Assembly (NCBI GenBank): GCA_021787845.1 | Contig: JAJYLH010000002.1 | Location: 217,073-281,072 of the forward strand | DNA length: 64,000 bases | Direction of reading: 5' to 3' | Source: Myxococcales bacterium | Lineage (GTDB): Bacteria; Myxococcota; Myxococcia; Myxococcales; JAJYLH01 | In this document: piece after piece, positions 1 to 64,000 of the stretch | Position numbering within the stretch: position 1 is the stretch's first letter | Layout: each line of letters begins with the position of its first letter | Position numbers and translations under genes: made by a program | The notes under the pieces: model-generated | Seen by the model: the letters and a program-made list of their open reading frames with translations, nothing else | Told to the model about the DNA's origin: nothing | Database searches by the model: none

Positions 1-1304
1 TCGGGATGGACCGGGAAGAACCAGGTACGAACCAGGTTCTTGATGCAGGCGGCGACGTCGTCGTTGCCCATCGTGTTCTCGTCGATGGAGACCCCGGTGA
101 CCCGGCCCTGGGTGGTGATGGTGAAGCTGACCACGATTTTGCCCTTCAGGGTCGGGTCGAGCTTGAGCTGCTGGTCGTAGCAACCCTCCAGCGCCTTCTT
201 CCGGTACTGGATGTAGCGGGCGAGCGACTCCTTGTCGACGCTGGTCGACTCGACGTCGATGCCGCCGGAGTCGATGCTGATGTTGGGGACCACCATTCGC
301 CGCCGCTCGGCGAGGGAGGCGTGGTGACCGCCGCCGGCGGCGCTGCCCAAGTCGCCGATTCCGACGGGGCCGCTGCCGCCCGCGAGGCCCTTGCGCTCCC
401 CCAGGTCCGCGCCCGTCGCGATCTTCACGCCGCCCGCGCCGGCCAGCGCCTGACCGATGTCGTTGCTGAACCCGTTCGACTGCTGGAAGAGGTTCTGGAG
501 CGCTCCCGAGCCTCCATTCGAGCCGAGCACGTTGAGCAGGCCCTTCTTCTGCACCTCCGCCGCGAGCTTCGCCTTCCTCGCCGCCTCTTCGGCCGCCTTC
601 TGCTCCGGGGTCTCCGCGGCCTTGGCTTCCGCCTGCTTCTTCCGGTCCTCGGCCCGTTTCTTCGCCTCCTCCTCCGCCTTCTTCTTCGCTTCCTCGGCGG
701 CCTTCTTGGCGGCGGCGTCGTCCTGTTTCTTGGGCTTCTGCGGCATGATGATCTCCGCGAAGCGATCCAAGTCGGCCTGCGTCGGCCGGTCGACGCCCGG
801 GTCGGGGCGCCGCTGGACGGCAGCGATGCCGCCCGCCTCCAACACCACGACCGCCACCAGCGCGAAGGTGAAGATGAAATCCAGCCCGCTGAAGAGCCCC
901 GTCTTGGCGGACGCGGGCAAGGTCCGCTTGGGCGGCGGGGGCGGCTTGTAGGTGACGTGGAAGAAGAAGGTCGCGTCGCCCAGCGCCACCCAGCCGCGGG
1001 TCGTGTCGGGCAGGTCGAGGGCGAAGCCGTACGTCGTCCGGTGGCCCTTGGCCGCGAGGTGCCCCAAGCTCTCGCGCTTCTTGCCGTCCAGCGCCACCTC
1101 GCCGTTCATCCCGTCGGTGACGTGGAGGGTCGGATGCTTCTGCTTGAAGCCGATGAGGACGTGCTCGCGGGGGAGGTTCGACCCGATGAGGGCGATGGTG
1201 TTCTTGCCCGAGCTGCCGACGGTGACCTGGCCCTTCTCCGGAACGTAGCGGTCGTCGACGAGCTTGCCGCCGCGCCAGACGCCGATGTGAAGGAAGTTCT
1301 TCAT
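1..1304 (-). CDS. FHA-like N-terminal domain, TM segment, Lys/Glu/Ala-rich linker and TonB-C-like C-terminal domain protein (GltG/PglI-like); gene continues past the window start
   Basis: Reverse-strand translation from the ATG complement at 1302-1304 gives MKNFLHIGVWRGGKLVDDRYVPEKGQVTVGSSGKNTIALIG...HVLIGF, which resembles a degenerate FHA domain. A hydrophobic segment FIFTFALVAVVVL follows, then a long KKAAEEAKKKAEEEAKK linker. The C-terminal block GKIVVSFTITTQGRVTGVSIDEN resembles a TonB-C domain. Codon position 3 is strongly G/C. The overlapping plus-strand ORF 6..1496 is antisense. Confidence 0.6.
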   Translation of the reverse strand, partial: MKNFLHIGVWRGGKLVDDRYVPEKGQVTVGSSGKNTIALIGSNLPREHVLIGFKQKHPTLHVTDGMNGEVALDGKKRESLGHLAAKGHRTTYGFALDLPDTTRGWVALGDATFFFHVTYKPPPPPKRTLPASAKTGLFSGLDFIFTFALVAVVVLEAGGIAAVQRRPDPGVDRPTQADLDRFAEIIMPQKPKKQDDAAAKKAAEEAKKKAEEEAKKRAEDRKKQAEAKAAETPEQKAAEEAARKAKLAAEVQKKGLLNVLGSNGGSGALQNLFQQSNGFSNDIGQALAGAGGVKIATGADLGERKGLAGGSGPVGIGDLGSAAGGGHHASLAERRRMVVPNISIDSGGIDVESTSVDKESLARYIQYRKKALEGCYDQQLKLDPTLKGKIVVSFTITTQGRVTGVSIDENTMGNDDVAACIKNLVRTWFFPVHP

Positions 1305-1476
1305 CCGAGCCCTCGCCTTTGGACCGCTCCCTCAAGGACCGGCTCTGGCCGCCGAACAGCCGAGACCTCGCGCCTTCGACGAGGCCCGACCTTATACCAC
1401 GCCGAAAGAGACCGGTGGCGACCGCCGCCGGTTCCCTTCCTGGGCGGCTCACGAGCGCATCCCCGGGCGACTCTCG

Positions 1477-1716
1477 TCAGAAGGGGTCCTGCTTGAGCGC
1501 CTGGGTGATCTTCGGCAGGAAGGTCTCCTTGCGCGTCAGGCTCTTGTAGTTCAAGGGCGAGCGGGGAAGGATGTAGAAGGCTTCCGGCTTCTGGATGTGG
1601 CCTTCCACCTTGATTTCGGAGAGGCGGATGACGTGCCGCCGGGCGGTCGATTGCGCCGACGCCGTCAGGCCCGTCGCCATCGCCAGGAAGAACGCCACCA
1701 TCCGCCGCATCCGCAT
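1477..1716 (-). CDS. Small secreted protein (about 79 aa) with a signal peptide; occupies the position of GltF in the Glt G1 gene order
   Basis: ORF 1477..1752 on the minus strand. Internal start MRMRRMVAFFLAMATGLTASA is preceded by a GGAGA Shine-Dalgarno-like sequence and has a hydrophobic signal peptide. Lies between the TPR lipoprotein gene and the TonB-C gene. Confidence 0.4.
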   Translation of the reverse strand: MRMRRMVAFFLAMATGLTASAQSTARRHVIRLSEIKVEGHIQKPEAFYILPRSPLNYKSLTRKETFLPKITQALKQDPF

Positions 1717-1777
1717 CTTCTCTCCTCGCGAGGCCATGGCCGCCGCCGGCATCGGCGCGTGCTGACCCGAAGCGCTC

Positions 1778-3334
1778 CTATCCTCCGGGTCCCCCGAGCT
1801 TCTCCAGGGCAGGGGCGGGAGGCGTCGAGGCGGGCGCTTCGGTCGGCGCCGGCGTCGGCGCCTTCGCCGGCGGGGTCAGGTCGATGTCCGACAGGCCGCC
1901 CACCTTGTTCGCCTCGATGTACGCCGCTTCCTTCTTCGCCTCGGCCGCCGCCTTCTCCGCCGCGAGCTTCTTTTCCTCGGCCCGCTTCTTCTTCTCCTCG
2001 GCTTCCCGGAACTTCATCTCGCCGAGGCGCTTGAGCCGGGCGTTCTCGTCCACGACCTTCTTCTGCGCTTCCGCATAGTAGCGGCCCAGCCGGGAGTCGT
2101 CGCCGCCCGCGGCCCGGTACTTGTCGAAGAAGGCGAGGCTCTTCTCCAGGCGGTCGAGCTTGGGCAGGACCTTGCCGTCCTTCCCCTTGACGTCGCTGTC
2201 GAGGTAGAGGATCGCGAGGTTGAAGTAGGGGTCGCTCATCGAGCTGTCGAGCGCGAGCGCTTTTTCGTACTCCGCTTTCGCCTCGTCGAACCGGCGGGCG
2301 CAGCGGTAGGCGTTGCCCAGGTTCAGGTGGGCCTGGGCGTAGTCGGGAGCGTACCGGACGGCGAGGGAGAGCTCGCGGGTCGCGTCCTCGCAGTCGTTGA
2401 CCTCGTTGAGCATCACCCCGTAGTTGTTGTGCGCTTCGGGGAAGTCCTCCCGCAGGGCGGCGGCCCTCTTGAAGCTCTCGAGGGCGAGGGGCTTCTCCTC
2501 GAGGCCGAGCTGGCAGAACGCGAGGAGGTTCCACACCGCCGGGTCGTTCGGGCTGATCGTCTTCGCGTTGTCCAGCACCTGCGCGGCCAGCTCGTACTTC
2601 TTCTCGCCGTACCAGACGGTGGCGAGGTTGACCATCGCGTCGGTGTTGCGCTCGTCGACCTTGAGCACCTGCTTCGACTCGGCCTCGGCGGCGTCCAGGC
2701 GTCCCTCGGCGATCATCACCCGCACGAGCTGGTTGCGGAACGGGATGTCCCGCGGATGGGCGAGGATGCGCTGGCGCAGCTCCGCCTCCGCCCGCTGCTC
2801 CTCGTGGTTGCGCAGGAACAGCCGGGTGAGGTTCGCGCTCGCGTCGTCGTAGTCGGGCTTCAGGCTGAGCGCGGTCTCGTACTCGTCGACCGCCTTCTGG
2901 TCCTCGCCCTGGCGCTCGTAGAGGACGCCGAGGTTGTAGTGGCCGGCCCACGACTGCGGCATCTGTTTCGCCGCCCGCTGGTAGATGCCCATCGCCACCT
3001 GGTCCTTGCCCGCCTGCAGCGCCCGAAAGCCGTTCTGGAACATCAGGGTCAGCCGCGACTGGTCCGCCTTCGCCGCTTCGGCCGCCTTCTTGCGTTCCTC
3101 CGCCTTGGCCTCGAGCTCTTGCTCCTCGCGCTGCCGGAGCTTCCCGGCCGCCTTTTCCTGCTCGGCGGGCGAGAGCGTCTTCGCGGCCGGCGGCTTCGGC
3201 GCGGGCGCCGCCTTTTTCGGGAGGGCTCGAGCGGTGCCGGGCGGCGGCGTCTTCTTGACCTGCGTCGCGGGGGTCGCGCAGCCGAGGAAGGCGAGAGCGC
3301 CGGCGCCGATGGCGAGGGCGAGGCGGCGGGTCAT
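1778..3334 (-). CDS. TPR-repeat lipoprotein (519 aa) with a C-terminal Lys/Glu-rich coiled-coil and Pro-rich tail (GltE/AglT-like)
   Basis: The internal Met of ORF 1778..4078 gives MTRRLALAIGAGALAFLGCATP, with a lipobox LGC. The ATG at 3332-3334 overlaps the upstream gene stop as ATGA. The protein carries multiple TPR-like helical repeats (YNLGVLYERQGEDQKAVDEYETALSLKPDY and others). Confidence 0.7.
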   Translation of the reverse strand: MTRRLALAIGAGALAFLGCATPATQVKKTPPPGTARALPKKAAPAPKPPAAKTLSPAEQEKAAGKLRQREEQELEAKAEERKKAAEAAKADQSRLTLMFQNGFRALQAGKDQVAMGIYQRAAKQMPQSWAGHYNLGVLYERQGEDQKAVDEYETALSLKPDYDDASANLTRLFLRNHEEQRAEAELRQRILAHPRDIPFRNQLVRVMIAEGRLDAAEAESKQVLKVDERNTDAMVNLATVWYGEKKYELAAQVLDNAKTISPNDPAVWNLLAFCQLGLEEKPLALESFKRAAALREDFPEAHNNYGVMLNEVNDCEDATRELSLAVRYAPDYAQAHLNLGNAYRCARRFDEAKAEYEKALALDSSMSDPYFNLAILYLDSDVKGKDGKVLPKLDRLEKSLAFFDKYRAAGGDDSRLGRYYAEAQKKVVDENARLKRLGEMKFREAEEKKKRAEEKKLAAEKAAAEAKKEAAYIEANKVGGLSDIDLTPPAKAPTPAPTEAPASTPPAPALEKLGGPGG

Positions 3335-6300
3335 GGCCCGCCTCCCGGGAGCGGCGCGCTGATCGGCGTTCTGGAGGGCGGCACCGCTTTCGGTGGGGGT
3401 GCCGGGGCGGGCGCGATGGCGGTCGTGGTGCCCGGCGCGGGAGTGCCGCCGGCCGGCGCCGGAGCGAGGATGGCGGCCGGGCTCCCGATGCCCGCCGGAC
3501 CGGGCGCGGCGCCGACGACCACCCGGAAGGGCGTGGTGTAGGTGCCCTGCTGGGTCGTGACCTGGACGGGACCGCTCTTGGCCCCCGCGGGGACCTGAAC
3601 GGTCAGCGTGGTGGCCGTGGCCGTCAGGACGTGCAGCTCCAGCTCGCCGAGCTTTAGCGCGATGGCCGCCGGGTCGGTGCCGAAATTCTGACCCGAGACG
3701 GTGAGCGTCTGGCCGACCTGCGCCTCGCGGGGAACGACGTTCTGGATGGTCGGCGCCTGGGTGGCGAGGTCGGCCTTGTACTCGACCGGCTTGACCCCGG
3801 AGGCGTCGGCGGCGAGCGGCAGCGCGCTCAGGTCGTCGAAGATGAGCTTGGCGCGCGGGTCCTTGAGCGCGATGCAGTCGGAGGGCGAGACCTCGCAGAC
3901 CTTTTCGCTCGTCAGCTTGGTCCACTGGTCGGAGATGCGGACCTGCTTCGCCTTGGTCTGCGCGGTGACGTAGGCGTTGGTCGCCTTGTCCAGAATCGGC
4001 GCCACCAGGTTCCCGACCTGGGCGAGGTACATGCCGCAGGCCTCGTCGCCGCCCAGCGCCTTGACTTCCGGTGGGCACGGCGCGCTCGTCAGCTTGTTCG
4101 CGAACTCCTCGTACAGGTTACCGATGCGGAAGAGGGCGGCCATCATCCACTCGGGCCACTGGTACCTGACGATCACGGTCTCGTAGTCCTTCTTCACCTC
4201 GTCGAGCTTCTGGGCGAGGGCGGTGAGCTGGGTCTTCATCTCCCGGGTCAGGCGCTTGCCGCGCCCGCGAGGGTCGAAGCGCATCCGCTTGAAGGCCTGG
4301 TACTCCTCTTCGACCAGCTCGAACTTGGCCTTGGAGGCCGCGCTCGCCGCCAAGAAGTTCTGCGGGGTCATCCGCTTCTGGTCGAAGGCCCGGACCGAAG
4401 AGGCGTACGCCTGGAGCGCCTGCCGCGGCTTCTCCAGGTCTTCGTAGGCGTCACCGATGCGCTGGTAGGCCTCGACGATTTTCTCCGCCTGCTTGGGCTT
4501 GCGGTCGTAACGACGGATGAAGGCCTGGAGCCGGTCGATCATCCCCTGCTCGTCGTGCATCCGCTGGTACATGAGAACGCCGCGGTACTCCATGTCGGGG
4601 GCGTCCGGTTGGTCCGGGAACCACTTGGCGTAGTCGCGATAGGCGTCCGCCGCTTCCTGGTAGCGCTGCATCGCCTCCAGATCCTTGGCGGCGTTGAACT
4701 GGGCGCTGACCCGGTCCTGATGGAACGCGGGCTTCGTGTAGCTGCGCACGAGCAGTTCGTAGTCCTTGATCGCCTTGTCGAAGTCGAACGCCTTCTCCGC
4801 GTTCTCCGCCACCGAGAAGAGCGATTTCTCGGCGAGGTCGCTCTTCGGATAGTTGGTGTAGAGCCGCTCGTAGGTGTTCATCGCGCTGTCGAACTTGCGC
4901 TCGGCGTTGTAGCAGGCGGCGGCGTTGTAGAGCGCCTTGTCCGCGTCGACCCACGGCTGCTTCGCCTCGCCGCTCTTGAGCTCCCGCTCCGTGTCGTCGA
5001 CGATGCTCAGGTAGAGCTTGGCGGCCTCGTCCCACTCTTGCTTCTGCATCGCCTGGTTCGCCCGCTCGAACCGGGCGCCGTACTTCAGGAGGCGGACCTT
5101 CTCGAACTTCGCGGGGTCCGCCTGGACGAGCTTGGACTCCTTGAGCATCCGGCTTGCGGTCTCTTCCACCTTCGGCCAGTTCTTGACGAGCAGGTAGCTC
5201 GTGAGGATGTCGTCGTAGGCGTTGCCGGCCTGGACCGAATTCGGGTAGCGCTTGATCACGTCCTCGTCCCGCTGCCGGGAGACGTCGAAGTGGAAGTAGG
5301 TGAAGTAGGTCAGCGCGGCCGCGTAGGACAAGAGGGGCGCGTCATTCGCCGTCGGAATCCGTTGCAGGTAGGTGTCCGCCGCCTGGATCAGCGCGAGGCG
5401 AATCGGTGGAATCGCCACCGGCTTGAAGCCCTTTACGTCCTTGCAGCTCTCGGCGGTACAGGGCTCGCGGGGCTGGAGCACCTGGTTCTGCTCCTCCTGC
5501 TCGATCTCCTTCTGGTACGACAGCACCACGTAGTAGGCCGCGTCCGCCAAGTACTTGTCGTCCTCGTTCGAGTCGCGCACCCGGGCGTACTCCTTGGCGG
5601 CGGCAAGGAACTGGAGCGAATGGAACAGCGTATCCGCGTGATAGAACTCGATTTCATAGAGATTCTTGGTATGGGAGAAAGCGGTCAGGAAGTCGCCATA
5701 GCCCTTGGCGGCTTTCTGGTACTCCTGGAACGCCAGCGCGGCGAGCTGCACTTTCTTCTCCGGCGGCGTCTTCGGATCCGCGGCCTCTTTCTCGTACTCG
5801 ATCGCCTGCTCGTGATGGTACTGGGCGGTCGCGAGCAGGCTGTTGCGCACGAGCTCGGTCGCCGCCTGAATCACGTCGTGGTCGGCCTGGTTCGCCTTGG
5901 CCCAGGCGCTCTTCGGACCATAGCGGTCGACCAGCGCCTGCCGCTCCGCGAACGCCTGATCCTTGTCGCCGGCGCGCGCGTAGCACTCGACGATGCGCTC
6001 GTCCACCTTGGGCGCGCCCGGCGCGTTCGGGTCTCGCTCGAGCACGATGCGGTAGGCGTCGACCGCCGCCAGGTACTTGGTCGAGTCGAACAGCACGTCG
6101 CCCAGCCGCTTGAACAGCTCTCCCTCGTAGGGCCGGTCTCCGATGCGCTGGAAGTAGGCGACGAGCTTCTGCACTCCGAGGAAACGGACGGTCCCATCGG
6201 GGTTCTTCACCGTCCCGCCCCAGGTGTCGTCGGCAAAGGAGATGGCCGTGTACTGCATCGCCTCCTTCCACAGCTCGCCGCCCCCGGCCTCCGCGTTCTT

Positions 6301-7314
6301 CTTGCGCTCCGAGTAGTAGTCGAGGAGCTTCACGAACGCGTCGACGCCATGGTCGAAGTCGTTCAATCGGTAGTAGGACCAGCCGAGCTTGTAGAGCGCC
6401 TTGTCGTAGAGCGGCGACTTCGGAAAAGCGAGCACGTGCTGGTAGGCGCCGGCCGCTTTCGCCATCCGCACCCGCGGGTCCCCGGGGCTCGTGTCGTTGA
6501 AGTAGTACTCGCCGATGCGCATCCACGCCTCGGGCACGTGCCGCGAATCCGGGTACTTCGCAATCAGCGTCCGGAAGGTGTCCCGTGCTTCCTTCCCCTC
6601 GCCCTGCTCGTTCAAACACCACCCGAGCAGATAGTAGATGGTGTCGATCAACCGGTACCGCGGGAAGCGGGTGATGATCTGCTGGTAGAGGGCGATGGAC
6701 TTGTCGAAGTTTTCCGCGCCGGTGGGCGGGGTACCGGCCGTGCCGAGCTTGGCCGCTTCTTCATAGGCCGCCAGCACCTGGTCCGCGTCGTCGACGCTCT
6801 TTTCATAGTATAGCTCGGCGAGGCGGGTCATCGCGTCGGCCGTGTAGCGCAGCGAGTCGGGATAGCGTTCCAGGAACCGCTCGAACAGGCCGATGGCGTC
6901 CAATCGATCGGTGCGCTCGTCGCTCTCCAGCTCGCGGATGCCCCGGTCGTACTCGCCGGAAATCCGACCCTTCTGCTCCTGGAACTGGCGCTCGATCACG
7001 TCCTGGGCGTCTTCCCGGTATTCCTTGACCTCGCTCTGGAAGGCCGCGAAGGCTCGGGAGAATTCCGCGAGGTCGGCCGCGCGCGCCTCGGTCGCGTCTT
7101 TCTTCTGCGGAGCGGTGACCGCGCTGATCGCGGTCGAGGGCAGCGCCGGCGCCACGACCTTGGGAGCGGTCGCCGCCGGCGCGGGTGCGCTCTCGGGGGG
7201 CGTCACCAGGGTCTTCGGCGGCGAAGGCTCGGGGCTGAACAGCTGCGCTCTCGCTCCCCACGAGAGGCCCAGGACGGCGACGAGCGCCAGACCCGCCCGG
7301 CCGCTAGTCCGCAT
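3331..7314 (-). CDS. Large secreted TPR-repeat protein (1327 aa) with a C-terminal IPT/TIG-like domain (GltD/AgmU-like)
   Basis: Signal peptide MRTSGRAGLALVAVLGLSWGARAQ. TPR-like repeats recur throughout the protein. The C-terminus has an Ig-like fold, VVPREAQVGQTLTVSGQNFG...GPVQVTTQQGTYTTPFRVVV. The gene overlaps both neighbouring genes, which is operon-style coupling. Confidence 0.75.
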   Translation of the reverse strand: MRTSGRAGLALVAVLGLSWGARAQLFSPEPSPPKTLVTPPESAPAPAATAPKVVAPALPSTAISAVTAPQKKDATEARAADLAEFSRAFAAFQSEVKEYREDAQDVIERQFQEQKGRISGEYDRGIRELESDERTDRLDAIGLFERFLERYPDSLRYTADAMTRLAELYYEKSVDDADQVLAAYEEAAKLGTAGTPPTGAENFDKSIALYQQIITRFPRYRLIDTIYYLLGWCLNEQGEGKEARDTFRTLIAKYPDSRHVPEAWMRIGEYYFNDTSPGDPRVRMAKAAGAYQHVLAFPKSPLYDKALYKLGWSYYRLNDFDHGVDAFVKLLDYYSERKKNAEAGGGELWKEAMQYTAISFADDTWGGTVKNPDGTVRFLGVQKLVAYFQRIGDRPYEGELFKRLGDVLFDSTKYLAAVDAYRIVLERDPNAPGAPKVDERIVECYARAGDKDQAFAERQALVDRYGPKSAWAKANQADHDVIQAATELVRNSLLATAQYHHEQAIEYEKEAADPKTPPEKKVQLAALAFQEYQKAAKGYGDFLTAFSHTKNLYEIEFYHADTLFHSLQFLAAAKEYARVRDSNEDDKYLADAAYYVVLSYQKEIEQEEQNQVLQPREPCTAESCKDVKGFKPVAIPPIRLALIQAADTYLQRIPTANDAPLLSYAAALTYFTYFHFDVSRQRDEDVIKRYPNSVQAGNAYDDILTSYLLVKNWPKVEETASRMLKESKLVQADPAKFEKVRLLKYGARFERANQAMQKQEWDEAAKLYLSIVDDTERELKSGEAKQPWVDADKALYNAAACYNAERKFDSAMNTYERLYTNYPKSDLAEKSLFSVAENAEKAFDFDKAIKDYELLVRSYTKPAFHQDRVSAQFNAAKDLEAMQRYQEAADAYRDYAKWFPDQPDAPDMEYRGVLMYQRMHDEQGMIDRLQAFIRRYDRKPKQAEKIVEAYQRIGDAYEDLEKPRQALQAYASSVRAFDQKRMTPQNFLAASAASKAKFELVEEEYQAFKRMRFDPRGRGKRLTREMKTQLTALAQKLDEVKKDYETVIVRYQWPEWMMAALFRIGNLYEEFANKLTSAPCPPEVKALGGDEACGMYLAQVGNLVAPILDKATNAYVTAQTKAKQVRISDQWTKLTSEKVCEVSPSDCIALKDPRAKLIFDDLSALPLAADASGVKPVEYKADLATQAPTIQNVVPREAQVGQTLTVSGQNFGTDPAAIALKLGELELHVLTATATTLTVQVPAGAKSGPVQVTTQQGTYTTPFRVVVGAAPGPAGIGSPAAILAPAPAGGTPAPGTTTAIAPAPAPPPKAVPPSRTPISAPLPGGGP

Positions 7315-9733
7315 CGTGCAGGACCTCGTTGAAGCGCTCTTCCAGCCGGTGAATCGCCTTGCTCTTCTCCTTTCCGAGCACCACGATCCGGTCGGTCTTG
7401 TCCTGCTTCTTCGCCCAGGCGACGTCGATGATGCCGACGTCGGCCTTCAGGACGATGTCGTGGAACTGGGCGCCGACCCGGTGGAAGGCGTTGTACGCGA
7501 TGGCGCCCAGGAGGTGATGGCTCTTCAGGTCGACGCCGTCCACCTGGCGCTGGTAGCCGTCGAGGACGGCCTCCTGCTGGGCGACCTCCTTGCGATAGGC
7601 GTCGGCCCGGTCGTCGGCCTTGGTCCGCATCTGGCCGCGCAGGCTCGCGAGCTCGGTCTGGAGAGACTCGATTTCCCCACGGGCTTGCTGCACCCGGGCG
7701 AGGAGCGGCCGGCTATCCCCGGGGACGTAGGGCATCGCCTTCTCGATGAGCTCCTGCATCGCGTCGAGCTGCTGGCGGTACTTCTCGCGCAGTTGCTCCT
7801 CGAGCTGCCCACCGCTCGCCTGGCTCGCGGCGGTTTCCCGCTCGGTCGCAATCTGGTCGACGACCGTCTGCCGCTGCGCGTCGAGCTGATCGATCAGCCG
7901 GGCGAACTCGGAGAACTCCGTCCGCCGTTCCTGGTCCAGCTCGGGGTTCGGCTTGCGCTCGGCGCGGGTCGAATTCCAGTAGTACTGGAGCCCCACCAGG
8001 TTCGCCCGCAGCTCCGCCATCTTGTCCCGCAGCCGGAACGCGAGCCGGTCGAGGGCGTCGATGCGCTCCAGGAACCGCTCCTTGCGATCTTCGTACTCGG
8101 CCTGCGTCTTGGGGAGGAGCTTGAACTTCTGGTCCAGCCTCTCCCGGGCGGACTCCAGGTCGGCGAGGCTCTTCTCGAGGCCGGCGGGCAGGCTCGACCC
8201 GAGCAGCTTCATCTCCAGCCGGACGAGCTCGCTCTCGAGGGACTCCAGCTCGTTCGATTGCTCGATGGCGAGGCTGTTGCCCTCGCGCAGCTCCGGGAAG
8301 CGGTCGAGCCGGGCGCTCTGGAGGGCGTCGAGGATGCGCCGGGCCAGCTTCCGGCTCGCCTCGATGCCGCTCTGGTCCTGCGAGAGCTCGCTCGCGATGA
8401 CGTGCGCGTCCTTGACCTGCTGGTCGAACTGGACGAACGGCCGCGCCGGCTCGGGCAGGAGCCCCAGCACGTCCACCTTGGGACCGGCGTGCTCCAAGAG
8501 CTGGTCGAAGTAGGACACCGGGTCCGGCCGGGACAAGAGCGCCCGAATCTGCTGGTAGACCGGCGAGTAGGTCGACACGACGTCGTTGAACGTCGCCGAG
8601 GCCTTGCCGTATTGCTTGAGCTCGAGCTGGAGGTTTCCCTGGAGCACCTGCGCGTTGGGCGCCACCTGGCTGTCCCGGCCGATGATCAAGAGGATGTCCG
8701 CGGTCTGGAGAGCGAGCTCGTAATTGCCCATCTTCACGAAGGTCGCCGCGGTCTCGAAGAGGGCCTCGTTGTACTCGGCCGAGTTCCGGGACACCTCGTT
8801 GTAGTGATCGGCCGCCTGGGAGAGCTTCCCCTCTTCGAAGAGAATCCGCGCCAGGGCGAGGTTCGCGAGGTTCTTCGCCTTCGCCAGCTCCTTGCCGCCG
8901 GAGGCAGCGGGCAACGCCAGAATCTGCTCTTCGAACCCGGCCGCCTGCCCCAGAGCCCGCGCCTTGTCCTTCGTGAGCTCAGCCTGAAGCGCCGGTTCTT
9001 GCTCCGGCGGATCCTTCTTCTGCAAGGCGGCGACCTGCGCCTCGTCGGTCTGCGCCTCGAGCACCTCGAGCGCGCCCCGGAAGTACAGCGCCGGCGCGAG
9101 GTAGCGCCCCCGCGTCACTTGCGCGAACTCCTGGTCCGCCCGGCCGATGCGCACGTCCTGGGGGAGATCCTGGCGCTTGGCGATCCACTTCGCGTAGAGG
9201 TAGGTGACCTCGGGACGGGTCCTGCCCGCGGCTTGCGCTACCGCGAAGTACTTGTCCACCCCCTCGGCATCGCCGGTCTTGTCCGCCAGGTCGATCAGCC
9301 GCACGATCGAATCCTCGTAGAGCTCGCCCACCGGCAGCACCTGCACCGCCTGCCGGAAATAGCGCAGCGCGTCCAGGTACGACTGGGTCTGGTAGAACGA
9401 CTCGGCGAGGTAGTAGAGCGCTCGTGCCTCGTGCGGACCAGCCTGGAACTCGGGCACGTCCACCACTTCCAACAACAGCGCCGCGCACCCCTCGAAGTTG
9501 TCGAGCAGGAACTGGGTCTCCGCCTCCGAGAAGCGCTGGTTCGCCTTGGCGAGCGCCGGTTGCCCGCTCTTCTCCACGTACTCCCGCACCAGCCCCAGGC
9601 GCTGGCGCACCTGAGAGATGCTCGCCTCGACGCGGTCGAGAGTGCGCGCGTCGTCCTCGGCGGCCCGCGCGCGGGCCCCGAGGGAAAGCGGCACCCAGAC
9701 GAGCACCGCCAGGAGGGCGGCGCGTCCGGTCAC
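7304..9733 (-). CDS. Secreted TPR and coiled-coil protein (809 aa)
   Basis: GTG start at 9731-9733 overlaps the stop of the upstream gene as GTGA. Signal peptide LLAVLVWVPLSLGARARA. N-terminal TPR-like repeats are followed by a long coiled-coil region. Confidence 0.65.
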   Translation of the reverse strand: MTGRAALLAVLVWVPLSLGARARAAEDDARTLDRVEASISQVRQRLGLVREYVEKSGQPALAKANQRFSEAETQFLLDNFEGCAALLLEVVDVPEFQAGPHEARALYYLAESFYQTQSYLDALRYFRQAVQVLPVGELYEDSIVRLIDLADKTGDAEGVDKYFAVAQAAGRTRPEVTYLYAKWIAKRQDLPQDVRIGRADQEFAQVTRGRYLAPALYFRGALEVLEAQTDEAQVAALQKKDPPEQEPALQAELTKDKARALGQAAGFEEQILALPAASGGKELAKAKNLANLALARILFEEGKLSQAADHYNEVSRNSAEYNEALFETAATFVKMGNYELALQTADILLIIGRDSQVAPNAQVLQGNLQLELKQYGKASATFNDVVSTYSPVYQQIRALLSRPDPVSYFDQLLEHAGPKVDVLGLLPEPARPFVQFDQQVKDAHVIASELSQDQSGIEASRKLARRILDALQSARLDRFPELREGNSLAIEQSNELESLESELVRLEMKLLGSSLPAGLEKSLADLESARERLDQKFKLLPKTQAEYEDRKERFLERIDALDRLAFRLRDKMAELRANLVGLQYYWNSTRAERKPNPELDQERRTEFSEFARLIDQLDAQRQTVVDQIATERETAASQASGGQLEEQLREKYRQQLDAMQELIEKAMPYVPGDSRPLLARVQQARGEIESLQTELASLRGQMRTKADDRADAYRKEVAQQEAVLDGYQRQVDGVDLKSHHLLGAIAYNAFHRVGAQFHDIVLKADVGIIDVAWAKKQDKTDRIVVLGKEKSKAIHRLEERFNEVLHDAD

Positions 9734-10665
9734 TGCGGGCTTCCTTGGGCGCTCGCCGGGGAACCCGCGCTCGCCTGCGCTCCGGCCGTCCCCGGCGGCT
9801 TGCCCAGGTTCTTCTGGACGCTCATCTCGAAACGCACGTCCGGCCGCTGCGCGAACTGGAGGGTGATGCCCGATTTCTCCATCACGATCGCGGTCACCTT
9901 GGTGACCTTGTCCGGCTCGACGTTGAAGGTGTACGAGCTCGTCAGCTTCAGCCGCATCCCGTCCAGGTAGGAGAAGATGCCGTAGCCGTGGCCGCGAAGC
10001 TGGTACTGCACCGCCATCACGTGCTGCCCCGGCGGAATGCGCTGGTCGAAGATGACGAACTCCTCCCGGTCGTTCAACGCCCCCGTCTCGTCCACCTTGG
10101 TGTAGAGCGGCGCGCTGTCCAGCGTGTAGGCCGCCGCCGTCAGGATGTAGGACGAGCCGAGCTCGTTCTTGTGGTAGATGGCGAGCTTCGCCCCGCCCAG
10201 ACCCGCCGACCCCAGGACCACGCCGGCCAGGGTCTCCAGCCGGTACTTCGTCCGCAGGATCTTTTCCTTGAGGTCGCTGACCTGCTCCTCGAGCGCCTTG
10301 GTCTTCAGGTCGAAAGCCTCTTCCGCGGTGGAGGTCGCCTCGGTGGGGCCGCTTCCCGCCGGGGCCGCGACCGTGGGAGAGGCGACACCGCTGCCGGCCG
10401 CCGGCACCGCCGCCGGAGCGGGCGACGCGGCGCCAGAAGCGGGCGTTGCCGCCGCGGTGCCCGGCGCGCTCGCGCCCGGGGCATTCGAGGCGGGCGCGCT
10501 CGCCGCGGGGGAGGCGGGAGGCGGCGCGACCGGCGCCACGATGGGAGCGGGTGCGCCGCCGTCCTGGGCTTGCGCTCTCGGTCCCAGGCCCAGCGCCGTC
10601 AGGGCGACGAGCGACCCGAGCGCGAACACCCGCGGGAGCGAAATCCGGTGCTGTCGAGTCACCAC
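9730..10665 (-). CDS. Secreted protein (311 aa): signal peptide, Ala/Pro-rich low-complexity linker, coiled-coil, and a C-terminal globular domain of unknown function
   Basis: MVTRQHRISLPRVFALGSLVALTALG signal peptide, then a long PAPxxAS-type linker. Codon bias is consistent with coding. The gene is translationally coupled to the downstream TPR gene. Confidence 0.55.
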   Translation of the reverse strand: MVTRQHRISLPRVFALGSLVALTALGLGPRAQAQDGGAPAPIVAPVAPPPASPAASAPASNAPGASAPGTAAATPASGAASPAPAAVPAAGSGVASPTVAAPAGSGPTEATSTAEEAFDLKTKALEEQVSDLKEKILRTKYRLETLAGVVLGSAGLGGAKLAIYHKNELGSSYILTAAAYTLDSAPLYTKVDETGALNDREEFVIFDQRIPPGQHVMAVQYQLRGHGYGIFSYLDGMRLKLTSSYTFNVEPDKVTKVTAIVMEKSGITLQFAQRPDVRFEMSVQKNLGKPPGTAGAQASAGSPASAQGSPQ

Positions 10666-10921
10666 CGATGGCCCTCGTGGAGCTCCAACGGAAACCGCCG
10701 CCCCACCGGAGAAAAACCCGCTGTTTCTACCAGACCGGCGCGCCCCGCGTCAACGAACGCCCAGGCGCCTCGGGCGCCTCGATGCTACCGGAGCCCGCCG
10801 CGCCCGCCGTGCCGCCCGTCACGCCTCATCGGCTGCTCGACGGCCGGCTTCAACGATAGACACCGGCCGGGGTCGGAACCGACAACCCGAAGCCCGCCGC
10901 CCGAGCCGCTCCCCCGGCGTC

Positions 10922-11509
10922 CTAAGTGTTCTTGCGCAGGTCGGCGAGGACCAGCTTCGCCACCTGCTTCAAGGTTTCGAACACCCCCACCCCGGTCGGC
11001 GCCACCGCCTCGAATTCGGGCGCCCCCAGCGGGTTCAAGAGCCGCCGCATCTCGTCGACCGGCGCCGCGTTGGGCAGGTCCCGCTTGTTGTACTGCATCA
11101 CGTACGGCACCTTGGAGAGCTCGTCGCCCTGGTCCTGGAGGTTCGTCAGGAGGTTCTCGACGCTCTCCACGTTCGCGTCCATCCGCTCGTCCTGGCTGTC
11201 GGCGACGAAGACCACCCCGTCCAGGTTCTTCAGGATCAGCTTGCGGGAGGCGTCGTAGAACACCTGGCCGGGCACCGTGTAGAGATGGAACCGGGTCTTG
11301 AACCCTCGAATCTGCCCCAGGGCGAGGGGGAAGAAGTCGAAGAAGAGGGTCCGCTCCGTCTCCGTCGCCAGCGAGATCAGCTTGCCCCGGGCCTCCTGCG
11401 CGGTCTGGGCGTGAATCCACTGCACGTTCGTGGTCTTGCCGCACAAGCCGGGGCCGTAATAGACGATTTTGCAGGTGATCTCGCGGTTCGTGTAGTTGAT
11501 GAACGACAT
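10922..11509 (-). CDS. mglA: Mutual gliding-motility protein MglA, a Ras-like small GTPase
   Basis: MSFINYTNREITCKIVYYGPGLCGKTTN...FKTRFHLYTVPGQVFYDASRKLIL...YVMQYNKRDLP. Near-identical in length (195 aa) and motifs to M. xanthus MglA, including the P-loop GPGLCGKTT and switch II TVPGQ. Confidence 0.95.
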   Translation of the reverse strand: MSFINYTNREITCKIVYYGPGLCGKTTNVQWIHAQTAQEARGKLISLATETERTLFFDFFPLALGQIRGFKTRFHLYTVPGQVFYDASRKLILKNLDGVVFVADSQDERMDANVESVENLLTNLQDQGDELSKVPYVMQYNKRDLPNAAPVDEMRRLLNPLGAPEFEAVAPTGVGVFETLKQVAKLVLADLRKNT

Positions 11510-11521
11510 CCGCGTCAGGCC

Positions 11522-11995
11522 CTATTCGGAGAACATGTTGTCGATGTCGTCGTCCGTGATTTCCGCGAACAGAGCGGCACCGGTCTCGGTCTTGCGCATC
11601 ATCGTCTCGAACACCCGCGCCAGCTCCTCGCTCGCCTTCTTCACCCGGAGCCGGACCAGCCCCAGCGACGAGCGGCTGTCGAAGATCACCACCAGGATCA
11701 CCCGGCTGGCGACGATGCTGATGTGAACGTTGTCGCGCTCGCCCTCGTGGAAGATCTGGTTGAACTCCTTCTCGTTGATGAGCTTCGCGATGCCCCCGGC
11801 CGCGGCGATCTGTCCGGCCATCAGCGAGGCGAGCGAGGTGGTGTCGAGGTTCTCCGTCTGCCCGGTGCAGGCGATGAGCTGCCCGTTCTTGTCGCCGAGG
11901 AACACGACCTTGGCGTTCGCCTCCCGCGTGAGCCGCTCGCACACCCGGTTGATGCGCTGGAACTCCTCGTCGTACATGACGAACTGCGAGGACAT
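11522..11995 (-). CDS. mglB: MglB, roadblock/LC7-family GAP for MglA
   Basis: MSSQFVMYDEEFQRINRVCERLTREANAKVVFLGDKNGQLI...SRVILVVIFDSRSSLGLVRLRVKKASEEL...DDDIDNMFSE. Highly similar to M. xanthus MglB, including the acidic C-terminal tail. Lies immediately upstream of mglA. Confidence 0.95.
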   Translation of the reverse strand: MSSQFVMYDEEFQRINRVCERLTREANAKVVFLGDKNGQLIACTGQTENLDTTSLASLMAGQIAAAGGIAKLINEKEFNQIFHEGERDNVHISIVASRVILVVIFDSRSSLGLVRLRVKKASEELARVFETMMRKTETGAALFAEITDDDIDNMFSE

Positions 11996-12312
11996 GCGCG
12001 GCCAAAGCCTCCGTTACGCCCGCGGCGCTCTCTTGGGGACGTCGGTCCCGACGGGACCCGCTCGACCCCTCTAGCCGCTCTCGCCCGACGGGATCGGCGT
12101 TCCCCGGCGCGAGCCTTTGCGTCGCCAGGGTGCGAGGTTTTCTGCCTGTCCCGCGTGCGGGCGAGCTTCGAACGTCTTAGCAGGTCGGCGGGCGCGGCAC
12201 AAGAAACGAGGGCGTCCGAGCGCGAAGGCGCGCGCGCCTCTTCCCTCGGGCTCGAGGCCGGCTCCCCGCGCCAAGAGGGCGGCGAGGGCGACCGGGACGA
12301 GCGCGAAGAGAG

Positions 12313-13251
12313 TCAGCCCCGACCGGAGCGGAAGAGCTCCACCACCTCGGCGAGCGGCTCGGCGAGCGACGGCGAAGGGCGGAAGCCCAGCAGCTCCCTC
12401 GCGCGGGTGATGTCCGCGAGCGAGTGGCGCACGTCCCCCGACCGCGGCGGCGCGCGGCGCACCTCCACCGGGCGGCCGACCAGCTCGCCGATGCGGTCCA
12501 CCAGCTCGACGAGGGTGATGCGCTCGCCCCGCGCGACGTTGATCACCTCCCCGGTCGCGCGGTCGCTCTCGGCCGCGAGCAGGTTCGCCTGCACCGCGTC
12601 GCGCACCGGGGTGAAGTCGCGGCTCTGGAGGCCGTCGCCGAAGACGGTGACCGGCTCTCCCCGGACGGCAGCGCCGACGAACTTCGGCACCACCGCCGCG
12701 TACTCGCTCGTCGGATCCTGACGGGGACCGAAGACGTTGAAGTAGCGCAGGGCCACCGTCTCTAGGCCGTGGGTGTCGAAATAGACCCGGCAGTAGTGCT
12801 CGCCGGCGAGCTTCTGCACCGCGTAGGGCGAGAGCGGCTGCGGCTTCATCGACTCTTCCTTGGGCAGCGTCGGGGTATCGCCGTAGGCCGAGCTCGAGGC
12901 GGCGTAGACGAACCGCTTCACCCCGGCCCGGCGAGCGAATTCCAGCATCGTCACCGTGCCGGCGCAGTTCGCCCGGTCCGAGCCGATGGGGTCTTTGACC
13001 GACCGGGGCACCGAGGGAATCGCCGCCTCGTGGAAGACCCAGTCGACGCCGGCGGTCGCCTTCTGGGCCGTCGCCGGGTCGGCGCAGTCGCCGACCACAA
13101 GCTCGATGCGCCCCTCGAGCTCCTTCAGATTCTCCCGGCGTCCGGTGGAGAAATCGTCGAGCACCCGCACCCGGTCGCCCCGGGCGAGCAGGGCCTCCAC
13201 GAGGTGCGAGCCGATGAAGCCGGCTCCGCCGGTGACGAGGCAGGTCGCCAT
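12313..13251 (-). CDS. NAD-dependent nucleotide-sugar epimerase/dehydratase (SDR family)
   Basis: MATCLVTGGAGFIGSHL Rossmann GxGxxG motif. An YxxxK-type catalytic region sits around SPYAVQK. 312 aa. The longer overlapping ORF 12071..13288 is in a different frame and was rejected. Confidence 0.85.
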   Translation of the reverse strand: MATCLVTGGAGFIGSHLVEALLARGDRVRVLDDFSTGRRENLKELEGRIELVVGDCADPATAQKATAGVDWVFHEAAIPSVPRSVKDPIGSDRANCAGTVTMLEFARRAGVKRFVYAASSSAYGDTPTLPKEESMKPQPLSPYAVQKLAGEHYCRVYFDTHGLETVALRYFNVFGPRQDPTSEYAAVVPKFVGAAVRGEPVTVFGDGLQSRDFTPVRDAVQANLLAAESDRATGEVINVARGERITLVELVDRIGELVGRPVEVRRAPPRSGDVRHSLADITRARELLGFRPSPSLAEPLAEVVELFRSGRG

Positions 13252-13367
13252 GGACCAACTCCAGGGCTGCCGCTAGGCGGCAGAGCAATCGGGAGGCGCG
13301 TCCGGCCGCGGTCCCGGAGAGAAAAGGATGGGGCCGAACGGCGGCGGCGCAACCTCGGGCGTCCCCC

Positions 13368-13664
13368 TCACCGGGACAGCCCGCAGGTCTTGCGCCCCGC
13401 CTCGGTCTGCAACTGGTCGCAGCCCTCGCCGTTCGGACCGATGAGCTTCTCGCAGCCGGGCAGAAGCTGCTGGCAGACGGAGAGCTGCGCCGCGGAGGGC
13501 GTCGCGAGCTGCTCCTGGGCGGTGGCCGCGTTCTGGCAGTTGGTTCGCTCCGTCTGGGTCAACCCCTGGCAGAGGCAGAGCGTCGTCTGGATGTTCTCGC
13601 AGGGGTTGGCGCAGCCGGCGAGGAGGAACAGCGCGAAGAGGGCGGCGGCGGTCCCGCGAATCAT
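13368..13664 (-). CDS. Small Cys-rich lipoprotein (about 98 aa)
   Basis: Internal start MIRGTAAALFALFLLAGCANPCEN with a lipobox LAGC. The mature part is rich in Cys and Gln. Confidence 0.4.
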   Translation of the reverse strand: MIRGTAAALFALFLLAGCANPCENIQTTLCLCQGLTQTERTNCQNAATAQEQLATPSAAQLSVCQQLLPGCEKLIGPNGEGCDQLQTEAGRKTCGLSR

Positions 13665-13744
13665 GAGCGCTTTCTCTGGCCAAGAGCCGCTTGCAGGAGA
13701 GACCCCCAGCCGGTCGACGGCGCGCCAAGGCGCCGGGACGGAAG

Positions 13745-15094
13745 TTAGCGCGTCGAATCCGCCGGCGCGAGGGAGGGGCGGCCGACAGAGTGGTAGAGGA
13801 GGCCGGCACGAGCGGCGGTCTCGCGTTCCCAGAGGTTGCGTCCGTCGAAGATCCACGGCTGTCGCAGGCTCTCCTTGAGCCGCGCGAAGTCCGGCCGCCG
13901 GTACTCCGGCCAGTCGGTGACGATGGCGAGCGCGTCCGCGTCCCGGACGGCGTCGTACATCGTCTTGACGAACTCGAGGCTCCCGTTCGCCTCATGGCGG
14001 CCCAAGACCTCGCGCGCGCGCTCGGTCGCGACGGGGTCGTGCGCCAGCACCCGGGCGCCCTGCGCGATGAGGCCGTCGATGACCACCAGGCTCGGCGCCT
14101 CCCGCATGTCGTCGGTCGACGGCTTGAAGGCGAGGCCCCAGACCCCGATCGTCCTGCCCGAAAGCCCGCCGGCCGGCTGGAACGCGCGCGTGAGCTTCTC
14201 GACGAGGAGCCGCTTCTGGCGGTCGTTCTGCCGCTCCACCTCGTCGAGGATCCCGAAAGCGCTCTCGGCCTCCCTCGCGGTGGCGGCGAGCGCCTGGACG
14301 TCCTTCGGGAAGCAGCTCCCGCCGTAGCCGACGCCCGGGAAGAGGAACGTCTGCCCGATGCGCCGGTCGGTGCCGACCGCCCGGCGCACGAGCTCGACGT
14401 CCGCCCCGACCTTCTCGCACAAGGCGGCGATGGCGTTCATGAACGAGATGCGGGTCGCGAGCATCGCGTTCGAGGCGTACTTCGTCAGCTCCGCGCTCGC
14501 CGGGTCCATCACCAGAATCGGCGCGCCGGTGCGGCAGAACGGCTCGTACAGCTCGCGCATCACGTTCGCCGCCCGCGCGGTGCGTGCCCCGATGACCACC
14601 CGGTCGGGCTTGCGAAAGTCGAGGATCGCCGCGCCCTCCTTCAAGAACTCCGGGTTCGACACCACCTCGACCTCGGCCCTGCCCAACTCGTGCAAGAGGT
14701 TCGTCACCCGCTGGTTCGTTCCCACCGGGACCGTGCTCTTGAGCACCAGGATCTTAGGACCGCTCCCGCTCTCTGCCACGGTCTTCGCCACCTCGAAGAC
14801 GTAGGTCAGGTCCGCCTCGCCGTTCTTCCCCGGCGGCGTCCCCACCGCGCAGAAAACGACGTCCGCCTCTCGCGCGGCGGCGAGCCCGTCGGTGGTGAAG
14901 GAGAGCAGGCCCTCCCGACTGCAGCGCTGGACGATGTCGGCGAGGCCCTCTTCGTAGATGGGGATCTCGCCGGCCTTGAGCCGCTCCACCTTGGCCGGGT
15001 CGGTGTCGACGCAGGTCACGTCCCGTCCGGAGTCGGCGAAGCACGCTCCCGCCACGAGGCCCACGTAACCGGTTCCGATCACCGCCAGCTTCAT
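13745..15094 (-). CDS. ugd: UDP-glucose 6-dehydrogenase
   Basis: MKLAVIGTGYVGLVAGACFA has the NAD-binding GxGxxG motif. GGSCFPKD contains the catalytic Cys. Length is 449 aa from the internal start at 15094. Confidence 0.9.
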   Translation of the reverse strand: MKLAVIGTGYVGLVAGACFADSGRDVTCVDTDPAKVERLKAGEIPIYEEGLADIVQRCSREGLLSFTTDGLAAAREADVVFCAVGTPPGKNGEADLTYVFEVAKTVAESGSGPKILVLKSTVPVGTNQRVTNLLHELGRAEVEVVSNPEFLKEGAAILDFRKPDRVVIGARTARAANVMRELYEPFCRTGAPILVMDPASAELTKYASNAMLATRISFMNAIAALCEKVGADVELVRRAVGTDRRIGQTFLFPGVGYGGSCFPKDVQALAATAREAESAFGILDEVERQNDRQKRLLVEKLTRAFQPAGGLSGRTIGVWGLAFKPSTDDMREAPSLVVIDGLIAQGARVLAHDPVATERAREVLGRHEANGSLEFVKTMYDAVRDADALAIVTDWPEYRRPDFARLKESLRQPWIFDGRNLWERETAARAGLLYHSVGRPSLAPADSTR

Positions 15095-15352
15095 CGACCT
15101 CTCCGAAAAAGGCGCCGCCCGGGCGCCCAAAGGGGCGAAACAGTCGGTCATGCGCCCCCGTCACGTCAAGCGGCGGCGGGCCGGCCCCTCACCTGGCCTT
15201 CGACTCTCGGTCCGCCCGCAAGCCCCCGCGGGCACCGACCCACCAACCGCGAACGGCCCGCGCGGCACGCAACTTCTCGACGCGGTGCGACACATCGCGG
15301 CGGGCGTCCCCGCCGATGGAAGGCCGGCCGGATCCGCCGACCGGGCCGGCCG

Positions 15353-18300
15353 TCACCCCGCGGCGGCGCGCCTCTCGTCAGCGCTCCCGCTGGGCGTCGC
15401 GCCCGCCGGCTCCAAAGTCTTCGTCCGGTTCCACTCGACCCCCAGCTTCCCGGCAAGCTCGCGCATGTCGCGCAGGTAGCTGGCCGAGCGGTCGAGGTAG
15501 AACGCCAGCGGCGGCGAGAAGTTCTTTCCGACCAGGTCGTGGATGAACATCTCGCTGATCGGCCGCTTGCGCTCGAGAAGCCGCTGGGAGCGCAGGATGA
15601 TCTGCCGCTCCTCGGGAGCGCAGGCGCCAAGCTGCTGCTCGAACACCGCGCGCGCCCGGGGCTGGTACATCCACATGTACATCAGGTCCAGCGCGTTGAT
15701 GATCTGCTGCTTTTCCAGGTCGCCCGCCTCCTTCCCGAGGGTGCGGAAGAACTCCTTGGGCGAGGCGAGGCTCTCCACCACGTCGACGTCGGGGAAGAGC
15801 GCCTCCAGCCGCCCGTGGACGTCCAAGAGGCGCGACAGCTTGGACTGGTAGTCCCTCATCCGTTGCGACAGGTTGACGTTGCGGTCGGCGATGCCCTCGA
15901 TGAACCCGGCGACGATGTCGCTGCCGAGCTTGTTGATCACCGCCGCCCACGCCTGGAGCATGACGAAAGCGCTCCCGACCTCCATCCCGCCGGCGACGAG
16001 GAGCTTGAGCGCGAGCGCGTTGATGCCGAAGGCGACCGGAATCGCGAGCGGGGTGCGAAAGAGGAAGTTTCCCACCGCCGCCTGGCGGGGCAGCCCCCGC
16101 CAGACGTTGTGCCCGAAGATGTAGACGCCGTTCGCCAGGCCGATCAGCGCGTAGAGGGCCCACGGAGCGCTCTTCGTCGTGATGCCCATCCCCTCGTCGA
16201 GGATCAGGTGCTTGACCAGGTCGTCCAAGAGCGGCACCGACAGGCCGGTGTACAGGAGCGAATCCGCTACCCGGCTCCAGCTCACCAGGTCCTTCCACTT
16301 CAAGAGCTTGGAGCGGATGAGCCCCGCTCCCCCGACCACCGTCTGGATGATGTTGCGCAGGCCGGTGATGCCGAACCAGATGAACGCCCCCAGCCAGGCC
16401 AGCACCCACCAGTCGTTGGTCAGGTAGAAGGAGAAGAACGCGGGAATCAGGCCGATCAGGATCTTCGCGACGTTCTTGGCGTTGGTGTTCAAGAACCGCC
16501 ACCGGAACCAGCCGGAAGCGCTCCCGGAGTGCGAATCGCTCCCGCCCGGCGGCGTGAGCGCGAGGCCGTTGCGGCGCCGCTCCGGGACCCCCCCCAGGGT
16601 GAGGATGTTGCCCCGGTCCGCCATCAGGGTGGCGTCGGGCACCAGCACGAAGCTGTCGTCGCGCACCCGGCCGAAGTCTCTCAGGCCGGGCAGGTGCCGC
16701 AGGACCCCGAACGCCAGGTCCAGCGCCTTCAGGTGGCTGTGCCGGGGCCGCCAGGTGCTCTGGAGAACCGCCTCGCTCGTCACCGGCACGATTTCGCGGG
16801 TGCCGGGCCGCCGCTGGAACTCCCGCCGGGCCCGGTGGGTCAGGGTCGGCGCCACCGCGAGGCCCATCCCAGCCCAGGCCCGGGCCCGGCCGGTGGAGTC
16901 GGTCCCCACGCGGGCCAGGAGCGGTGCCTGGGAGTAGAAGGACAACAGCTCGGGCATGTGGGCGAGGATGTGGCGCAACCGGCCGACCTGATCCGTGCGG
17001 GCGCTGGGGTCGGGCTCGGCCTCTTCCACCTGGGCGACCAGCTCGTGGATCATCCGCTTGCAGGCGATGGGGTTGTGGCTGTTGAGAACCCGCCGCACCC
17101 GGCCGATCTCCCGCACCCAGGGGTTCTGCCCCCGCTGGTAGTCCTTCAGGTTGAAGATCTCGAGGTGGGTGATCGCCCCTTTGCAGTCGTACAGAATCTC
17201 CAGCACGTCCGCCGGCGAGAGGTTGGTCGGGTTCAGGGTGATGCCGGAGCCCGACCGCAGGTCCTTCAGCCGCGCCACCATCTCCGCCGGCGAGAGCTTG
17301 AGCAGACCGGGAGCGTCGTCGAGGGGCAGGTGGACATTCGCCACCGCCGGGTTCGCCTCGGCGGAGAGATAGGTCTCCTTCAGGTCGTCGGCGGTCAGCC
17401 GGTCGAGCCGCTCGAGCCGCGCCTCGAGCTCCGCTCGCTCACCGGGAGCGCTCCTCTCCCACTGCGCCCGCAGCTCGGCGAGCCGCGCCTCGACGTGCTC
17501 CACCAACTGCTGGTGCAGGTAGTCCGCGAGATGGGAGCGAGAGGGCTGCCCCACCCCGACGAACCGGAGAAACGCCTCCGGGTCGAGCGGCGGCAGGGCG
17601 AGGCGGACCTCGGCGTTCAGCCGCGGCAGGTGATCGCGGTTGAACGCGTGGAGGAGGTCCAAGAGGTTCTTCGTCTGGTAGGCGACGACCTGCCGGCCTT
17701 CGTCGAAGAAGGCCCTCGTCCGCGGCTCGGCGAAGAGCTCCTGGTACTCGCGCGGGGTCGACAGCCCCCGGGGCGTCCAGATGAGCTGCACGTACTTGCC
17801 GCGAAAACGCCCCGAGACCTCGATGCCCGGCTGCACCGCGACGCCCATCACCGACGCGGCCTCGATGAGCTCCAAGACCGCTTCCGGGCTCACGAGGAAG
17901 TAGTAGATCACCGTCATCTCGCGGATGCCCTTTATCCAGGCGTCGACGATGAGGTGGGTGGGGGCCTTGCGGCCCTTGGTGTAGGCGTCGTGGACGTGGT
18001 GGTCGAACGCCACCTGGTTCCACTTCTCGCTCATCTCGAGCAGGTGGTACTCGGCGAGCTTGCGCCGCACCTCATGCGGACGTCCGCTGACCGCGGAGAA
18101 GAAATCGTGAGCCAGCTCGACCTGGTGCCAATAGTCGCCGCGCTCGCGCACGAGGTGCTTCATCGTCTCCAAGAGCGCCCGCCCGGTATTGAGCAGGAGC
18201 GCTTCCCCGCCCCCCTCGATGATCTCGTCGCGCAGCGCCTTGAGCGCCACCAGCCGCTCCGCGGCGAGACCGGCGTCGAGGGAATCCAAGAGGCGCACCA

Positions 18301-18520
18301 CTGCGTAGGCGATGCGCCGCTCGCGGCTCGCCGCCAGCTCCTTGATGCCGCGCGGGTGGAGGTCGGTGTTGAACAGACGGTGGAGCCGCTCCGGGCGCTG
18401 GTCCTTGCGCACGAAGTCGTCGAGAAGCTCGACGAGGTCGTAGTCTTGCGGGTCGAAGAAGAACGCCGGTCGCCGCTGGTCCAACGCCGCTCGCGAAAAG
18501 CCCTCTCGCAAGCCTTTCAC
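15353..18520 (-). CDS. Large protein of unknown function (about 1055 aa): N-terminal soluble region of about 650 aa plus a C-terminal polytopic membrane domain
   Basis: Long ORF with strong G/C bias at position 3. The first 200 codons of the track ORF overlap the DUF72 gene in another frame and look non-coding. A GTG at 18518-18520 overlaps the DUF72 stop as GTGA and is a likely start. At least six predicted TM helices (IGLIPAFFSFYLTNDWWVLAWLGAFIWFGITGL..., and others). No recognisable catalytic motif. Confidence 0.55.
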   Translation of the reverse strand: MKGLREGFSRAALDQRRPAFFFDPQDYDLVELLDDFVRKDQRPERLHRLFNTDLHPRGIKELAASRERRIAYAVVRLLDSLDAGLAAERLVALKALRDEIIEGGGEALLLNTGRALLETMKHLVRERGDYWHQVELAHDFFSAVSGRPHEVRRKLAEYHLLEMSEKWNQVAFDHHVHDAYTKGRKAPTHLIVDAWIKGIREMTVIYYFLVSPEAVLELIEAASVMGVAVQPGIEVSGRFRGKYVQLIWTPRGLSTPREYQELFAEPRTRAFFDEGRQVVAYQTKNLLDLLHAFNRDHLPRLNAEVRLALPPLDPEAFLRFVGVGQPSRSHLADYLHQQLVEHVEARLAELRAQWERSAPGERAELEARLERLDRLTADDLKETYLSAEANPAVANVHLPLDDAPGLLKLSPAEMVARLKDLRSGSGITLNPTNLSPADVLEILYDCKGAITHLEIFNLKDYQRGQNPWVREIGRVRRVLNSHNPIACKRMIHELVAQVEEAEPDPSARTDQVGRLRHILAHMPELLSFYSQAPLLARVGTDSTGRARAWAGMGLAVAPTLTHRARREFQRRPGTREIVPVTSEAVLQSTWRPRHSHLKALDLAFGVLRHLPGLRDFGRVRDDSFVLVPDATLMADRGNILTLGGVPERRRNGLALTPPGGSDSHSGSASGWFRWRFLNTNAKNVAKILIGLIPAFFSFYLTNDWWVLAWLGAFIWFGITGLRNIIQTVVGGAGLIRSKLLKWKDLVSWSRVADSLLYTGLSVPLLDDLVKHLILDEGMGITTKSAPWALYALIGLANGVYIFGHNVWRGLPRQAAVGNFLFRTPLAIPVAFGINALALKLLVAGGMEVGSAFVMLQAWAAVINKLGSDIVAGFIEGIADRNVNLSQRMRDYQSKLSRLLDVHGRLEALFPDVDVVESLASPKEFFRTLGKEAGDLEKQQIINALDLMYMWMYQPRARAVFEQQLGACAPEERQIILRSQRLLERKRPISEMFIHDLVGKNFSPPLAFYLDRSASYLRDMRELAGKLGVEWNRTKTLEPAGATPSGSADERRAAAG

Positions 18521-19293
18521 TCTATCGCGCGCCGGCTCGCGCGCAAGGTTTCGGCTTTCGGCGGCGCCAGGACCTCGGCCGGCATTCCCAAGAGGTCGAG
18601 CAGGTCGAGCGCGTCCTGCACAGCGTGAGCGCCGGTGTCGTTGTTGAAGAAGAGCCAGGCGGCGCGCCCGAGATCCTCGACCCGGCGTGCGACCTCCTTC
18701 AGGCGCGCCCGCCCGTACCGCCCCGCGTAGGCCCCCGTCGTCCCGTGGAAACGCCAGTAGACGAACGGCCCCGGCGGCGGCCAGGGCCATGCGGCGTCGA
18801 GCGCGTCGTGGACGACGAGCGCCGTCCGGTGCCGCTCGAGGACCCGGTAGACCTCCGTCGCCAGCCAGGAGGGATGCCGCACCTCCAGAGCGTTCCTGCC
18901 CTTCGGCAACGCCGCGAGAAACCCGTCCAGCCGGTCGGGGTCCGCCCGGAACCACCCCGGGAGCTGCCACAACACCGGCCCGCGCTTCTTCCCGAGCGGC
19001 TCGAGGGCGTCGAAGAACCGGCGCACGCCCGCTTCGCGATCGAGGAGCTTGCGCAGGTGCGTCAGGTAGCGGCTGCCCTTCACCGCGAAGCGGAACCGCT
19101 CCGGGACCTCGTGAGCCCAAGCCCCGACCGTTTGCACTCTCGGGAGTCGATAGAAGGTGGCGTTCAGCTCCACGCAGTCGAACACCCGGGCGTAGAACGC
19201 GAGCCAGCGCGAGGCGGCAAGACTATTCTGATAGAATATTCCGCGCCAGTGCCGGTAGGAGAAGCCGCTGGTCCCGACGTGGATGCGCGCCAT
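18517..19293 (-). CDS. DUF72 (UPF0759) family protein
   Basis: MARIHVGTSGFSYRHWRG...NATFYRLP is the characteristic DUF72 N-terminal signature. 259 aa from the internal Met. Confidence 0.8.
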   Translation of the reverse strand: MARIHVGTSGFSYRHWRGIFYQNSLAASRWLAFYARVFDCVELNATFYRLPRVQTVGAWAHEVPERFRFAVKGSRYLTHLRKLLDREAGVRRFFDALEPLGKKRGPVLWQLPGWFRADPDRLDGFLAALPKGRNALEVRHPSWLATEVYRVLERHRTALVVHDALDAAWPWPPPGPFVYWRFHGTTGAYAGRYGRARLKEVARRVEDLGRAAWLFFNNDTGAHAVQDALDLLDLLGMPAEVLAPPKAETLRASRRAIE

Positions 19294-19376
19294 GGATTTT
19301 CGATGACCATCGCCCGGCACCTCCGGTAGCGCGCCCCGGAGGCGGCGCCCTGGGTCCCGTCGGCCTCGACCCTTCG

Positions 19377-21248
19377 CTACCGGCGCACGAGCGGTTGCGC
19401 GGGCGGCGGGTCGGTCGACTTCTCGAGGTCGGCGATCACCCGCTCACCCGGGTAGGGGACGGTCTCCACCCGCGTCAGCTTGGAGATCCTCTTGACGATG
19501 TCCGCCATCCGCTCGCTCTGCGCGTGAATCGCCTCCAGCGGCACCTTGAGCGCCTCGTCCGGCGCCCGCCGCAGGAGCAGCTCCGCGTAGCCGACGATCA
19601 CCGTCAAGGGCTGGTTCAGCTCGTGCGCCGTCGCGCCCGCGAGCGCGGTGACCGCCCGCTGCTTCTCCGCGTCGATGAGCTGCGCCCGGGTGCGAGCCAG
19701 CTCGTTCTCCACCCGGACCCGCTCGCGCAGGTCGCGCAGGAGCCCGACCGACGCCTCTTCACGCCCGCCCACCTTGATGAGAGCCGCCGACAGCTCGACC
19801 GGAATCGTCTCGCCCTGAGAGGTGCGCGCGTAGGTCCGGACCGCCTCGATGCGCCCGTCCGGCGCCTCCCTCAACAGCCGCATCACCTCCCGCGCGCCGC
19901 CCTCCGGGTAGAGCTCGCGCACGTGGCCCTTCGCTCGCATCTCAGCGGCGCTCCTGCCAAACATCTGCTCCGCCGCCGGGTTGAAGACCAGAATCCGCCC
20001 CTTCAGGTCCGCCGCGACGATCGCGTCCGCCGACGCTTCGATCAGCCGCTCCAGGAAGTCGCGAGTGCGCCTGAGCTCCCGCTCGGTCGCCCGCTCCTCG
20101 GTCGCGTCGCGAAAGGAGAGGATGGCCCGCCCGTGCTCGCCTTGCTCCAGAGGACCGGCGCTGACCGCCAGCACCGCTTTCCTTCCCTGCTTGACCTCGA
20201 CCTCGAGCTGCGCCGAGACGACGTGGGCGCCCCGCCCGATTTCCCTGGCGAAGAGCTGCGCCGCCATCGGGTCGAGCGGCCGGGCGAGCTCGAAGAAAGG
20301 CGTCCCCCGCGCGTCGCCCGAAAGACCGAGAATCGCTTGGCCCGCCGGGTTCAACAGCACCACCTCGTGCCCCTCGCCCAGCACCGCGACCCCGTCCGAG
20401 ATCTGCGAGATGAACGCCTCGTAGCGCGCGAGCTGGCGGGACGCGGTCTTGCGCGCCTCCTCGACGAGCCAGGCGTGACGCACGGCGATGGCGGTGGCGA
20501 TGGCGGCGGTCGAGGCGAGGTGGAGCGCCTGCGGGCTCGCGAACGACGTGCGCGCGCGCATCATCAGCACCCCGATCAAGCGCCCGTCGAGATGGAGCGG
20601 GAAGCACGCCACCGCCCCGACCCCCGCTCTCTCCAGGCGCAGGCGAACCGGGTCGAGAAGGGGGTGGTGAGCGGTGTCCCCGACCACCACCGGTTCCCCT
20701 GTTCGCTGCGCCTCGCGGATTTCCGGGTAGTCGGCGAGCGCGATCCGCAGCCGGTGGAGGTCCGGCAGGTCGCTCGAGGCGACGACCGAGGCGTGCCGGC
20801 CGTCGTCGTCGAGCAGCACGAGCGAGCAGCGCTCGACCCCGATGGCGCCGGCCAGGTGCTGCACCGTCTGCAAGAGCAGCGCCGGCAGGTCGGCGCTCGT
20901 CGCCAGGTCTCGAATCAGCGCGAGGAGGAATCCGAGCTCGTTCTGCCACCGCTCCTCGGGGACCTCCTCGGCGGCGCGGGCCACCCGCTCGAGCCGCGCG
21001 GCGAGCTCCTCGTCGGACGCGTCGCGAGCCACCCAGTCCGCCAGGCGTCCGGCCGCCACGGCTCGGAGCGCCGCCCTCCGGTCCCCCCCGACCACCAGCG
21101 CGGGTCCCGCCGACCGCAACAGGGCCAGGTCGCCGGCGAGCTCGACGGCTCCGCTCTCGCCCACCGAATGGCCGAGCCTCCGGCAGCGCTCACGCAGGGC
21201 GTCGGCGTCCGCACCCTCGCCTCGGACCGCGATTTCCAGCCTCGGCAT
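19377..21248 (-). CDS. Sensor protein with a degenerate N-terminal receiver-like region, GAF, two PAS domains and a HisKA (DHp) domain; no HATPase_c domain
   Basis: GAF-like region CSLVLLDDDGRHASVVASS...CFPLHLDGRLIGVLMM. PAS-like segments ISDGVAVLGEGHEVVLLNPAGQAILG and ADAIVAADLKGRILVFNPAAEQMFG. H-box TAHELNQPLT. The ORF ends about 60 aa after the H-box. Confidence 0.7.
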   Translation of the reverse strand: MPRLEIAVRGEGADADALRERCRRLGHSVGESGAVELAGDLALLRSAGPALVVGGDRRAALRAVAAGRLADWVARDASDEELAARLERVARAAEEVPEERWQNELGFLLALIRDLATSADLPALLLQTVQHLAGAIGVERCSLVLLDDDGRHASVVASSDLPDLHRLRIALADYPEIREAQRTGEPVVVGDTAHHPLLDPVRLRLERAGVGAVACFPLHLDGRLIGVLMMRARTSFASPQALHLASTAAIATAIAVRHAWLVEEARKTASRQLARYEAFISQISDGVAVLGEGHEVVLLNPAGQAILGLSGDARGTPFFELARPLDPMAAQLFAREIGRGAHVVSAQLEVEVKQGRKAVLAVSAGPLEQGEHGRAILSFRDATEERATERELRRTRDFLERLIEASADAIVAADLKGRILVFNPAAEQMFGRSAAEMRAKGHVRELYPEGGAREVMRLLREAPDGRIEAVRTYARTSQGETIPVELSAALIKVGGREEASVGLLRDLRERVRVENELARTRAQLIDAEKQRAVTALAGATAHELNQPLTVIVGYAELLLRRAPDEALKVPLEAIHAQSERMADIVKRISKLTRVETVPYPGERVIADLEKSTDPPPAQPLVRR

Positions 21249-21298
21249 CGCCTGTCGTCGAGCGTACCATCCGCGGCGAATTGTGGTAGGGGTGAGCT

Positions 21299-21994
21299 TT
21301 GCGAATGGGAGGTCCTTCGATGCTGCACCTCATCCTCTCGGTCCTGTGCCTCGCCGCGCCGACGCCGGCGGGCCTGCCGACGCCGGTCGCCGTCCCGCAC
21401 CCGGCGATTCCCAGCCTGAAGCCGGACCGCGAGGGCTACTGCCAGAAGACGGACTTCGTCGGCTGGTCGAAGGACGGCTCGGAGGCGGCCATCGGCGAGA
21501 GCTACTGCAAGGACCCGCCGCCGGACGCCGCGTGGGACACCCTCTTCCGGCTCACTCGGGACGGGCGGATCAAGAGCTGGCTCATCGGCCCCCAGGCGGG
21601 CGCCCGGCTGAAGCCGGAAACGCGCGGTCGGCTCCTCTTCGGCCAAGTGTACCGCATGCCGGGAGCGAGAGCGCCGCGGGGGCCCTTCAGCGCCGACGCC
21701 AAGGTCGACGGCGCCTACCTGATCGTCGCGTTCCGTTCGAAGAACCCGAAGGTCCCGGCACCGCCGCCGGTGAACCGGGCGCTCAAGCTGCCGTACGCGA
21801 AGTGGCCCACGGTCAAGCCGGCGCACGTCGGAAGGCTCTACTGGTCGCCGGACGGCGGCGCCCTGGCGGTGACCGTCGACGCGGTCAAGCGCGAGCCGAG
21901 GGGCGGCCGGCTGGAAGTGGCGGAGGTGGTGCTGTTCGAAATCGCGCCCCTCGGCCGCGCGCACGCGCGCGCTCCGCTCAAGCCCTCCCGCTAA
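21299..21994 (+). CDS. Secreted hypothetical protein (231 aa)
   Basis: Signal peptide MLHLILSVLCLAAPTPAG. Codon bias is consistent with coding. No recognisable domain. Confidence 0.5.
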   Translation: MRMGGPSMLHLILSVLCLAAPTPAGLPTPVAVPHPAIPSLKPDREGYCQKTDFVGWSKDGSEAAIGESYCKDPPPDAAWDTLFRLTRDGRIKSWLIGPQAGARLKPETRGRLLFGQVYRMPGARAPRGPFSADAKVDGAYLIVAFRSKNPKVPAPPPVNRALKLPYAKWPTVKPAHVGRLYWSPDGGALAVTVDAVKREPRGGRLEVAEVVLFEIAPLGRAHARAPLKPSR

Positions 21995-22064
21995 ACGGCG
22001 CCGCTCTCGCACGGCGGGTCGGGCCGTCGCCTTCACTTCGGCGGGTCCACCTGCGGGCGCGATG

Positions 22065-22098
22065 CGACGATCGGACCGATCGGTCGGACCGGTCCGAC
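22065..22098. repeat. Intergenic palindromic GACCGATCGGTC-type repeat cluster (copy 1)
   Basis: acgatcggaccgatcggtcggaccggtccgac, between convergent genes ending at 21994 and 22158. Confidence 0.6.
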
Positions 22099-22157
22099 AT
22101 GGGGCCTGGACGGGTGAAGGCTCGACGGGTGGGGCACCCGTTTCCAGCGCGAGCAGG

Positions 22158-23657
22158 TCATTCCAGCAGCGCCTGAAGCCGCCGGGTGACGTCGCCGAGC
22201 GACAGCGGCGCTGGCCCCAAGGACTTCGCCATCTCGGCGGCGCCGTCGAACCGGCCACCCGCGAAAAGACCCGCCAGCCACGGTCCCGTGCGAGGATTCG
22301 CCCACCAATCTTCGTCGAACCGCTCGCGCGCCGTCTCGAACAGCCGCGTCCCCAGCGCCAGAGACCGTAGCTCGGCAGCGCTCTCGAAGGGCGTCTCGAG
22401 GCCGCGCAGAAAGAACGCCGCCGGCTCCCGAGCGAGGGTCGCGGCTTCCATCCGGTCGACGAACCCACGGGCGAGGCGGCTCCTCGCGCCCTGGGCATGC
22501 GCGGCGAGCTCGTGCCCGAGCAGCGCCGCCGCTCGCCGTGCCCGCCGAAGGGCGTGGAGCGCAACGACCCGCACCAGGTCCGGCGCCGTCGCTTCCAGCC
22601 GCTTCGCGAGCCACCGCCGGTCCGTCAGCCAGCTCCCGATGAGCACGCCGAAAGCCTTGGTCGTCGCCCGGTCGCCTGCGAAGCGGTCCTCGAACGGCCG
22701 GGCGGCGTCGGTGCCGGTGAGCGACAGCGCTTCCCCACAGGCGGCGAAGAAGGCGCTCGCGTCGCGCAGACCCGCGCACGGGCGCGCGACCAGATGCACC
22801 TCGTCCGGAACCTCGCAGGCGACCGCGGTCGGCGCGATGACGCGGGCTGGCGCCTCGGCGACGTCGATCTTCAGCCGCTCCGACGCGGCCTGGTCCAGCC
22901 CCATCCGCGCGAAATCGACCGCGAGTCTCGCACTCGGGTCGCCGCGCGGGAGCAGCCCTTCGAACGCCGGCGGCCCGAAGGCGTAGACGACGTCGTGCCG
23001 CTCGATCTCGCGCGGTGACGGCCGGCGCTCGAACACCCGTCCGAGCCACCAGCCGAGCACGTCCCGGTACATCGCCTCGGTCGCCTCGAGAAAGCGGTCG
23101 GCCTCGGCGGCGAGAACGGCGAGATCGATCCCTGAAAGCTCCTTCACCGCTGCCGCATGGCTCGCGAACCCGCGCTGGCGCGCCGCCTCCTCCTGCGCGT
23201 CGATGGCCCGGGCGACCGCGTCGTTCGCCGTCGACCACGCCTCGCTCAGAGAGGCGTCGAGCGCGGCCCGCGCGTCGCGACGCGCCGTCTGGGCGACCGT
23301 CCGGCAGGCCGTACGAAAGGCCAGACGCTCACCAGCGGCGGTTCCGGGCACCGTCGACGCCGTTTCGACCCGCGCGATCCGATCGTGCGCCTCGGCCGCG
23401 CCTGCGAGGCCGGCGAGCGAAAGCAGATGCCCCGCGAGAGCCCGCAGCCGCCGGGCCCGACGCTCCTCGCCCTTCTCTTGCGCGACCTGACGCGCCTCGG
23501 CGACCCGGGCGAACGACTCGACCCCCACCACGTCGGCGAACGGCGCGAACGCCTCCGAAAACGCCCCATCCGCCTGCCCGCGCGCGTCCGCGAGCTCCAT
23601 CCGCGCCAGCCCCCGGGTGAGCTCCAGAGTTCTTTCGCGCAGCGTCGCCAGGTCCAT
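22158..23657 (-). CDS. Hypothetical protein (499 aa)
   Basis: The internal Met MDLATLRERTLEL of the 905-aa track ORF is the likely start. The upstream part of that ORF is the middle fragment of the UDG pseudogene in another reading context. Helical and Ala-rich, with no recognised motif. Confidence 0.5.
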   Translation of the reverse strand: MDLATLRERTLELTRGLARMELADARGQADGAFSEAFAPFADVVGVESFARVAEARQVAQEKGEERRARRLRALAGHLLSLAGLAGAAEAHDRIARVETASTVPGTAAGERLAFRTACRTVAQTARRDARAALDASLSEAWSTANDAVARAIDAQEEAARQRGFASHAAAVKELSGIDLAVLAAEADRFLEATEAMYRDVLGWWLGRVFERRPSPREIERHDVVYAFGPPAFEGLLPRGDPSARLAVDFARMGLDQAASERLKIDVAEAPARVIAPTAVACEVPDEVHLVARPCAGLRDASAFFAACGEALSLTGTDAARPFEDRFAGDRATTKAFGVLIGSWLTDRRWLAKRLEATAPDLVRVVALHALRRARRAAALLGHELAAHAQGARSRLARGFVDRMEAATLAREPAAFFLRGLETPFESAAELRSLALGTRLFETARERFDEDWWANPRTGPWLAGLFAGGRFDGAAEMAKSLGPAPLSLGDVTRRLQALLE

Positions 23658-23780
23658 TTTCGCCTCCGAAAGCGCGGGCACCGTACCAGAAGATCGCCGG
23701 CGGGCTTGTCGGCGCGACGCTTCTTTTGTAAGACGCGCACCGCGCGCGAGGGCCAGGGAGCTTCTCGCCAAGGGGCGTCG

Positions 23781-24128
23781 ATGCAGGCACTCAACATCCT
23801 CGAAAACCCGCGGTTCGAGAGCGACAGGGCCAGCAAGCTGCAAGTGGTCAAGAGCGATCAGATCGCCGTCGACGGGCTCTTCCTGAAGCCCGGCCAGTCG
23901 CACGGACCGCTCCGGCTGCCCGACCGCGACCGCGCCGTGATCGTGCTCGGTGGCAAGGGCGAGCTGGTGCTGCACGCCGACCCGGTCGACCAGCGCATCG
24001 AGCTGTCGGCCGGCATGATCGCTCTCGCCCCTCGCGCGATGTGGCACGCGGTCGTCAACACCGGTTCCGAGAACCTGGTCGTCTCCCTCGCCAGCCAGTT
24101 TCCGGTGCCGGTCGAAGAGCACGGCTAG
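23781..24128 (+). CDS. Cupin-domain protein (115 aa)
   Basis: MQALNILENPRFESD...GELVLHADPVDQRIELSAGMIALAPRAMWHAVVNTG. Small beta-barrel cupin-like sequence with two conserved His positions. Confidence 0.55.
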   Translation: MQALNILENPRFESDRASKLQVVKSDQIAVDGLFLKPGQSHGPLRLPDRDRAVIVLGGKGELVLHADPVDQRIELSAGMIALAPRAMWHAVVNTGSENLVVSLASQFPVPVEEHG

Positions 24129-24802
24129 AGCGCAGCCGCCGACCGGCAGGCCCCTCGACCCTCGAGCTGGCGGTCTTCGGGTCTCTCCAGGACCGCTTCT
24201 GGCACCCAGCACCGCTGCCGCCACTTCCAGGTTCCGCCCGAAACCGTCGTCGGCCTCGCACCGCCGACGGATCGATCGTCGCCAGCGCCAACGGCGCGAG
24301 GCCGGTCGGAACGAGCTCCCCGCGACGCCGGGGCACCCGAAAGTCGCGGCCGACGAGCGCCTGCGCCGCGGTGGCGCCGAGCGCGACCAGCACCTTCGGC
24401 CACACCCCCCGAAGCTCCGCCTCCAGCCACGGCCGGCAGGCCGCCTGCTCCCCGCGTTCGGCTTCCGGTACAGCCGTCCCTTCCCGGCGGCCGCCCATTT
24501 GAAGCGCTTGACCGCGTTCGTCACGTAGGCGTCCTGCCGCTCGGCGCCCACGTCGACCAGCGCGCGATCGAGCACCCGTTCCGCCGGCGCCTGAACGGCC
24601 GGCCTGCGCGATCTTCCACGTCGCCGGGCACCCCGCCCACGAGCACCACGCGAGCGCTTCCGGACTCCTCGCCGAAGACGGTCTGCGTCGCGCGCTCCCA
24701 GAACGGACACGCCCGGCAGCCCGCCGCCGCGCGCGCGAGCGATCGCGGCGTCGGATGCTCGGGCACGAGCGCAGCGGCCGACCAGACCGGGAGGCGCGGC
24801 AC
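24055..24802 (-). pseudogene. Uracil-DNA glycosylase family 4 (UdgX-like KRFKW...GKGRLYRKP variant) disrupted by two frameshifts
   Basis: Three consecutive minus-strand frames each carry part of the family. Frame A (24802 to about 24593) has CRACPFWERATQTVFGEESGSARVVLVGGVPGDVEDRAGRPF. Frame B (about 24581 to 24450) has AERVLDRALVDVGAERQDAYVTNAVKRFKWAAAGKGRLYRKPNAG. Frame C (about 24444 to 24210) has AACRPWLEAELRGVWPKVLVALGATAAQALVGRDFRVPRRRGELVPTGLAPLALATIDPSAV. The breaks lie near 24590 and near 24450. Confidence 0.5.
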
Positions 24803-24922
24803 GCACCCAATCTGGAGCCGGCCCCGGCGCGCTTCGACCGAAAGGGGCGCCTCGAGCTTTGCTATCGTCGCGCACGCCGCCCCGACGGGCGGCCGTTTCC
24901 CCCTTGCCTCGGAGCTCTTTCG

Positions 24923-26119
24923 ATGGACCCGGCCGACGTGGTCTTGCGCTTTCTCGAAAGCGTCGGGCGCCGGTCGGAGGCGGAGTTCTACGTCAACCTC
25001 TTTCGCGCGGAGCCGAAGGAACAGTTCGCGGCCATCGCCGTCGATGCCGACGTCGCCGGAGCGGCGAGCGAAGCGGTGGTGCTGGCCCTACGCTTCCTCG
25101 CAGCGCTCTCGCTCACCCCCGTGGTGTTGCTCGGCCATCTGGAGCCCCAGGAGGCGCGCCCGCAGGCCGGCCGCCTCCACCAGCGGCTGACCGGCGCGGG
25201 GGTCGCGGCGCGGCTGGTTACGGCGCCGGATGTGAGCGCTCTCGCCGAGCAGTGCGCCTCATGCACCCAGGCAGGGGTCCTGCCCATCGTCGCGCTCGGG
25301 CCGGCGGAGGGCGCCACCCTCGAAGAGCGGTTCGAAGAGATCGGGGGGCTTCTGGCGGCGCTGAAGACCCGCAAGCTCGTGTTCCTCCACCGCCCCGGCG
25401 GCCTCAGGCGGGACGGAGCGCTCCTGCCTCTCGTCAACCTGTCGACCGGCTTCACGGGCCTCGAGCGGTCGGAGGAGCTTTCGCCGAAGGAGCGCGTGAT
25501 GGTCGTGCAGTCGCGGCGGCTGATTTTCGACCTGGTGGCGCACCGACTGACGGTCTCCATCACGTCGCCCTTGAACGTCCAGCGCGAGCTGTTCACGGTG
25601 AAGGGGGCCGGAACGCTCCTCAGGCGCGGAGCGGTCATCGAGCGCAAGCGGTCGTTCGCCGAGGCCGACCTGCCCCGGCTGAAAGCGCTCCTGTCCTCCA
25701 GCTTCGGTCGCGCTCCCCTCGACGGCTTCTTCGGGCGCGCCGTCGATCGGCTCTACCTCGAGGAGGCCTACCGGGGCGCGGCGATTCTCGAGGCGACGCC
25801 CCACGGCGCTTACCTGACGAAGTTCGCGGTCGAGCGCGAGGCGCAGGGCGAAGGCATCGCGCGCGATCTGTGGGACGCGCTGGCGGCCGAGCATCCCGTC
25901 GTCTTCTGGCGCGCCCGGCCCGAGAACCCGATCAACGAGTGGTACGGCAAGCTCGCCGACGGGCTGCACCGGCTCCCGAACTGGGTCGTGTTCTGGAAGG
26001 GCGTCGCCGTCGACCAGGTCCCGAACGCCATCGCCTTCGCGCTCGGCCGGCCGGCCGACTTGCCTGACACCGAGAGCGCCGCCGCCCCCACCCTCGCTTC
26101 GTCCACCGCCGAACCGTGA
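24923..26119 (+). CDS. Acetylglutamate-kinase-fold (degenerate) + C-terminal GNAT acetyltransferase domain protein (ArgA/NAGS-like)
   Basis: Internal start MDPADVVLRFLESVG. The C-terminal GNAT-like region is AILEATPHGAYLTKFAVEREAQGEGIARDLWDAL...VFWRAR. The N-terminal region resembles an amino-acid kinase fold but lacks a clear glycine-rich ATP motif. Confidence 0.55.
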   Translation: MDPADVVLRFLESVGRRSEAEFYVNLFRAEPKEQFAAIAVDADVAGAASEAVVLALRFLAALSLTPVVLLGHLEPQEARPQAGRLHQRLTGAGVAARLVTAPDVSALAEQCASCTQAGVLPIVALGPAEGATLEERFEEIGGLLAALKTRKLVFLHRPGGLRRDGALLPLVNLSTGFTGLERSEELSPKERVMVVQSRRLIFDLVAHRLTVSITSPLNVQRELFTVKGAGTLLRRGAVIERKRSFAEADLPRLKALLSSSFGRAPLDGFFGRAVDRLYLEEAYRGAAILEATPHGAYLTKFAVEREAQGEGIARDLWDALAAEHPVVFWRARPENPINEWYGKLADGLHRLPNWVVFWKGVAVDQVPNAIAFALGRPADLPDTESAAAPTLASSTAEP

Positions 26120-26165
26120 CCGCGCCGCCATCGTTGGTCCCCGAGGCCGCTGTTACGCTCAGCCC

Positions 26166-27488
26166 ATGCCCGTCTCGCGCGAGGCCAGCGCGCCGCCGTT
26201 TCCACTGTCGGACCTGACACTGCCGCAGGGCGGCACCGGAACCGTTCGGCAGGTCCTCAACGGCTGGATGCGCGGGCTCGTCCGGGACCTCGCGGCGATT
26301 CCCTCGAGCGGGCTGCGGCCGCCGGCCCGCGCCCTCTACCAGCTGACCCTCGCGCTCGCCCAGCGTCAGCTCCAGGCCGACCCCCGGCACCTGGTCCGCA
26401 TCCTGCGCCAGCCGACCCTGGCGCCTCTTCTCGGAACCCTCCGACGGGACTCCGGCAGCGGTAGCGGTGAGGTTGAGCGCTCTCACCTGGTGAAAGAGCT
26501 CTCGCTGCTCGTGCTGCTGGAGCTCGCCCGCGAAGGGCTGTTGCCGGCGGCGGGAGTGGTCGTCCCGCGAGACGACGGGTGGCCGCCGCTGCGGTCGCCC
26601 GAGGCGAACCTGCTGATCGATTTCGCGCCCGATGTCGAGGCGCTCCTCTTTCGGCCGAACGGGCTGGTCGCGCACGCGCGCGGGCGCGATTTCCCCCTCT
26701 GGCTGTGCGCGCCGATGGCGGCGACCGACGCACCATTCACCGTCGCCCGGCCCTACCACCCCATCGTCGGCGGCGTCCGGCTGGCGCTGACCGACAACAA
26801 CCCGCTCAGCCAGTTCGAGGCGCACCCCGACAAGAGCGGCAACCGCCTCGACCTGGGCGGCCAACCCCTCGAGTCCTGGCTCGACGCGCTGCGCGGGGCG
26901 TTCGCCCTGGTCGACCGGTCCTCGCCCTTCATCGGCGAGGAGATGCGGCTGGTCTTGCGGCTCGTGGTGCCGGTCGGCTGGGACGCCGAGAGACACCTGT
27001 CCGCGAGCTACCGGGAGGCGGTCGGCACCATCTATCTGACCCTGCACCCCCGGCCGATGACGATGACCGAGGCGCTCGTCCACGAGTTCCAGCACAACAA
27101 GCTCAACGCCGCCCTCAGCCTCGACCCGCTCCTCGAGAACGCTTTCGCCCCCCTTTACGCCTCGCCGGTGCGGCCGGACCCGCGGCCGCTCCACGGGGTG
27201 CTCCTCGCGGTCCACGCCTTCCAGCCGATTGCGCTCTTGTACGAGTCGATGACCGCCGATGCGCACCCGCTTAGCCGGAGCGCTTCCTTCCAGCGGCGGT
27301 TCCGCGACATCGTCCGGGCCTGCCGTTCGGGGGCGAAGACGGTGTTGGAGAACGCGCGGCCGACCGCGCTGGGTGCGGGGCTCCTGGCGGAGATGCGGGC
27401 GCTCGACCAAGACCTCGCGGGCATCGAGGCGATGCGCTGGCCGGAAGCGACGCCGCTGGACGTGCCGGAGCTGCCGGTCGACGGCTAG
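26166..27488 (+). CDS. HExxH-motif protein (440 aa), putative metal-dependent enzyme of unknown function
   Basis: ALVHEFQHNKLN contains a HExxH motif within a conserved-looking helical region. No signal peptide. Function is not assignable from sequence alone. Confidence 0.55.
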   Translation: MPVSREASAPPFPLSDLTLPQGGTGTVRQVLNGWMRGLVRDLAAIPSSGLRPPARALYQLTLALAQRQLQADPRHLVRILRQPTLAPLLGTLRRDSGSGSGEVERSHLVKELSLLVLLELAREGLLPAAGVVVPRDDGWPPLRSPEANLLIDFAPDVEALLFRPNGLVAHARGRDFPLWLCAPMAATDAPFTVARPYHPIVGGVRLALTDNNPLSQFEAHPDKSGNRLDLGGQPLESWLDALRGAFALVDRSSPFIGEEMRLVLRLVVPVGWDAERHLSASYREAVGTIYLTLHPRPMTMTEALVHEFQHNKLNAALSLDPLLENAFAPLYASPVRPDPRPLHGVLLAVHAFQPIALLYESMTADAHPLSRSASFQRRFRDIVRACRSGAKTVLENARPTALGAGLLAEMRALDQDLAGIEAMRWPEATPLDVPELPVDG

Positions 27489-27492
27489 CCGG

Positions 27493-28236
27493 TCACTCCT
27501 CGGGCAGCCCCAGCTTTTCGCAGAGCCGGTAGTAGACGTAGTTGGCGACGTCGCTCGGACGCGTTCCGGGGCCGAAGCCCGCGTCGAATCCCAGGTCGAG
27601 GGCCTGCTTGTGATCGATGCGCGGGCCGCCGAAGACCAGAATCGCCTTGCCCCAGAGGTCCTCGCCTTTCAGGATCTCGATCAGCGCGCGCACGTTCTCC
27701 TTGTGGATGTCGCGCTGGGTCACGATCTGCGAGACGAGGATGGCGTCGGCGTTCAGCTCCTTGGCCTTCGCGACGAGCACCGCCGGCTCCACCTGCGCGC
27801 CCAGGTTGACCGCTCGAAACCAGGGGTAGCGCTCCAGCCCATAGTCACCGGCGTAGCCTTTCATGTTGAAGATGGCGTCGATGCCGGTCGTGTGCGCGTC
27901 GCTGCCGATGCAGGCGCCGACCACCACGATCGGTCGGCCGAGGCGCTCGGCGATGCGCGCGTTCAAGGCGTCGAAGCCGTGCTTCGGGTGCTTGACCTCC
28001 GGCGCCTCGACGCGGTCGAAGTCCAGCGCGAAGTCGCCGCGGCCGTAGCAGACGAAGACCGAAAAGCGCTCGCCCGCCGGCTCCATCGAGGCGACGAGCA
28101 CGCTCTTGAAGCCCATCTTCTTGACGAGCTGGCTCGCCGCTTCCTTCGCCTTCGCGCCGGCCGGAACCGGGAGGGTGAACGCGAGCTGGACGAGGCCGTC
28201 GTCGCGCCGGTCGCCATAGGGACGGATGAGGTTCAT
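27493..28236 (-). CDS. kamE: Lysine 5,6-aminomutase beta subunit (B12-binding)
   Basis: 247 aa. B12-binding DxHxxG motif VVVGACIGSDAHTTGID in a C-terminal Rossmann-like domain. The gene sits immediately downstream of the alpha subunit gene. Confidence 0.75.
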   Translation of the reverse strand: MNLIRPYGDRRDDGLVQLAFTLPVPAGAKAKEAASQLVKKMGFKSVLVASMEPAGERFSVFVCYGRGDFALDFDRVEAPEVKHPKHGFDALNARIAERLGRPIVVVGACIGSDAHTTGIDAIFNMKGYAGDYGLERYPWFRAVNLGAQVEPAVLVAKAKELNADAILVSQIVTQRDIHKENVRALIEILKGEDLWGKAILVFGGPRIDHKQALDLGFDAGFGPGTRPSDVANYVYYRLCEKLGLPEE

Positions 28237-29799
28237 CTAATCCTCCCGGCCTTCGAGGATTTCCAGGAACGGGTTGAAGTAGTCGTCCGCGCGCTGGACG
28301 ACACCGCTCAAGCCCTTCCCACCCGTCTCGGTTCGCGCCACGTCCCCGAAACGCGCCCGGCCGATGGCCGCCACCATCCCGTCGCGCGCCGTCTCTTCCA
28401 GCAGAGCGAGAGCCCTGTCGAACACCTCGCGCTGGCGCCGGGCGACGATGCCCTCCGGCTTGAACGTCAGGTCGCTCCCCAGGTGCCGTGCCGCCCGGTA
28501 GACGTAGCTCGCGCTCTTGAGCGCCGCGTGCCGGTCCTGCAAGAACGGCGTGTGCAGCGCCTCGGTCATCATCCCGAGGAGCTGGATGCCCTGCCCCGTC
28601 GTGATCGCGACCAGGTCCGCCATCGCGTCGTAGACGTGCGCGAAGAAGATGTCGCCGTTCTTGTGCTTCGTCGGCGGCATGTACTTCACCGGCGACTTCG
28701 GATGCAGCTCCCGAACCATCATCGCCAGCGCCAGCTCGCGCAGGAGCGTGTCCTCGCGGTCCGGATCGATCTCGAAGGAGTGGCCGAAGCCGATGCGCTC
28801 GTCCTTCATCCCCGCCCGATGGGCGAAGGCCTCGTTGATGAGCTGGCTCGCGACGACCGTGTGCGCCGCCTCGTCCGCGTCGGCGGTGGTGATGTAGTTG
28901 TCCTCGCCGGTGTTGATGGTGATGTCCGCATAGGCGCAGATCCGTCGGGAAAAGTACTGGTCGCAGAGGGTGCGCCAGAGGTTGATGTCGCGAAACAGGA
29001 TGCCGTACATGGCATCGTTCAGGAGCATGTCGAGCCGCTCGGCGGCCCCCATGTAGGCGATTTCCGGCATGCATAGGCCGCTCGAGTAGTTCGTCAGGTG
29101 GACGTAGCGTCCGAGCCGGCGGCTCGTCTCGTCCAGCGCCTCCCGCATCAGGCGGAAGTTCTCCTGCGTCGCGAAGGTCCCGCCGAAACCCTCGGTGGTC
29201 GCGCCCTGCGGGACGTAGTCGAGCAACGATTGCGCGGTCGAGCGGATCACCGCCACCACGTCGGCACCCTGCTCCGCTGCCGCTCTCGCCTGGTCGATGT
29301 CGTCGAAGATGTTCCCGGTGGCGACGATGACGTACCGGAGCGGCGCCCCCTCGAACGCGCCCACCTGGAGCCCTGCCTTGAAGGCGTTGCGCTCCCGGAC
29401 CCTCCTCTTCAGCTCGCCCGCCGCCGCCCGCGCCTCGCGCCTCATCTGGTCCCGGAGCGCCCGCTCCTCCGCCATCGAAAGGGGCGAGAGCGCTCCCGGC
29501 TGGCCGAGCAGCCGCTCGACGGCCTTGACGGGATCGCTCCCGCCATCCTTGAGCGCTCTCCCCAACCAGTAGACCGCGCCCTTCCCGAGCACGTTCGCCT
29601 GCTGCAGCCGGTCGACCACCAGATTGGCGACCGGCGCCCCGGTCGACCCGGTGCCAGCGACGCCGAACAACCTCAGGGCCGTCCGCTCGATGGAGACCGT
29701 GGTGTGCCGGTCGATACGCGCCTGCACCTGGTCGGCGATGCGCCCCGCCAGGTCGCGCGCGCGTCCCACCTTGGCCGGGTCGACGAAGAGCTGCGCCAT
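28237..29799 (-). CDS. kamD: Lysine 5,6-aminomutase alpha subunit (D-lysine/beta-lysine 5,6-aminomutase large subunit)
   Basis: 520 aa from the internal start MAQLFVDPAKV; the ATG complement is at 29797-29799. Size and TIM-barrel-type sequence are consistent with KamD. The first roughly 470 codons of track ORF 28237..31221 are non-coding extension. Confidence 0.75.
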   Translation of the reverse strand: MAQLFVDPAKVGRARDLAGRIADQVQARIDRHTTVSIERTALRLFGVAGTGSTGAPVANLVVDRLQQANVLGKGAVYWLGRALKDGGSDPVKAVERLLGQPGALSPLSMAEERALRDQMRREARAAAGELKRRVRERNAFKAGLQVGAFEGAPLRYVIVATGNIFDDIDQARAAAEQGADVVAVIRSTAQSLLDYVPQGATTEGFGGTFATQENFRLMREALDETSRRLGRYVHLTNYSSGLCMPEIAYMGAAERLDMLLNDAMYGILFRDINLWRTLCDQYFSRRICAYADITINTGEDNYITTADADEAAHTVVASQLINEAFAHRAGMKDERIGFGHSFEIDPDREDTLLRELALAMMVRELHPKSPVKYMPPTKHKNGDIFFAHVYDAMADLVAITTGQGIQLLGMMTEALHTPFLQDRHAALKSASYVYRAARHLGSDLTFKPEGIVARRQREVFDRALALLEETARDGMVAAIGRARFGDVARTETGGKGLSGVVQRADDYFNPFLEILEGRED

Positions 29800-29916
29800 G
29801 CGACCTCCGCCGCGTTCCTTCCCGCGGGTGCCGACACCTAGCGCCTCGCGGTCGGACGCGCAATTTCCGGGAAGGCCGCGATGCGCGCGAAAGCTCCCGT
29901 GCGCTAGCATCGCGCC

Positions 29917-30858
29917 GTGCGGGCTTCGCTCGTCCTGACTGCGCTCGCCGTCGCGGCGTGCCCTGCCTCCCCGCGCGTTGCTCCGCCGCCCGAGCTCGCG
30001 GCGGTCGTCGAGACCCGCGCCGGCCTCGCTCTGTGGCGCGGGCGCGAAGGCTCGTTTCGCCCGGTCGCGACGCTGCCGAGAGACGCACGGGCGTTGCGCT
30101 TCGCTCCCGACGGGCGTGACCTCGCCTTCGTCGAAGACGATCCGCCGCGGATGCGAGTCGACGCGTTGGTCGGCGGTGCGCTGCGGATCGTCGCGCCCGA
30201 CGCACCGTTTCGCCGTCTCCAGGCGTTCGGGCTCGCGATCGACGATCGCGGTCGAACGTGGATTCTCGGCCCGACCGGGGAAGACCGCGAGGTCGTCGCG
30301 AGCCCGTCGGGGGCAACGCTGAGCGTCGCCGCTTCCGACTGCCTCGTGTCGGTGCCGAGCGCCTTGCCGGACGTTTGCGGCGCGGCGCTTCGGCCTCTCG
30401 CCCTCGCGGGTCGCCTCGCGCTCGCCCGCACCAACGCTGCCCTCCTCCTCCTGCACAATCGGAGTACGGAATCGCTGCCGATGACCGGCATCGTTTCCGC
30501 TGCCTTCGGCCCCCGCGACCAGGTCCTGGTGCTTCGCCGCGCCAACGACGGCCCTCAGGTGGAAGACGAGGTCGTTCTCGTCTCGCCTTGGCCGCGCCGA
30601 CGCGTGCTCCTGCGCGCGCCGCTCGTCGTGTCCGTCTCGTGGGATGCCGGCGGCAACGTCCTCGCCGTTCGCCGGACGCTCCCGGTGAGCCTCGTCGCGT
30701 CCTTGCTCGCCCACGCGCCGGACGAATTCGGCGGCGAAGCCATCGGCGGCGAGGCCGTGCACATTCAGCTCCCGACAGGCACGGTTTCCCCCGTACACGG
30801 CTTGGAAAGACAGACGGTCCGAGCGCTCGCGGGCATCTTGCCGAATTCGGGGCACTGA
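29917..30858 (+). CDS. Lipoprotein of unknown function (313 aa)
   Basis: MRASLVLTALAVAACPASP with a lipobox VAAC. Codon bias is consistent with coding. Confidence 0.5.
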   Translation: MRASLVLTALAVAACPASPRVAPPPELAAVVETRAGLALWRGREGSFRPVATLPRDARALRFAPDGRDLAFVEDDPPRMRVDALVGGALRIVAPDAPFRRLQAFGLAIDDRGRTWILGPTGEDREVVASPSGATLSVAASDCLVSVPSALPDVCGAALRPLALAGRLALARTNAALLLLHNRSTESLPMTGIVSAAFGPRDQVLVLRRANDGPQVEDEVVLVSPWPRRRVLLRAPLVVSVSWDAGGNVLAVRRTLPVSLVASLLAHAPDEFGGEAIGGEAVHIQLPTGTVSPVHGLERQTVRALAGILPNSGH

Positions 30859-30925
30859 CGCATCTAACGCATTCGAAAGTGGTGCCCGCCGACTCCTGTG
30901 CGGGCCAGACGGAGGCCCCTCCCCG

Positions 30926-33900
30926 ATGCGTCGGATCACCCTCGCGATCGCCCTCGTCTTCGTCGGCGCCTGCTCGCACGAGCTGACCGGCCCCCAGCCG
31001 AGCCTCGAGGCGGCTTCGCCCGCGCTCGTCTGCGACGAGCAGCTCACCACCGCCGTGACGCTCTCCGGCTCCGGTCTCGCCCCCTTGGTGACCAACGGGC
31101 TGACGCCGGAGCCCGAGCTCGACCTGCCGCGGGTGACGCTCCAGCGGACGGAGGACCTCGACGGAAAGGCGGTCACTTCGACACCGGTGCCAGTGCCCGA
31201 CGATCCGACCGACCCGGCCAAGAGCCAGGTGCGCTGGTCGAGCGCCTCGTCGATGACCGTGACGGTGAGCCCGGCGCTCCAGCTCGACCCGGGCCTCTAC
31301 GACATCGAGGTGACGAACCGCTCCGGCCAGAGCACGACCGCGACCGGCGCGCTCCTCGCCGTTCCGCGGCCGCGGATTTCCAAGATCGTGCCACCCGCGA
31401 TGTGCACCGCGGCCGGCGGCGAGCTCGCCATCGAGGGCGACTTCTTCTTGACGCAGGGCGGTAGCGCTCCTGAAGTCACCATCGGGGGTCAGACCTTCAC
31501 CGCGCGCGCCGACGGCTGCCGGAAGCTTCCGGGGTCGACCGGCGCCGAGGCATGCACCAAGCTCTTCGTCGAGGTGCCGACGAACATCCTCTCCGCGGGA
31601 CCGGCGGAGGTGACGGTGAAGAACCCGGCGCCGGCCGCGTGCCAGAGCACCGACCAGCAGACGCTTGCGATGGTCCCGCCGCCGACCATTACCTCGGTCC
31701 AGCCCTCCGAGCTCTGCGAGAGCGGTGGCGCTCTCACCCTGGAGGGCACGAATTTCCGGCCGGGCTCCACGGTGGAGGTCGGGACCGCTGCCACTCAGTC
31801 CGTGGTCCTCGCTTCGTCGAGCGAGCTGACCGCGACCTTTGCGGGAGGGCTCCCGGTCGGCGGGCCATACGACGTCTCGGTCCAGACCCCCGAGCAGTGC
31901 CACGCGACCCTCGCCGGCCAGGTGACCGTGGTCGCCGCGCCGATGCTGTTCTTCGTCGACCCGCCGGTCGCCTACAACGGCATCGCCATCCAGCTCACCG
32001 CCTACGGCAGCACGCTGTCGGCGAACGTCACGGGCATCTCCCTCGTGCCGGCGAGCGGCAGCGCTCTCGCCCTCACCTTCCACCAGGACCCCAGCCACCC
32101 GGGGCGACTGCTGCTCGACCTGCCGGCGGGGGTGACGCCCGGCACGTACACGCTCACCCTGCAAGACGACCAGGGCTGCACCGCGAGCCTGCCGAACGCG
32201 CTCGAGGTGGTGTCGCAGACGACGCTCTCCATCAGCTCGGTGACCCCGTCGTTCGGCTGGACGGGGGCCTCGACCGGCATCGAGGTGCGGGCGGACGCCA
32301 GCGTCGGCGGCGGGTTCCAGTCGCTGCCGCGGCTCTACCTGACCCCATCGGGTGGCGGCAGCGCTACCGCCCGGGCGCTGGAATCGGAGTCGTTCCTCGA
32401 CCCCTCGCGCCTGACGGCAGTGGTGCCGGAGGGCTTGGCGGTCGGCGCGTACGATCTGATCGCCGTGAACCCCGATGGTGGGGTCGCGGTCGCGCACCAG
32501 GCATTCACGGTCACCGCCGATCCGCCGCCGGCCATCGCCTCGCTCACCCCCGGCTCGGTGCCCAACAGCGGAACCGAGGACCTCACGATCAGCGGCACGA
32601 ACTTCGCGACGCCCACGGTGACGCTCACCTGCACCGATCCGAGCGGCCAAGTGACGACGCCGACCGTCACTCTGGGCTCGAGCACTACGACTTCGATCGC
32701 CGCGAGCTTCGACGCGAGCCCCTACAGTAGCGGTGCCGCTTGCCTCGTCCGGGTGACCGACGGCGTCGCCGGCTCGCCCTACGGCGAGTTCGGCTCGCTC
32801 GTCATCACCAACCCGGCGCAGAACCTCGGGTCGCCCAGCGCCGGACAGGCGCTCGCCACGCCCCGGCGGGCGCTGGGCCTCGTCGAGGTGCAGACCAGCG
32901 CTGCCGCCCGGTACCTGGTGGCGGTCGGCGGCGCCGCGGATGACGGCAGCGGTCTCGCCTCCTTGGAGAGCACCCCCCTCGACATCGCCGGCGTTCAGGC
33001 CGGCTGGTCGACCCAGCGCCACGAGATGAGCACGGCCCGCGCGTTCGTCGGCGCGGCGAGCATCGGGCGGTTCGTCTACGCCATCGGCGGCGCGACCAGC
33101 GCGACCGGGCCGGCCGTCGCGACCGTCGAGCGGGCGGCGGTGCTCGACCCGGCATTCCATCCGGACATCACCGACCTCGACATCACGGTCGCGAGCCCAG
33201 GGGCAGGGCTAGCGCCCGGCGTCTGGTACTACCGGGTCTCGGCGGTGATGCCCAACGACGACCCGTTCAATCCCGGCGGGGAGGCGCTGGCGTCCGAACG
33301 CTTCCCGCTCTCCCTGCCGACGCTGACCCCCGCGCGGGCGTTCGTACCGACCATCACCTGGAGCCGGCTACCAGGAGCGGTGTCGTACCGCATCTACCGC
33401 AGCCCCACCGCGAACGCGCCCGCCGGCCAGGAACAGCTCGTGAGCACGGTCGACGCGAGCGAGCCGACGCGCTTCGAAGACACCGGCGGCGCCACCTCGA
33501 GCGACGCCCCGCTGCCGCTCGGCTCGCTCGGCACCTGGAGCGCAGTCCCGTCACTTTCCGTCGCGCGCAAGGGCATGGCGATCGCGGTGGCGGCCGATCC
33601 GAGCGTCGCCGGCCGCTTCTGGCTCTACGCTCTCGGGGGGCAGGACGGGTCCGGCTCGGCGCTGGCGAGCTACGAGCGGCTGCAGGTCGACGTGGCCCCG
33701 GACGGGTCGCAGACGACCGGCAGTTGGATTCTCGGACTCACCTCGCTCTCGGCCGCGCGCTGGCAGCTCGGCGCCTGGGTCGGGACCCACGGCACCTCGT
33801 CGCGCATCCCGGCGGGCACCACCTACGTCTGGGCAGGGGCAGGGCTCTCGGATAGCGGCGCGAGCGTCCGATACGTCGACGCGGCGCCGCAGCTTCCCGA

Positions 33901-34231
33901 CGGCTCGCTGGGTCCGTTCCAGGCGGTCAAGCAGATGGGCGGGCGGGCCGGCTACGGCGCGGCGCTCGCGGGCAACTTCCTCTACGCGTTCGCCGGCGGT
34001 GGCGGCACGGACACCTCGGTCAGTCAGGCGGAGATGTGCGCGCCCGGCATCGGCGGCTGCCAGACGACTCCGGCCCCGCCGGACCTCGTCAACTGGAACA
34101 ACGCGACCTCTCTCTTCCGGCCGCGGACCCTGGCCGGATGCGCGCTCGAGGGCGCGACGATCTATCTCGTCGGCGGCGTCGGCGAGTCCGGCAGCGGCAG
34201 CACCGGAACGACGGAGCAGCTCACATGGTGA
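30926..34231 (+). CDS. Large surface lipoprotein (1101 aa) with multiple IPT/TIG Ig-like repeats and a C-terminal Kelch/beta-propeller-like region
   Basis: MRRITLAIALVFVGACSHE with a lipobox. Repeated segments of the form ITSVQPSELCESGGALTLEGTNFRPGSTVEVG or IASLTPGSVPNSGTEDLTISGTNF are IPT-like. The C-terminus has repeated LYALGG, VYAIGG and IYLVGG Kelch-like blades. Confidence 0.7.
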   Translation: MRRITLAIALVFVGACSHELTGPQPSLEAASPALVCDEQLTTAVTLSGSGLAPLVTNGLTPEPELDLPRVTLQRTEDLDGKAVTSTPVPVPDDPTDPAKSQVRWSSASSMTVTVSPALQLDPGLYDIEVTNRSGQSTTATGALLAVPRPRISKIVPPAMCTAAGGELAIEGDFFLTQGGSAPEVTIGGQTFTARADGCRKLPGSTGAEACTKLFVEVPTNILSAGPAEVTVKNPAPAACQSTDQQTLAMVPPPTITSVQPSELCESGGALTLEGTNFRPGSTVEVGTAATQSVVLASSSELTATFAGGLPVGGPYDVSVQTPEQCHATLAGQVTVVAAPMLFFVDPPVAYNGIAIQLTAYGSTLSANVTGISLVPASGSALALTFHQDPSHPGRLLLDLPAGVTPGTYTLTLQDDQGCTASLPNALEVVSQTTLSISSVTPSFGWTGASTGIEVRADASVGGGFQSLPRLYLTPSGGGSATARALESESFLDPSRLTAVVPEGLAVGAYDLIAVNPDGGVAVAHQAFTVTADPPPAIASLTPGSVPNSGTEDLTISGTNFATPTVTLTCTDPSGQVTTPTVTLGSSTTTSIAASFDASPYSSGAACLVRVTDGVAGSPYGEFGSLVITNPAQNLGSPSAGQALATPRRALGLVEVQTSAAARYLVAVGGAADDGSGLASLESTPLDIAGVQAGWSTQRHEMSTARAFVGAASIGRFVYAIGGATSATGPAVATVERAAVLDPAFHPDITDLDITVASPGAGLAPGVWYYRVSAVMPNDDPFNPGGEALASERFPLSLPTLTPARAFVPTITWSRLPGAVSYRIYRSPTANAPAGQEQLVSTVDASEPTRFEDTGGATSSDAPLPLGSLGTWSAVPSLSVARKGMAIAVAADPSVAGRFWLYALGGQDGSGSALASYERLQVDVAPDGSQTTGSWILGLTSLSAARWQLGAWVGTHGTSSRIPAGTTYVWAGAGLSDSGASVRYVDAAPQLPDGSLGPFQAVKQMGGRAGYGAALAGNFLYAFAGGGGTDTSVSQAEMCAPGIGGCQTTPAPPDLVNWNNATSLFRPRTLAGCALEGATIYLVGGVGESGSGSTGTTEQLTW

Positions 34232-34914
34232 CCCCTCGGATGTCGATTCTCCTGCTCGGGCTGGCGCTTGCGATGCCAGCGGCAGCGCTCAAGCCCAGCT
34301 TGTCGGCCGCATCGGACCGACCCTTCGCCCTGCCGCCGCCGCCGATTCCCGCCGCCGAGGATCCCACGCCGAAGGCGATCGTCGGCCTCGCGGTGCAGGG
34401 CCTGCTTCCCGAGCCGTTCAGCCGCCTGGGCGCGGCGCCCGCCTTCGAGCTGACCGGCGCCGCGTTCCTCCCCGCGCTCGATCATCGGCTCGCGCTCTCG
34501 GTCGACGCCGGCTACACGCAGCTTTCGACGACCGAGACCCTGGCCGACTCGCGGGTGGCGGGCGGCCGCGTCACCAACACGCTGACCGAGAGCGATCTGC
34601 GGATCGGCCTCGGACTCCAATTCCATTTCCTGAACCCCACGGCAACGCTCTCGCCCTACGCCGGCGCTCGCCTCCGGCTGCACTTCCTGAGCGGCACCGC
34701 TGCCGGTCGGGCGGGCAACGAAGCCTTCGGGAATTCGCGCGAGCAAGGGATGTCGTTCGGCGGCGCGCCCTACGCTGGGCTGCTCTACCGGCTGGGGCCC
34801 GGCCGCCTTTTCGCTGAGCTCGAGGTCGACCTCGCGCCGATCGATCACGCGATCACCGGGGCGGCGAACCTGTCGTCGATCTCGATCGCCGCCGGGTACG
34901 TCGTCGCCTTCTGA
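34225..34914 (+). CDS. Putative outer-membrane beta-barrel protein (229 aa)
   Basis: The start ATG overlaps the upstream stop as ATGGTGA. Signal peptide MSILLLGLALAMPAAA. Alternating hydrophobic beta-strand pattern, with a C-terminal aromatic residue in AGYVVAF. Confidence 0.5.
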   Translation: MVTPRMSILLLGLALAMPAAALKPSLSAASDRPFALPPPPIPAAEDPTPKAIVGLAVQGLLPEPFSRLGAAPAFELTGAAFLPALDHRLALSVDAGYTQLSTTETLADSRVAGGRVTNTLTESDLRIGLGLQFHFLNPTATLSPYAGARLRLHFLSGTAAGRAGNEAFGNSREQGMSFGGAPYAGLLYRLGPGRLFAELEVDLAPIDHAITGAANLSSISIAAGYVVAF

Positions 34915-35095
34915 TGCCCCGAGCGGGGGATGGATGGCGCCTCCCGCCCGTTCTTCGATGCCGGTCGACCAAGCCGTCCGTCGTTCTCCAGAGGAGACGT
35001 CGGCCTGCCACGATGAGCAGGCGACGTCTGGATCGATTCCTGCGGGCTCGAGCCTGAATGAAGCCACCTGCTCTTCACGAAACGAGCGCAGGCGC

Positions 35096-36163
35096 TCACG
35101 CGATGGTCACCTCGGGGCAGAGGTAGACGTCCTGAATCAGGTTCAGGAGCTTGACGCCCTCCGCCATCGGCCGCTGGAACGCCTTGCGCCCAGTGATGAG
35201 GCCCATCCCGCCGGCGCGCTTGTTGATGACCGCCGTGCGCACCGCGTCCGCGAAGTCGTTCTGGCCCGACGCGCCGCCCGAGTTGATGAGCCCGCAGCGG
35301 CCCGCGAAGGAGTTGAGCACCTGGTAGCGCGTCCAATCGATCGGGTGGTCCGTCATCAGCTCGGTGTAGATGCGCTGGTCGATCTTCCCGTAGCTCGACT
35401 CGACGTTGAGGGCAGCGAAACCGCCGTTGTTCTCCGGCAGCTTCTGCTTGATGATGTCCGCCTCCAGCGTGACGCCGAGATGGTTGGCCTGCGCGGTCAG
35501 GTCGGCGCTGACGTGGTAGTCCTTCTCGCGCTTGAAGGCGTTGTTGCGCAGGTAGCACCAGAGCACGGTGGCCATCCCCAGCTCGTGGGCGCGGGCGAAG
35601 GCGAGGCTCACTTCCTGAATCTGCCGGGTCGACTGGTCGCTGCCGAAGTAGATCGTCGCGCCGACCGCTACCGCTCCTAAGCTCCATGCCTCCTCGACCT
35701 TGCCGAAGAGGACCTGGTCGAACTTGTTCGGGTAGGTCAGAAGCTCGTTGTGGTTCACCTTGACGACGAAGGGAATGCGGTGGGCCCACTGGCGCGAGGC
35801 CATCCCGAGAACGCCGATGGTCGAGGCGACCGCGTTGCACCCGCCCTCGACGGCGAGCTCCACGATTTTCACCGGGTCGAAGTAGAGCGGGTTCTTTGCG
35901 AAGCTCGCCCCGGCGGAGTGCTCGATGCCCTGGTCGACCGGGAGGATGGAGACGTAGCCGCTGCCGGAGAGCCGGCCGTGATCGAACATCGCCTGGAGGC
36001 TGCGCAGGGTCTGTGGGTTGCGGTCCGACTGCGCGAAGACGCGGCTCACCGAGTCCGGTCCCGGTAGGCTCAACAGGTCGCGGGGCACCTTCGCCTGGTA
36101 GGCGAGAAGGCTCTCGGCCTCCGAGCCGAGCGCCGTCTGGATGTCGCGGTAGGTGGTGGTCAT
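35096..36163 (-). CDS. fbaB: Fructose-bisphosphate aldolase class I (FbaB/DhnA-type)
   Basis: 355 aa. [29 protein letters not shown]...[10 protein letters not shown]...VVKVNHNE is typical of class I FbaB-type aldolases. Confidence 0.85.
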
Positions 36164-36281
36164 CGGAAGTCACTCCTCGCGGATGAAGTCGTCGTTCGAG
36201 CCGCGCAATCTAGCCACCTCGCGCGCGCGAGTCATCCAGGTCGAGCCGGAAATGCGCCAGCCGGTGTACGTTTTGCCGATG

Positions 36282-38771
36282 TCGCGCGGCAGCCTGTTCC
36301 TGGTCGGCACGTTCACCCTCGCGCTCGCCTGCGGGCCGAGCGGGCCGCGACCGGTGACGCTCGCCTCGGGCGGCGCGTCGATCGTGGTCTCGGCCGACCG
36401 GAAGACCGTCACGTTCGAACGAGGGTCGACGACGCTCCTGACGTTTCCGCTCGACGCCTTCGAGCTCGGCACGGTCGGCGCGCTCGACCTCAAGAACCTG
36501 AGCTACGACCCGTATTGGCTCGAGGTTTCTTCGCCCATCGGGCCGCCGGCGGACTTGCAGTGGCGAACCCCGACCGCTCTCGCCATCCAGCAGCACAGCA
36601 GCACCTCGATGACGCTGCTGCTCAGCTACGCGGGCGCGACGGCGACGCTGACCTTGACGGCGGCGGCGCCGAACCGGTTCGTGGCGAAGCTCGTGCCCCA
36701 GGTGACCGACGGCCAGAGCATCGCCTGGGCGCGGCTGAGACCGCGGGCGGGCCAGACCGAGGCGTTCTACGGCCTGGGCGAGTGGGGCGACACGCTCGAC
36801 CAGCGCGGCAAGCTGCGGCCGATGCAGATGGAGGCGGACCTGTCGTACGAGAGCGGGGACACCGAGAACCACGCGCCGATTCCGCTGCTCATCGGCACCC
36901 GCGGCTGGGGGCTGTTCGTCCAGTCGAGCGAGCCCGGGGTCTTCGACGTCGCGCGCGAAGCGCCGGACCTCATCCAGGCGACGTTCGCGGACGTGGAGCA
37001 GCCCCAGGACGGCTTGACGTTCCACCTCTTCTCGGCAGCGGAGCCGCTCGACGTGACCAAGCTCTACTACGACGTGACGGGCTACCCGCTCCTGCCGGCG
37101 ACCTGGGCGCTGGGACCGTGGATCTGGCGCGACGAGGACAAGGACCAGGCGCAGGTGCTCGACGACGTGAAGGAGATTCGCGACCTGGACCTCGCGACGA
37201 GCGCGATCTGGATCGACCGGCCGTACGCGAGCCACGTCAACTCGTTCGACTTCGACCCGGCGAAGTTCACCGACCCCGACGCGATGATCGCGGCGATTCA
37301 CGCGGCCGGCCTGCGGCTCGCGCTCTGGAGCTCGCCGTACGAGGAGACCGCTTCCGCCGAGCTGCACCAGGAAGCTGTCCAGAACGGCTACTATCCACCA
37401 ACGGTCGGCATCCTCCTCAACAAGGGCTGGGGCGACCCCATCGACTTCACGAACCCCGCGGCCTACGCCTGGTGGCAGTCGCTCATCCGCCGGTACACCG
37501 GCCGCGGCATCGAGGGGTTCAAGCTCGACTACGGGGAGGACGTGACGGTCGGCATCGGCGGCGGGCGCGACAAGTGGGTCTTCCACGATGGCTCGGACGA
37601 GCGAACGATGCACCGCGGCTATCAATTGCTCTATCACAAGGTCTATGCCGAGATGCTCCCCAAGAGCGGTGGTTTTCTCCTGTGCCGGACCGGGCGCTGG
37701 GGCGGGCAGGCGAACGTGTCGGTGATTTGGCCCGGGGACCTCGATGCGAACTTCGCGCACAAGGGCGACCTCCGGCCGGACGGGAAGAAGTACGTCGGTG
37801 GGCTCCCGGCGAGCGTGATTCTCGGTCTGGGGCTGGGCGTCAGCGGCTTTCCGTTCTACGCCTCGGACACCGGCGGCTACCAGCACAGCCCGCCGGACGC
37901 CGAGACCTACACCCGCTGGTTCGAGCAGACCGCGCTGTCGACGGTGATGGAGATCGGCGACGCCTCGAGCGAGCCGGTGTGGGTGTTCACGAACCCCGAT
38001 GGCACGCCCAATGGCCGCGACGAGGCGACCGTCGACGCCTACCGCCAATTCGTGCGCCTGCACCTGCGGCTGTTCCCGTACGAGTGGACGTATGCGCAAG
38101 CGCTGAGCAGGACCGGTCGCGCCATCCTGCGGCCCATCGGCCTGGCGTATCCGCAGCTCGGGCAGAATCCCGACGACGAGTACCTCTTCGGCGACGACTT
38201 GTTGGTCGCACCGGTGGTCGTGCAAGGGGCGACGACGAAGAGCGTCCTCTTTCCGCCGGGTACCTGGATCGACTGGTTCGATGGCAGTGCGCATGCCGGC
38301 GGGCAACGGGAGACGGTAGCGGCGCCGCTCGACACACTGCCGCTCTACCTGCGCGCGGGCGCGATCGTCCCGCTCCTGAGGCCGACCATCGACACCTTGG
38401 CGCCGGCGACCGATGTGGACGTCGATTCCTACGCGAACGACGCGGGCCAGCTCTACGCGCGCATCGTGCCCGACGACACGGCGACGAGCTTCACGGTCTT
38501 CGACGGGACGCAGCTTTCCCAGTCGCGCTCGGCGAACGCGATCGATGTCGTCGTGAAGCCGGGAGCGACGTTCACGAAAGGCTTCGTCCTGGAGCTGTTA
38601 CGCACACCGGCGCCGCAGCAGGTGACCTTGAACGGTGCGCCCCTGCAGAAGCTCGATGACGAGGCGTCGTTCGCCGCGGCGGCGAGCGGCTACCGCGTCG
38701 ACGACGCGATGGGCGGCACGGTGTGGCTGAAGCTCCCACTGGGGGGCGGGAGCGTTGCCGTCGAGCGCTAG
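36282..38771 (+). CDS. Glycoside hydrolase family 31 (alpha-glucosidase/alpha-xylosidase-like) lipoprotein
   Basis: Start MSRGSLFLVGTFTLALACG, or MRQPV at 36255. GH31 hallmark regions are IWIDRPYA, GFKLDYGED and the catalytic-region WPGD. Confidence 0.85.
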   Translation, partial: SRGSLFLVGTFTLALACGPSGPRPVTLASGGASIVVSADRKTVTFERGSTTLLTFPLDAFELGTVGALDLKNLSYDPYWLEVSSPIGPPADLQWRTPTALAIQQHSSTSMTLLLSYAGATATLTLTAAAPNRFVAKLVPQVTDGQSIAWARLRPRAGQTEAFYGLGEWGDTLDQRGKLRPMQMEADLSYESGDTENHAPIPLLIGTRGWGLFVQSSEPGVFDVAREAPDLIQATFADVEQPQDGLTFHLFSAAEPLDVTKLYYDVTGYPLLPATWALGPWIWRDEDKDQAQVLDDVKEIRDLDLATSAIWIDRPYASHVNSFDFDPAKFTDPDAMIAAIHAAGLRLALWSSPYEETASAELHQEAVQNGYYPPTVGILLNKGWGDPIDFTNPAAYAWWQSLIRRYTGRGIEGFKLDYGEDVTVGIGGGRDKWVFHDGSDERTMHRGYQLLYHKVYAEMLPKSGGFLLCRTGRWGGQANVSVIWPGDLDANFAHKGDLRPDGKKYVGGLPASVILGLGLGVSGFPFYASDTGGYQHSPPDAETYTRWFEQTALSTVMEIGDASSEPVWVFTNPDGTPNGRDEATVDAYRQFVRLHLRLFPYEWTYAQALSRTGRAILRPIGLAYPQLGQNPDDEYLFGDDLLVAPVVVQGATTKSVLFPPGTWIDWFDGSAHAGGQRETVAAPLDTLPLYLRAGAIVPLLRPTIDTLAPATDVDVDSYANDAGQLYARIVPDDTATSFTVFDGTQLSQSRSANAIDVVVKPGATFTKGFVLELLRTPAPQQVTLNGAPLQKLDDEASFAAAASGYRVDDAMGGTVWLKLPLGGGSVAVER

Positions 38772-40258
38772 AGCCCGGGTTTGTCACAGATGCCGTTGGG
38801 GAAGGGCTGATCCCCCGCTCCCAAAAGCGAGGCCACGCAGATCTCGCCGCTGGGGCAGCCGGGGGAGCCGCCCTGGAGCTCCGCGTTGGTGAGGCAGGCG
38901 GTGTTGGTCGGATCGCACGGGTTCTGGCACTGCGCGTAGCACCGGGAGGGACCGATGGGGTTGTAGTTCGAATCGACTGGGGTGAGGCACATCGAGCCCT
39001 TGGCGCAAGAGTCGCTGACTTCCTTGCAGCCGTCGTAGCTCGACCCGTTCGAGTTCTGGTCGCAGTTCTGGGAATCCACCGCCTGGCCGCCGGCGGGGTA
39101 GCACATGTTGGTGGTCGGGCTCGCCGGCATGCAGGTGTAGTGCACGATGGGGTTGTTCGGTCCCGCCGGGTTGTTGCGGTCCAGGGGAGCGTCCGGGCAG
39201 TTCTGCGAGGCGATGCTGCAGTTGTCGGCCGGGGCGCAGGCGCCGCAGGCGCCGTTCGGATCGTCGCCGGGCCGGGTGCAGGTTTCGACGCTCGAGTCCT
39301 GGGCGCAGTAGGCAGGAACGCTGCCGGTCCCCTGTTGCTCGTTCGAGCAGACCTGGGCGTAGTCGCCGTATTTCGTGCCGCCGGGGTAACAACCGGGGCG
39401 GCACTTCATCGGCAGGGTCCCGCAGGTGCCGGGGAAGCAGCCCTGGTTGACGGGACACGGATGGTCGCAGTCGCAGTCGGCGCCGTTGCCGACCATCGGG
39501 TTGCAGGTGCCGTCGTTGACGCAGCAGCGCTGCGCGTTCGGGCAGTCCGCGTCGGAGCCGCATATCACGTTGATTTCCCGGGTGGCGCTCGCGGTGGCGC
39601 CGTTCTTGTCCTGCACGTGCGCGGTCAGGATGTGGTCGCCTATTCCCAGGTTGGACCAGTTGATGCTTTGCGACACCGTCAGGGCCGGGGGGTTGAGCCA
39701 CCCGGCGACGGTGGAGTTGTTCGGGGGCGTGTTCGTTGCGGTCACCTGGACCTTGGCGATCGGGACCAGGCTCGTCACCTGCAAGGTCAAGGGGCCCGTC
39801 CCGTGGACGGTCGCCACCGGTTTCGGCTGGGTCTGGGTCAGCGCCGGCTGCACGAACTCGACCTTGAGGCCGGAGAGAACGACCTTCACCACGGCCGGCA
39901 CCTGGTCGTCGTAGTCGTCGATCGCGGTCGCCGTCAAGGTCAGCGCGTCGTTCTGCTCCTGGGAGACGTAGGAGGAGAGCGGGAAGTCCTGGCCGCAGTC
40001 GATCTCGGTGACGTCGGACCCCGGCGGGCACAGTTTCAGCGCCACCGTGCCGACCTTCAGCGAAAGCGACTTCAAGCCGATGCTGGAGGTCGCCTTGGCG
40101 GTGAAGTGGATGGTCGCGGCGGCCGGCGTGCCGTCCTTCGGCGTCAGGATGACGACCTGCGTGTCGCGGACACGGTTGACGCCGTTGGTGCCGCAGTTGC
40201 ACCCGCCGACGGCGACCGAAGCGAAGACCCCGAGCACGAAGAGCCGTCCGATACGCAT
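38768..40258 (-). CDS. Cys-rich secreted lipoprotein (496 aa) with N-terminal Ig-like domains and a Cys-rich C-terminal region
   Basis: MRIGRLFVLGVFASVAVGGCNCG. The C-terminal half contains more than 40 Cys in CxxC and CxC arrangements. Confidence 0.6.
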   Translation of the reverse strand: MRIGRLFVLGVFASVAVGGCNCGTNGVNRVRDTQVVILTPKDGTPAAATIHFTAKATSSIGLKSLSLKVGTVALKLCPPGSDVTEIDCGQDFPLSSYVSQEQNDALTLTATAIDDYDDQVPAVVKVVLSGLKVEFVQPALTQTQPKPVATVHGTGPLTLQVTSLVPIAKVQVTATNTPPNNSTVAGWLNPPALTVSQSINWSNLGIGDHILTAHVQDKNGATASATREINVICGSDADCPNAQRCCVNDGTCNPMVGNGADCDCDHPCPVNQGCFPGTCGTLPMKCRPGCYPGGTKYGDYAQVCSNEQQGTGSVPAYCAQDSSVETCTRPGDDPNGACGACAPADNCSIASQNCPDAPLDRNNPAGPNNPIVHYTCMPASPTTNMCYPAGGQAVDSQNCDQNSNGSSYDGCKEVSDSCAKGSMCLTPVDSNYNPIGPSRCYAQCQNPCDPTNTACLTNAELQGGSPGCPSGEICVASLLGAGDQPFPNGICDKPGL

Positions 40259-40445
40259 CTCGACCTCGTCAGCGAAAAACCGCGCGAGCCTACCCCTCGC
40301 GTGGCGCGCAGTGTACCGGCATTCGATGCGTCAAGCGATCGGTCGATCGTCGGTGTGGCGCCCGTCCCCACCTTGTCCGCCGAGTCGCGCGCATGTTAGG
40401 CGACACCGGACACGCGAGGCACGTCGCAGGATAAGAGCTCAAACG

Positions 40446-41936
40446 ATGACGCCCCCCAGAACCGCCATCATCGGCGCCGGCCCCGCGGGGCTGACCGCCG
40501 CCTACCTGCTGGGCAAGCGGGGGGCAGAGGCGGTGGTGCTCGAGGCGGACCCGCGGCACGTCGGCGGCATCGCCCGCACCGAGGAGCTCGACGGCTTCCG
40601 CTTCGACATCGGCGGGCACCGCTTCTTCTCGAAGTCGAAGGAAGTCGAGGAGCTGTGGACGGAAATCCTCGGCCCCGAGATGCTCGTCAGGCCGCGGTCG
40701 AGCCGCATCTACTACGACGGCAAGTTCTTCTCCTATCCGCTCCAGGGGCTGGAAGCGCTGCGCAAGCTGGGGCCCGTCGAGGCCGCGCGCTGCCTCGCCT
40801 CCTACGCCAAGGCGAAAGCGTTTCCGGTCGCCGACCCGCAAAACGTCGAGGGCTGGGTGGTCAACCAGTTCGGCCGCCGGCTCTACGAGATTTTCTTCAA
40901 GACGTACACGGAGAAGGTGTGGGGGATGCCCTGCGCCGAAATCTCCGCCGACTTCGCCGCCCAGCGCATCAAGGGGCTGTCGTTCACCTCGGCCGTCAAG
41001 AACGCGCTCTTCCCCCAGAAGCCGAAGGAACGCGGCGAGGTGATCAAGACCTTGATCGACACCTTCCGCTATCCCCGCCTCGGTCCCGGGCAGCTCTGGG
41101 AAGCGTGCGCGGCCAAGGTGCGCGAGATGGGCGGCGAGGTCCGGATGGGCGCGCGCGTCACCGGCTGCCGCTTCGAGCCGGCGCGGAAGGTCTGGCGCGT
41201 GTCGTTCGCTCGCGCCGACGGATCGACGGGCGAGGTCGAGGCCGACCACGTCATCTCCTCGGCACCGCTCCGGGAGGTCGTCGGCTTCGTCTCCCCCGCG
41301 CTCTCCGACGAAGCCCGCGCCGCCGCCGGCGCGTTGCGCTACCGCGACTTCCTCTCGGTGGTGCTGATGCGCCAGGGACCGGACCTCTTCACGGACAACT
41401 GGATCTACATCCACGACCCGGGCGTCCAGGTCGGCCGCATCCAGAACTTCAAGCAGTGGTCGCCCGACCTCGTGCCCGAGCCGAGCTGGAGCTGCTACGG
41501 CCTCGAGTATTTCTGCTTCGAAGGCGATGGGCTCTGGAGCGCTCCCGACGAGCAGCTCGTCGACCTGGCCCGGCGGGAGATGGAGCGGATCGGCCTCTGC
41601 CCCGCGCGGGAGATCTCCCGCGGCCACGTCGTGCGCCAACCGAAAGCGTACCCGGTCTACGACCAGGGCTACCAGCAGAACGTCGCCTGCGTCGCCCAAG
41701 AGCTCGCAAGGAAGCTCCCCACCCTCCACGTCGTCGGCCGCAACGGGATGCACAAGTACAACAACCAGGACCACTCGATGATGACCGCGATGCTCTCGGT
41801 CGAGAATATCCTGGCGGGCGAGAAGCGGTACGACGTGTGGCGGGTGAACCAGGACGCCGAGTACCACGAGGCCGGCGAGGCGGGGCAGGTCTCCGGGGCG
41901 AGCGGGCTGCGCCTGGTTCCCGGCCGGGCCGCCTGA
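40446..41936 (+). CDS. FAD/NAD(P)-binding oxidoreductase (amine-oxidase / UDP-galactopyranose-mutase-like)
   Basis: MTPPRTAIIGAGPAGLTAAYLL has the dinucleotide-binding GxGxxG motif. 496 aa. Confidence 0.8.
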   Translation: MTPPRTAIIGAGPAGLTAAYLLGKRGAEAVVLEADPRHVGGIARTEELDGFRFDIGGHRFFSKSKEVEELWTEILGPEMLVRPRSSRIYYDGKFFSYPLQGLEALRKLGPVEAARCLASYAKAKAFPVADPQNVEGWVVNQFGRRLYEIFFKTYTEKVWGMPCAEISADFAAQRIKGLSFTSAVKNALFPQKPKERGEVIKTLIDTFRYPRLGPGQLWEACAAKVREMGGEVRMGARVTGCRFEPARKVWRVSFARADGSTGEVEADHVISSAPLREVVGFVSPALSDEARAAAGALRYRDFLSVVLMRQGPDLFTDNWIYIHDPGVQVGRIQNFKQWSPDLVPEPSWSCYGLEYFCFEGDGLWSAPDEQLVDLARREMERIGLCPAREISRGHVVRQPKAYPVYDQGYQQNVACVAQELARKLPTLHVVGRNGMHKYNNQDHSMMTAMLSVENILAGEKRYDVWRVNQDAEYHEAGEAGQVSGASGLRLVPGRAA

Positions 41937-42096
41937 CCGCTCCACCCGCTGGCGTTCGCGCGAATCCAGCGGGCGATTCGTGAGAACGCCGTTCTCCTCT
42001 TCTCCGGCCCCGGAATGCGCTATGGTGCCGGCGCACCCAGGGTCCAGGGGAGCTCGGCGAAGGGTCGAGCGAGTCGGACGGAGAAGTCGAAGGTCC

Positions 42097-42435
42097 ATGC
42101 TGACGAGGCGGCAGGACGAGCTCTTCTCGCACGCGGCGAGGCTGGCCCTCCGGGGCGCCTACGCGGCTCGCGACGGCGAGAAGCCCAGCTCGCTCAGGCC
42201 ACTCATCGAGTCGTGGGCGGAAATCGAGGCGATGGCCCGAACGGTCCCCTACACCGCCCGGCCGGTCGCCTGGAAAATCTTCACCAGCGCGAGCGCGCGT
42301 AAGCCTTTGATCCTCAACGGCCGGGCCGACAACCAGGCCCTGCGCGAGTTCGGCCAGGAATGCGTGCTGCTCTTCAAGATCGGCCGCGGCGACGACCCCC
42401 GCCAGTACCCGCTGGAGTTCGGCGACTACTACTGA
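42097..42435 (+). CDS. Hypothetical protein (112 aa)
   Basis: Internal Met of ORF 41980..42435. Codon bias is weakly consistent with coding. No motif. Confidence 0.3.
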   Translation: MLTRRQDELFSHAARLALRGAYAARDGEKPSSLRPLIESWAEIEAMARTVPYTARPVAWKIFTSASARKPLILNGRADNQALREFGQECVLLFKIGRGDDPRQYPLEFGDYY

Positions 42436-42527
42436 GCGGCGGCGGTTCATCTCAGCGGAAGCCCTGCGGGTAGGCTCGAACCCCGCTGGTCGGCGTTCTG
42501 GCGGCGCACCACGTCCCGTCTCAGCCA

Positions 42528-42568
42528 TCCGACCGATCGGTCGGATCCGACTGATCGGTCCGATCGTC
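42528..42568. repeat. Intergenic palindromic GACCGATCGGTC-type repeat cluster (copy 2)
   Basis: atccgaccgatcggtcggatccgactgatcggtccgatcgtcc, between the gene ending at 42435 and the doxX end at 42607. Confidence 0.6.
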
Positions 42569-42606
42569 CAGGCATCGCAGTGCGGGGCCAGTGTCGGCCG
42601 GTGGCG

Positions 42607-43068
42607 CTAGCCGAGGAACCACTTCGGCCGTCGAGCGCGGATGGCGCCGTCGAACCCCAGCGCGCGGCCGCCGGCGGTGGCGAGCACGGCCAGCGCGATC
42701 AGCACCACGAAGACGTCGATCGCCTGGCGCGACGCGAGGAAGTAGGCCGCGCCCAACACGATCGCCAGGAGCGCTCCCGCTCTCGCCCCGACCCCGAAGA
42801 GGAGGCTCAAGCCCGCCACCGCCTCCCCGGCGACGACGAGGCGCGCGAACGCCACCGCGTGCGGGAGCACGAGCGCGTGCAGCTCCCGGTCGAAGAAGGA
42901 GAACGTCTTTCCGGACGTCCGCCATTCGCCGAGCTGCGTGACGAGCGCCGGCCCAGCGAAACCGCTCCTGAGCTTCAGCACCGCTCCCAAGAGGAACAGC
43001 GCGCCCAGGGCCAGGCGCAGGAGCCCCACCCACGCGAGCGACGCCCGCTCTTCGATGCCCAGGGCCAT
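42607..43068 (-). CDS. DoxX-family membrane protein
   Basis: 153 aa with four predicted TM helices (LRLALGALFLLGAVLKL and others), typical of DoxX. Last gene of the sigma, anti-sigma, DoxX operon. Confidence 0.65.
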   Translation of the reverse strand: MALGIEERASLAWVGLLRLALGALFLLGAVLKLRSGFAGPALVTQLGEWRTSGKTFSFFDRELHALVLPHAVAFARLVVAGEAVAGLSLLFGVGARAGALLAIVLGAAYFLASRQAIDVFVVLIALAVLATAGGRALGFDGAIRARRPKWFLG

Positions 43069-43074
43069 CGCCGC

Positions 43075-43311
43075 TCAACCTTTGGAGATCTTGTCCTCGA
43101 GAAAGGCATGGAGCCTCGCGCCCATCTCCTCGGGCATCGACCGCGCGAGGTGCTGGCGCGCGACGCGGCTCGTCGCCTTGTAGGTGCGCACGAAGGTGAC
43201 GCAAGGGGCGCAATAGGACAGGTGGTCCTCGAGCTCGCGCCGCCGCTCCTCGGAGAGCAGGCCGTCGACGTAGTCGCCCAACAGCGAGACGCACTCCTGG
43301 CAATACATCAT
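43075..43311 (-). CDS. Zinc-finger (zf-HC2, ChrR/RsrA-like) anti-sigma factor
   Basis: 78 aa. CQEC...H...C..C motif in MMYCQECVSLLGDYVDGLLSEERRRELEDHLSYCAPC. Lies immediately downstream of the ECF sigma gene. Confidence 0.7.
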   Translation of the reverse strand: MMYCQECVSLLGDYVDGLLSEERRRELEDHLSYCAPCVTFVRTYKATSRVARQHLARSMPEEMGARLHAFLEDKISKG

Positions 43312-43366
43312 GCGACCGACTCCCGCCCGACCGCGCGCGCCACTCGTGCTCCCACCGCCGCCCCTC

Positions 43367-43996
43367 TCAGGCCGCGAAGTACTCGCCGAGCTTCTCGCGC
43401 AGCACCAGCCGCGCCCGGTGCAGGCGGCTCTTGACCGCCGGCACGCTCAAACCCAAGGCCGAACCGATTTCCTCGTTGGACAACCCGTCCACGTCCTTCA
43501 GAAGGAAAACGACGCGGTAGTCGTCCGGAAGATTCGCGACCGCCGTTTCCAGCGCTCGGCCGAGCTGCTGGTTCTGCAGCGCATCGTCGGCTCGCAGACT
43601 CCAATCGCTCTTCGGCGGGTCGACGTAGCCGCCCTCGATGTTGAAGCGCAGGCCGAGGGTCAGCTCGGCCGCTTCCTCCGAGGTCGCCGCGGGCAGCTCG
43701 GGGGTCCTTCGCCGGCGCCTAAGGCGCATCAGCGCGAAGTTCGCGGCGATGCGGTAGATCCAGCTCGAGAACGCGGCGTCGCCCCGGAAGTCCGGGAGCT
43801 TCTGGTAGGCGTTCAAGAACGCCTCCTGGAGAATCTCCTCGGCGTCCGACTCGTTGCCCATCATCCGCAAGGCGAGCCGATAGATCTGCCGCTGATGGCG
43901 CTCGACCAGGGTGGTGAACGCATGGCGGTCGCCCAGGCGCGAGCGCTCGACGAGCTCTCGATCGGTCGGCTGGGACGCGGCGGGCACGGTCTCCAT
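43367..43996 (-). CDS. ECF-type RNA polymerase sigma factor (sigma-70 family, group 4)
   Basis: Region 2 FTTLVERHQRQIYRLALRMMGNESDAEEILQEAFLNAYQKL and region 4 LPDDYRVVFLLKDVDGLSNEEIGSALGLSVPAVKSRLHRAR. Confidence 0.85.
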   Translation of the reverse strand: METVPAASQPTDRELVERSRLGDRHAFTTLVERHQRQIYRLALRMMGNESDAEEILQEAFLNAYQKLPDFRGDAAFSSWIYRIAANFALMRLRRRRRTPELPAATSEEAAELTLGLRFNIEGGYVDPPKSDWSLRADDALQNQQLGRALETAVANLPDDYRVVFLLKDVDGLSNEEIGSALGLSVPAVKSRLHRARLVLREKLGEYFAA

Positions 43997-44097
43997 CGCA
44001 AGGAGCGCACTCTAGCCGACGTTCGTCGAGCGCGCCAAGAGCGGCCAGGCCGAGGAACGAGGAAGAAGGCCCGACCCGGGTCACCCCGTCCGCCCGC

Positions 44098-44138
44098 GCC
44101 CGATCGGACCGGTCGGTCGGATCGGACTGATCGGTCGG
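44098..44138. repeat. Intergenic palindromic GACCGATCGGTC-type repeat cluster (copy 3)
   Basis: cccgatcggaccggtcggtcggatcggactgatcggtcgg, in the divergent region between the ECF sigma gene and encA. Confidence 0.6.
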
Positions 44139-44293
44139 CTCCGCCCAGCCAGAGCGTCCGGGGCCGGGCGCCGCTGGAATACCTGCTGCGCTGCCGTCTG
44201 CCTGGAGCCCAGCCGGCCAGTTGATGCCAGCGGCGGGAAACACCAGCTTGCCCCAAGGTCGGCGGGAACATCCGTCCGCCGCGGGGTCGCTCG

Positions 44294-45142
44294 ATGCTCC
44301 AGTTCCTCGGCCACGAAGAGAACCCGTTGCGCCCCGACGAATGGGCGCGACTGACCGACACCGTCATCGAGGTGGCTAGGCGCACCCTGGTGTGCCGGCG
44401 GTTCATCGACCTCTACGGGCCGCTCGGCGCCGGCGTGCAGACCGTCGCCTATGACGAGTTCCAGGGCGTCGCGCCGGGCGCGGTGGACATCGTCGGCGAG
44501 GAGGACACCGCCAAGGTCTTCAGCGACCAGCGCACTTTCAAGACCATCCCGATTCTCTACAAGGACTTCCTGCTCCACTGGCGCGACCTCGAAGCGGCGC
44601 GGGCGCACGCCATGCCGCTCGACGTCTCGGCGGCGGCCGGCGCGGCGGCCTTCTGCTCTCAACGCGAGGACGAGCTGATTCTCCACGGGCACCAGAAGCT
44701 CGGCCACGAGGGGCTGATGAACGCGACCGGCCGCGCGACCATCCCGCTGAGGGACTGGAGCGCTCCCGGTAACGGGTACCAGAACGTGGTCGAGGCGACC
44801 GAACGGCTCCTCGCGAACGGCCACTACGGACCTTACGCGGTGGTGACGAGCCCCCGCCTCTACGCCGCGCTCCATCGCGTGTTCGAGAAGACCGGCGTGC
44901 TCGAGGTGGAGACCATCCGCCAGCTCGCGCCCGAGGGCGTCTTCCAGTCGAACCTCCTGGGGGGCGAGAGCGCTGTCGTGGTGTCCACCGGCCGGGAGAA
45001 CCTCGACCTCGCCGTCGCGATGGACCTGTCGGTCGCCTACCTCGGCGCCCAGCGGATGAACCATCCGTTCCGAGTGCTCGAGTGCCTGCTCTTGCGCGTC
45101 AAGCACCCCGACGCCATCTGCACCATCGAGAGGCCGGGCTAA
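44294..45142 (+). CDS. encA: Family 1 encapsulin nanocompartment shell protein
   Basis: 282 aa. MLQFLGHEENPLRPDEWARLTDTVIEVARRTLVCRRFIDLYGPLGAGVQTV...PLDVSAAAGAAAFC...AVVTSPRLYAALHRV...GVLEVETIRQLAPEGVFQSN...RMNHPFRVLECLLLRVKHPDAICT aligns along its whole length with M. xanthus EncA. Confidence 0.9.
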   Translation: MLQFLGHEENPLRPDEWARLTDTVIEVARRTLVCRRFIDLYGPLGAGVQTVAYDEFQGVAPGAVDIVGEEDTAKVFSDQRTFKTIPILYKDFLLHWRDLEAARAHAMPLDVSAAAGAAAFCSQREDELILHGHQKLGHEGLMNATGRATIPLRDWSAPGNGYQNVVEATERLLANGHYGPYAVVTSPRLYAALHRVFEKTGVLEVETIRQLAPEGVFQSNLLGGESAVVVSTGRENLDLAVAMDLSVAYLGAQRMNHPFRVLECLLLRVKHPDAICTIERPG

Positions 45143-45275
45143 CCCCCGAGCAAAGACCCGGCTTCCCGACATCCCGCCGGCGCGAGATCTTCGGTCCCGA
45201 GGCGCGATGAGACGCGCTGGCGATCCGGCGCCGGCTTCTCGACGCCGTCGGCCGTGCTCCGCTAGTCTTGGCGCC

Positions 45276-46241
45276 ATGGCCAGGTGGCTCGAGCTGTCCG
45301 CCGACTATCGCTGCAACAACCGGTGCCAGGGCTGCTTCTCCGTCGACGACGCCGGCCCCTCGATGACCACCGCCGAGGCCATCGAGACCCTGCGCTTCCA
45401 CCGCGAGCGGGGCGCCGAGTGGCTCTGGCTCGGCGGCGGCGAGCCCACCCTGCGCCGCGACCTCTTCGCCCTCGTCGGCGCCGCCCGCGACCTCGGCTTC
45501 TCCCGTGTGCGCCTCCAGACCAACGGGATGCTCCTCGCCTATCCCCAGTTCGCCCGCCGCTGTTTCGAGGCCGGCGTGAGCGAAATCTCCTTCGGCCTGA
45601 GGAGCGCCACCGCCCAGACCCACGACCGGCTCACCCGGACTCCCGGCTCCTTCGACCTCCTCGTCCGGGGCATCGCCGAGTGGAAGAAGCTCGGCCGCCC
45701 GATGGAGGGCGACGTCCTGCTCTATCGCTCGAACTTGCCCGAGCTGCCCGAAATCGTCCGGACCTTTCATGACCTGGGCCTGGCGCGCTTCAGCCTCTGG
45801 CTCTTCTCGACCACCGACACTTCCGACGCCTCCCTCGACGCCGAGGTCCCCCGCATCCAGGACGCGATGGCCGAAATCGCGCGGACGATGGCCTTGCGAA
45901 TCGACGACGACGCCACCCGGTTCATCACCTCGCTCCACACGCCCCCCTGCACCGTTCCCGAGGAGTGCAAGAACGCCATCTTCTTCCCCGCCGAGCTCGA
46001 CCTCGTCGTCGCCAACACCGGCGGCCACCACTTCCGTCTCGAAACCTCTCCCATCGAAGGCGGCCACTACACCCCTCGCTGCGCCGCCTGCGCGATGCGC
46101 CCCCGCTGCAACGGCGCCCGCCGCGACTACGTCCGCATCCATGGCGATGCCGAGCTCCAGCCCCTCCCGAAGCCCCGCGCGCCCGAGCTCGACGGGGCGG
46201 GGGCTCCCTTTTTCGCGCGAGATCGTGGTCCGGCAGTTTAG
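45276..46241 (+). CDS. Radical SAM protein with a C-terminal Cys-rich SPASM/twitch-like region
   Basis: CNNRCQGC is a CxxxCxxC radical SAM cluster motif near the N-terminus. A GGGEPTL glycine-rich SAM motif follows. C-terminal auxiliary-cluster cysteines are CTVPEEC...CAAC...C. The start could alternatively be the upstream in-frame ATG at 45207. Confidence 0.8.
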   Translation: MARWLELSADYRCNNRCQGCFSVDDAGPSMTTAEAIETLRFHRERGAEWLWLGGGEPTLRRDLFALVGAARDLGFSRVRLQTNGMLLAYPQFARRCFEAGVSEISFGLRSATAQTHDRLTRTPGSFDLLVRGIAEWKKLGRPMEGDVLLYRSNLPELPEIVRTFHDLGLARFSLWLFSTTDTSDASLDAEVPRIQDAMAEIARTMALRIDDDATRFITSLHTPPCTVPEECKNAIFFPAELDLVVANTGGHHFRLETSPIEGGHYTPRCAACAMRPRCNGARRDYVRIHGDAELQPLPKPRAPELDGAGAPFFARDRGPAV

Positions 46242-46318
46242 TACATGTTCGCGCGATTGCGGGCCGCAACATGCAGTATAGTGCGACCCGCGAATTCCGC
46301 CTCGAAAAAGGGGACCCC
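46201..46318 (+). promoter_or_regulatory. Conserved roughly 120-nt terminator-plus-promoter-like module (copy 1): GGGGGCTCCCTTTTTCG, then GCAGTTTAGTACATGTT, then CATGCAGTATAGTGC, then GAAAAAGG
   Basis: Shares ordered motifs and spacing with the second copy at 51429..51545. It begins inside the last codons of the radical SAM gene and ends about 100 nt upstream of psuG. It contains a TATAGT -10-like hexamer and an imperfect inverted repeat TAGTACATG...CATGCAGTA. Confidence 0.45.
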
Positions 46319-46422
46319 GGACGGATGGGCGTGAGCCCGCGGCTCGGCCGGCGCCCGGTGCGAGGCGGATGGAAACGAGGGCCGTCTCGGCTGGTCGCGA
46401 TGAAACGGCGCTTGGGGAGCGG

Positions 46423-47376
46423 ATGCCGCTGAGAGTTCGGGAAGAGGTGCGGGAAGCGCTCGCCGAGCGGCGGGCGGTGGTCGCGCTGGAGACCTCGGTC
46501 GTCGCGCAGGGGCTGCCGCCCGGTCCCAACCTCGAGGCGGCGCGCGCCTGCGAGGCGGCGGCGCGATCGGCGGGAGCGGTGCCGGCGACCGTGGCGGTGA
46601 TCGACGGAGAGATCGTGGTCGGCCTCGAGCCGGCCGAGTTGGAGCGGCTCGCCGAGAAGAACCCGGCGCACTTGAAGATCGGCTCGCGCGACCTGGCGGT
46701 GGCGGTCTGCGAGCGCAAGACCGGCGGCACCACCGTCAGCGCGACCTGCGAAATCGCCGCGCGGGCGGGGATCAGGTTCTTCGCGACGGGCGGCATCGGT
46801 GGCGTGCACCGGGGCCTCGCCGAGCGGCTGGACGTCTCGCAGGACCTGTGGGCGCTCTCGCGCTTTCCGGTCGCGGTCGTCTGCGCGGGGGCGAAGAGCG
46901 TTCTCGATCTGGAGGCGACCCTGGAGCTCCTGGAGTCGCTCGCCGTGCCGGTGATCGGCATCGGTACCGGGGAGCTGCCCTCGTTCTACTCGGCGCGCTC
47001 GGGGCTCCAGCTCGACCACTCGGTGCCGGGCGCGGTGGAGGCCGCGCGGGTGTGCCAGACGCGATTCGCGCTCGGGCAAGGGGGCCTGGTCCTCGCCCTC
47101 CCGCCGCCGAGCGAGAGCGCTCTCGGTTTCCGTGAAGTCGAGGCGTGGCTGGCGACGGCGCTCGACGAGGCGCGGCGAGCGAGCGTCGTCGGCAAGGCGG
47201 TGACGCCGTTTCTCCTCGCGCGCCTCGGCGAGAAGAGCGGGGGCCGAACGCTGCGGGCGAACGTGGCGTTGCTCGAGCACAACGCGCGTTTCGCGGCCGA
47301 GGTGGCGGTGGCGAGCGCGACGATGGATGGCGACGTGGCCGAGGTACCGGCTCGGGGGGAAGCTCCTCGCCCCTGA
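46423..47376 (+). CDS. psuG: Pseudouridine-5'-phosphate glycosidase
   Basis: MPLRVREEVREALAERRAVVALETSVVAQGLP...FFATGGIGGVHRG...VVCAGAKSVLD is the typical PsuG/IndA-like sequence. 317 aa. Confidence 0.85.
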   Translation: MPLRVREEVREALAERRAVVALETSVVAQGLPPGPNLEAARACEAAARSAGAVPATVAVIDGEIVVGLEPAELERLAEKNPAHLKIGSRDLAVAVCERKTGGTTVSATCEIAARAGIRFFATGGIGGVHRGLAERLDVSQDLWALSRFPVAVVCAGAKSVLDLEATLELLESLAVPVIGIGTGELPSFYSARSGLQLDHSVPGAVEAARVCQTRFALGQGGLVLALPPPSESALGFREVEAWLATALDEARRASVVGKAVTPFLLARLGEKSGGRTLRANVALLEHNARFAAEVAVASATMDGDVAEVPARGEAPRP

Positions 47377-47416
47377 GGACCGGCGAGTTGGTTTGGCTCA
47401 GCCAGGAAAGCCGCCG

Positions 47417-47468
47417 TCGATCAGACCGATCGGTCGGATCGGTCGGATCGGTCCGATCGGTCCGCTCC
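47417..47468. repeat. Intergenic palindromic GACCGATCGGTC-type repeat cluster (copy 4, longest)
   Basis: tcgatcagaccgatcggtcggatcggtcggatcggtccgatcggtccgctcc, between the convergent psuG and EF-G-like genes. Confidence 0.6.
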
Positions 47469-47519
47469 GAAGGCGAGCCCGCACCTGAGGCCCGAGCGGG
47501 CTGCCCTCCGGGAGCGCTT

Positions 47520-49576
47520 CTAGTTGCCGGACTGGGCGGCCTCCGCCGCGTGGGCCTGGAGCACCCGTTCCGCGAGCTTCCCGGTCAGCTCCGAGTGATG
47601 GTCGTGCTTCGCGGTGAAGGAGGCGAGGCCGTGAGAAATCGACCGCAGCTCGACGATCAGATCGTGCAGCTCGGCGAGCGGCACGTAGGCGGAAATCCGG
47701 TCGCGCGGGACGTCGCCTTCGGCGGGCTCGAAGCCCAAGAGCTGGCCCCGGCGGCCGGTCAGCACCCGCTGGGCCTTGCTCGTCGCCTCCCGCGGCACGA
47801 ACGCCTCCACCAGCATCACCGGCTCGAGCAACACCGGGTCGAGCTTCGGCAGCGCTTCCGACACGCCGATGCGCGCCGCGGTTCGAAACGCCTGATCGGA
47901 GCTGTCGACCGTGTGGTAGCTGCCGTCGGTCAAGGTGACCGAGACGTCGACCACCGGGAACCCGAGCGGCCCTTTCTGGAGCGCGTCGTGCACGCCCTCT
48001 TCCACCGCCGGGATGAAGTTCTTGGGGATGGAGCCACCGACGATGGTCTCATGGAACTCGACACCGCTGCCGCGGGGCAGCGGCACGAAGTCGAGGTGCA
48101 CGTCGCCGAATTGGCCGTGCCCGCCGCTCTGGCGCTTGTAGCGGGAGTGCTCCTTGCCCGGCTTCTTGACGGTCTCCCGATAGGGCACCCGCGGCCGTTG
48201 CGCCTCGACCGGCAGGTGCTGGCGGCTCTTGAGCCGCTCCAGGGCGACGTGCAGGTGCAATTCCCCCTGCCCCGCGAGGATGAGCTGCTGGGTGTCCTGA
48301 TCCTGCTCCAGGGCGAGCGCCGGGTCCTCCTCGATCAGCCGGGCGACCGCGAGCGGCAGCTTCACTTCGTCCGTCCGCTTCTCCGCGTGGATGGCGAGGG
48401 TGTAGACCGGCCTCGGCGGCGCGGGCCAGAACGCCGGGGGCGGGGTCGAGCCTTCCGGCGTCACCAATTCGCCCGTCCTGAGCGACTCCACCTTCAAGAG
48501 GCCGACCACCTCGCCTTCCTTCGCTTCGGGTGAGCGCTTCTGCTGAGCGCCGAGGATCTCGATCACCCCGCCGACCCGGGTGCCGGCGATCGCCCCGCCG
48601 TCGGAGACGGACCCGTGCCACACCCGCACCAGGCTCAACCGTCCCGCGTGGGCGATGAACGAGGTCTGGAACGACTGGACGAGCGGCCCCGCGCCGTCCG
48701 GGATCTGCAGCCGCTTGCGGGTGGCCGCGACGTCCGGCGCCTCGTGGCGCAGCGCCTTCCACAGCCTGGTGACCCCGAGCCCCCGGTCCGCGGCGCCGAT
48801 GAACACCGGCACGATGGCGTCCTCGGTCAGCTCGCGGGTGAGGCCCTGGTACACCTCCTCCGTGGTGGGCACCTGGTCCTCGAGCAGCTTCGCGAGCACC
48901 AGGTCGTCGTGGTCGGCCACCGCCTCCAGCATCTTCTGGCGCGCCTCGGCTTCCTCCGGCTTGACGTCCTCGGGCAGCTCGACCCGCTCGGTCGCGCCGC
49001 TCACCAGCCGCCAGGCGCGCTCGCTCGTCAGGTCGACGAAACCGACGATGTCGCCGCCGGCGGTCATCGGCAGCTCGCGCAGCACGAGGGGACGGCTGCT
49101 GGCCTCCTGCAGCGCGGCGATGACCTCGGTCAGCGGCGAGGCCGGCGCGTCGATCTTGTTGATGAAGATGAAGTGAGGGACCCGGAGCTGGTCCAGAAAG
49201 GCGAAGAGCGGCGCCACCGCGAGCGCGTGGTCGGGCACCGGGTCGACCACCACCACCACCGCGTCGGCCACCGTGATCGCCCGGCGCGAGTCGTGGTCCA
49301 GCTCGACCGAGCCCGGCGTGTCGAGAATCGCCCAGCGATCCCCGAGGTAGCTCGTGGTCGCGACGTTGATCTCGATCGACATCCCGCGCGCGCGCGCCTC
49401 GGGCGTCGCGTCGCCGACCGAGGTGCCGGCGGTGACGCTGCCCGCCTGGCCGATCGTGCCGGCCTCGAGGAGCAAGCGCTCCATCAGGGTGGTCTTGCCG
49501 GTCAAATGCGGTCCCGCCAGGACGACACAGCGCGGGGACGAGTGGGCGACAGCCATGCTTGGGAGCTCCTCGAAGA
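47520..49576 (-). CDS. Elongation factor G-like GTPase paralog (685 aa) with a non-canonical switch II
   Basis: G1 GPHLTGKTT, G4 NKID, and EF-G domains II to V (RGSGVEFHETIVGGSIPKNFIPAVEEG). The switch II DxxGH motif reads DTPGSVEL, so the catalytic His is replaced by Ser. Start MAVAHSS at 49576. Confidence 0.8.
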
Positions 49577-49739
49577 AAAGGCGGGGGAGGGTTAACACGC
49601 CGGGGGGCGGCCCACCAAGGAGTTTTCGTCCGCCTCGACCCGGGCGGGCGAAAATGCCTATGCTCGAGCGCCCTGAGTTCGTTCGACGGCCTTGGTTCTC
49701 GACCGGCCAAAGCCTCTGGCGTTCTTCTTCCGAGCTGCC

Positions 49740-50990
49740 ATGGCGAGCATTCCGGTCGTCCGTTTTTCGCCGCCGTACGGGCCGGCTCCGCGGCTTTCGC
49801 CCCTGGTCGAGGTCTCCGTCGAGCTGGACGGCCAGCGCATGGTCGAAGTGCGCGCGGCCGCGCGAGCGAGCGGCAGGCTCATGCTTTCTCCCGAGGCGCT
49901 GGCGATCGCCCGCTTCTTCGACGGAGGTCGCGACCTGCGCGCGGTCCAGCGGGCGATTCACGAGAAGTACGGGCAGATTCTCTACGTCGAACGCATCCAC
50001 GAGCTGGCGCGGGCGCTCCACCAGGCGGGGCTCTTCGAGGCGGACCAGACCCCCAACCGCCTGGAGGCGCCGACGGTCCCGGACCTGCGCGCGCTCGTGC
50101 CCCGGTTCCGGCGGCTCGCCCACGCGGGCCGCGCCTACCCGGCCAACGCCGACGCGCTCCGGGAGCTGCTCCGGTCCTACTTTTCGGCAGCGCCGTCGCC
50201 TGGCGAAACGGTCCCGTCGCCGGTGGCGGGCCTCGTCGCCCCGCACGTCGATCTCTTCCGGGGAGGCGCCACCCACGCGCGCGCCTATCAGGCGCTCCGC
50301 GCGACCACGGCCGACATCTTCGTCATCCTCGGCACCACGCACGCATCCCTGCCGCACCTCTACACGGCGACCCGAGCGCTCTACGACACCCCTTTCGGAC
50401 CGCTTCCGACCGACGAGCGGGCGCTGGCCGCCCTCGCCGAGGCCTACGGTCCCGAGCTGTTCGCCCACGAACCCGCCCACGAGGCCGAGCCTTCGATCGA
50501 GCTGTCCGCGCTGATGCTGCGCTACCTCTTCCCGGACCGGCCGATCACGATCTTGCCCGTCCTGTGCGGGTCGCTCTACCCCTGCGCGGCGAGAGGCGAA
50601 CGGCCGGACGAGCAACCGGAGGTGGCGCGGATGCTCGCGGGCCTCGAGATCGCTCTCGGGGGGCGCGACGCGGTCGTCATCGCCGCCGCCGATTTATCCC
50701 ATGTCGGGGAGCTCTATGGCGATGATCATGCGCCCTCGGCCGCCGAGTTGGCCGCGCTCGCCGAGGCCGACCGCCAGTCGCTCTCCCGGGTCGAGGCGCT
50801 CGATCCGGAGGGCTTCTTCGATCACGTCGGCCCCGACGCCGACACCCGGCGCATCGCCGCCCTCACCCCCATCTACACGATGCTGCGGGCGGTGAAGGGA
50901 ACGCGCGCCCGGCTCATCGACTACGCCCGGTGGGTCGGCGAGGAGACAGGCTCCGCGATCACCTTCGCCGCGGCCGCCGTCGAAGCGTGA
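49740..50990 (+). CDS. Memo1-like protein (AmmeMemoRadiSam system protein B family) with an N-terminal extension of about 100 aa
   Basis: AGRAYPANADALRELL...VAGLVAPHVDLFRGG...IFVILGTTH are Memo/UPF0103 hallmarks. 416 aa, against about 280 aa for a typical Memo. Confidence 0.7.
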   Translation: MASIPVVRFSPPYGPAPRLSPLVEVSVELDGQRMVEVRAAARASGRLMLSPEALAIARFFDGGRDLRAVQRAIHEKYGQILYVERIHELARALHQAGLFEADQTPNRLEAPTVPDLRALVPRFRRLAHAGRAYPANADALRELLRSYFSAAPSPGETVPSPVAGLVAPHVDLFRGGATHARAYQALRATTADIFVILGTTHASLPHLYTATRALYDTPFGPLPTDERALAALAEAYGPELFAHEPAHEAEPSIELSALMLRYLFPDRPITILPVLCGSLYPCAARGERPDEQPEVARMLAGLEIALGGRDAVVIAAADLSHVGELYGDDHAPSAAELAALAEADRQSLSRVEALDPEGFFDHVGPDADTRRIAALTPIYTMLRAVKGTRARLIDYARWVGEETGSAITFAAAAVEA

Positions 50991-50992
50991 CG

Positions 50993-51421
50993 ATGCCCCG
51001 CCTCTCCGACGAAGCCGTCCGGGCGATGCACCTTCTGGCGCTGGACGCCACCGCTCTCGTTCGGCGAATCGAGTCCCGCCACGAGCAGATGGTGGCGGGC
51101 TTCTCGCGCCTGCGCGACCGCGACGCCCTGCTCGGAGCCCTCCACGCTTTCGGCCTGACCGCCCGGTTCCAGGATTTCTCGGCGCTCCCCATCGCCGTCC
51201 AGGACGCCGCCCTCCGCTTCTACGAGCTGGCCGACGACCTCCGCTGGTACTGCAAGTTCACCCAGGACATGCCAGGAGCGCTCTCGCTGCGCTTGGAAGC
51301 TTTTCGCCGCGAGCTCGCCCAGGCACACGCCGCCCTCGCCCGGGTGCTCGAGGCCTCGACGAGCCGGGCGCGCCGCCGCCGTCCGGCCGCCCGGCCGGCA
51401 AGGGCCAAAGCGCGAGGCTGA
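50993..51421 (+). CDS. Small helical hypothetical protein (142 aa), translationally coupled to the Memo-like gene
   Basis: The ATG at 50993 lies 2 nt after the Memo stop. Codon bias is consistent with coding. No motif. Confidence 0.4.
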   Translation: MPRLSDEAVRAMHLLALDATALVRRIESRHEQMVAGFSRLRDRDALLGALHAFGLTARFQDFSALPIAVQDAALRFYELADDLRWYCKFTQDMPGALSLRLEAFRRELAQAHAALARVLEASTSRARRRRPAARPARAKARG

Positions 51422-51428
51422 CCGGCCG

Positions 51429-51545
51429 GGGGCTCTTTTTCGAAGCCATTTCCACCTGTCGCAGTTTACTGCATGTTGCTCGGAGCGCGGCCCGAAGCAT
51501 GCAGTATAGTGCCGGATCGCGATCGGGCTCTGGAAAAGGCGCACC
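51429..51545 (+). promoter_or_regulatory. Conserved roughly 120-nt terminator-plus-promoter-like module (copy 2): GGGGGCTCTTTTTCG, then GCAGTTTACTGCATGTT, then CATGCAGTATAGTGC, then GGAAAAGG
   Basis: Preceded by the 9-bp inverted repeat CCCGGCCGG...CCGGCCGGG and then a T5 run, which is intrinsic-terminator-like for the upstream gene. A perfect 9-bp inverted repeat TACTGCATG-N24-CATGCAGTA includes the TATAGT box. Lies about 30-80 nt upstream of the RseP-like gene. Confidence 0.45.
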
Positions 51546-51575
51546 GGGCAGGTCGGTCCGGGGTCGCGTGTTAGC

Positions 51576-52664
51576 GTGGCCGTCGGTTTCGGGCCGCCCC
51601 GCGCGAGGGCCCACGGAGAGGCGCGCTTGTCGATTCTGCTCGCGGTGATCGCGTTCGGGGGGCTGGTCGCGTTTCACGAGGCCGGGCACATGTGGGCGGC
51701 GCGCCGGCTCGGGATGCGGGTCGAGCGCTTCTCGATCGGCTTTGGTCCGGTGGTGCTGCGGCGGCGGCGGGGAGAGACGGAGTATGCGCTGAGCGCGATT
51801 CCCATCGGCGGCTACGTGAAGATCGCGGGGATGGCGCCGGAGGACGAGGTCCGGCCGGACGATCCGCGGAGCTACCAGAACAAGCCGGCCTGGGCGCGCC
51901 TGCTCGTGATCCTGGCGGGGCCGGCGTCGAACTACCTGCTGGCGTTCCTGATCGGGGTGCCGATCCTGATGACGGCGGTGCCCGCCCCGGACCTCTCCTC
52001 GACCCGCGTGGGGCAGGTGCTCTCCCATAGTCCGGCAGCGCGAGCGGGACTCGAGAGCGGTGACGACATCCGCTGGATCGGCGGGAAAGCGGTCCGCAAC
52101 TTCGACGAGATCAAGACCGCCATCCAGAGCGCGTCGAAGGACCACCCGGGGAAGCCGATTCCCTTCGTGGTGCTGCGAAGCGGGAAGAGCCGGATGCTGG
52201 GCATCACGCCCAAGGACGGGCTCATCGGCATCGGACCGGCGACCAGGCTCCTGCCGCCGCTGCCCTTCGCGCAAGCGATCGGGCGTTCGTTCACCCGTCT
52301 CGGCGAAGAGACCCGGGACAGCGCGCACGTGCTCGGGATGCTCCTGACCGGCAAGGCGGGGCTGCACGACCTCGAAGGGCCGATCGGCATCGGCTCGGAC
52401 ATCGCGTCGAGCGCCGAGAGCGGCCTCGCGAGCTACTTCGAGATGGTCTGGCTGGTCTCGGTCGCGCTCGGCTTTCTCAACCTGCTCCCGATTCCCGCGC
52501 TCGATGGCGGGCGCGGCGTCTTTCTCCTCTACGAGCTGGTCTCGCGCCGGCGGGTGAACCCGCGGCTCGAGGCGACGATCCACACCGTCGGGCTCCTGGT
52601 GTTGGTCGTGCTCATCCTCTTCGTTTCGAAGGGGGATGTCGCGCGGTTGTGGCACGGGCGCTAG
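51576..52664 (+). CDS. rseP: RseP-type site-2 protease (M50 zinc metalloprotease with PDZ domain)
   Basis: AFHEAGHMWAA contains the HExxH motif within the first TM helix. PDZ-like region GQVLSHSPAARAGLESGDDI. C-terminal LDGG motif LNLLPIPALDGGRGV. The true start may be the downstream TTG or GTG near 51627. Confidence 0.8.
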   Translation: MAVGFGPPRARAHGEARLSILLAVIAFGGLVAFHEAGHMWAARRLGMRVERFSIGFGPVVLRRRRGETEYALSAIPIGGYVKIAGMAPEDEVRPDDPRSYQNKPAWARLLVILAGPASNYLLAFLIGVPILMTAVPAPDLSSTRVGQVLSHSPAARAGLESGDDIRWIGGKAVRNFDEIKTAIQSASKDHPGKPIPFVVLRSGKSRMLGITPKDGLIGIGPATRLLPPLPFAQAIGRSFTRLGEETRDSAHVLGMLLTGKAGLHDLEGPIGIGSDIASSAESGLASYFEMVWLVSVALGFLNLLPIPALDGGRGVFLLYELVSRRRVNPRLEATIHTVGLLVLVVLILFVSKGDVARLWHGR

Positions 52665-52681
52665 CATGGTGCCCTGAGCCG

Positions 52682-53230
52682 ATGGCACAGGCGAGCCAAC
52701 CGAGCGATCCGAAGATCGAGGCGCGGGCGACGCTCGCGGCCGAGCGCGCCAAGGTCGCCGCGGACCGGGCCAAGACCGCCGCCGTCGACAGCGCCCGGTG
52801 GCTGCACGACGAGGCCGGACGGCTGTGGGCCGACTACCGCAAGCAGTCGAAGTTCTTCAAGTGGCGGGCGTGGATCGTGGTCGCCTTCTCGCTCGTCACG
52901 ATTTTCAGCGTCGCGATGGCGACCCGGCCCCAGTGGTCGAACGGCATCCAGGCGCAGGTGATCGCCACCGCGGGCGACCTCGGCGGTCTCAACATCTACG
53001 TCGAGAACAACTCGACGGAGGCCTGGACCCACGTCGTGCTCGTGCTCGACGGCGCCTACCGCTTCAAGCAGGACAAGGTGGCGCCGACGAGCCGCTCGAT
53101 GCCGTTCGTCGTCAACACCACCCAGTTCGCGAAGGCGAACGCCGAGACACCGGGCCCCGGCTACCGGCCGCGCACGCTCGAGGTCGAGTGCGACCAGGGG
53201 TCGTACACCTACGCCTTCGGCACCCCCTAG
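52682..53230 (+). CDS. Hypothetical membrane-anchored protein
   Basis: Single TM segment WRAWIVVAFSLVTIFSVAMA. Codon bias is weakly consistent with coding. Confidence 0.35.
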   Translation: MAQASQPSDPKIEARATLAAERAKVAADRAKTAAVDSARWLHDEAGRLWADYRKQSKFFKWRAWIVVAFSLVTIFSVAMATRPQWSNGIQAQVIATAGDLGGLNIYVENNSTEAWTHVVLVLDGAYRFKQDKVAPTSRSMPFVVNTTQFAKANAETPGPGYRPRTLEVECDQGSYTYAFGTP

Positions 53231-53553
53231 CCGGGCGCCCGCACCGCGCGCGCCCGCTCGCGCAGCGCCAACGCCTCGTCCGACTTGCCCATCGCCTCGG
53301 TCGTGTCGGCATCGGCCTCCAGGAGTTGGGCGTAGGCGTCGGACTTCTTCGGGTCGCGCAGCATCATCGCGCATCCGGCCGGGGCGACCGAGTCGAGCAC
53401 GTGGCGCGGCATGCCAAGGAGATCGGCAGCCCTCTTGCTGGTCGCCTCGAGCGCGGCCGCCAGCTCGCCCTTCTCACGGTGCTCGGCAGCGCTCCCGAGC
53501 ATCGCGTTGAGCAGGGTGTCGAGCTTGAGGAACCGGTCATCGCGCAGCGGCAT
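53227..53553 (-). CDS. Small hypothetical protein (108 aa), translationally coupled to the aminotransferase gene (ATGA overlap)
   Basis: Internal Met MPLRDDRFLKLDTLLNAMLG. Its ATG overlaps the aspartate aminotransferase stop at 53551-53555. Confidence 0.35.
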   Translation of the reverse strand: MPLRDDRFLKLDTLLNAMLGSAAEHREKGELAAALEATSKRAADLLGMPRHVLDSVAPAGCAMMLRDPKKSDAYAQLLEADADTTEAMGKSDEALALRERARAVRAPG

Positions 53554-54782
53554 CAGGCCATCCTCGCGAACGCTTCCTTCAGCCGCTGGAGCCCGAGCGC
53601 GACCTGGCTCGTCGAGGTGGCGAAGGAAAGGCGCAGGTGCTCGGGAGCGCCGAAGGTGTCCCCGGGGACCAGCGCGACGTCCTGCTCTTCGAGGAGAATC
53701 TCCGCGAGCGTCTCTGCGGAGTCGACGCGCCGGTCGCCGAAGCGGCGGCCGAGGAGCTTCCCGATCGAGGGGAACGCGTAGAACGCGCCCGCGGGCATCG
53801 GGCACTCGACGCCCTCGACGGCCGAAAGCCCGGGCACCAGGAGGTCCCGGCGCTTCTCGAACTCGGCGGTCATCGCCTCCACCACGTCCTGCGGCCCGTC
53901 GAGCGCGGCGAGCGCGCCCATCTGGGCGAAGGCGGTCAAGCTGGAGGTCGACTGGTCCTGGATGCAGCCCATCGCGCTGACGATCGAGCGCGGCCCGGCC
54001 GCCCAGCCGATGCGAAATCCGGTCATCGAGTAGGCTTTGGAGACGCCGTTGACGACGACCGTGCGCGCCTTCCACTCCGGCGAAAGCTGCGCCAGGTTCT
54101 GGAAGCGGCGGCCGTCGAAGAGGATGCGCGAGTAGATGTCGTCGCTGACGACCAGCGCGCCGCTGTCCTCCAAGACCCGCGCCAGCGCCTCCAGCGTCGA
54201 GCGGTCGAAGAGGGCGCCGGTGGGATTGCCGGGCGAGTTGAGCAGGACCGCTCTCGTACGGCTCGTCAGCGCGCGGCGGACGCGGTCCGGGTCGGGCAGG
54301 AATCCGTCCTCGGCGAAGGTGGGGACGAACACCGGCGTCGCTCCGGAGAGCGCGACGATTTCCGGGTAGCTCGCCCAGTAGGGCGCGAAGACGAGCACCT
54401 CGTCGCCCGGCTCGCAGGTCGCTTGGAATACCTCGTAGAGCGCCATCTTCGCGCCCGAGGTGACGATGAGGTCCTCGGGCTCGTACGTCAGGCCGAAGTC
54501 CGCCTGCATCCGCCGGGCGATGGCCGCGCGCAGCTCGATGAGGCCGCTCGTCGCAGTGTAGCGGGTGTAGCCCTTCTCCATCGCCTCGGCGGTGGCCCGG
54601 CGCACGTGGGCCGGCGTCGGGAAATCCGGCTCGCCGGCGGCGAAGAAGACGATGTTGCGCCCGGCGGCCGCCAGCGCCTTCGCCCGCGCGTTGAGCTGCA
54701 AGATGAGGGACGGCTGCGCACCCGAGGCGCGGGAGGCGAGCCGCCAGGGGCCGGTGGCGTTCTGGGCGGGAGCAGGCTGCAT
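53553..54782 (-). CDS. aspC: Aspartate/aromatic aminotransferase (class I, PLP-dependent)
   Basis: 409 aa. AAGEPDFPTP...NSPGNPTG...NGVSKAYSMTGFRIGW contains the PLP-lysine SK motif. Confidence 0.85.
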   Translation of the reverse strand: MQPAPAQNATGPWRLASRASGAQPSLILQLNARAKALAAAGRNIVFFAAGEPDFPTPAHVRRATAEAMEKGYTRYTATSGLIELRAAIARRMQADFGLTYEPEDLIVTSGAKMALYEVFQATCEPGDEVLVFAPYWASYPEIVALSGATPVFVPTFAEDGFLPDPDRVRRALTSRTRAVLLNSPGNPTGALFDRSTLEALARVLEDSGALVVSDDIYSRILFDGRRFQNLAQLSPEWKARTVVVNGVSKAYSMTGFRIGWAAGPRSIVSAMGCIQDQSTSSLTAFAQMGALAALDGPQDVVEAMTAEFEKRRDLLVPGLSAVEGVECPMPAGAFYAFPSIGKLLGRRFGDRRVDSAETLAEILLEEQDVALVPGDTFGAPEHLRLSFATSTSQVALGLQRLKEAFARMA

Positions 54783-55210
54783 CGTGTGGCCCGGATTCAA
54801 AGGGCGCCCCGTTGCGCCGGGCGCTATCTGGCCCGCCGGAGCGCCCGCGTCAAGTCGCACCGCGGCAGGCGGAGGTCTGGGCCGGAGCCCTTGGCGATCC
54901 GAAGTCGTTGCGCTCGGGTCGAGTTGCGCCAGCCGGCTTTGCGCAGGCGCTCGTCCTGTTTCGCTCAACGGCGATACCCGCGTGCCGCGGGCAGATTCTC
55001 GAACCCGGTGAGCCAACTCCCGGGATGGGTGGCGGGCGAGGGCCCGCATTGCCGGCGGAGGTCTCCGGTGGAGGCCAACGACAGCCTGATTCTGCGAGCG
55101 GACGCGAAGGGCGAGGGGGTCGGCTTTCGGGCCGCGCCGAGCCCCGGGTCGATTCACGCACGCTGTCGAAACGGGCGGCACGGCGCACGGGAGAGCCTTC
55201 TTCTCCACCC

Positions 55211-56230
55211 ATGCCTCGCCCCGATCGCGGCTACCATCCCGCCCGAGGTGACGACGTGACGGACACGCGCGCGCCGCTCGAGGCGCCGGAGGGAACCCGC
55301 GACCTGCTCTTCGAGGACGCCCGGCGGCTGCGCTCCTGTGAAGCGGCCGTCGGTCGGGTCTTCGGGGAGGCGGGATACGCCGAGGTGGTGCCGCCGGTGA
55401 TCGAGCGCTCGGAGCTCTTCGCCGAGGTCGCCTCCCTGCGCGCCACCGACTCGACCGGCCGCTCTCTCTCCCTCCGGGCCGATTTCACCGACCAGATCGC
55501 CCGCATCGCCGCCACCCGCATCAAGGGAACGACACCGCTCAAGCTCTGGTACAGGGGTCCCGTAGTCCGCGATGTCGCTCCGGGCCGCATCGCCCCACGC
55601 GAGCGGTTCCAGATCGGCCTCGAGCTCATCGGCGACGCTTCCCCGAACGCGGACGTCGAGGTCCTCTCCCTCGCCGCGAGCGCCATCGAAGCCGTCGGCA
55701 TCGCCGCGGACGACGTCCGGATCTCGGTCGGCTCCACCACCTACTTTGCGGCCGTGCTCGCGGTAGCCGGTACCGCCCCTGCTATCCAAGCTCAGCTCCG
55801 CGACTGCATCGACCGCAAGGACCGAGCGGGCACCGCGCGCCTGGCCTCCTCGGTCGCTGACGCCAACGCCCGGGACGCGCTCCTGTTTCTCGCCTCTGCC
55901 GAGCCACAGACGCAGGCGCTCTCGACCGCTCGCTCGCTCGCGCCCGACGAGGCCGCAGCTCGGGCGATCGACCGGCTCCAGGCCATCGTCGAGGCGGCGC
56001 GCGCCCGGCTGGGCGACCGACTCGAGGTCGATTTGGGAGAAGTGCGCGGTCTCGGCTACTACACCGGGCTCGTGTTCAACGTCTACGCCAGCGGCGCTCC
56101 CGGCCCCATCGGCGGCGGCGGACGTTACGACCGGCTCCTCGCCCGCTTTGGCGACGAACGCCCAGCGGTAGGGTTCTCGCTCGACCTCGACGCTCTCGCT
56201 CCCCTCGCCCGGTCCGAGGGCGGCCGATGA
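55211..56230 (+). CDS. hisZ: ATP phosphoribosyltransferase regulatory subunit HisZ
   Basis: HisRS-like catalytic-core paralog GTRDLLFEDARRL...LKLWYRGPVVR...RGLGYYTGLVFNVYA, sited immediately upstream of a short-form hisG. Confidence 0.75.
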   Translation: MPRPDRGYHPARGDDVTDTRAPLEAPEGTRDLLFEDARRLRSCEAAVGRVFGEAGYAEVVPPVIERSELFAEVASLRATDSTGRSLSLRADFTDQIARIAATRIKGTTPLKLWYRGPVVRDVAPGRIAPRERFQIGLELIGDASPNADVEVLSLAASAIEAVGIAADDVRISVGSTTYFAAVLAVAGTAPAIQAQLRDCIDRKDRAGTARLASSVADANARDALLFLASAEPQTQALSTARSLAPDEAAARAIDRLQAIVEAARARLGDRLEVDLGEVRGLGYYTGLVFNVYASGAPGPIGGGGRYDRLLARFGDERPAVGFSLDLDALAPLARSEGGR

Positions 56231-56856
56231 ACCTCACCATCGCCCTGGCGAAGGGCCGCCTCTTGCCAGAAGCGGTCAAGCTCCTCGCGCGGGCCGGCGT
56301 CCTCCCCGCGGAGGACCTGGCGAAGACCCGGCAGCTCGTGGTCGACGCGACCGACGGCGCCAAGCTCCTGATTCTCAAGGACCCGGACGTGCCGGTCTAC
56401 GTCGAGCGCGGGGTCGCCGACCTGGGCATCGTCGGGGTCGACCACATCCGCGAGTCGGGCTGCGACGTGCTGGAGCCGCTCGACCTCGCCCTCGGCCGCT
56501 GCCGTTTGTCGCTGTGCGCCCCGGGCCCGAAAGAGCGTCCTCTGGAGGCCCTCCCCGGCCGCGCCTTGCGCGTCGCCACCAAGTACCCGGCCCTCGCGAC
56601 GAAGCTGCTCGCGACGAAAGGGCTCGGCATCGAGGTGCTGCGGCTCCAGGGCTCCGTCGAGCTGGCGCCGGTGGTCGGCCTCGCGGACGCGATCGTCGAT
56701 CTCGTCGAGACCGGCCGCACGCTAGCCGAGAACGGTCTTACTGAGCGCGAAAGGCTGCTGGACGTCAGCGGCCGCCTCATCGCCAACCGCGCCTCCTGGC
56801 GGCTGAAGATGCCCGCGGTGCAGGCGCTGATCGCAGCGTTCGGGGACCCGAGCTGA
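56227..56856 (+). CDS. hisG: ATP phosphoribosyltransferase (short form)
   Basis: MNLTIALAKGRLLPEAVKLL...DLVETGRTLAENGL. 209 aa. Confidence 0.9.
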   Translation: MNLTIALAKGRLLPEAVKLLARAGVLPAEDLAKTRQLVVDATDGAKLLILKDPDVPVYVERGVADLGIVGVDHIRESGCDVLEPLDLALGRCRLSLCAPGPKERPLEALPGRALRVATKYPALATKLLATKGLGIEVLRLQGSVELAPVVGLADAIVDLVETGRTLAENGLTERERLLDVSGRLIANRASWRLKMPAVQALIAAFGDPS

Positions 56857-56874
56857 CGGTGAACGATCGTAGGA

Positions 56875-56990
56875 TGGGTGGAGCGCAGCGCAGCCCATCG
56901 TTCTTCGCTCGACACCTGCGACGATGGGCTTCGCTACGCTCGCCCATCCTGCGCCTAGGTCTACGCCTAGATCGTGGAGGCATCGAGTGT
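56875..56990 (+). promoter_or_regulatory. Structured hisG-hisD spacer with two hairpins sharing the stem GATGGGC/GCCCATC
   Basis: GATGGGtggagcgcagcgcaGCCCATC and GATGGGCttcgctacgctcGCCCATC occur within a 140-nt spacer of noticeably lower GC, inside an otherwise tightly overlapping his operon. Confidence 0.3.
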
Positions 56991-56998
56991 TGCGCCGA

Positions 56999-58264
56999 AT
57001 GACATTGCAGACGAAAGCGGACTGGACAGAAGCGCTCTCGCTGCGCGCACGGCTGGGCGGTGACCTGAAGGTAACGGAAGCGGTCCTGCACCTCATCTCG
57101 GCCGTCCGAACTCGCGGCGAGGCGGCCGTGAAGGACGCGGCCCGCCGGTTCGACGGCGTCGATTTCGCCCAGCGGCCGATGCGCGTATCTGCCGCCGAGT
57201 GGGAAACGCTCGCTACGGGTTGCCCGCGCGAGGTGGCGGACGCGCTGTCATTCGCGGCCGAGCGCATCGAACGCTTCCATCGCGCGCACGCGCCCGCGCC
57301 CACGCGCGTGGAAACCGACGGCGCGATTCTCGAACAGCGCATCGTGCCGCTCGACGCGGTGCTCTGCTACGCTCCTGGAGGGCGCGCGTCCTACCCGAGC
57401 ACCGTGCTGATGACCGCGATCCCCGCGCGGGTCGCGGGCGTGAAACGGGTGTGCGTGACCAGCCCGGCGAAAGGCGCAGGCGACGTCTCACCGGCCATCG
57501 CCTCCGCCGCGAAGATCGCTGGAGCCGACGAGCTGTGGCGCATCGGCGGAGCGCAAGCCGTCGCCGCCTTCGCCCTGGGCACGGATACGATCGCCCGCGT
57601 CGACAAGGTCGTCGGTCCCGGAAATTCGTACGTCACGGAAGCGAAGCGGCAGCTCTCCAGCGAGGTCGGCATCGACAGTCTCGCGGGACCGACCGAGGTG
57701 CTGATCGTCGCGGAGGACGGCGTCGCCGATCCGCGGTGGATCGCAGCCGACCTCGTGGCCCAAGCCGAGCACGATCCGGAGGCGAGAGCGGTGCTGGTAA
57801 CCACGAGCGGCTCGTTGGCAGAGGCGGTCGAGCGAGTCTTGGCCGCGGAGCCGCTGGGCGCGGTTGCCCGGGCGTCCCTCGACACGCATGGCTGCGCCAT
57901 CGTAACCACAACGCTGGACGAGGCCCTCGCCTTCGCCAACGACTACGCGCCGGAGCACCTGGAACTGGTCGTGCGCGATCCGCGCGCCTGTCTCGACCGG
58001 GTTAGCACAGCGGGAGCGGTCTTCCTTGGCGCCTACGCTCCCGTGCCCATCGGCGACTACCTGGCGGGCCCGAACCACACCCTGCCCACCGCCGGCACCG
58101 CCCGCTTCTCCTCCGGCCTGAGCACCGCCGACTTCGTGCGCCGCCAGTCGGTGATTTCCTACGAGCCCGAACGACTGCGCCTGGACGCCCCCGCGTTGCG
58201 GCTCATCGCCGAGGCCGAAGGCTTGCCCGCCCACGCCCGCGCGGTCGAGGTGCGCTTCCCATGA
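56999..58264 (+). CDS. hisD: Histidinol dehydrogenase
   Basis: GGAQAVAAFALGTDTI...GPGNSYVTEAKRQL...EHL are HisD motifs. The start is an ATG at 56999, or a GTG at 56986. Confidence 0.9.
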   Translation: MTLQTKADWTEALSLRARLGGDLKVTEAVLHLISAVRTRGEAAVKDAARRFDGVDFAQRPMRVSAAEWETLATGCPREVADALSFAAERIERFHRAHAPAPTRVETDGAILEQRIVPLDAVLCYAPGGRASYPSTVLMTAIPARVAGVKRVCVTSPAKGAGDVSPAIASAAKIAGADELWRIGGAQAVAAFALGTDTIARVDKVVGPGNSYVTEAKRQLSSEVGIDSLAGPTEVLIVAEDGVADPRWIAADLVAQAEHDPEARAVLVTTSGSLAEAVERVLAAEPLGAVARASLDTHGCAIVTTTLDEALAFANDYAPEHLELVVRDPRACLDRVSTAGAVFLGAYAPVPIGDYLAGPNHTLPTAGTARFSSGLSTADFVRRQSVISYEPERLRLDAPALRLIAEAEGLPAHARAVEVRFP

Positions 58265-59331
58265 GCCTCTTTCGGTCGAGCCTCGCCAGCCTGCGTGCCT
58301 ACGTGCCCACCCCGCCGCAAAAAGGCCACCGGCTGCACCTGAACGAGGCGCCCGAGGACTTGCCGGCCGACTTCAAGGCGCAGATCGCCAGCGGTCTCGC
58401 CGCCCTGGATTGGTCCCACTACCCAGAAGCGACCGACGCGCTCGTCTCGGAACTGGCTGAGCACGATCGCTGGCGGCCCGAGGGCGTCCTGGTCGGGAAC
58501 GGCTCGAACGAGTTTCTCCAGGCCCTCGTCTTCGCGACCATCGACCCGGGCGACACGGTGGTCCTCGCGGCGCCGAGCTTTTCGCTCTACGGGACGCAAG
58601 CGCGGGCAGCGGGCGCGCGGCTGGTCGAAGTTCCGATGCGGGCGCACGCGGGCGAGCCGTTCCAGTTCGACGTCGACCGGCTGGTTGCCGCGGCGAACGA
58701 GTCCCGCGCCAAGCTGATTCTCGTCGCCACCCCGAACAACCCAACGGGAACGCTGCTGCCGAGCGACGCCGTTGCCGCCCTCCATGACCGCACCAGCGCC
58801 CTCGTGGCTATCGACGAGGCCTATCGGCACTTCGCCCGCCAGGACCTGGTGCCGGTGCTCCGCGATCGACCGCGGCTGGCACTCCTTCGGACGTTCTCGA
58901 AGTCCTACGCCGCTGCCGGCCTGCGGCTGGGCTATCTCCTGGCGGCACCGGAGCTGTGTACCGAACTGCACAAGCTGATGATGCCCTACAACTTGGGCGC
59001 CCTCTCGACCGAGGTCGCGCGCGAGCTGCTCCGGCGCGACGACCTGGTCGAGACCCGCGTCCAATCGATCATCGCCGAACGCACGCGGACCGAGCAGAGG
59101 CTGGCGAAGCTCCCATCGCTACGCGTGGAAGCAAACGGGGGCGCAAACTTCGTCGTCGTCGAGCACGAATCGTTTGCGGCCAAAGACCTCGCGCAAGCGC
59201 TCGCCGACCGCGGCGTCCTGGTGCGCGACCTCTCCGGCTACGCCGGCTGCGGACGGTGCCTGCGGATTTCGGTCGGCCTTCCGGCAGCGAACGACGCGAT
59301 GCTCGCCGCGATGACGGAGCTCGCGCGATGA
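58261..59331 (+). CDS. hisC: Histidinol-phosphate aminotransferase
   Basis: LHLNEAP...TPNNPTG...RTFSKSYAAAGLRLGY contains the PLP-Lys motif. 356 aa. Confidence 0.9.
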   Translation: MSLFRSSLASLRAYVPTPPQKGHRLHLNEAPEDLPADFKAQIASGLAALDWSHYPEATDALVSELAEHDRWRPEGVLVGNGSNEFLQALVFATIDPGDTVVLAAPSFSLYGTQARAAGARLVEVPMRAHAGEPFQFDVDRLVAAANESRAKLILVATPNNPTGTLLPSDAVAALHDRTSALVAIDEAYRHFARQDLVPVLRDRPRLALLRTFSKSYAAAGLRLGYLLAAPELCTELHKLMMPYNLGALSTEVARELLRRDDLVETRVQSIIAERTRTEQRLAKLPSLRVEANGGANFVVVEHESFAAKDLAQALADRGVLVRDLSGYAGCGRCLRISVGLPAANDAMLAAMTELAR

Positions 59332-60254
59332 TCTCCTTCACTCGCGAGAGCGTCCTCGTGGCGGCAGCGCGGGCGCACCTGCTCGTCCTCGACATCGACG
59401 GCGTGCTCCTCGACGCGCGACCTTCCTTCTATCGTGCCGCACGGGAGACGGCGCTCTGGGCGGCGGCACGCGCGCTCGGAAAGGAGGCAGGAGCGCTCCC
59501 GGCCCAAGACGATGTGCGGGCGTTCAAGGACGTCGGCGGCTGGAACGACGACTTCGACTTGGCCGCAGGTCTCGCATGGGCGGTCGTGCTGCGCGAGACC
59601 CGGCACATGCCGATTGCGTCGACGGCGCGACGCAGTGCGGGAGGGCTGCCGACCCTCTTCGAGGCCGTGCACGCGCTCGTGCCGCCGGCGACGATCGCCG
59701 CGATGCGCTCTCCCGAGGTGCGCCAGCGTTCGGCGGCGCGCTACGCCGGCCGCGCTCATTGTGCCGAGCTGTACGGCATCGACCCGGAACGTTTTCCCGA
59801 CTTGCCGGAGGAGGGTCTCTTCGCCGATGAGCGGCAACTCGCCAGCGCTTCCCTCCTGCGCTCCTGCGCGCTCGACCTCGCGCTCTTCACCGGCCGCAAC
59901 CGGGCGGAGACGCGCTTGGCCCTGGAGCGGTACGGCTTAGCGGTACCGGAAGAGCGGTGCGTGGTCGACGACGGCGTTCTCCCGCGTAAACCGGCGCCCG
60001 ACGGGCTGCTTCATCTCGCCCGCTACGCCTCCAGCGGGCCGCTTATCTACGTCGGCGACGCGGTCGACGACCAGAACTCGGTCCTCGCCTACCGCGCGCT
60101 CGCCGCCGAGCGACCGCTGCCGGAAATCATCTTCGTGCGGGTGACGGACGGCGCCGCCCCGAGCAACGAGTGGATGGCGGACCACGGCGTCGATGTCACG
60201 GTCGACGGGCTCGACGCGTGGCTCGAGGCTCTGCCGCGCGGGGAGAACACATGA
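59328..60254 (+). CDS. HAD-superfamily hydrolase, probable histidinol-phosphatase embedded in the his operon
   Basis: LVLDIDGVLLD is HAD motif I (DxDG). GDAVDD is motif IV. Position between hisC and hisB, with ATGA overlap with the hisC stop. Confidence 0.6.
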   Translation: MISFTRESVLVAAARAHLLVLDIDGVLLDARPSFYRAARETALWAAARALGKEAGALPAQDDVRAFKDVGGWNDDFDLAAGLAWAVVLRETRHMPIASTARRSAGGLPTLFEAVHALVPPATIAAMRSPEVRQRSAARYAGRAHCAELYGIDPERFPDLPEEGLFADERQLASASLLRSCALDLALFTGRNRAETRLALERYGLAVPEERCVVDDGVLPRKPAPDGLLHLARYASSGPLIYVGDAVDDQNSVLAYRALAAERPLPEIIFVRVTDGAAPSNEWMADHGVDVTVDGLDAWLEALPRGENT

Positions 60255-60844
60255 GCGATTCGCGAACTGCCACCCTTTCGCGTCAGACGAAGGAAACCAA
60301 GATCTCGCTAGCGCTCTCGCTGGACGGCACCGGTGACGCCTCCATCCGGACCGGCGTCGGCTTCTTCGACCACATGCTGGCCTCGTTCGCCAAGCACGGC
60401 GCCTTCGACCTCACCCTGAGCTGCCAGGGCGACCTGCACATCGACCAGCACCACACGGTCGAGGACTCGGGCATCGTGCTTGGGCAGGCGTTCCATCAGG
60501 CCCTGGGCGATCGCGCCGGCCTTTCGCGCGCCGGGCACGCGTACTTTCCGCTGGACGAGGCGCTCGCGCGCGCGGTGGTCGACCTGAGCGGCCGCCCGTA
60601 CCTCGTCTGGAACGTCGACCTCGATGCCGCGGCGAACGCGCCGATGGATTTGACGGTGCTGGAGGGCTTCTGGAAGGCGGTAGCGGACGGCGCGCGCTGC
60701 GCGCTCCACATCGACCTCTTGCGCGGGCGCGACTTCCACCACTCGGTCGAGGCGATTTTCAAGGCTTGCGCGCGCGCGTTCCGCGACGCGGTCGCGCGCG
60801 ACCCCCGGGTCGTCGGTGTGCCCTCCACCAAGGGCGTCCTGTGA
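60251..60844 (+). CDS. hisB: Imidazoleglycerol-phosphate dehydratase
   Basis: RQTKETKISL...GVGFFDHML...DLHIDQHHTVEDSGIVLG. 197 aa. Confidence 0.9.
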   Translation: MSDSRTATLSRQTKETKISLALSLDGTGDASIRTGVGFFDHMLASFAKHGAFDLTLSCQGDLHIDQHHTVEDSGIVLGQAFHQALGDRAGLSRAGHAYFPLDEALARAVVDLSGRPYLVWNVDLDAAANAPMDLTVLEGFWKAVADGARCALHIDLLRGRDFHHSVEAIFKACARAFRDAVARDPRVVGVPSTKGVL

Positions 60845-61464
60845 CAGAAGCGGTGCCGGTCGGCGTCATCGACCTCGGGACCGGAAACCTCTTTTCCGTC
60901 CTCCGCGGCTTGGAGCGCGCGGGCGCGAAGCCGACTTTGGTGTCGACGCCGCGCGAAATCGCGGCGATGCCGAGAATCGTCCTGCCTGGCGTCGGGTCGT
61001 TCGCCGACGCGGCTCGGCGTGCGCACGCGATCGGGCTGGCCGCGCTGTTGGAGGACGCGCTGGCGGCGAATCATGCCGTTCTCGGAATATGTTTGGGCAT
61101 GCAGCTTCTGTTCGACGAAGGCGAAGAGGACGGACCCTCGCCAGGTCTGACGCTGCTGCCCGGTCGGGTGGTGCGGCTGCGCGGTGGAGACGGCGTGCCG
61201 GTGCCTCACGCCGGCTGGCAGCGGCTCGACGTGCCCGCGGAGCATCCTCTCTTGGCCGACGACGAGACGCCCTGGTTCTACTTCAGCCACTCCTATCGGG
61301 CAGAAGCGGATCCGTCCTGCGTCGTCGCCACGGCTTTTCACGGGGAGTTGATTCCGGCCATCGTCGCCCGCGGGCGCTTGTACGGCATCCAGCCGCATCC
61401 GGAAAAGTCGGGGCCCGCTGGCCATGCGTTCCTTCGACGCTTTCTCACCTTGGAGCTGGGCTGA
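60841..61464 (+). CDS. hisH: Imidazole glycerol phosphate synthase glutaminase subunit
   Basis: GTG start overlaps the hisB stop as GTGA. VIDLGTGNLFSV...GICLGMQLL contains the catalytic Cys. HPEKS. Confidence 0.9.
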   Translation: MTEAVPVGVIDLGTGNLFSVLRGLERAGAKPTLVSTPREIAAMPRIVLPGVGSFADAARRAHAIGLAALLEDALAANHAVLGICLGMQLLFDEGEEDGPSPGLTLLPGRVVRLRGGDGVPVPHAGWQRLDVPAEHPLLADDETPWFYFSHSYRAEADPSCVVATAFHGELIPAIVARGRLYGIQPHPEKSGPAGHAFLRRFLTLELG

Positions 61465-61468
61465 AGCG

Positions 61469-62227
61469 ATGCCGATCACCTTCATACCGGCCATCGATCT
61501 GCTCGCCGGCCGGGTTGTGCGATTGCACCGCGGCCAGCGGGAGACGGCGACCGTCTACGCGGACGACCCCGCCGAGACCGCTGCCGCTTGGCGTGACGAC
61601 GGCGCGCGCTGGTTGCACGTCGTCGATCTCGATGCGGCATTCGACGGACCCGGGGCGCGGCAGCTCTCGGCTCTGCACCGAATCGTGGAAACGGCTGGGA
61701 ACGTCCCGGTGGAGCTGGGCGGCGGGCTGCGAGACTTCGCCGCCATCGAGGAGGCGGTCGGTCTCGGCGTCGCACGCGTGGTGCTCGGCACCGCCGCCGT
61801 CGAGGACGCCGACCTGGTGTCGCGCGCACTGGCACGGTTCGGGGTCCAGCGCATCGCCGTGGCGATCGACGAGAAGGACGGCGTCGTCAAGGCGCGCGGC
61901 TGGACGGCCGGCACCGGCCTCGACGCGACAGAGTTCGCCACCCGCCTCGCCCGGCTGGGCGTGAAGTGGTTCTTGCACAGCGCAATCGCCCGCGACGGCA
62001 CGCTCGAAGGACCTGACCTTCCGGCGCTCAGACGTATCTCAGAAGCGCTCCTGTCCTTCGGTGCCCAGGTCCTGTGCGCCGGCGGCATCGGCTCGCTCGC
62101 CGATCTCGGCGCCCTGCGCGGCGCGGCGATTCCCAACGTCGTCGGGGCCATCTCCGGGCGCGCGCTCTACGCGCACAAGTTCACCGTCGGCGAAGCGACG
62201 CGGACGCTGGAAGGCACGCTGTCGTGA
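61469..62227 (+). CDS. hisA: 1-(5-phosphoribosyl)-5-[(5-phosphoribosylamino)methylideneamino]imidazole-4-carboxamide isomerase
   Basis: [19 protein letters not shown]...VVDLDAA...GGGLRD. Confidence 0.9.
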
Positions 62228-63015
62228 CCGCCGGAACGCGTCTGACCCGGCGCATCATTCCCTGCCTCGACGTGAAAGACGGGCGGGTCGTCAAGGGCGT
62301 GCGCTTCGAGTCCTTGCGCGACGCGGGCGACCCAGTCGAGCAGGCGAAGGCGTACGAGGCGGCGGGCGCGGATGAGCTCGCATTCCTCGACATTTCCGCG
62401 ACCGTCGAGGCCCGCGGAACCCTTGCTGCTCTGGTGGAGCGCATCGCCACAGAGGTAGCGCTTCCGTTTCTCGTCGGCGGTGGCGTGCGGCAGTCGGAGG
62501 ACGCGCGGACGCTCTTGCTCGCTGGTGCCGACAAGGTGGCGGTGAACTCGGCGGCGCTCGCGGACCCGACGGTCGTTTCCCGGGCCGCGACCTATTGCGG
62601 CGCCCAGAGCGTGGTCATCGCCATCGACGCGAAGCGCGAAGGCGACTCGTGGACCGTTTGGTCGCACGGCGCGCGCCAGCCGACCGGGCGCGACGCCATC
62701 GCCTGGGCGCGCGAAGCGGTCGGTCGAGGTGCGGGAGAGGTGCTGCTGACCTCCATCGATCGCGACGGCACGAAGAGCGGCTACGACCTGGAGTTGACGC
62801 GGCGGATCGCCGACGCCGTTGCAGTGCCGGTCATTGCCAGCGGCGGTGCTGGAGCGCTCTCCCATTTCTCGGATGCATTCCTAGTTGGGCACGCATCGGC
62901 GGCTTTGGCGGCGAGCCTGTTCCATTTCGGAGAGCTGTCGATCGGCGAGGTGAAGGCCCACTGCTCGGCGGCAGGGGTGCCGATGCGCTGGCCGATGAAG
63001 ACGGGGTCGAGATGA
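62224..63015 (+). CDS. hisF: Imidazole glycerol phosphate synthase cyclase subunit
   Basis: GTG start overlaps the hisA stop. [20 protein letters not shown]...FLDISA...[13 protein letters not shown]. Confidence 0.9.
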
Positions 63016-63665
63016 GCGACGATAAGACCAAGGCGAACGCGTCGCCGGACTTCACCAAGGATCCCCGCGGTCTGGTGCCAGCCATCGTGCAGGACGCGCG
63101 GACGGGGGAAGTGTTGATGCTCGCCTGGCAGAACGCCGAGGCGCTCGATGCGACGCGCGAGAGCGGCGAGGCGACGTTTTTCTCGCGGTCGCGCCAAGCG
63201 CTCTGGCACAAGGGCGCGACGAGCGGTCACGTGCAACGGATCAAAGCAGCGGCGCTGGACTGCGACAGCGATGCCGTGCTGTTCCAGGTCGAGCCGGCGG
63301 GTCCAGCGTGCCATACCGGCGCACGCAGTTGCTTTCACGAGGAGCTGGAAGGCTTCGGCCCAACGCATGCAGCGCTGCACGGCTTGGTCGAGGTGGAGCG
63401 CACGATTGCCGAGCGGCGCGCGAGCGCACCAGAAGGTTCCTACGTCGCCAAGCTCTTTGGCGATGAATCCAAACGGCACAAGAAGGTCGGCGAGGAGGCG
63501 ACGGAGCTGGTGGTCGCGAGCCTGCACGGGCACCGCGAAGAAATCATCGGTGAGGCAGCAGATCTCTTCTTCCACGCACTGGTGCTCTTGCGCGCCCACG
63601 ATTTGGGGCTGGCCGAGGTCTCCGCCGAGCTCGAACGCCGCATCGGGGCGCCGCGACGAGAGTAG
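63012..63665 (+). CDS. hisI: Bifunctional phosphoribosyl-AMP cyclohydrolase / phosphoribosyl-ATP pyrophosphatase
   Basis: The ATG overlaps the hisF stop. [26 protein letters not shown] is His[34 protein letters not shown] is HisE. Confidence 0.9.
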
Positions 63666-64000
63666 AGAGGCGAGCAGATGGAACGGACGACGACCGCCAG
63701 CCACGGATGGCGGACGGTAGCCGTGCCGAGAGACATAAGCGGAAGAGCTATTCGCGGGCGGTTCCGGAGGCGACCGGCAAGGTGACGTTCGCGCAACGCT
63801 GTACGGCACCCCAGCCGCTCAGCACGATCGCTCGAAAACGGCTGACCGGTTAGCAGTTCTGGCGGCCTTCGAGGGGCGTGCGTCAGAAAAATGAGGAGCC
63901 GCCCGGTCATCCGGCCGCCCGGCGTTCCCAGAAGCCCTCGAAGCGGCCGCTGAGGATGCAGCAGCGCAGGGCGATGATCGCGTCGGCGCCGGCGACGGTC

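Follow-up and report, generated by a model that had tools for sequence, protein, structure and literature searches.

The window, as we call the whole 64,000-nt (64-kb) stretch of DNA analyzed here, comes from an uncultured member of the Myxococcota. Eight genes lie in one array on its minus strand, an mglB-mglA pair followed by a block of six genes:

11522-11995, minus strand: mglB, 157 aa, Roadblock/LC7 GTPase-activating partner of MglA
10922-11509, minus strand: mglA, 195 aa, Ras-like polarity GTPase
10666-10921, minus strand: 256-nt intergenic gap between mglA and p311
9730-10665, minus strand: p311, 311 aa, secreted protein with signal peptide, Pro/Ala-rich linker, long helix and beta-sandwich (predicted); conserved first gene of the block, at the MXAN_1924 position
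7304-9733, minus strand: p809, 809 aa, GltC-like periplasmic TPR and coiled-coil protein
3331-7314, minus strand: p1327, 1327 aa, GltD-like periplasmic TPR scaffold whose C-terminal IPT/TIG domain and Pro/Ala tail are lineage-specific
1778-3334, minus strand: p518, 518 aa, GltE-like TPR lipoprotein, ATG at 3334, N-terminus ...AFLGC
1477-1752, minus strand: GltF-like small secreted protein, 91 aa; the public contig annotation starts it at the ATG at 1716, giving 79 aa
1-1304, minus strand: GltG-like, TonB-type protein, cut by the window edge, with 434 of 449 codons inside the window (full length of 449 aa taken from locus L003); putative FHA-like domain on the cytoplasmic side, then a transmembrane helix, a Lys/Glu/Ala-rich linker and an AgmX/PglI domain at the C-terminus; putatively in the inner membrane

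All eight genes were found at the places and in the order given by an earlier sequence-only reading, with one correction: the TPR lipoprotein described as 519 aa has 518 aa. Because colinear homologues of all eight genes are carried by more than 80 other genomes, the array is not a product of chance. Third-position GC was 0.90 to 0.96 in mglB to p1327, the five genes that passed the ORF filter. The genes had been described as chained by GTGA and ATGA overlaps. This holds for p311/p809 (GTGA, 4 nt) and p1327/p518 (ATGA, 4 nt), and p809 and p1327 overlap by 11 nt, whereas the genes at the remaining junctions lie 12 nt (mglB-mglA), 256 nt (mglA-p311) and then 61 nt and 172 nt apart. A pattern scan of the 256-nt gap detected no promoter-like or minus-strand terminator-like pattern. 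The proposal of one transcription unit does not follow from this layout, given the gap after mglA and the treatment of mglBA as a separate operon in the M. xanthus papers, and mglBA is probably transcribed separately from the block.

The locus was compared with M. xanthus through published locus tags and lengths and through three Myxococcaceae loci (L084-L086) as proxies, rather than through M. xanthus DNA. The M. xanthus protein was not among the matches listed for the window MglA. A putative M. xanthus MglA sequence used as the query led to a Corallococcus representative, and MglA of the three loci was 97% identical to this query. The proxies also carry masABK-like genes and recR upstream of mglBA, which matches the published M. 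xanthus neighborhood. Their gene order is mglB-mglA-257/260-803-1112/1114-482/495-91-448 aa, the same eight-gene layout as in the window, and the window proteins were colinear with theirs at 32 to 77% identity. The Glt-like proteins were 32 to 58% identical to those of the proxies (E values of 1e-17 to 0), which places them in the G4 type. The same layout recurs in L087 and L088, two loci from the lineage to which the window belongs. In M. xanthus, the G4 cluster comprises MXAN_1919 to MXAN_1923, with lengths of 447, 91, 490, 1111, and 809 aa, and MXAN_1922 is its gltD homologue (Luciano 2011, Table S3); the window counterparts have 449, 91, 518, 1327, and 809 aa. The cluster adjoins mglA (MXAN_1925) and mglB (MXAN_1926). 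The statement that the M. xanthus genes are unlinked to mglBA is thus correct for the gliding cluster G1 only and fails for G4. As judged by colinearity and full-length similarity, the array is orthologous to the Myxococcaceae locus, with the same eight genes, order and orientation and near-equal lengths. It differs from M. xanthus G4 in the GltD-like protein, which in the window is extended by a C-terminal IPT/TIG domain and a Pro/Ala tail, and upstream of mglB, where sugar-nucleotide genes lie in the window and the divergent masABK operon lies in M. xanthus.

A P-loop, TxxGQ, and NKxD in a small GTPase of about 195 aa define the MglA family. The translation of the window mglA contains a P-loop (GPGLCGKTT), YTVPGQ, in which TVPGQ replaces DxxGQ, and NKRD. 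The protein matched the Pfam Arf model above its cut-off and was 77% identical to Myxococcaceae MglA. For group 1 MglA, Thr in place of Asp in G3 (TxxGQ), the P-loop, and NKxD are likewise given as family-defining motifs (PMC3000849). MglB scored 59.5 bits with Pfam Robl_LC7 (cut-off 23); its match to the NCBIfam MglB model had an E value of 4.6e-21, yet stayed under the equivalog cut-off. It was 65 to 70% identical to the mglB products of L084 and of L004, a locus from the genome scan described below. With a Roadblock/LC7 GAP gene directly upstream of mglA, the pair constitutes an MglA/MglB module. The gene neighborhoods of group 1 MglA "vary widely" (Wuichet 2014). The idea that Bd2492, the TPR partner of Bdellovibrio MglA, lies in a Glt-like operon was dropped; the published operon is TamAB.

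The last four genes had been read as GltD/E/F/G-like, and profile searches agree with this. For p518, the top NCBIfam match was gliding_GltE (NF033758) with 97 bits (E = 1e-27) against an equivalog cut-off of 225, and the protein was 46% identical to its L084-L086 homologue. The GltF-like protein matched CglF, which is GltF (NF033764), weakly, with 17 bits (E = 0.0035) against a cut-off of 90; its Corallococcus-type counterpart in L084 scored 29.5 bits (E = 5.5e-7), and the 91-aa gene products of L084-L086 were 52 to 58% identical to the window protein. The GltG-like protein matched gliding_GltG (NF033760) with 148 bits (E = 3.7e-43) over profile positions 208 to 629 only, where the cut-off is 650. 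Although p809 had been said to lack an obvious Glt counterpart, its top NCBIfam match was gliding_GltC (NF033756; 63 bits, E = 2.4e-17, cut-off 450), its length equals that of MXAN_1923, and its alignment with the 803-aa protein of L084-L086 showed 32% identity across about 800 aa. The GltD-like p1327 aligned across about 1100 aa with the 1112- to 1114-aa protein of the same loci, at 38% identity (E = 0). A Pfam TIG (IPT/TIG) domain was found at its residues 1188 to 1256, and the part beyond residue 1186 had no match in any other locus compared. TPR repeats in the array proteins were confirmed with Pfam and NCBIfam.

The GltG-like protein had been labeled as FHA, transmembrane helix, Lys/Glu-rich region and TonB-C, and clustering of the last domain with TonB or TolA had been named as a point against the Glt reading. 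The C-terminal domain passed the AgmX/PglI model (myxo_SS_tail, NF033768) with 76.8 bits against a cut-off of 40, whereas the TonB_C and TolA models stayed under their cut-offs, so that the proposed refutation did not come about. The FHA part of the label corresponds to sub-threshold matches, seen for the window member alone (Pfam Yop-YscD_cpl, E = 0.036; FHA, E = 0.17), and the top match in a PDB profile search was ArnA, at a weak E value of 0.34. In the alignment, this FHA-like region corresponds to what is called the central FHA domain of GltG (PMC11761067). The N-terminal FHA domain of GltG (residues 1 to 114), predicted to bind GltI (PMC11761067), has no counterpart in the window protein, whose match starts at profile position 208. 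The window and L084 proteins behaved alike, with best matches to GltC, GltE, CglF, and GltG below the cut-offs and an AgmX/PglI domain above it. Because the scores lie far under the NCBIfam cut-offs for true gliding proteins, the Glt-like members of the array are paralogues of those proteins.

The absence of an obvious Glt counterpart held for p311. Profile searches against PDB, Pfam, and NCBIfam returned only coiled-coil noise. An AF2 prediction from the single sequence reached a pLDDT of 39, and the fold was taken from a run with a 69-sequence alignment, which predicted a helix and a beta-sandwich. A candidate role as a GltA/GltB-type outer-membrane beta-barrel was rejected on this predicted fold. 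Its counterparts in L084-L086 have 257 or 260 aa, and p311 founds a large unannotated family with the predicted helix plus beta-sandwich fold, which was new to us.

A genome scan driven by an alignment of 16 significant p809 homologues was used to examine the distribution of the block. Each of the 80 species loci retrieved showed the six-gene block in colinear order, with all six genes present in 47. Upstream mglBA was found in seven of the 80 (six of 58 informative loci, plus L004). The linked loci are L004-L009 and L056, to which L084-L086, L087, and L088 are added. The six linked loci that could be placed in the tree of the GltD-like protein formed one clade, and L056 lies in a sister branch. 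The members of this clade come from Myxococcaceae and Anaeromyxobacteraceae, from the lineage of the window, and from other MAGs. Wherever mglBA adjoins the block, it is on the same strand at gaps of about 50 to 260 nt, and identity across lineages is as low as 32 to 39% for the GltC- and GltD-like proteins. In L004, L005, L008, L011, L031, and L048, the gltF-like and gltG-like genes are separated by TolQ/TolR/TolR genes; the contig of L006 breaks off after the first two of these. In L004, MotA_ExbB and ExbD scored above the Pfam cut-offs, as did MotA_ExbB in L048. This motor inside the block of some relatives was likewise new to us. The complete 11-gene module (mglBA, p311, gltCDEF, motor, and gltG) is present in L004, L005, and L008. 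The 64-kb window contains no TolQ/TolR-like motor genes, and neither block nor window contains genes for GltA/B/H/K, GltI/J, or AglRQS.

Altogether, we regard the locus, with a probability of about 0.8, as the uncultured Myxococcota counterpart of mglB-mglA-MXAN_1924-MXAN_1923...MXAN_1919, where the genes of a polarity GTPase and its GAP precede the G4 paralogue of the Agl-Glt gliding transducer. Because the block is without GltA/B/H barrels, an adhesin, and GltI/GltJ, it probably encodes a force transducer of the "core complex" type and not a gliding engine. The Agl-Glt structural model assigns periplasmic-complex roles to GltD, GltG, GltC, and GltF (PMC11761067). By analogy, the GltG-like protein would sit in the inner membrane and be energized by a TolQ/TolR-type proton channel, which is absent from the window and thus presumably encoded elsewhere in the genome; this energizing step is assumed. 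Its long periplasmic linker and TonB-like C-terminal domain would engage the GltD-like TPR pillar, and the GltE-like lipoprotein, the GltF-like peptide, the GltC-like connector, and p311 may complete the periplasmic scaffold. The adjacency of mglBA is inherited synteny within one clade. Its retention across deeply diverged lineages could reflect a functional or operonic link over mere synteny, and it is possible that MglA-GTP positions or activates the complex.

The linkage had also been said to have been proposed as ancestral. No paper proposing this was found; Luciano 2011 does not mention it, the literature searched contains no discussion of G4-mglBA linkage within one clade, and the available text of a 2026 M. 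xanthus transposon-fitness preprint does not discuss MXAN_1919 to MXAN_1924. An ancestral operon of mglBA and Glt-like genes, encoding an MglA-controlled Glt core complex with novel accessory subunits that later became the source of gliding control, is nevertheless consistent with the same-strand adjacency across the lineages above, the linked position of L056, the motor genes kept in the blocks of the linked L004, L005, L006, and L008, the missing terminator pattern after mglA, and the binding of MglA to the Agl-Glt components GltJ and AglR (PMC11761067). We consider it unlikely: 52 of the 58 informative G4-type loci have no mglBA upstream, the basal motor-bearing loci L031 and L048 are among those without it, and three mglBA loci of other lineages stand after dnaX-ybaB-recR with no Glt-like block. 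The 256-nt gap after mglA likewise differs from the overlapping genes of the block core, and a polar insertion in MXAN_1922 caused no motility defect, unlike mglA mutations (Luciano 2011). A related extension is similarly doubtful: that G4-type clusters form a third class among Glt-like envelope machines, functionally distinct and under direct MglA/MglB control, with p311 as the seventh conserved subunit, and that the 11-gene module of L004, L005, and L008 (in L006 up to the contig end) is near the ancestral state of MglA-controlled Agl-Glt gliding.

Two further explanations are very improbable. If the array were the organism's actual gliding machinery with true GltC-G orthologues, the best HMM matches to Glt families and the C-D-E-F-G order would be expected, but the scores of 63, 97, and 148 bits fall far short of 450, 225, and 650, scores are equally low for G4 proteins from a family that does glide (L084), the GltA/B/H/K, GltI/J, and AglRQS genes are missing, and the GltG-like protein lacks the domain predicted to bind GltI. 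Partial matches to YbgF/CpoB, BamD, and TolA models and a weak Pfam TonB_C match would fit a generic envelope system of the Tol-Pal or TonB-like kind that has TPR partners and no relation to Glt. However, a Glt model (GltC, GltE, and GltG, respectively) ranks above the generic models for each of p809, p518, and the GltG-like protein, the AgmX/PglI model reaches its cut-off where TonB_C and TolA fall short, genes for Pal, TolB, or a TonB-dependent receptor are absent, and the block shares its synteny with the G4 paralogue of Glt described in the literature.

As a counterpart of G4, the locus is a new example of a layout already present in the model organism M. xanthus, with Glt-like genes catalogued in 2011, and its weight is modest. 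The G4 system is conserved across Myxococcota, and the mglBA linkage, the block motor, and the p311 family offer handles on the role of a Glt-like machine that serves neither gliding nor sporulation and on its control by MglA. We know of no link between G4 and sporulation. The Nfs (G3) system for spore-coat assembly is also a single contiguous Glt-like cluster; it serves a nonmotility function and borrows a TolQR-type motor encoded elsewhere, and its outer-membrane proteins NfsA/B/H have no homologues in the window block. With the Agl-Glt system of M. xanthus (G1 gltD-J, G2 gltK/B/A/C, M1 aglRQS), the block shares homologous GltC/D/E/F/G-type proteins, the D-E-F-G order, and a TonB-like GltG that ends in an AgmX/PglI domain and may have an FHA-like domain close to the membrane. 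In contrast, it lacks the outer-membrane module of GltA/B/H/K and CglB, GltI, GltJ, the N-terminal FHA domain of GltG, and a motor at the locus, it has the extra p311 subunit, its proteins miss every equivalog cut-off, and the M. xanthus G4 mutant glides normally. The "core complex" of Luciano 2011 unites gltC, D, E, and G with aglR, Q, and S in one locus in Gammaproteobacteria, Geobacter, and Fibrobacter. Its Group B gene set is common to the G4-type block, and the motor-bearing relatives hold their TolQ/TolR/TolR genes inside the block much as Geobacter does. The window locus falls outside this definition, which places motor genes in the same locus; its motor has been lost or moved elsewhere, and it adds the gltF-like and p311 genes.

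Eight minus-strand genes were found at positions 1-11995 of the window, all as described in the sequence-only reading:

11522-11995, minus strand: mglB, 157 aa
10922-11509, minus strand: mglA, 195 aa
9730-10665, minus strand: p311, 311 aa
7304-9733, minus strand: p809, 809 aa
3331-7314, minus strand: p1327, 1327 aa
1778-3334, minus strand: TPR lipoprotein (p518), 518 aa
1477-1752, minus strand: small secreted protein, 91 aa (79 aa in the public gene call)
start at 1304, exits the window, minus strand: TonB-C-type protein, 434 of 449 codons inside the window

The full length of the last protein (449 aa) was taken from a public metagenome contig matching the window (ena:ERZ27233565:k141_817038, 85 kb), on which the genes for a 1315-aa FG-GAP protein, dCMP deaminase, dnaX, and ybaB follow downstream. 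GC at third positions was 0.90-0.96 from mglB to p1327, the five genes passing the ORF filter. Gaps of 12 nt and 256 nt separate mglB from mglA and mglA from p311, respectively. The next three junctions are overlaps: p311/p809 of 4 nt (GTGA), p809/p1327 of 11 nt, and p1327/p518 of 4 nt (ATGA). They are followed by gaps of 61 nt and then 172 nt. The proposed chaining of genes by overlaps was thus seen in the array center (p311 to p518), and the remaining junctions are gaps. As for the proposed single transcription unit including mglBA, the 256-nt gap and the published M. xanthus "mglBA operon" argue for mglBA and the Glt-like block being separate units.

Pfam matches were obtained to Roadblock/LC7, an Arf/Ras-type GTPase, TPR repeats, and an IPT/TIG domain (p1327 residues 1188-1256). 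The GltD-like C terminus (window 3331-3759, minus strand) consists of this IPT/TIG domain and a Pro/Ala-rich tail; past p1327 residue 1186, no tblastn match was found in the other loci compared (L004-L086). In NCBIfam, the best matches were GltC for p809 (63 bits versus a curated cutoff of 450), GltE for p518 (97 versus 225), GltG for the TonB-C-type protein (148 versus 650), and, weakly, CglF, which is GltF, for the 91-aa protein (E value of 0.0035; curated cutoff, 90 bits). The TonB-C-type protein also matched the AgmX/PglI C-terminal domain above its cutoff (77 versus 40 bits), and the TonB_C and TolA models stayed below their own thresholds on the window proteins. These matches identify Glt-family proteins, and the outcome named earlier as refuting Glt membership did not occur. 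Because the equivalog cutoffs for the true gliding proteins were all missed, the Glt-like proteins of the window are paralogues of them (p809 as GltC', p1327 as GltD', p518 as GltE', followed by GltF' and GltG'). The GltC-like identity of p809 contradicts the view that this protein has no M. xanthus Glt counterpart. The alignment of the GltG-like protein covers GltG profile positions 208 to 629, and the protein lacks the N-terminal FHA domain of GltG, which is predicted to bind GltI (PMC11761067); direct FHA matches to its N terminus had subthreshold scores.

Luciano et al. (2011; PMC3169522) described G3, G4, and G5 as paralogous clusters of M. xanthus, with MXAN_1922 as the G4 gltD homologue. 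The G4 proteins are 447 aa (MXAN_1919), 91 aa (MXAN_1920), 490 aa (MXAN_1921), 1111 aa (MXAN_1922), and 809 aa (MXAN_1923) long (Table S3), and MXAN_1925 and MXAN_1926 are mglA and mglB (Table S1). The Glt-like genes of G4 therefore lie immediately next to mglBA in M. xanthus, and their lengths nearly equal those of the window genes; the stated absence of linkage to mglBA holds for the gliding cluster G1 only. In the Table S3 rows for MXAN_1919-1923, the "homologue of" column is apparently in reverse order (for example, MXAN_1922 against MXAN_4868), in conflict with the main text of that paper and with the protein lengths.

Three Myxococcaceae loci (L084-L086), reached via a Corallococcus MglA, were used as a sequence stand-in for M. 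xanthus. This MglA is 97% identical to what we take to be the M. xanthus MglA sequence. Upstream, the loci carry recR and a divergently oriented kinase operon of three genes, the same setting as published for M. xanthus masABK. Their genes encode MglB (159 aa) and MglA (195 aa) and then proteins of 257-260, 803, 1112-1114, 482-495, 91, and 448 aa. Colinear matches were obtained for each of the eight proteins of the array, with identities of 65% (MglB), 77% (MglA), 49% (p311), 32% (GltC'), 38% (GltD', ~1100 aa), 46% (GltE'), 52-58% (GltF'), and 35% (GltG'). The L084 proteins also showed the same sub-cutoff pattern of Glt matches. Taken through these Myxococcaceae proxies, the colinear matches and the shared pattern indicate that the window holds the mglBA and G4 locus of an uncultured relative. 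Separately, the C terminus of a MasK-like kinase upstream of mglBA (L084:3734-3991, minus strand) weakly matched the AgmX/PglI-type C-terminal domain of the GltG-like protein (E value of 7e-5, 25% identity).

The p311 gene lies 5' of the GltC' gene in every locus reaching that far. A signal peptide and a Pro/Ala-rich linker were recognized in the protein, as were a helix and a ~150-aa domain that are both conserved; no sequence match was obtained in Pfam, NCBIfam, or PDB. The conserved part (window 9778-10344, minus strand) matched 1052 representative clusters at an E value of ≤1e-3 and so defines a family for which Pfam and NCBIfam have no model. Some of these proteins carry four or five copies of the domain (P0254, P0255, and P0267), and in one (P0013) it is fused to a GltC-like protein. 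AF2 with a 69-sequence alignment predicted a long helix and a nine-strand beta-sandwich (pLDDT 88). A GltA/B-type barrel was ruled out by this predicted fold, and the absence of a Glt counterpart for the 311-aa protein was borne out.

A genome scan with the GltC' alignment yielded 80 species loci, from Myxococcia, Anaeromyxobacteraceae, Polyangia, and Kofleriaceae and from a Persicimonas, a "Bdellovibrionales," and a Sumerlaeota MAG. The order p311-C'-D'-E'-F'-G' was colinear and on a single strand in 80/80 loci; all six genes were present in 47, and the others end at contig edges. mglBA was upstream of the block in 6 of the 58 loci whose upstream sequence extends for 2 kb or more, as well as in L004. 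Neighbor-joining trees of GltD' and GltC' placed the linked window, L084, and L004-L009 in one clade, with a pair of loci, linked L056 and unlinked L023, as sister to the main linked clade. The layout was repeated in two window-lineage relatives (L087 and L088). In three mglBA loci of other lineages (L089-L091), mglBA follows dnaX-ybaB-recR without a Glt-like neighbor. The linkage had been said to be proposed as ancestral; no such published proposal was found, the linkage goes unmentioned in Luciano et al. (PMC3169522), and MXAN_1919-1924 are cited by no other paper among the literature searched. MglA gene neighborhoods were reported to vary widely (Wuichet and Søgaard-Andersen, 2014). With the loci sampled here, linkage comes out as characteristic of a clade, neither general nor clearly ancestral. 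mglBA often directly follows dCMP deaminase-dnaX-ybaB-recR (L089-L091 and L084-L086). On the public contig, housekeeping genes of this type (L003:16809-20240) are found past the FG-GAP gene that follows the Glt-like block, so the surroundings of mglBA may have undergone a rearrangement or an insertion.

Six loci (L004, L005, L008, L011, L031, and L048) carry three genes between gltF' and gltG', encoding one MotA/TolQ/ExbB protein and two ExbD/TolR proteins; in L006, the first two are visible before the contig ends. Matches exceeded Pfam cutoffs for MotA_ExbB and ExbD in L004 (motor genes at 10231-12042) and for MotA_ExbB in L048. In the GltD' and GltC' neighbor-joining trees, the motor-bearing loci occupy basal or nearly basal positions. 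No TolQ/TolR-type genes were found within the 64-kb window, and they are absent from most other loci too. The likeliest course is that the G4-type block, like the Geobacter "core complex" (Luciano et al., 2011; PMC3169522), once had a motor of its own, which several lineages lost or moved.

By analogy with the Agl-Glt structural model (PMC11761067), GltG' would be a TonB-like protein in the inner membrane, powered by a TolQR-type channel, and its periplasmic linker and C-terminal domain would bind the GltD' TPR pillar. GltE', GltF', GltC', and p311 would complete the periplasmic scaffold. The block lacks both an outer-membrane module and an adhesin and therefore does not make up a gliding engine; the normal motility of M. 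xanthus with a polar MXAN_1922 insertion (Luciano et al., 2011; PMC3169522) fits a nongliding role. In the gliding system, GltJ and AglR are binding partners of MglA (PMC11761067), so MglA could plausibly control G4.

In the window lineage, a very large FG-GAP/beta-propeller gene follows the gltG-like gene, encoding 1315 aa just beyond the window start (L003:12263-16210) and 1571 aa in L088 (20232-22358); the protein had a tblastn match in none of loci L004-L086. Directly upstream of mglB, the window (12313-15151, minus strand), L087, and L088 carry genes for an NAD-dependent sugar epimerase and UDP-glucose 6-dehydrogenase, a possible link to polysaccharide, and L087 has an extra Wzy_C/TPR protein. 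A long ORF at 15353-19120 (minus strand; 1255 aa when counted from its first start codon and 1055 aa in the public call) had no Pfam match at an E value of ≤1e-5 and showed strong coding bias. In Anaeromyxobacteraceae loci, an extra lipoprotein of ~545 aa lies between the GltD-like and GltE-like genes (L007:15577-17226 and L009:15569-17194), and that of L007 contains TPR repeats (Pfam).
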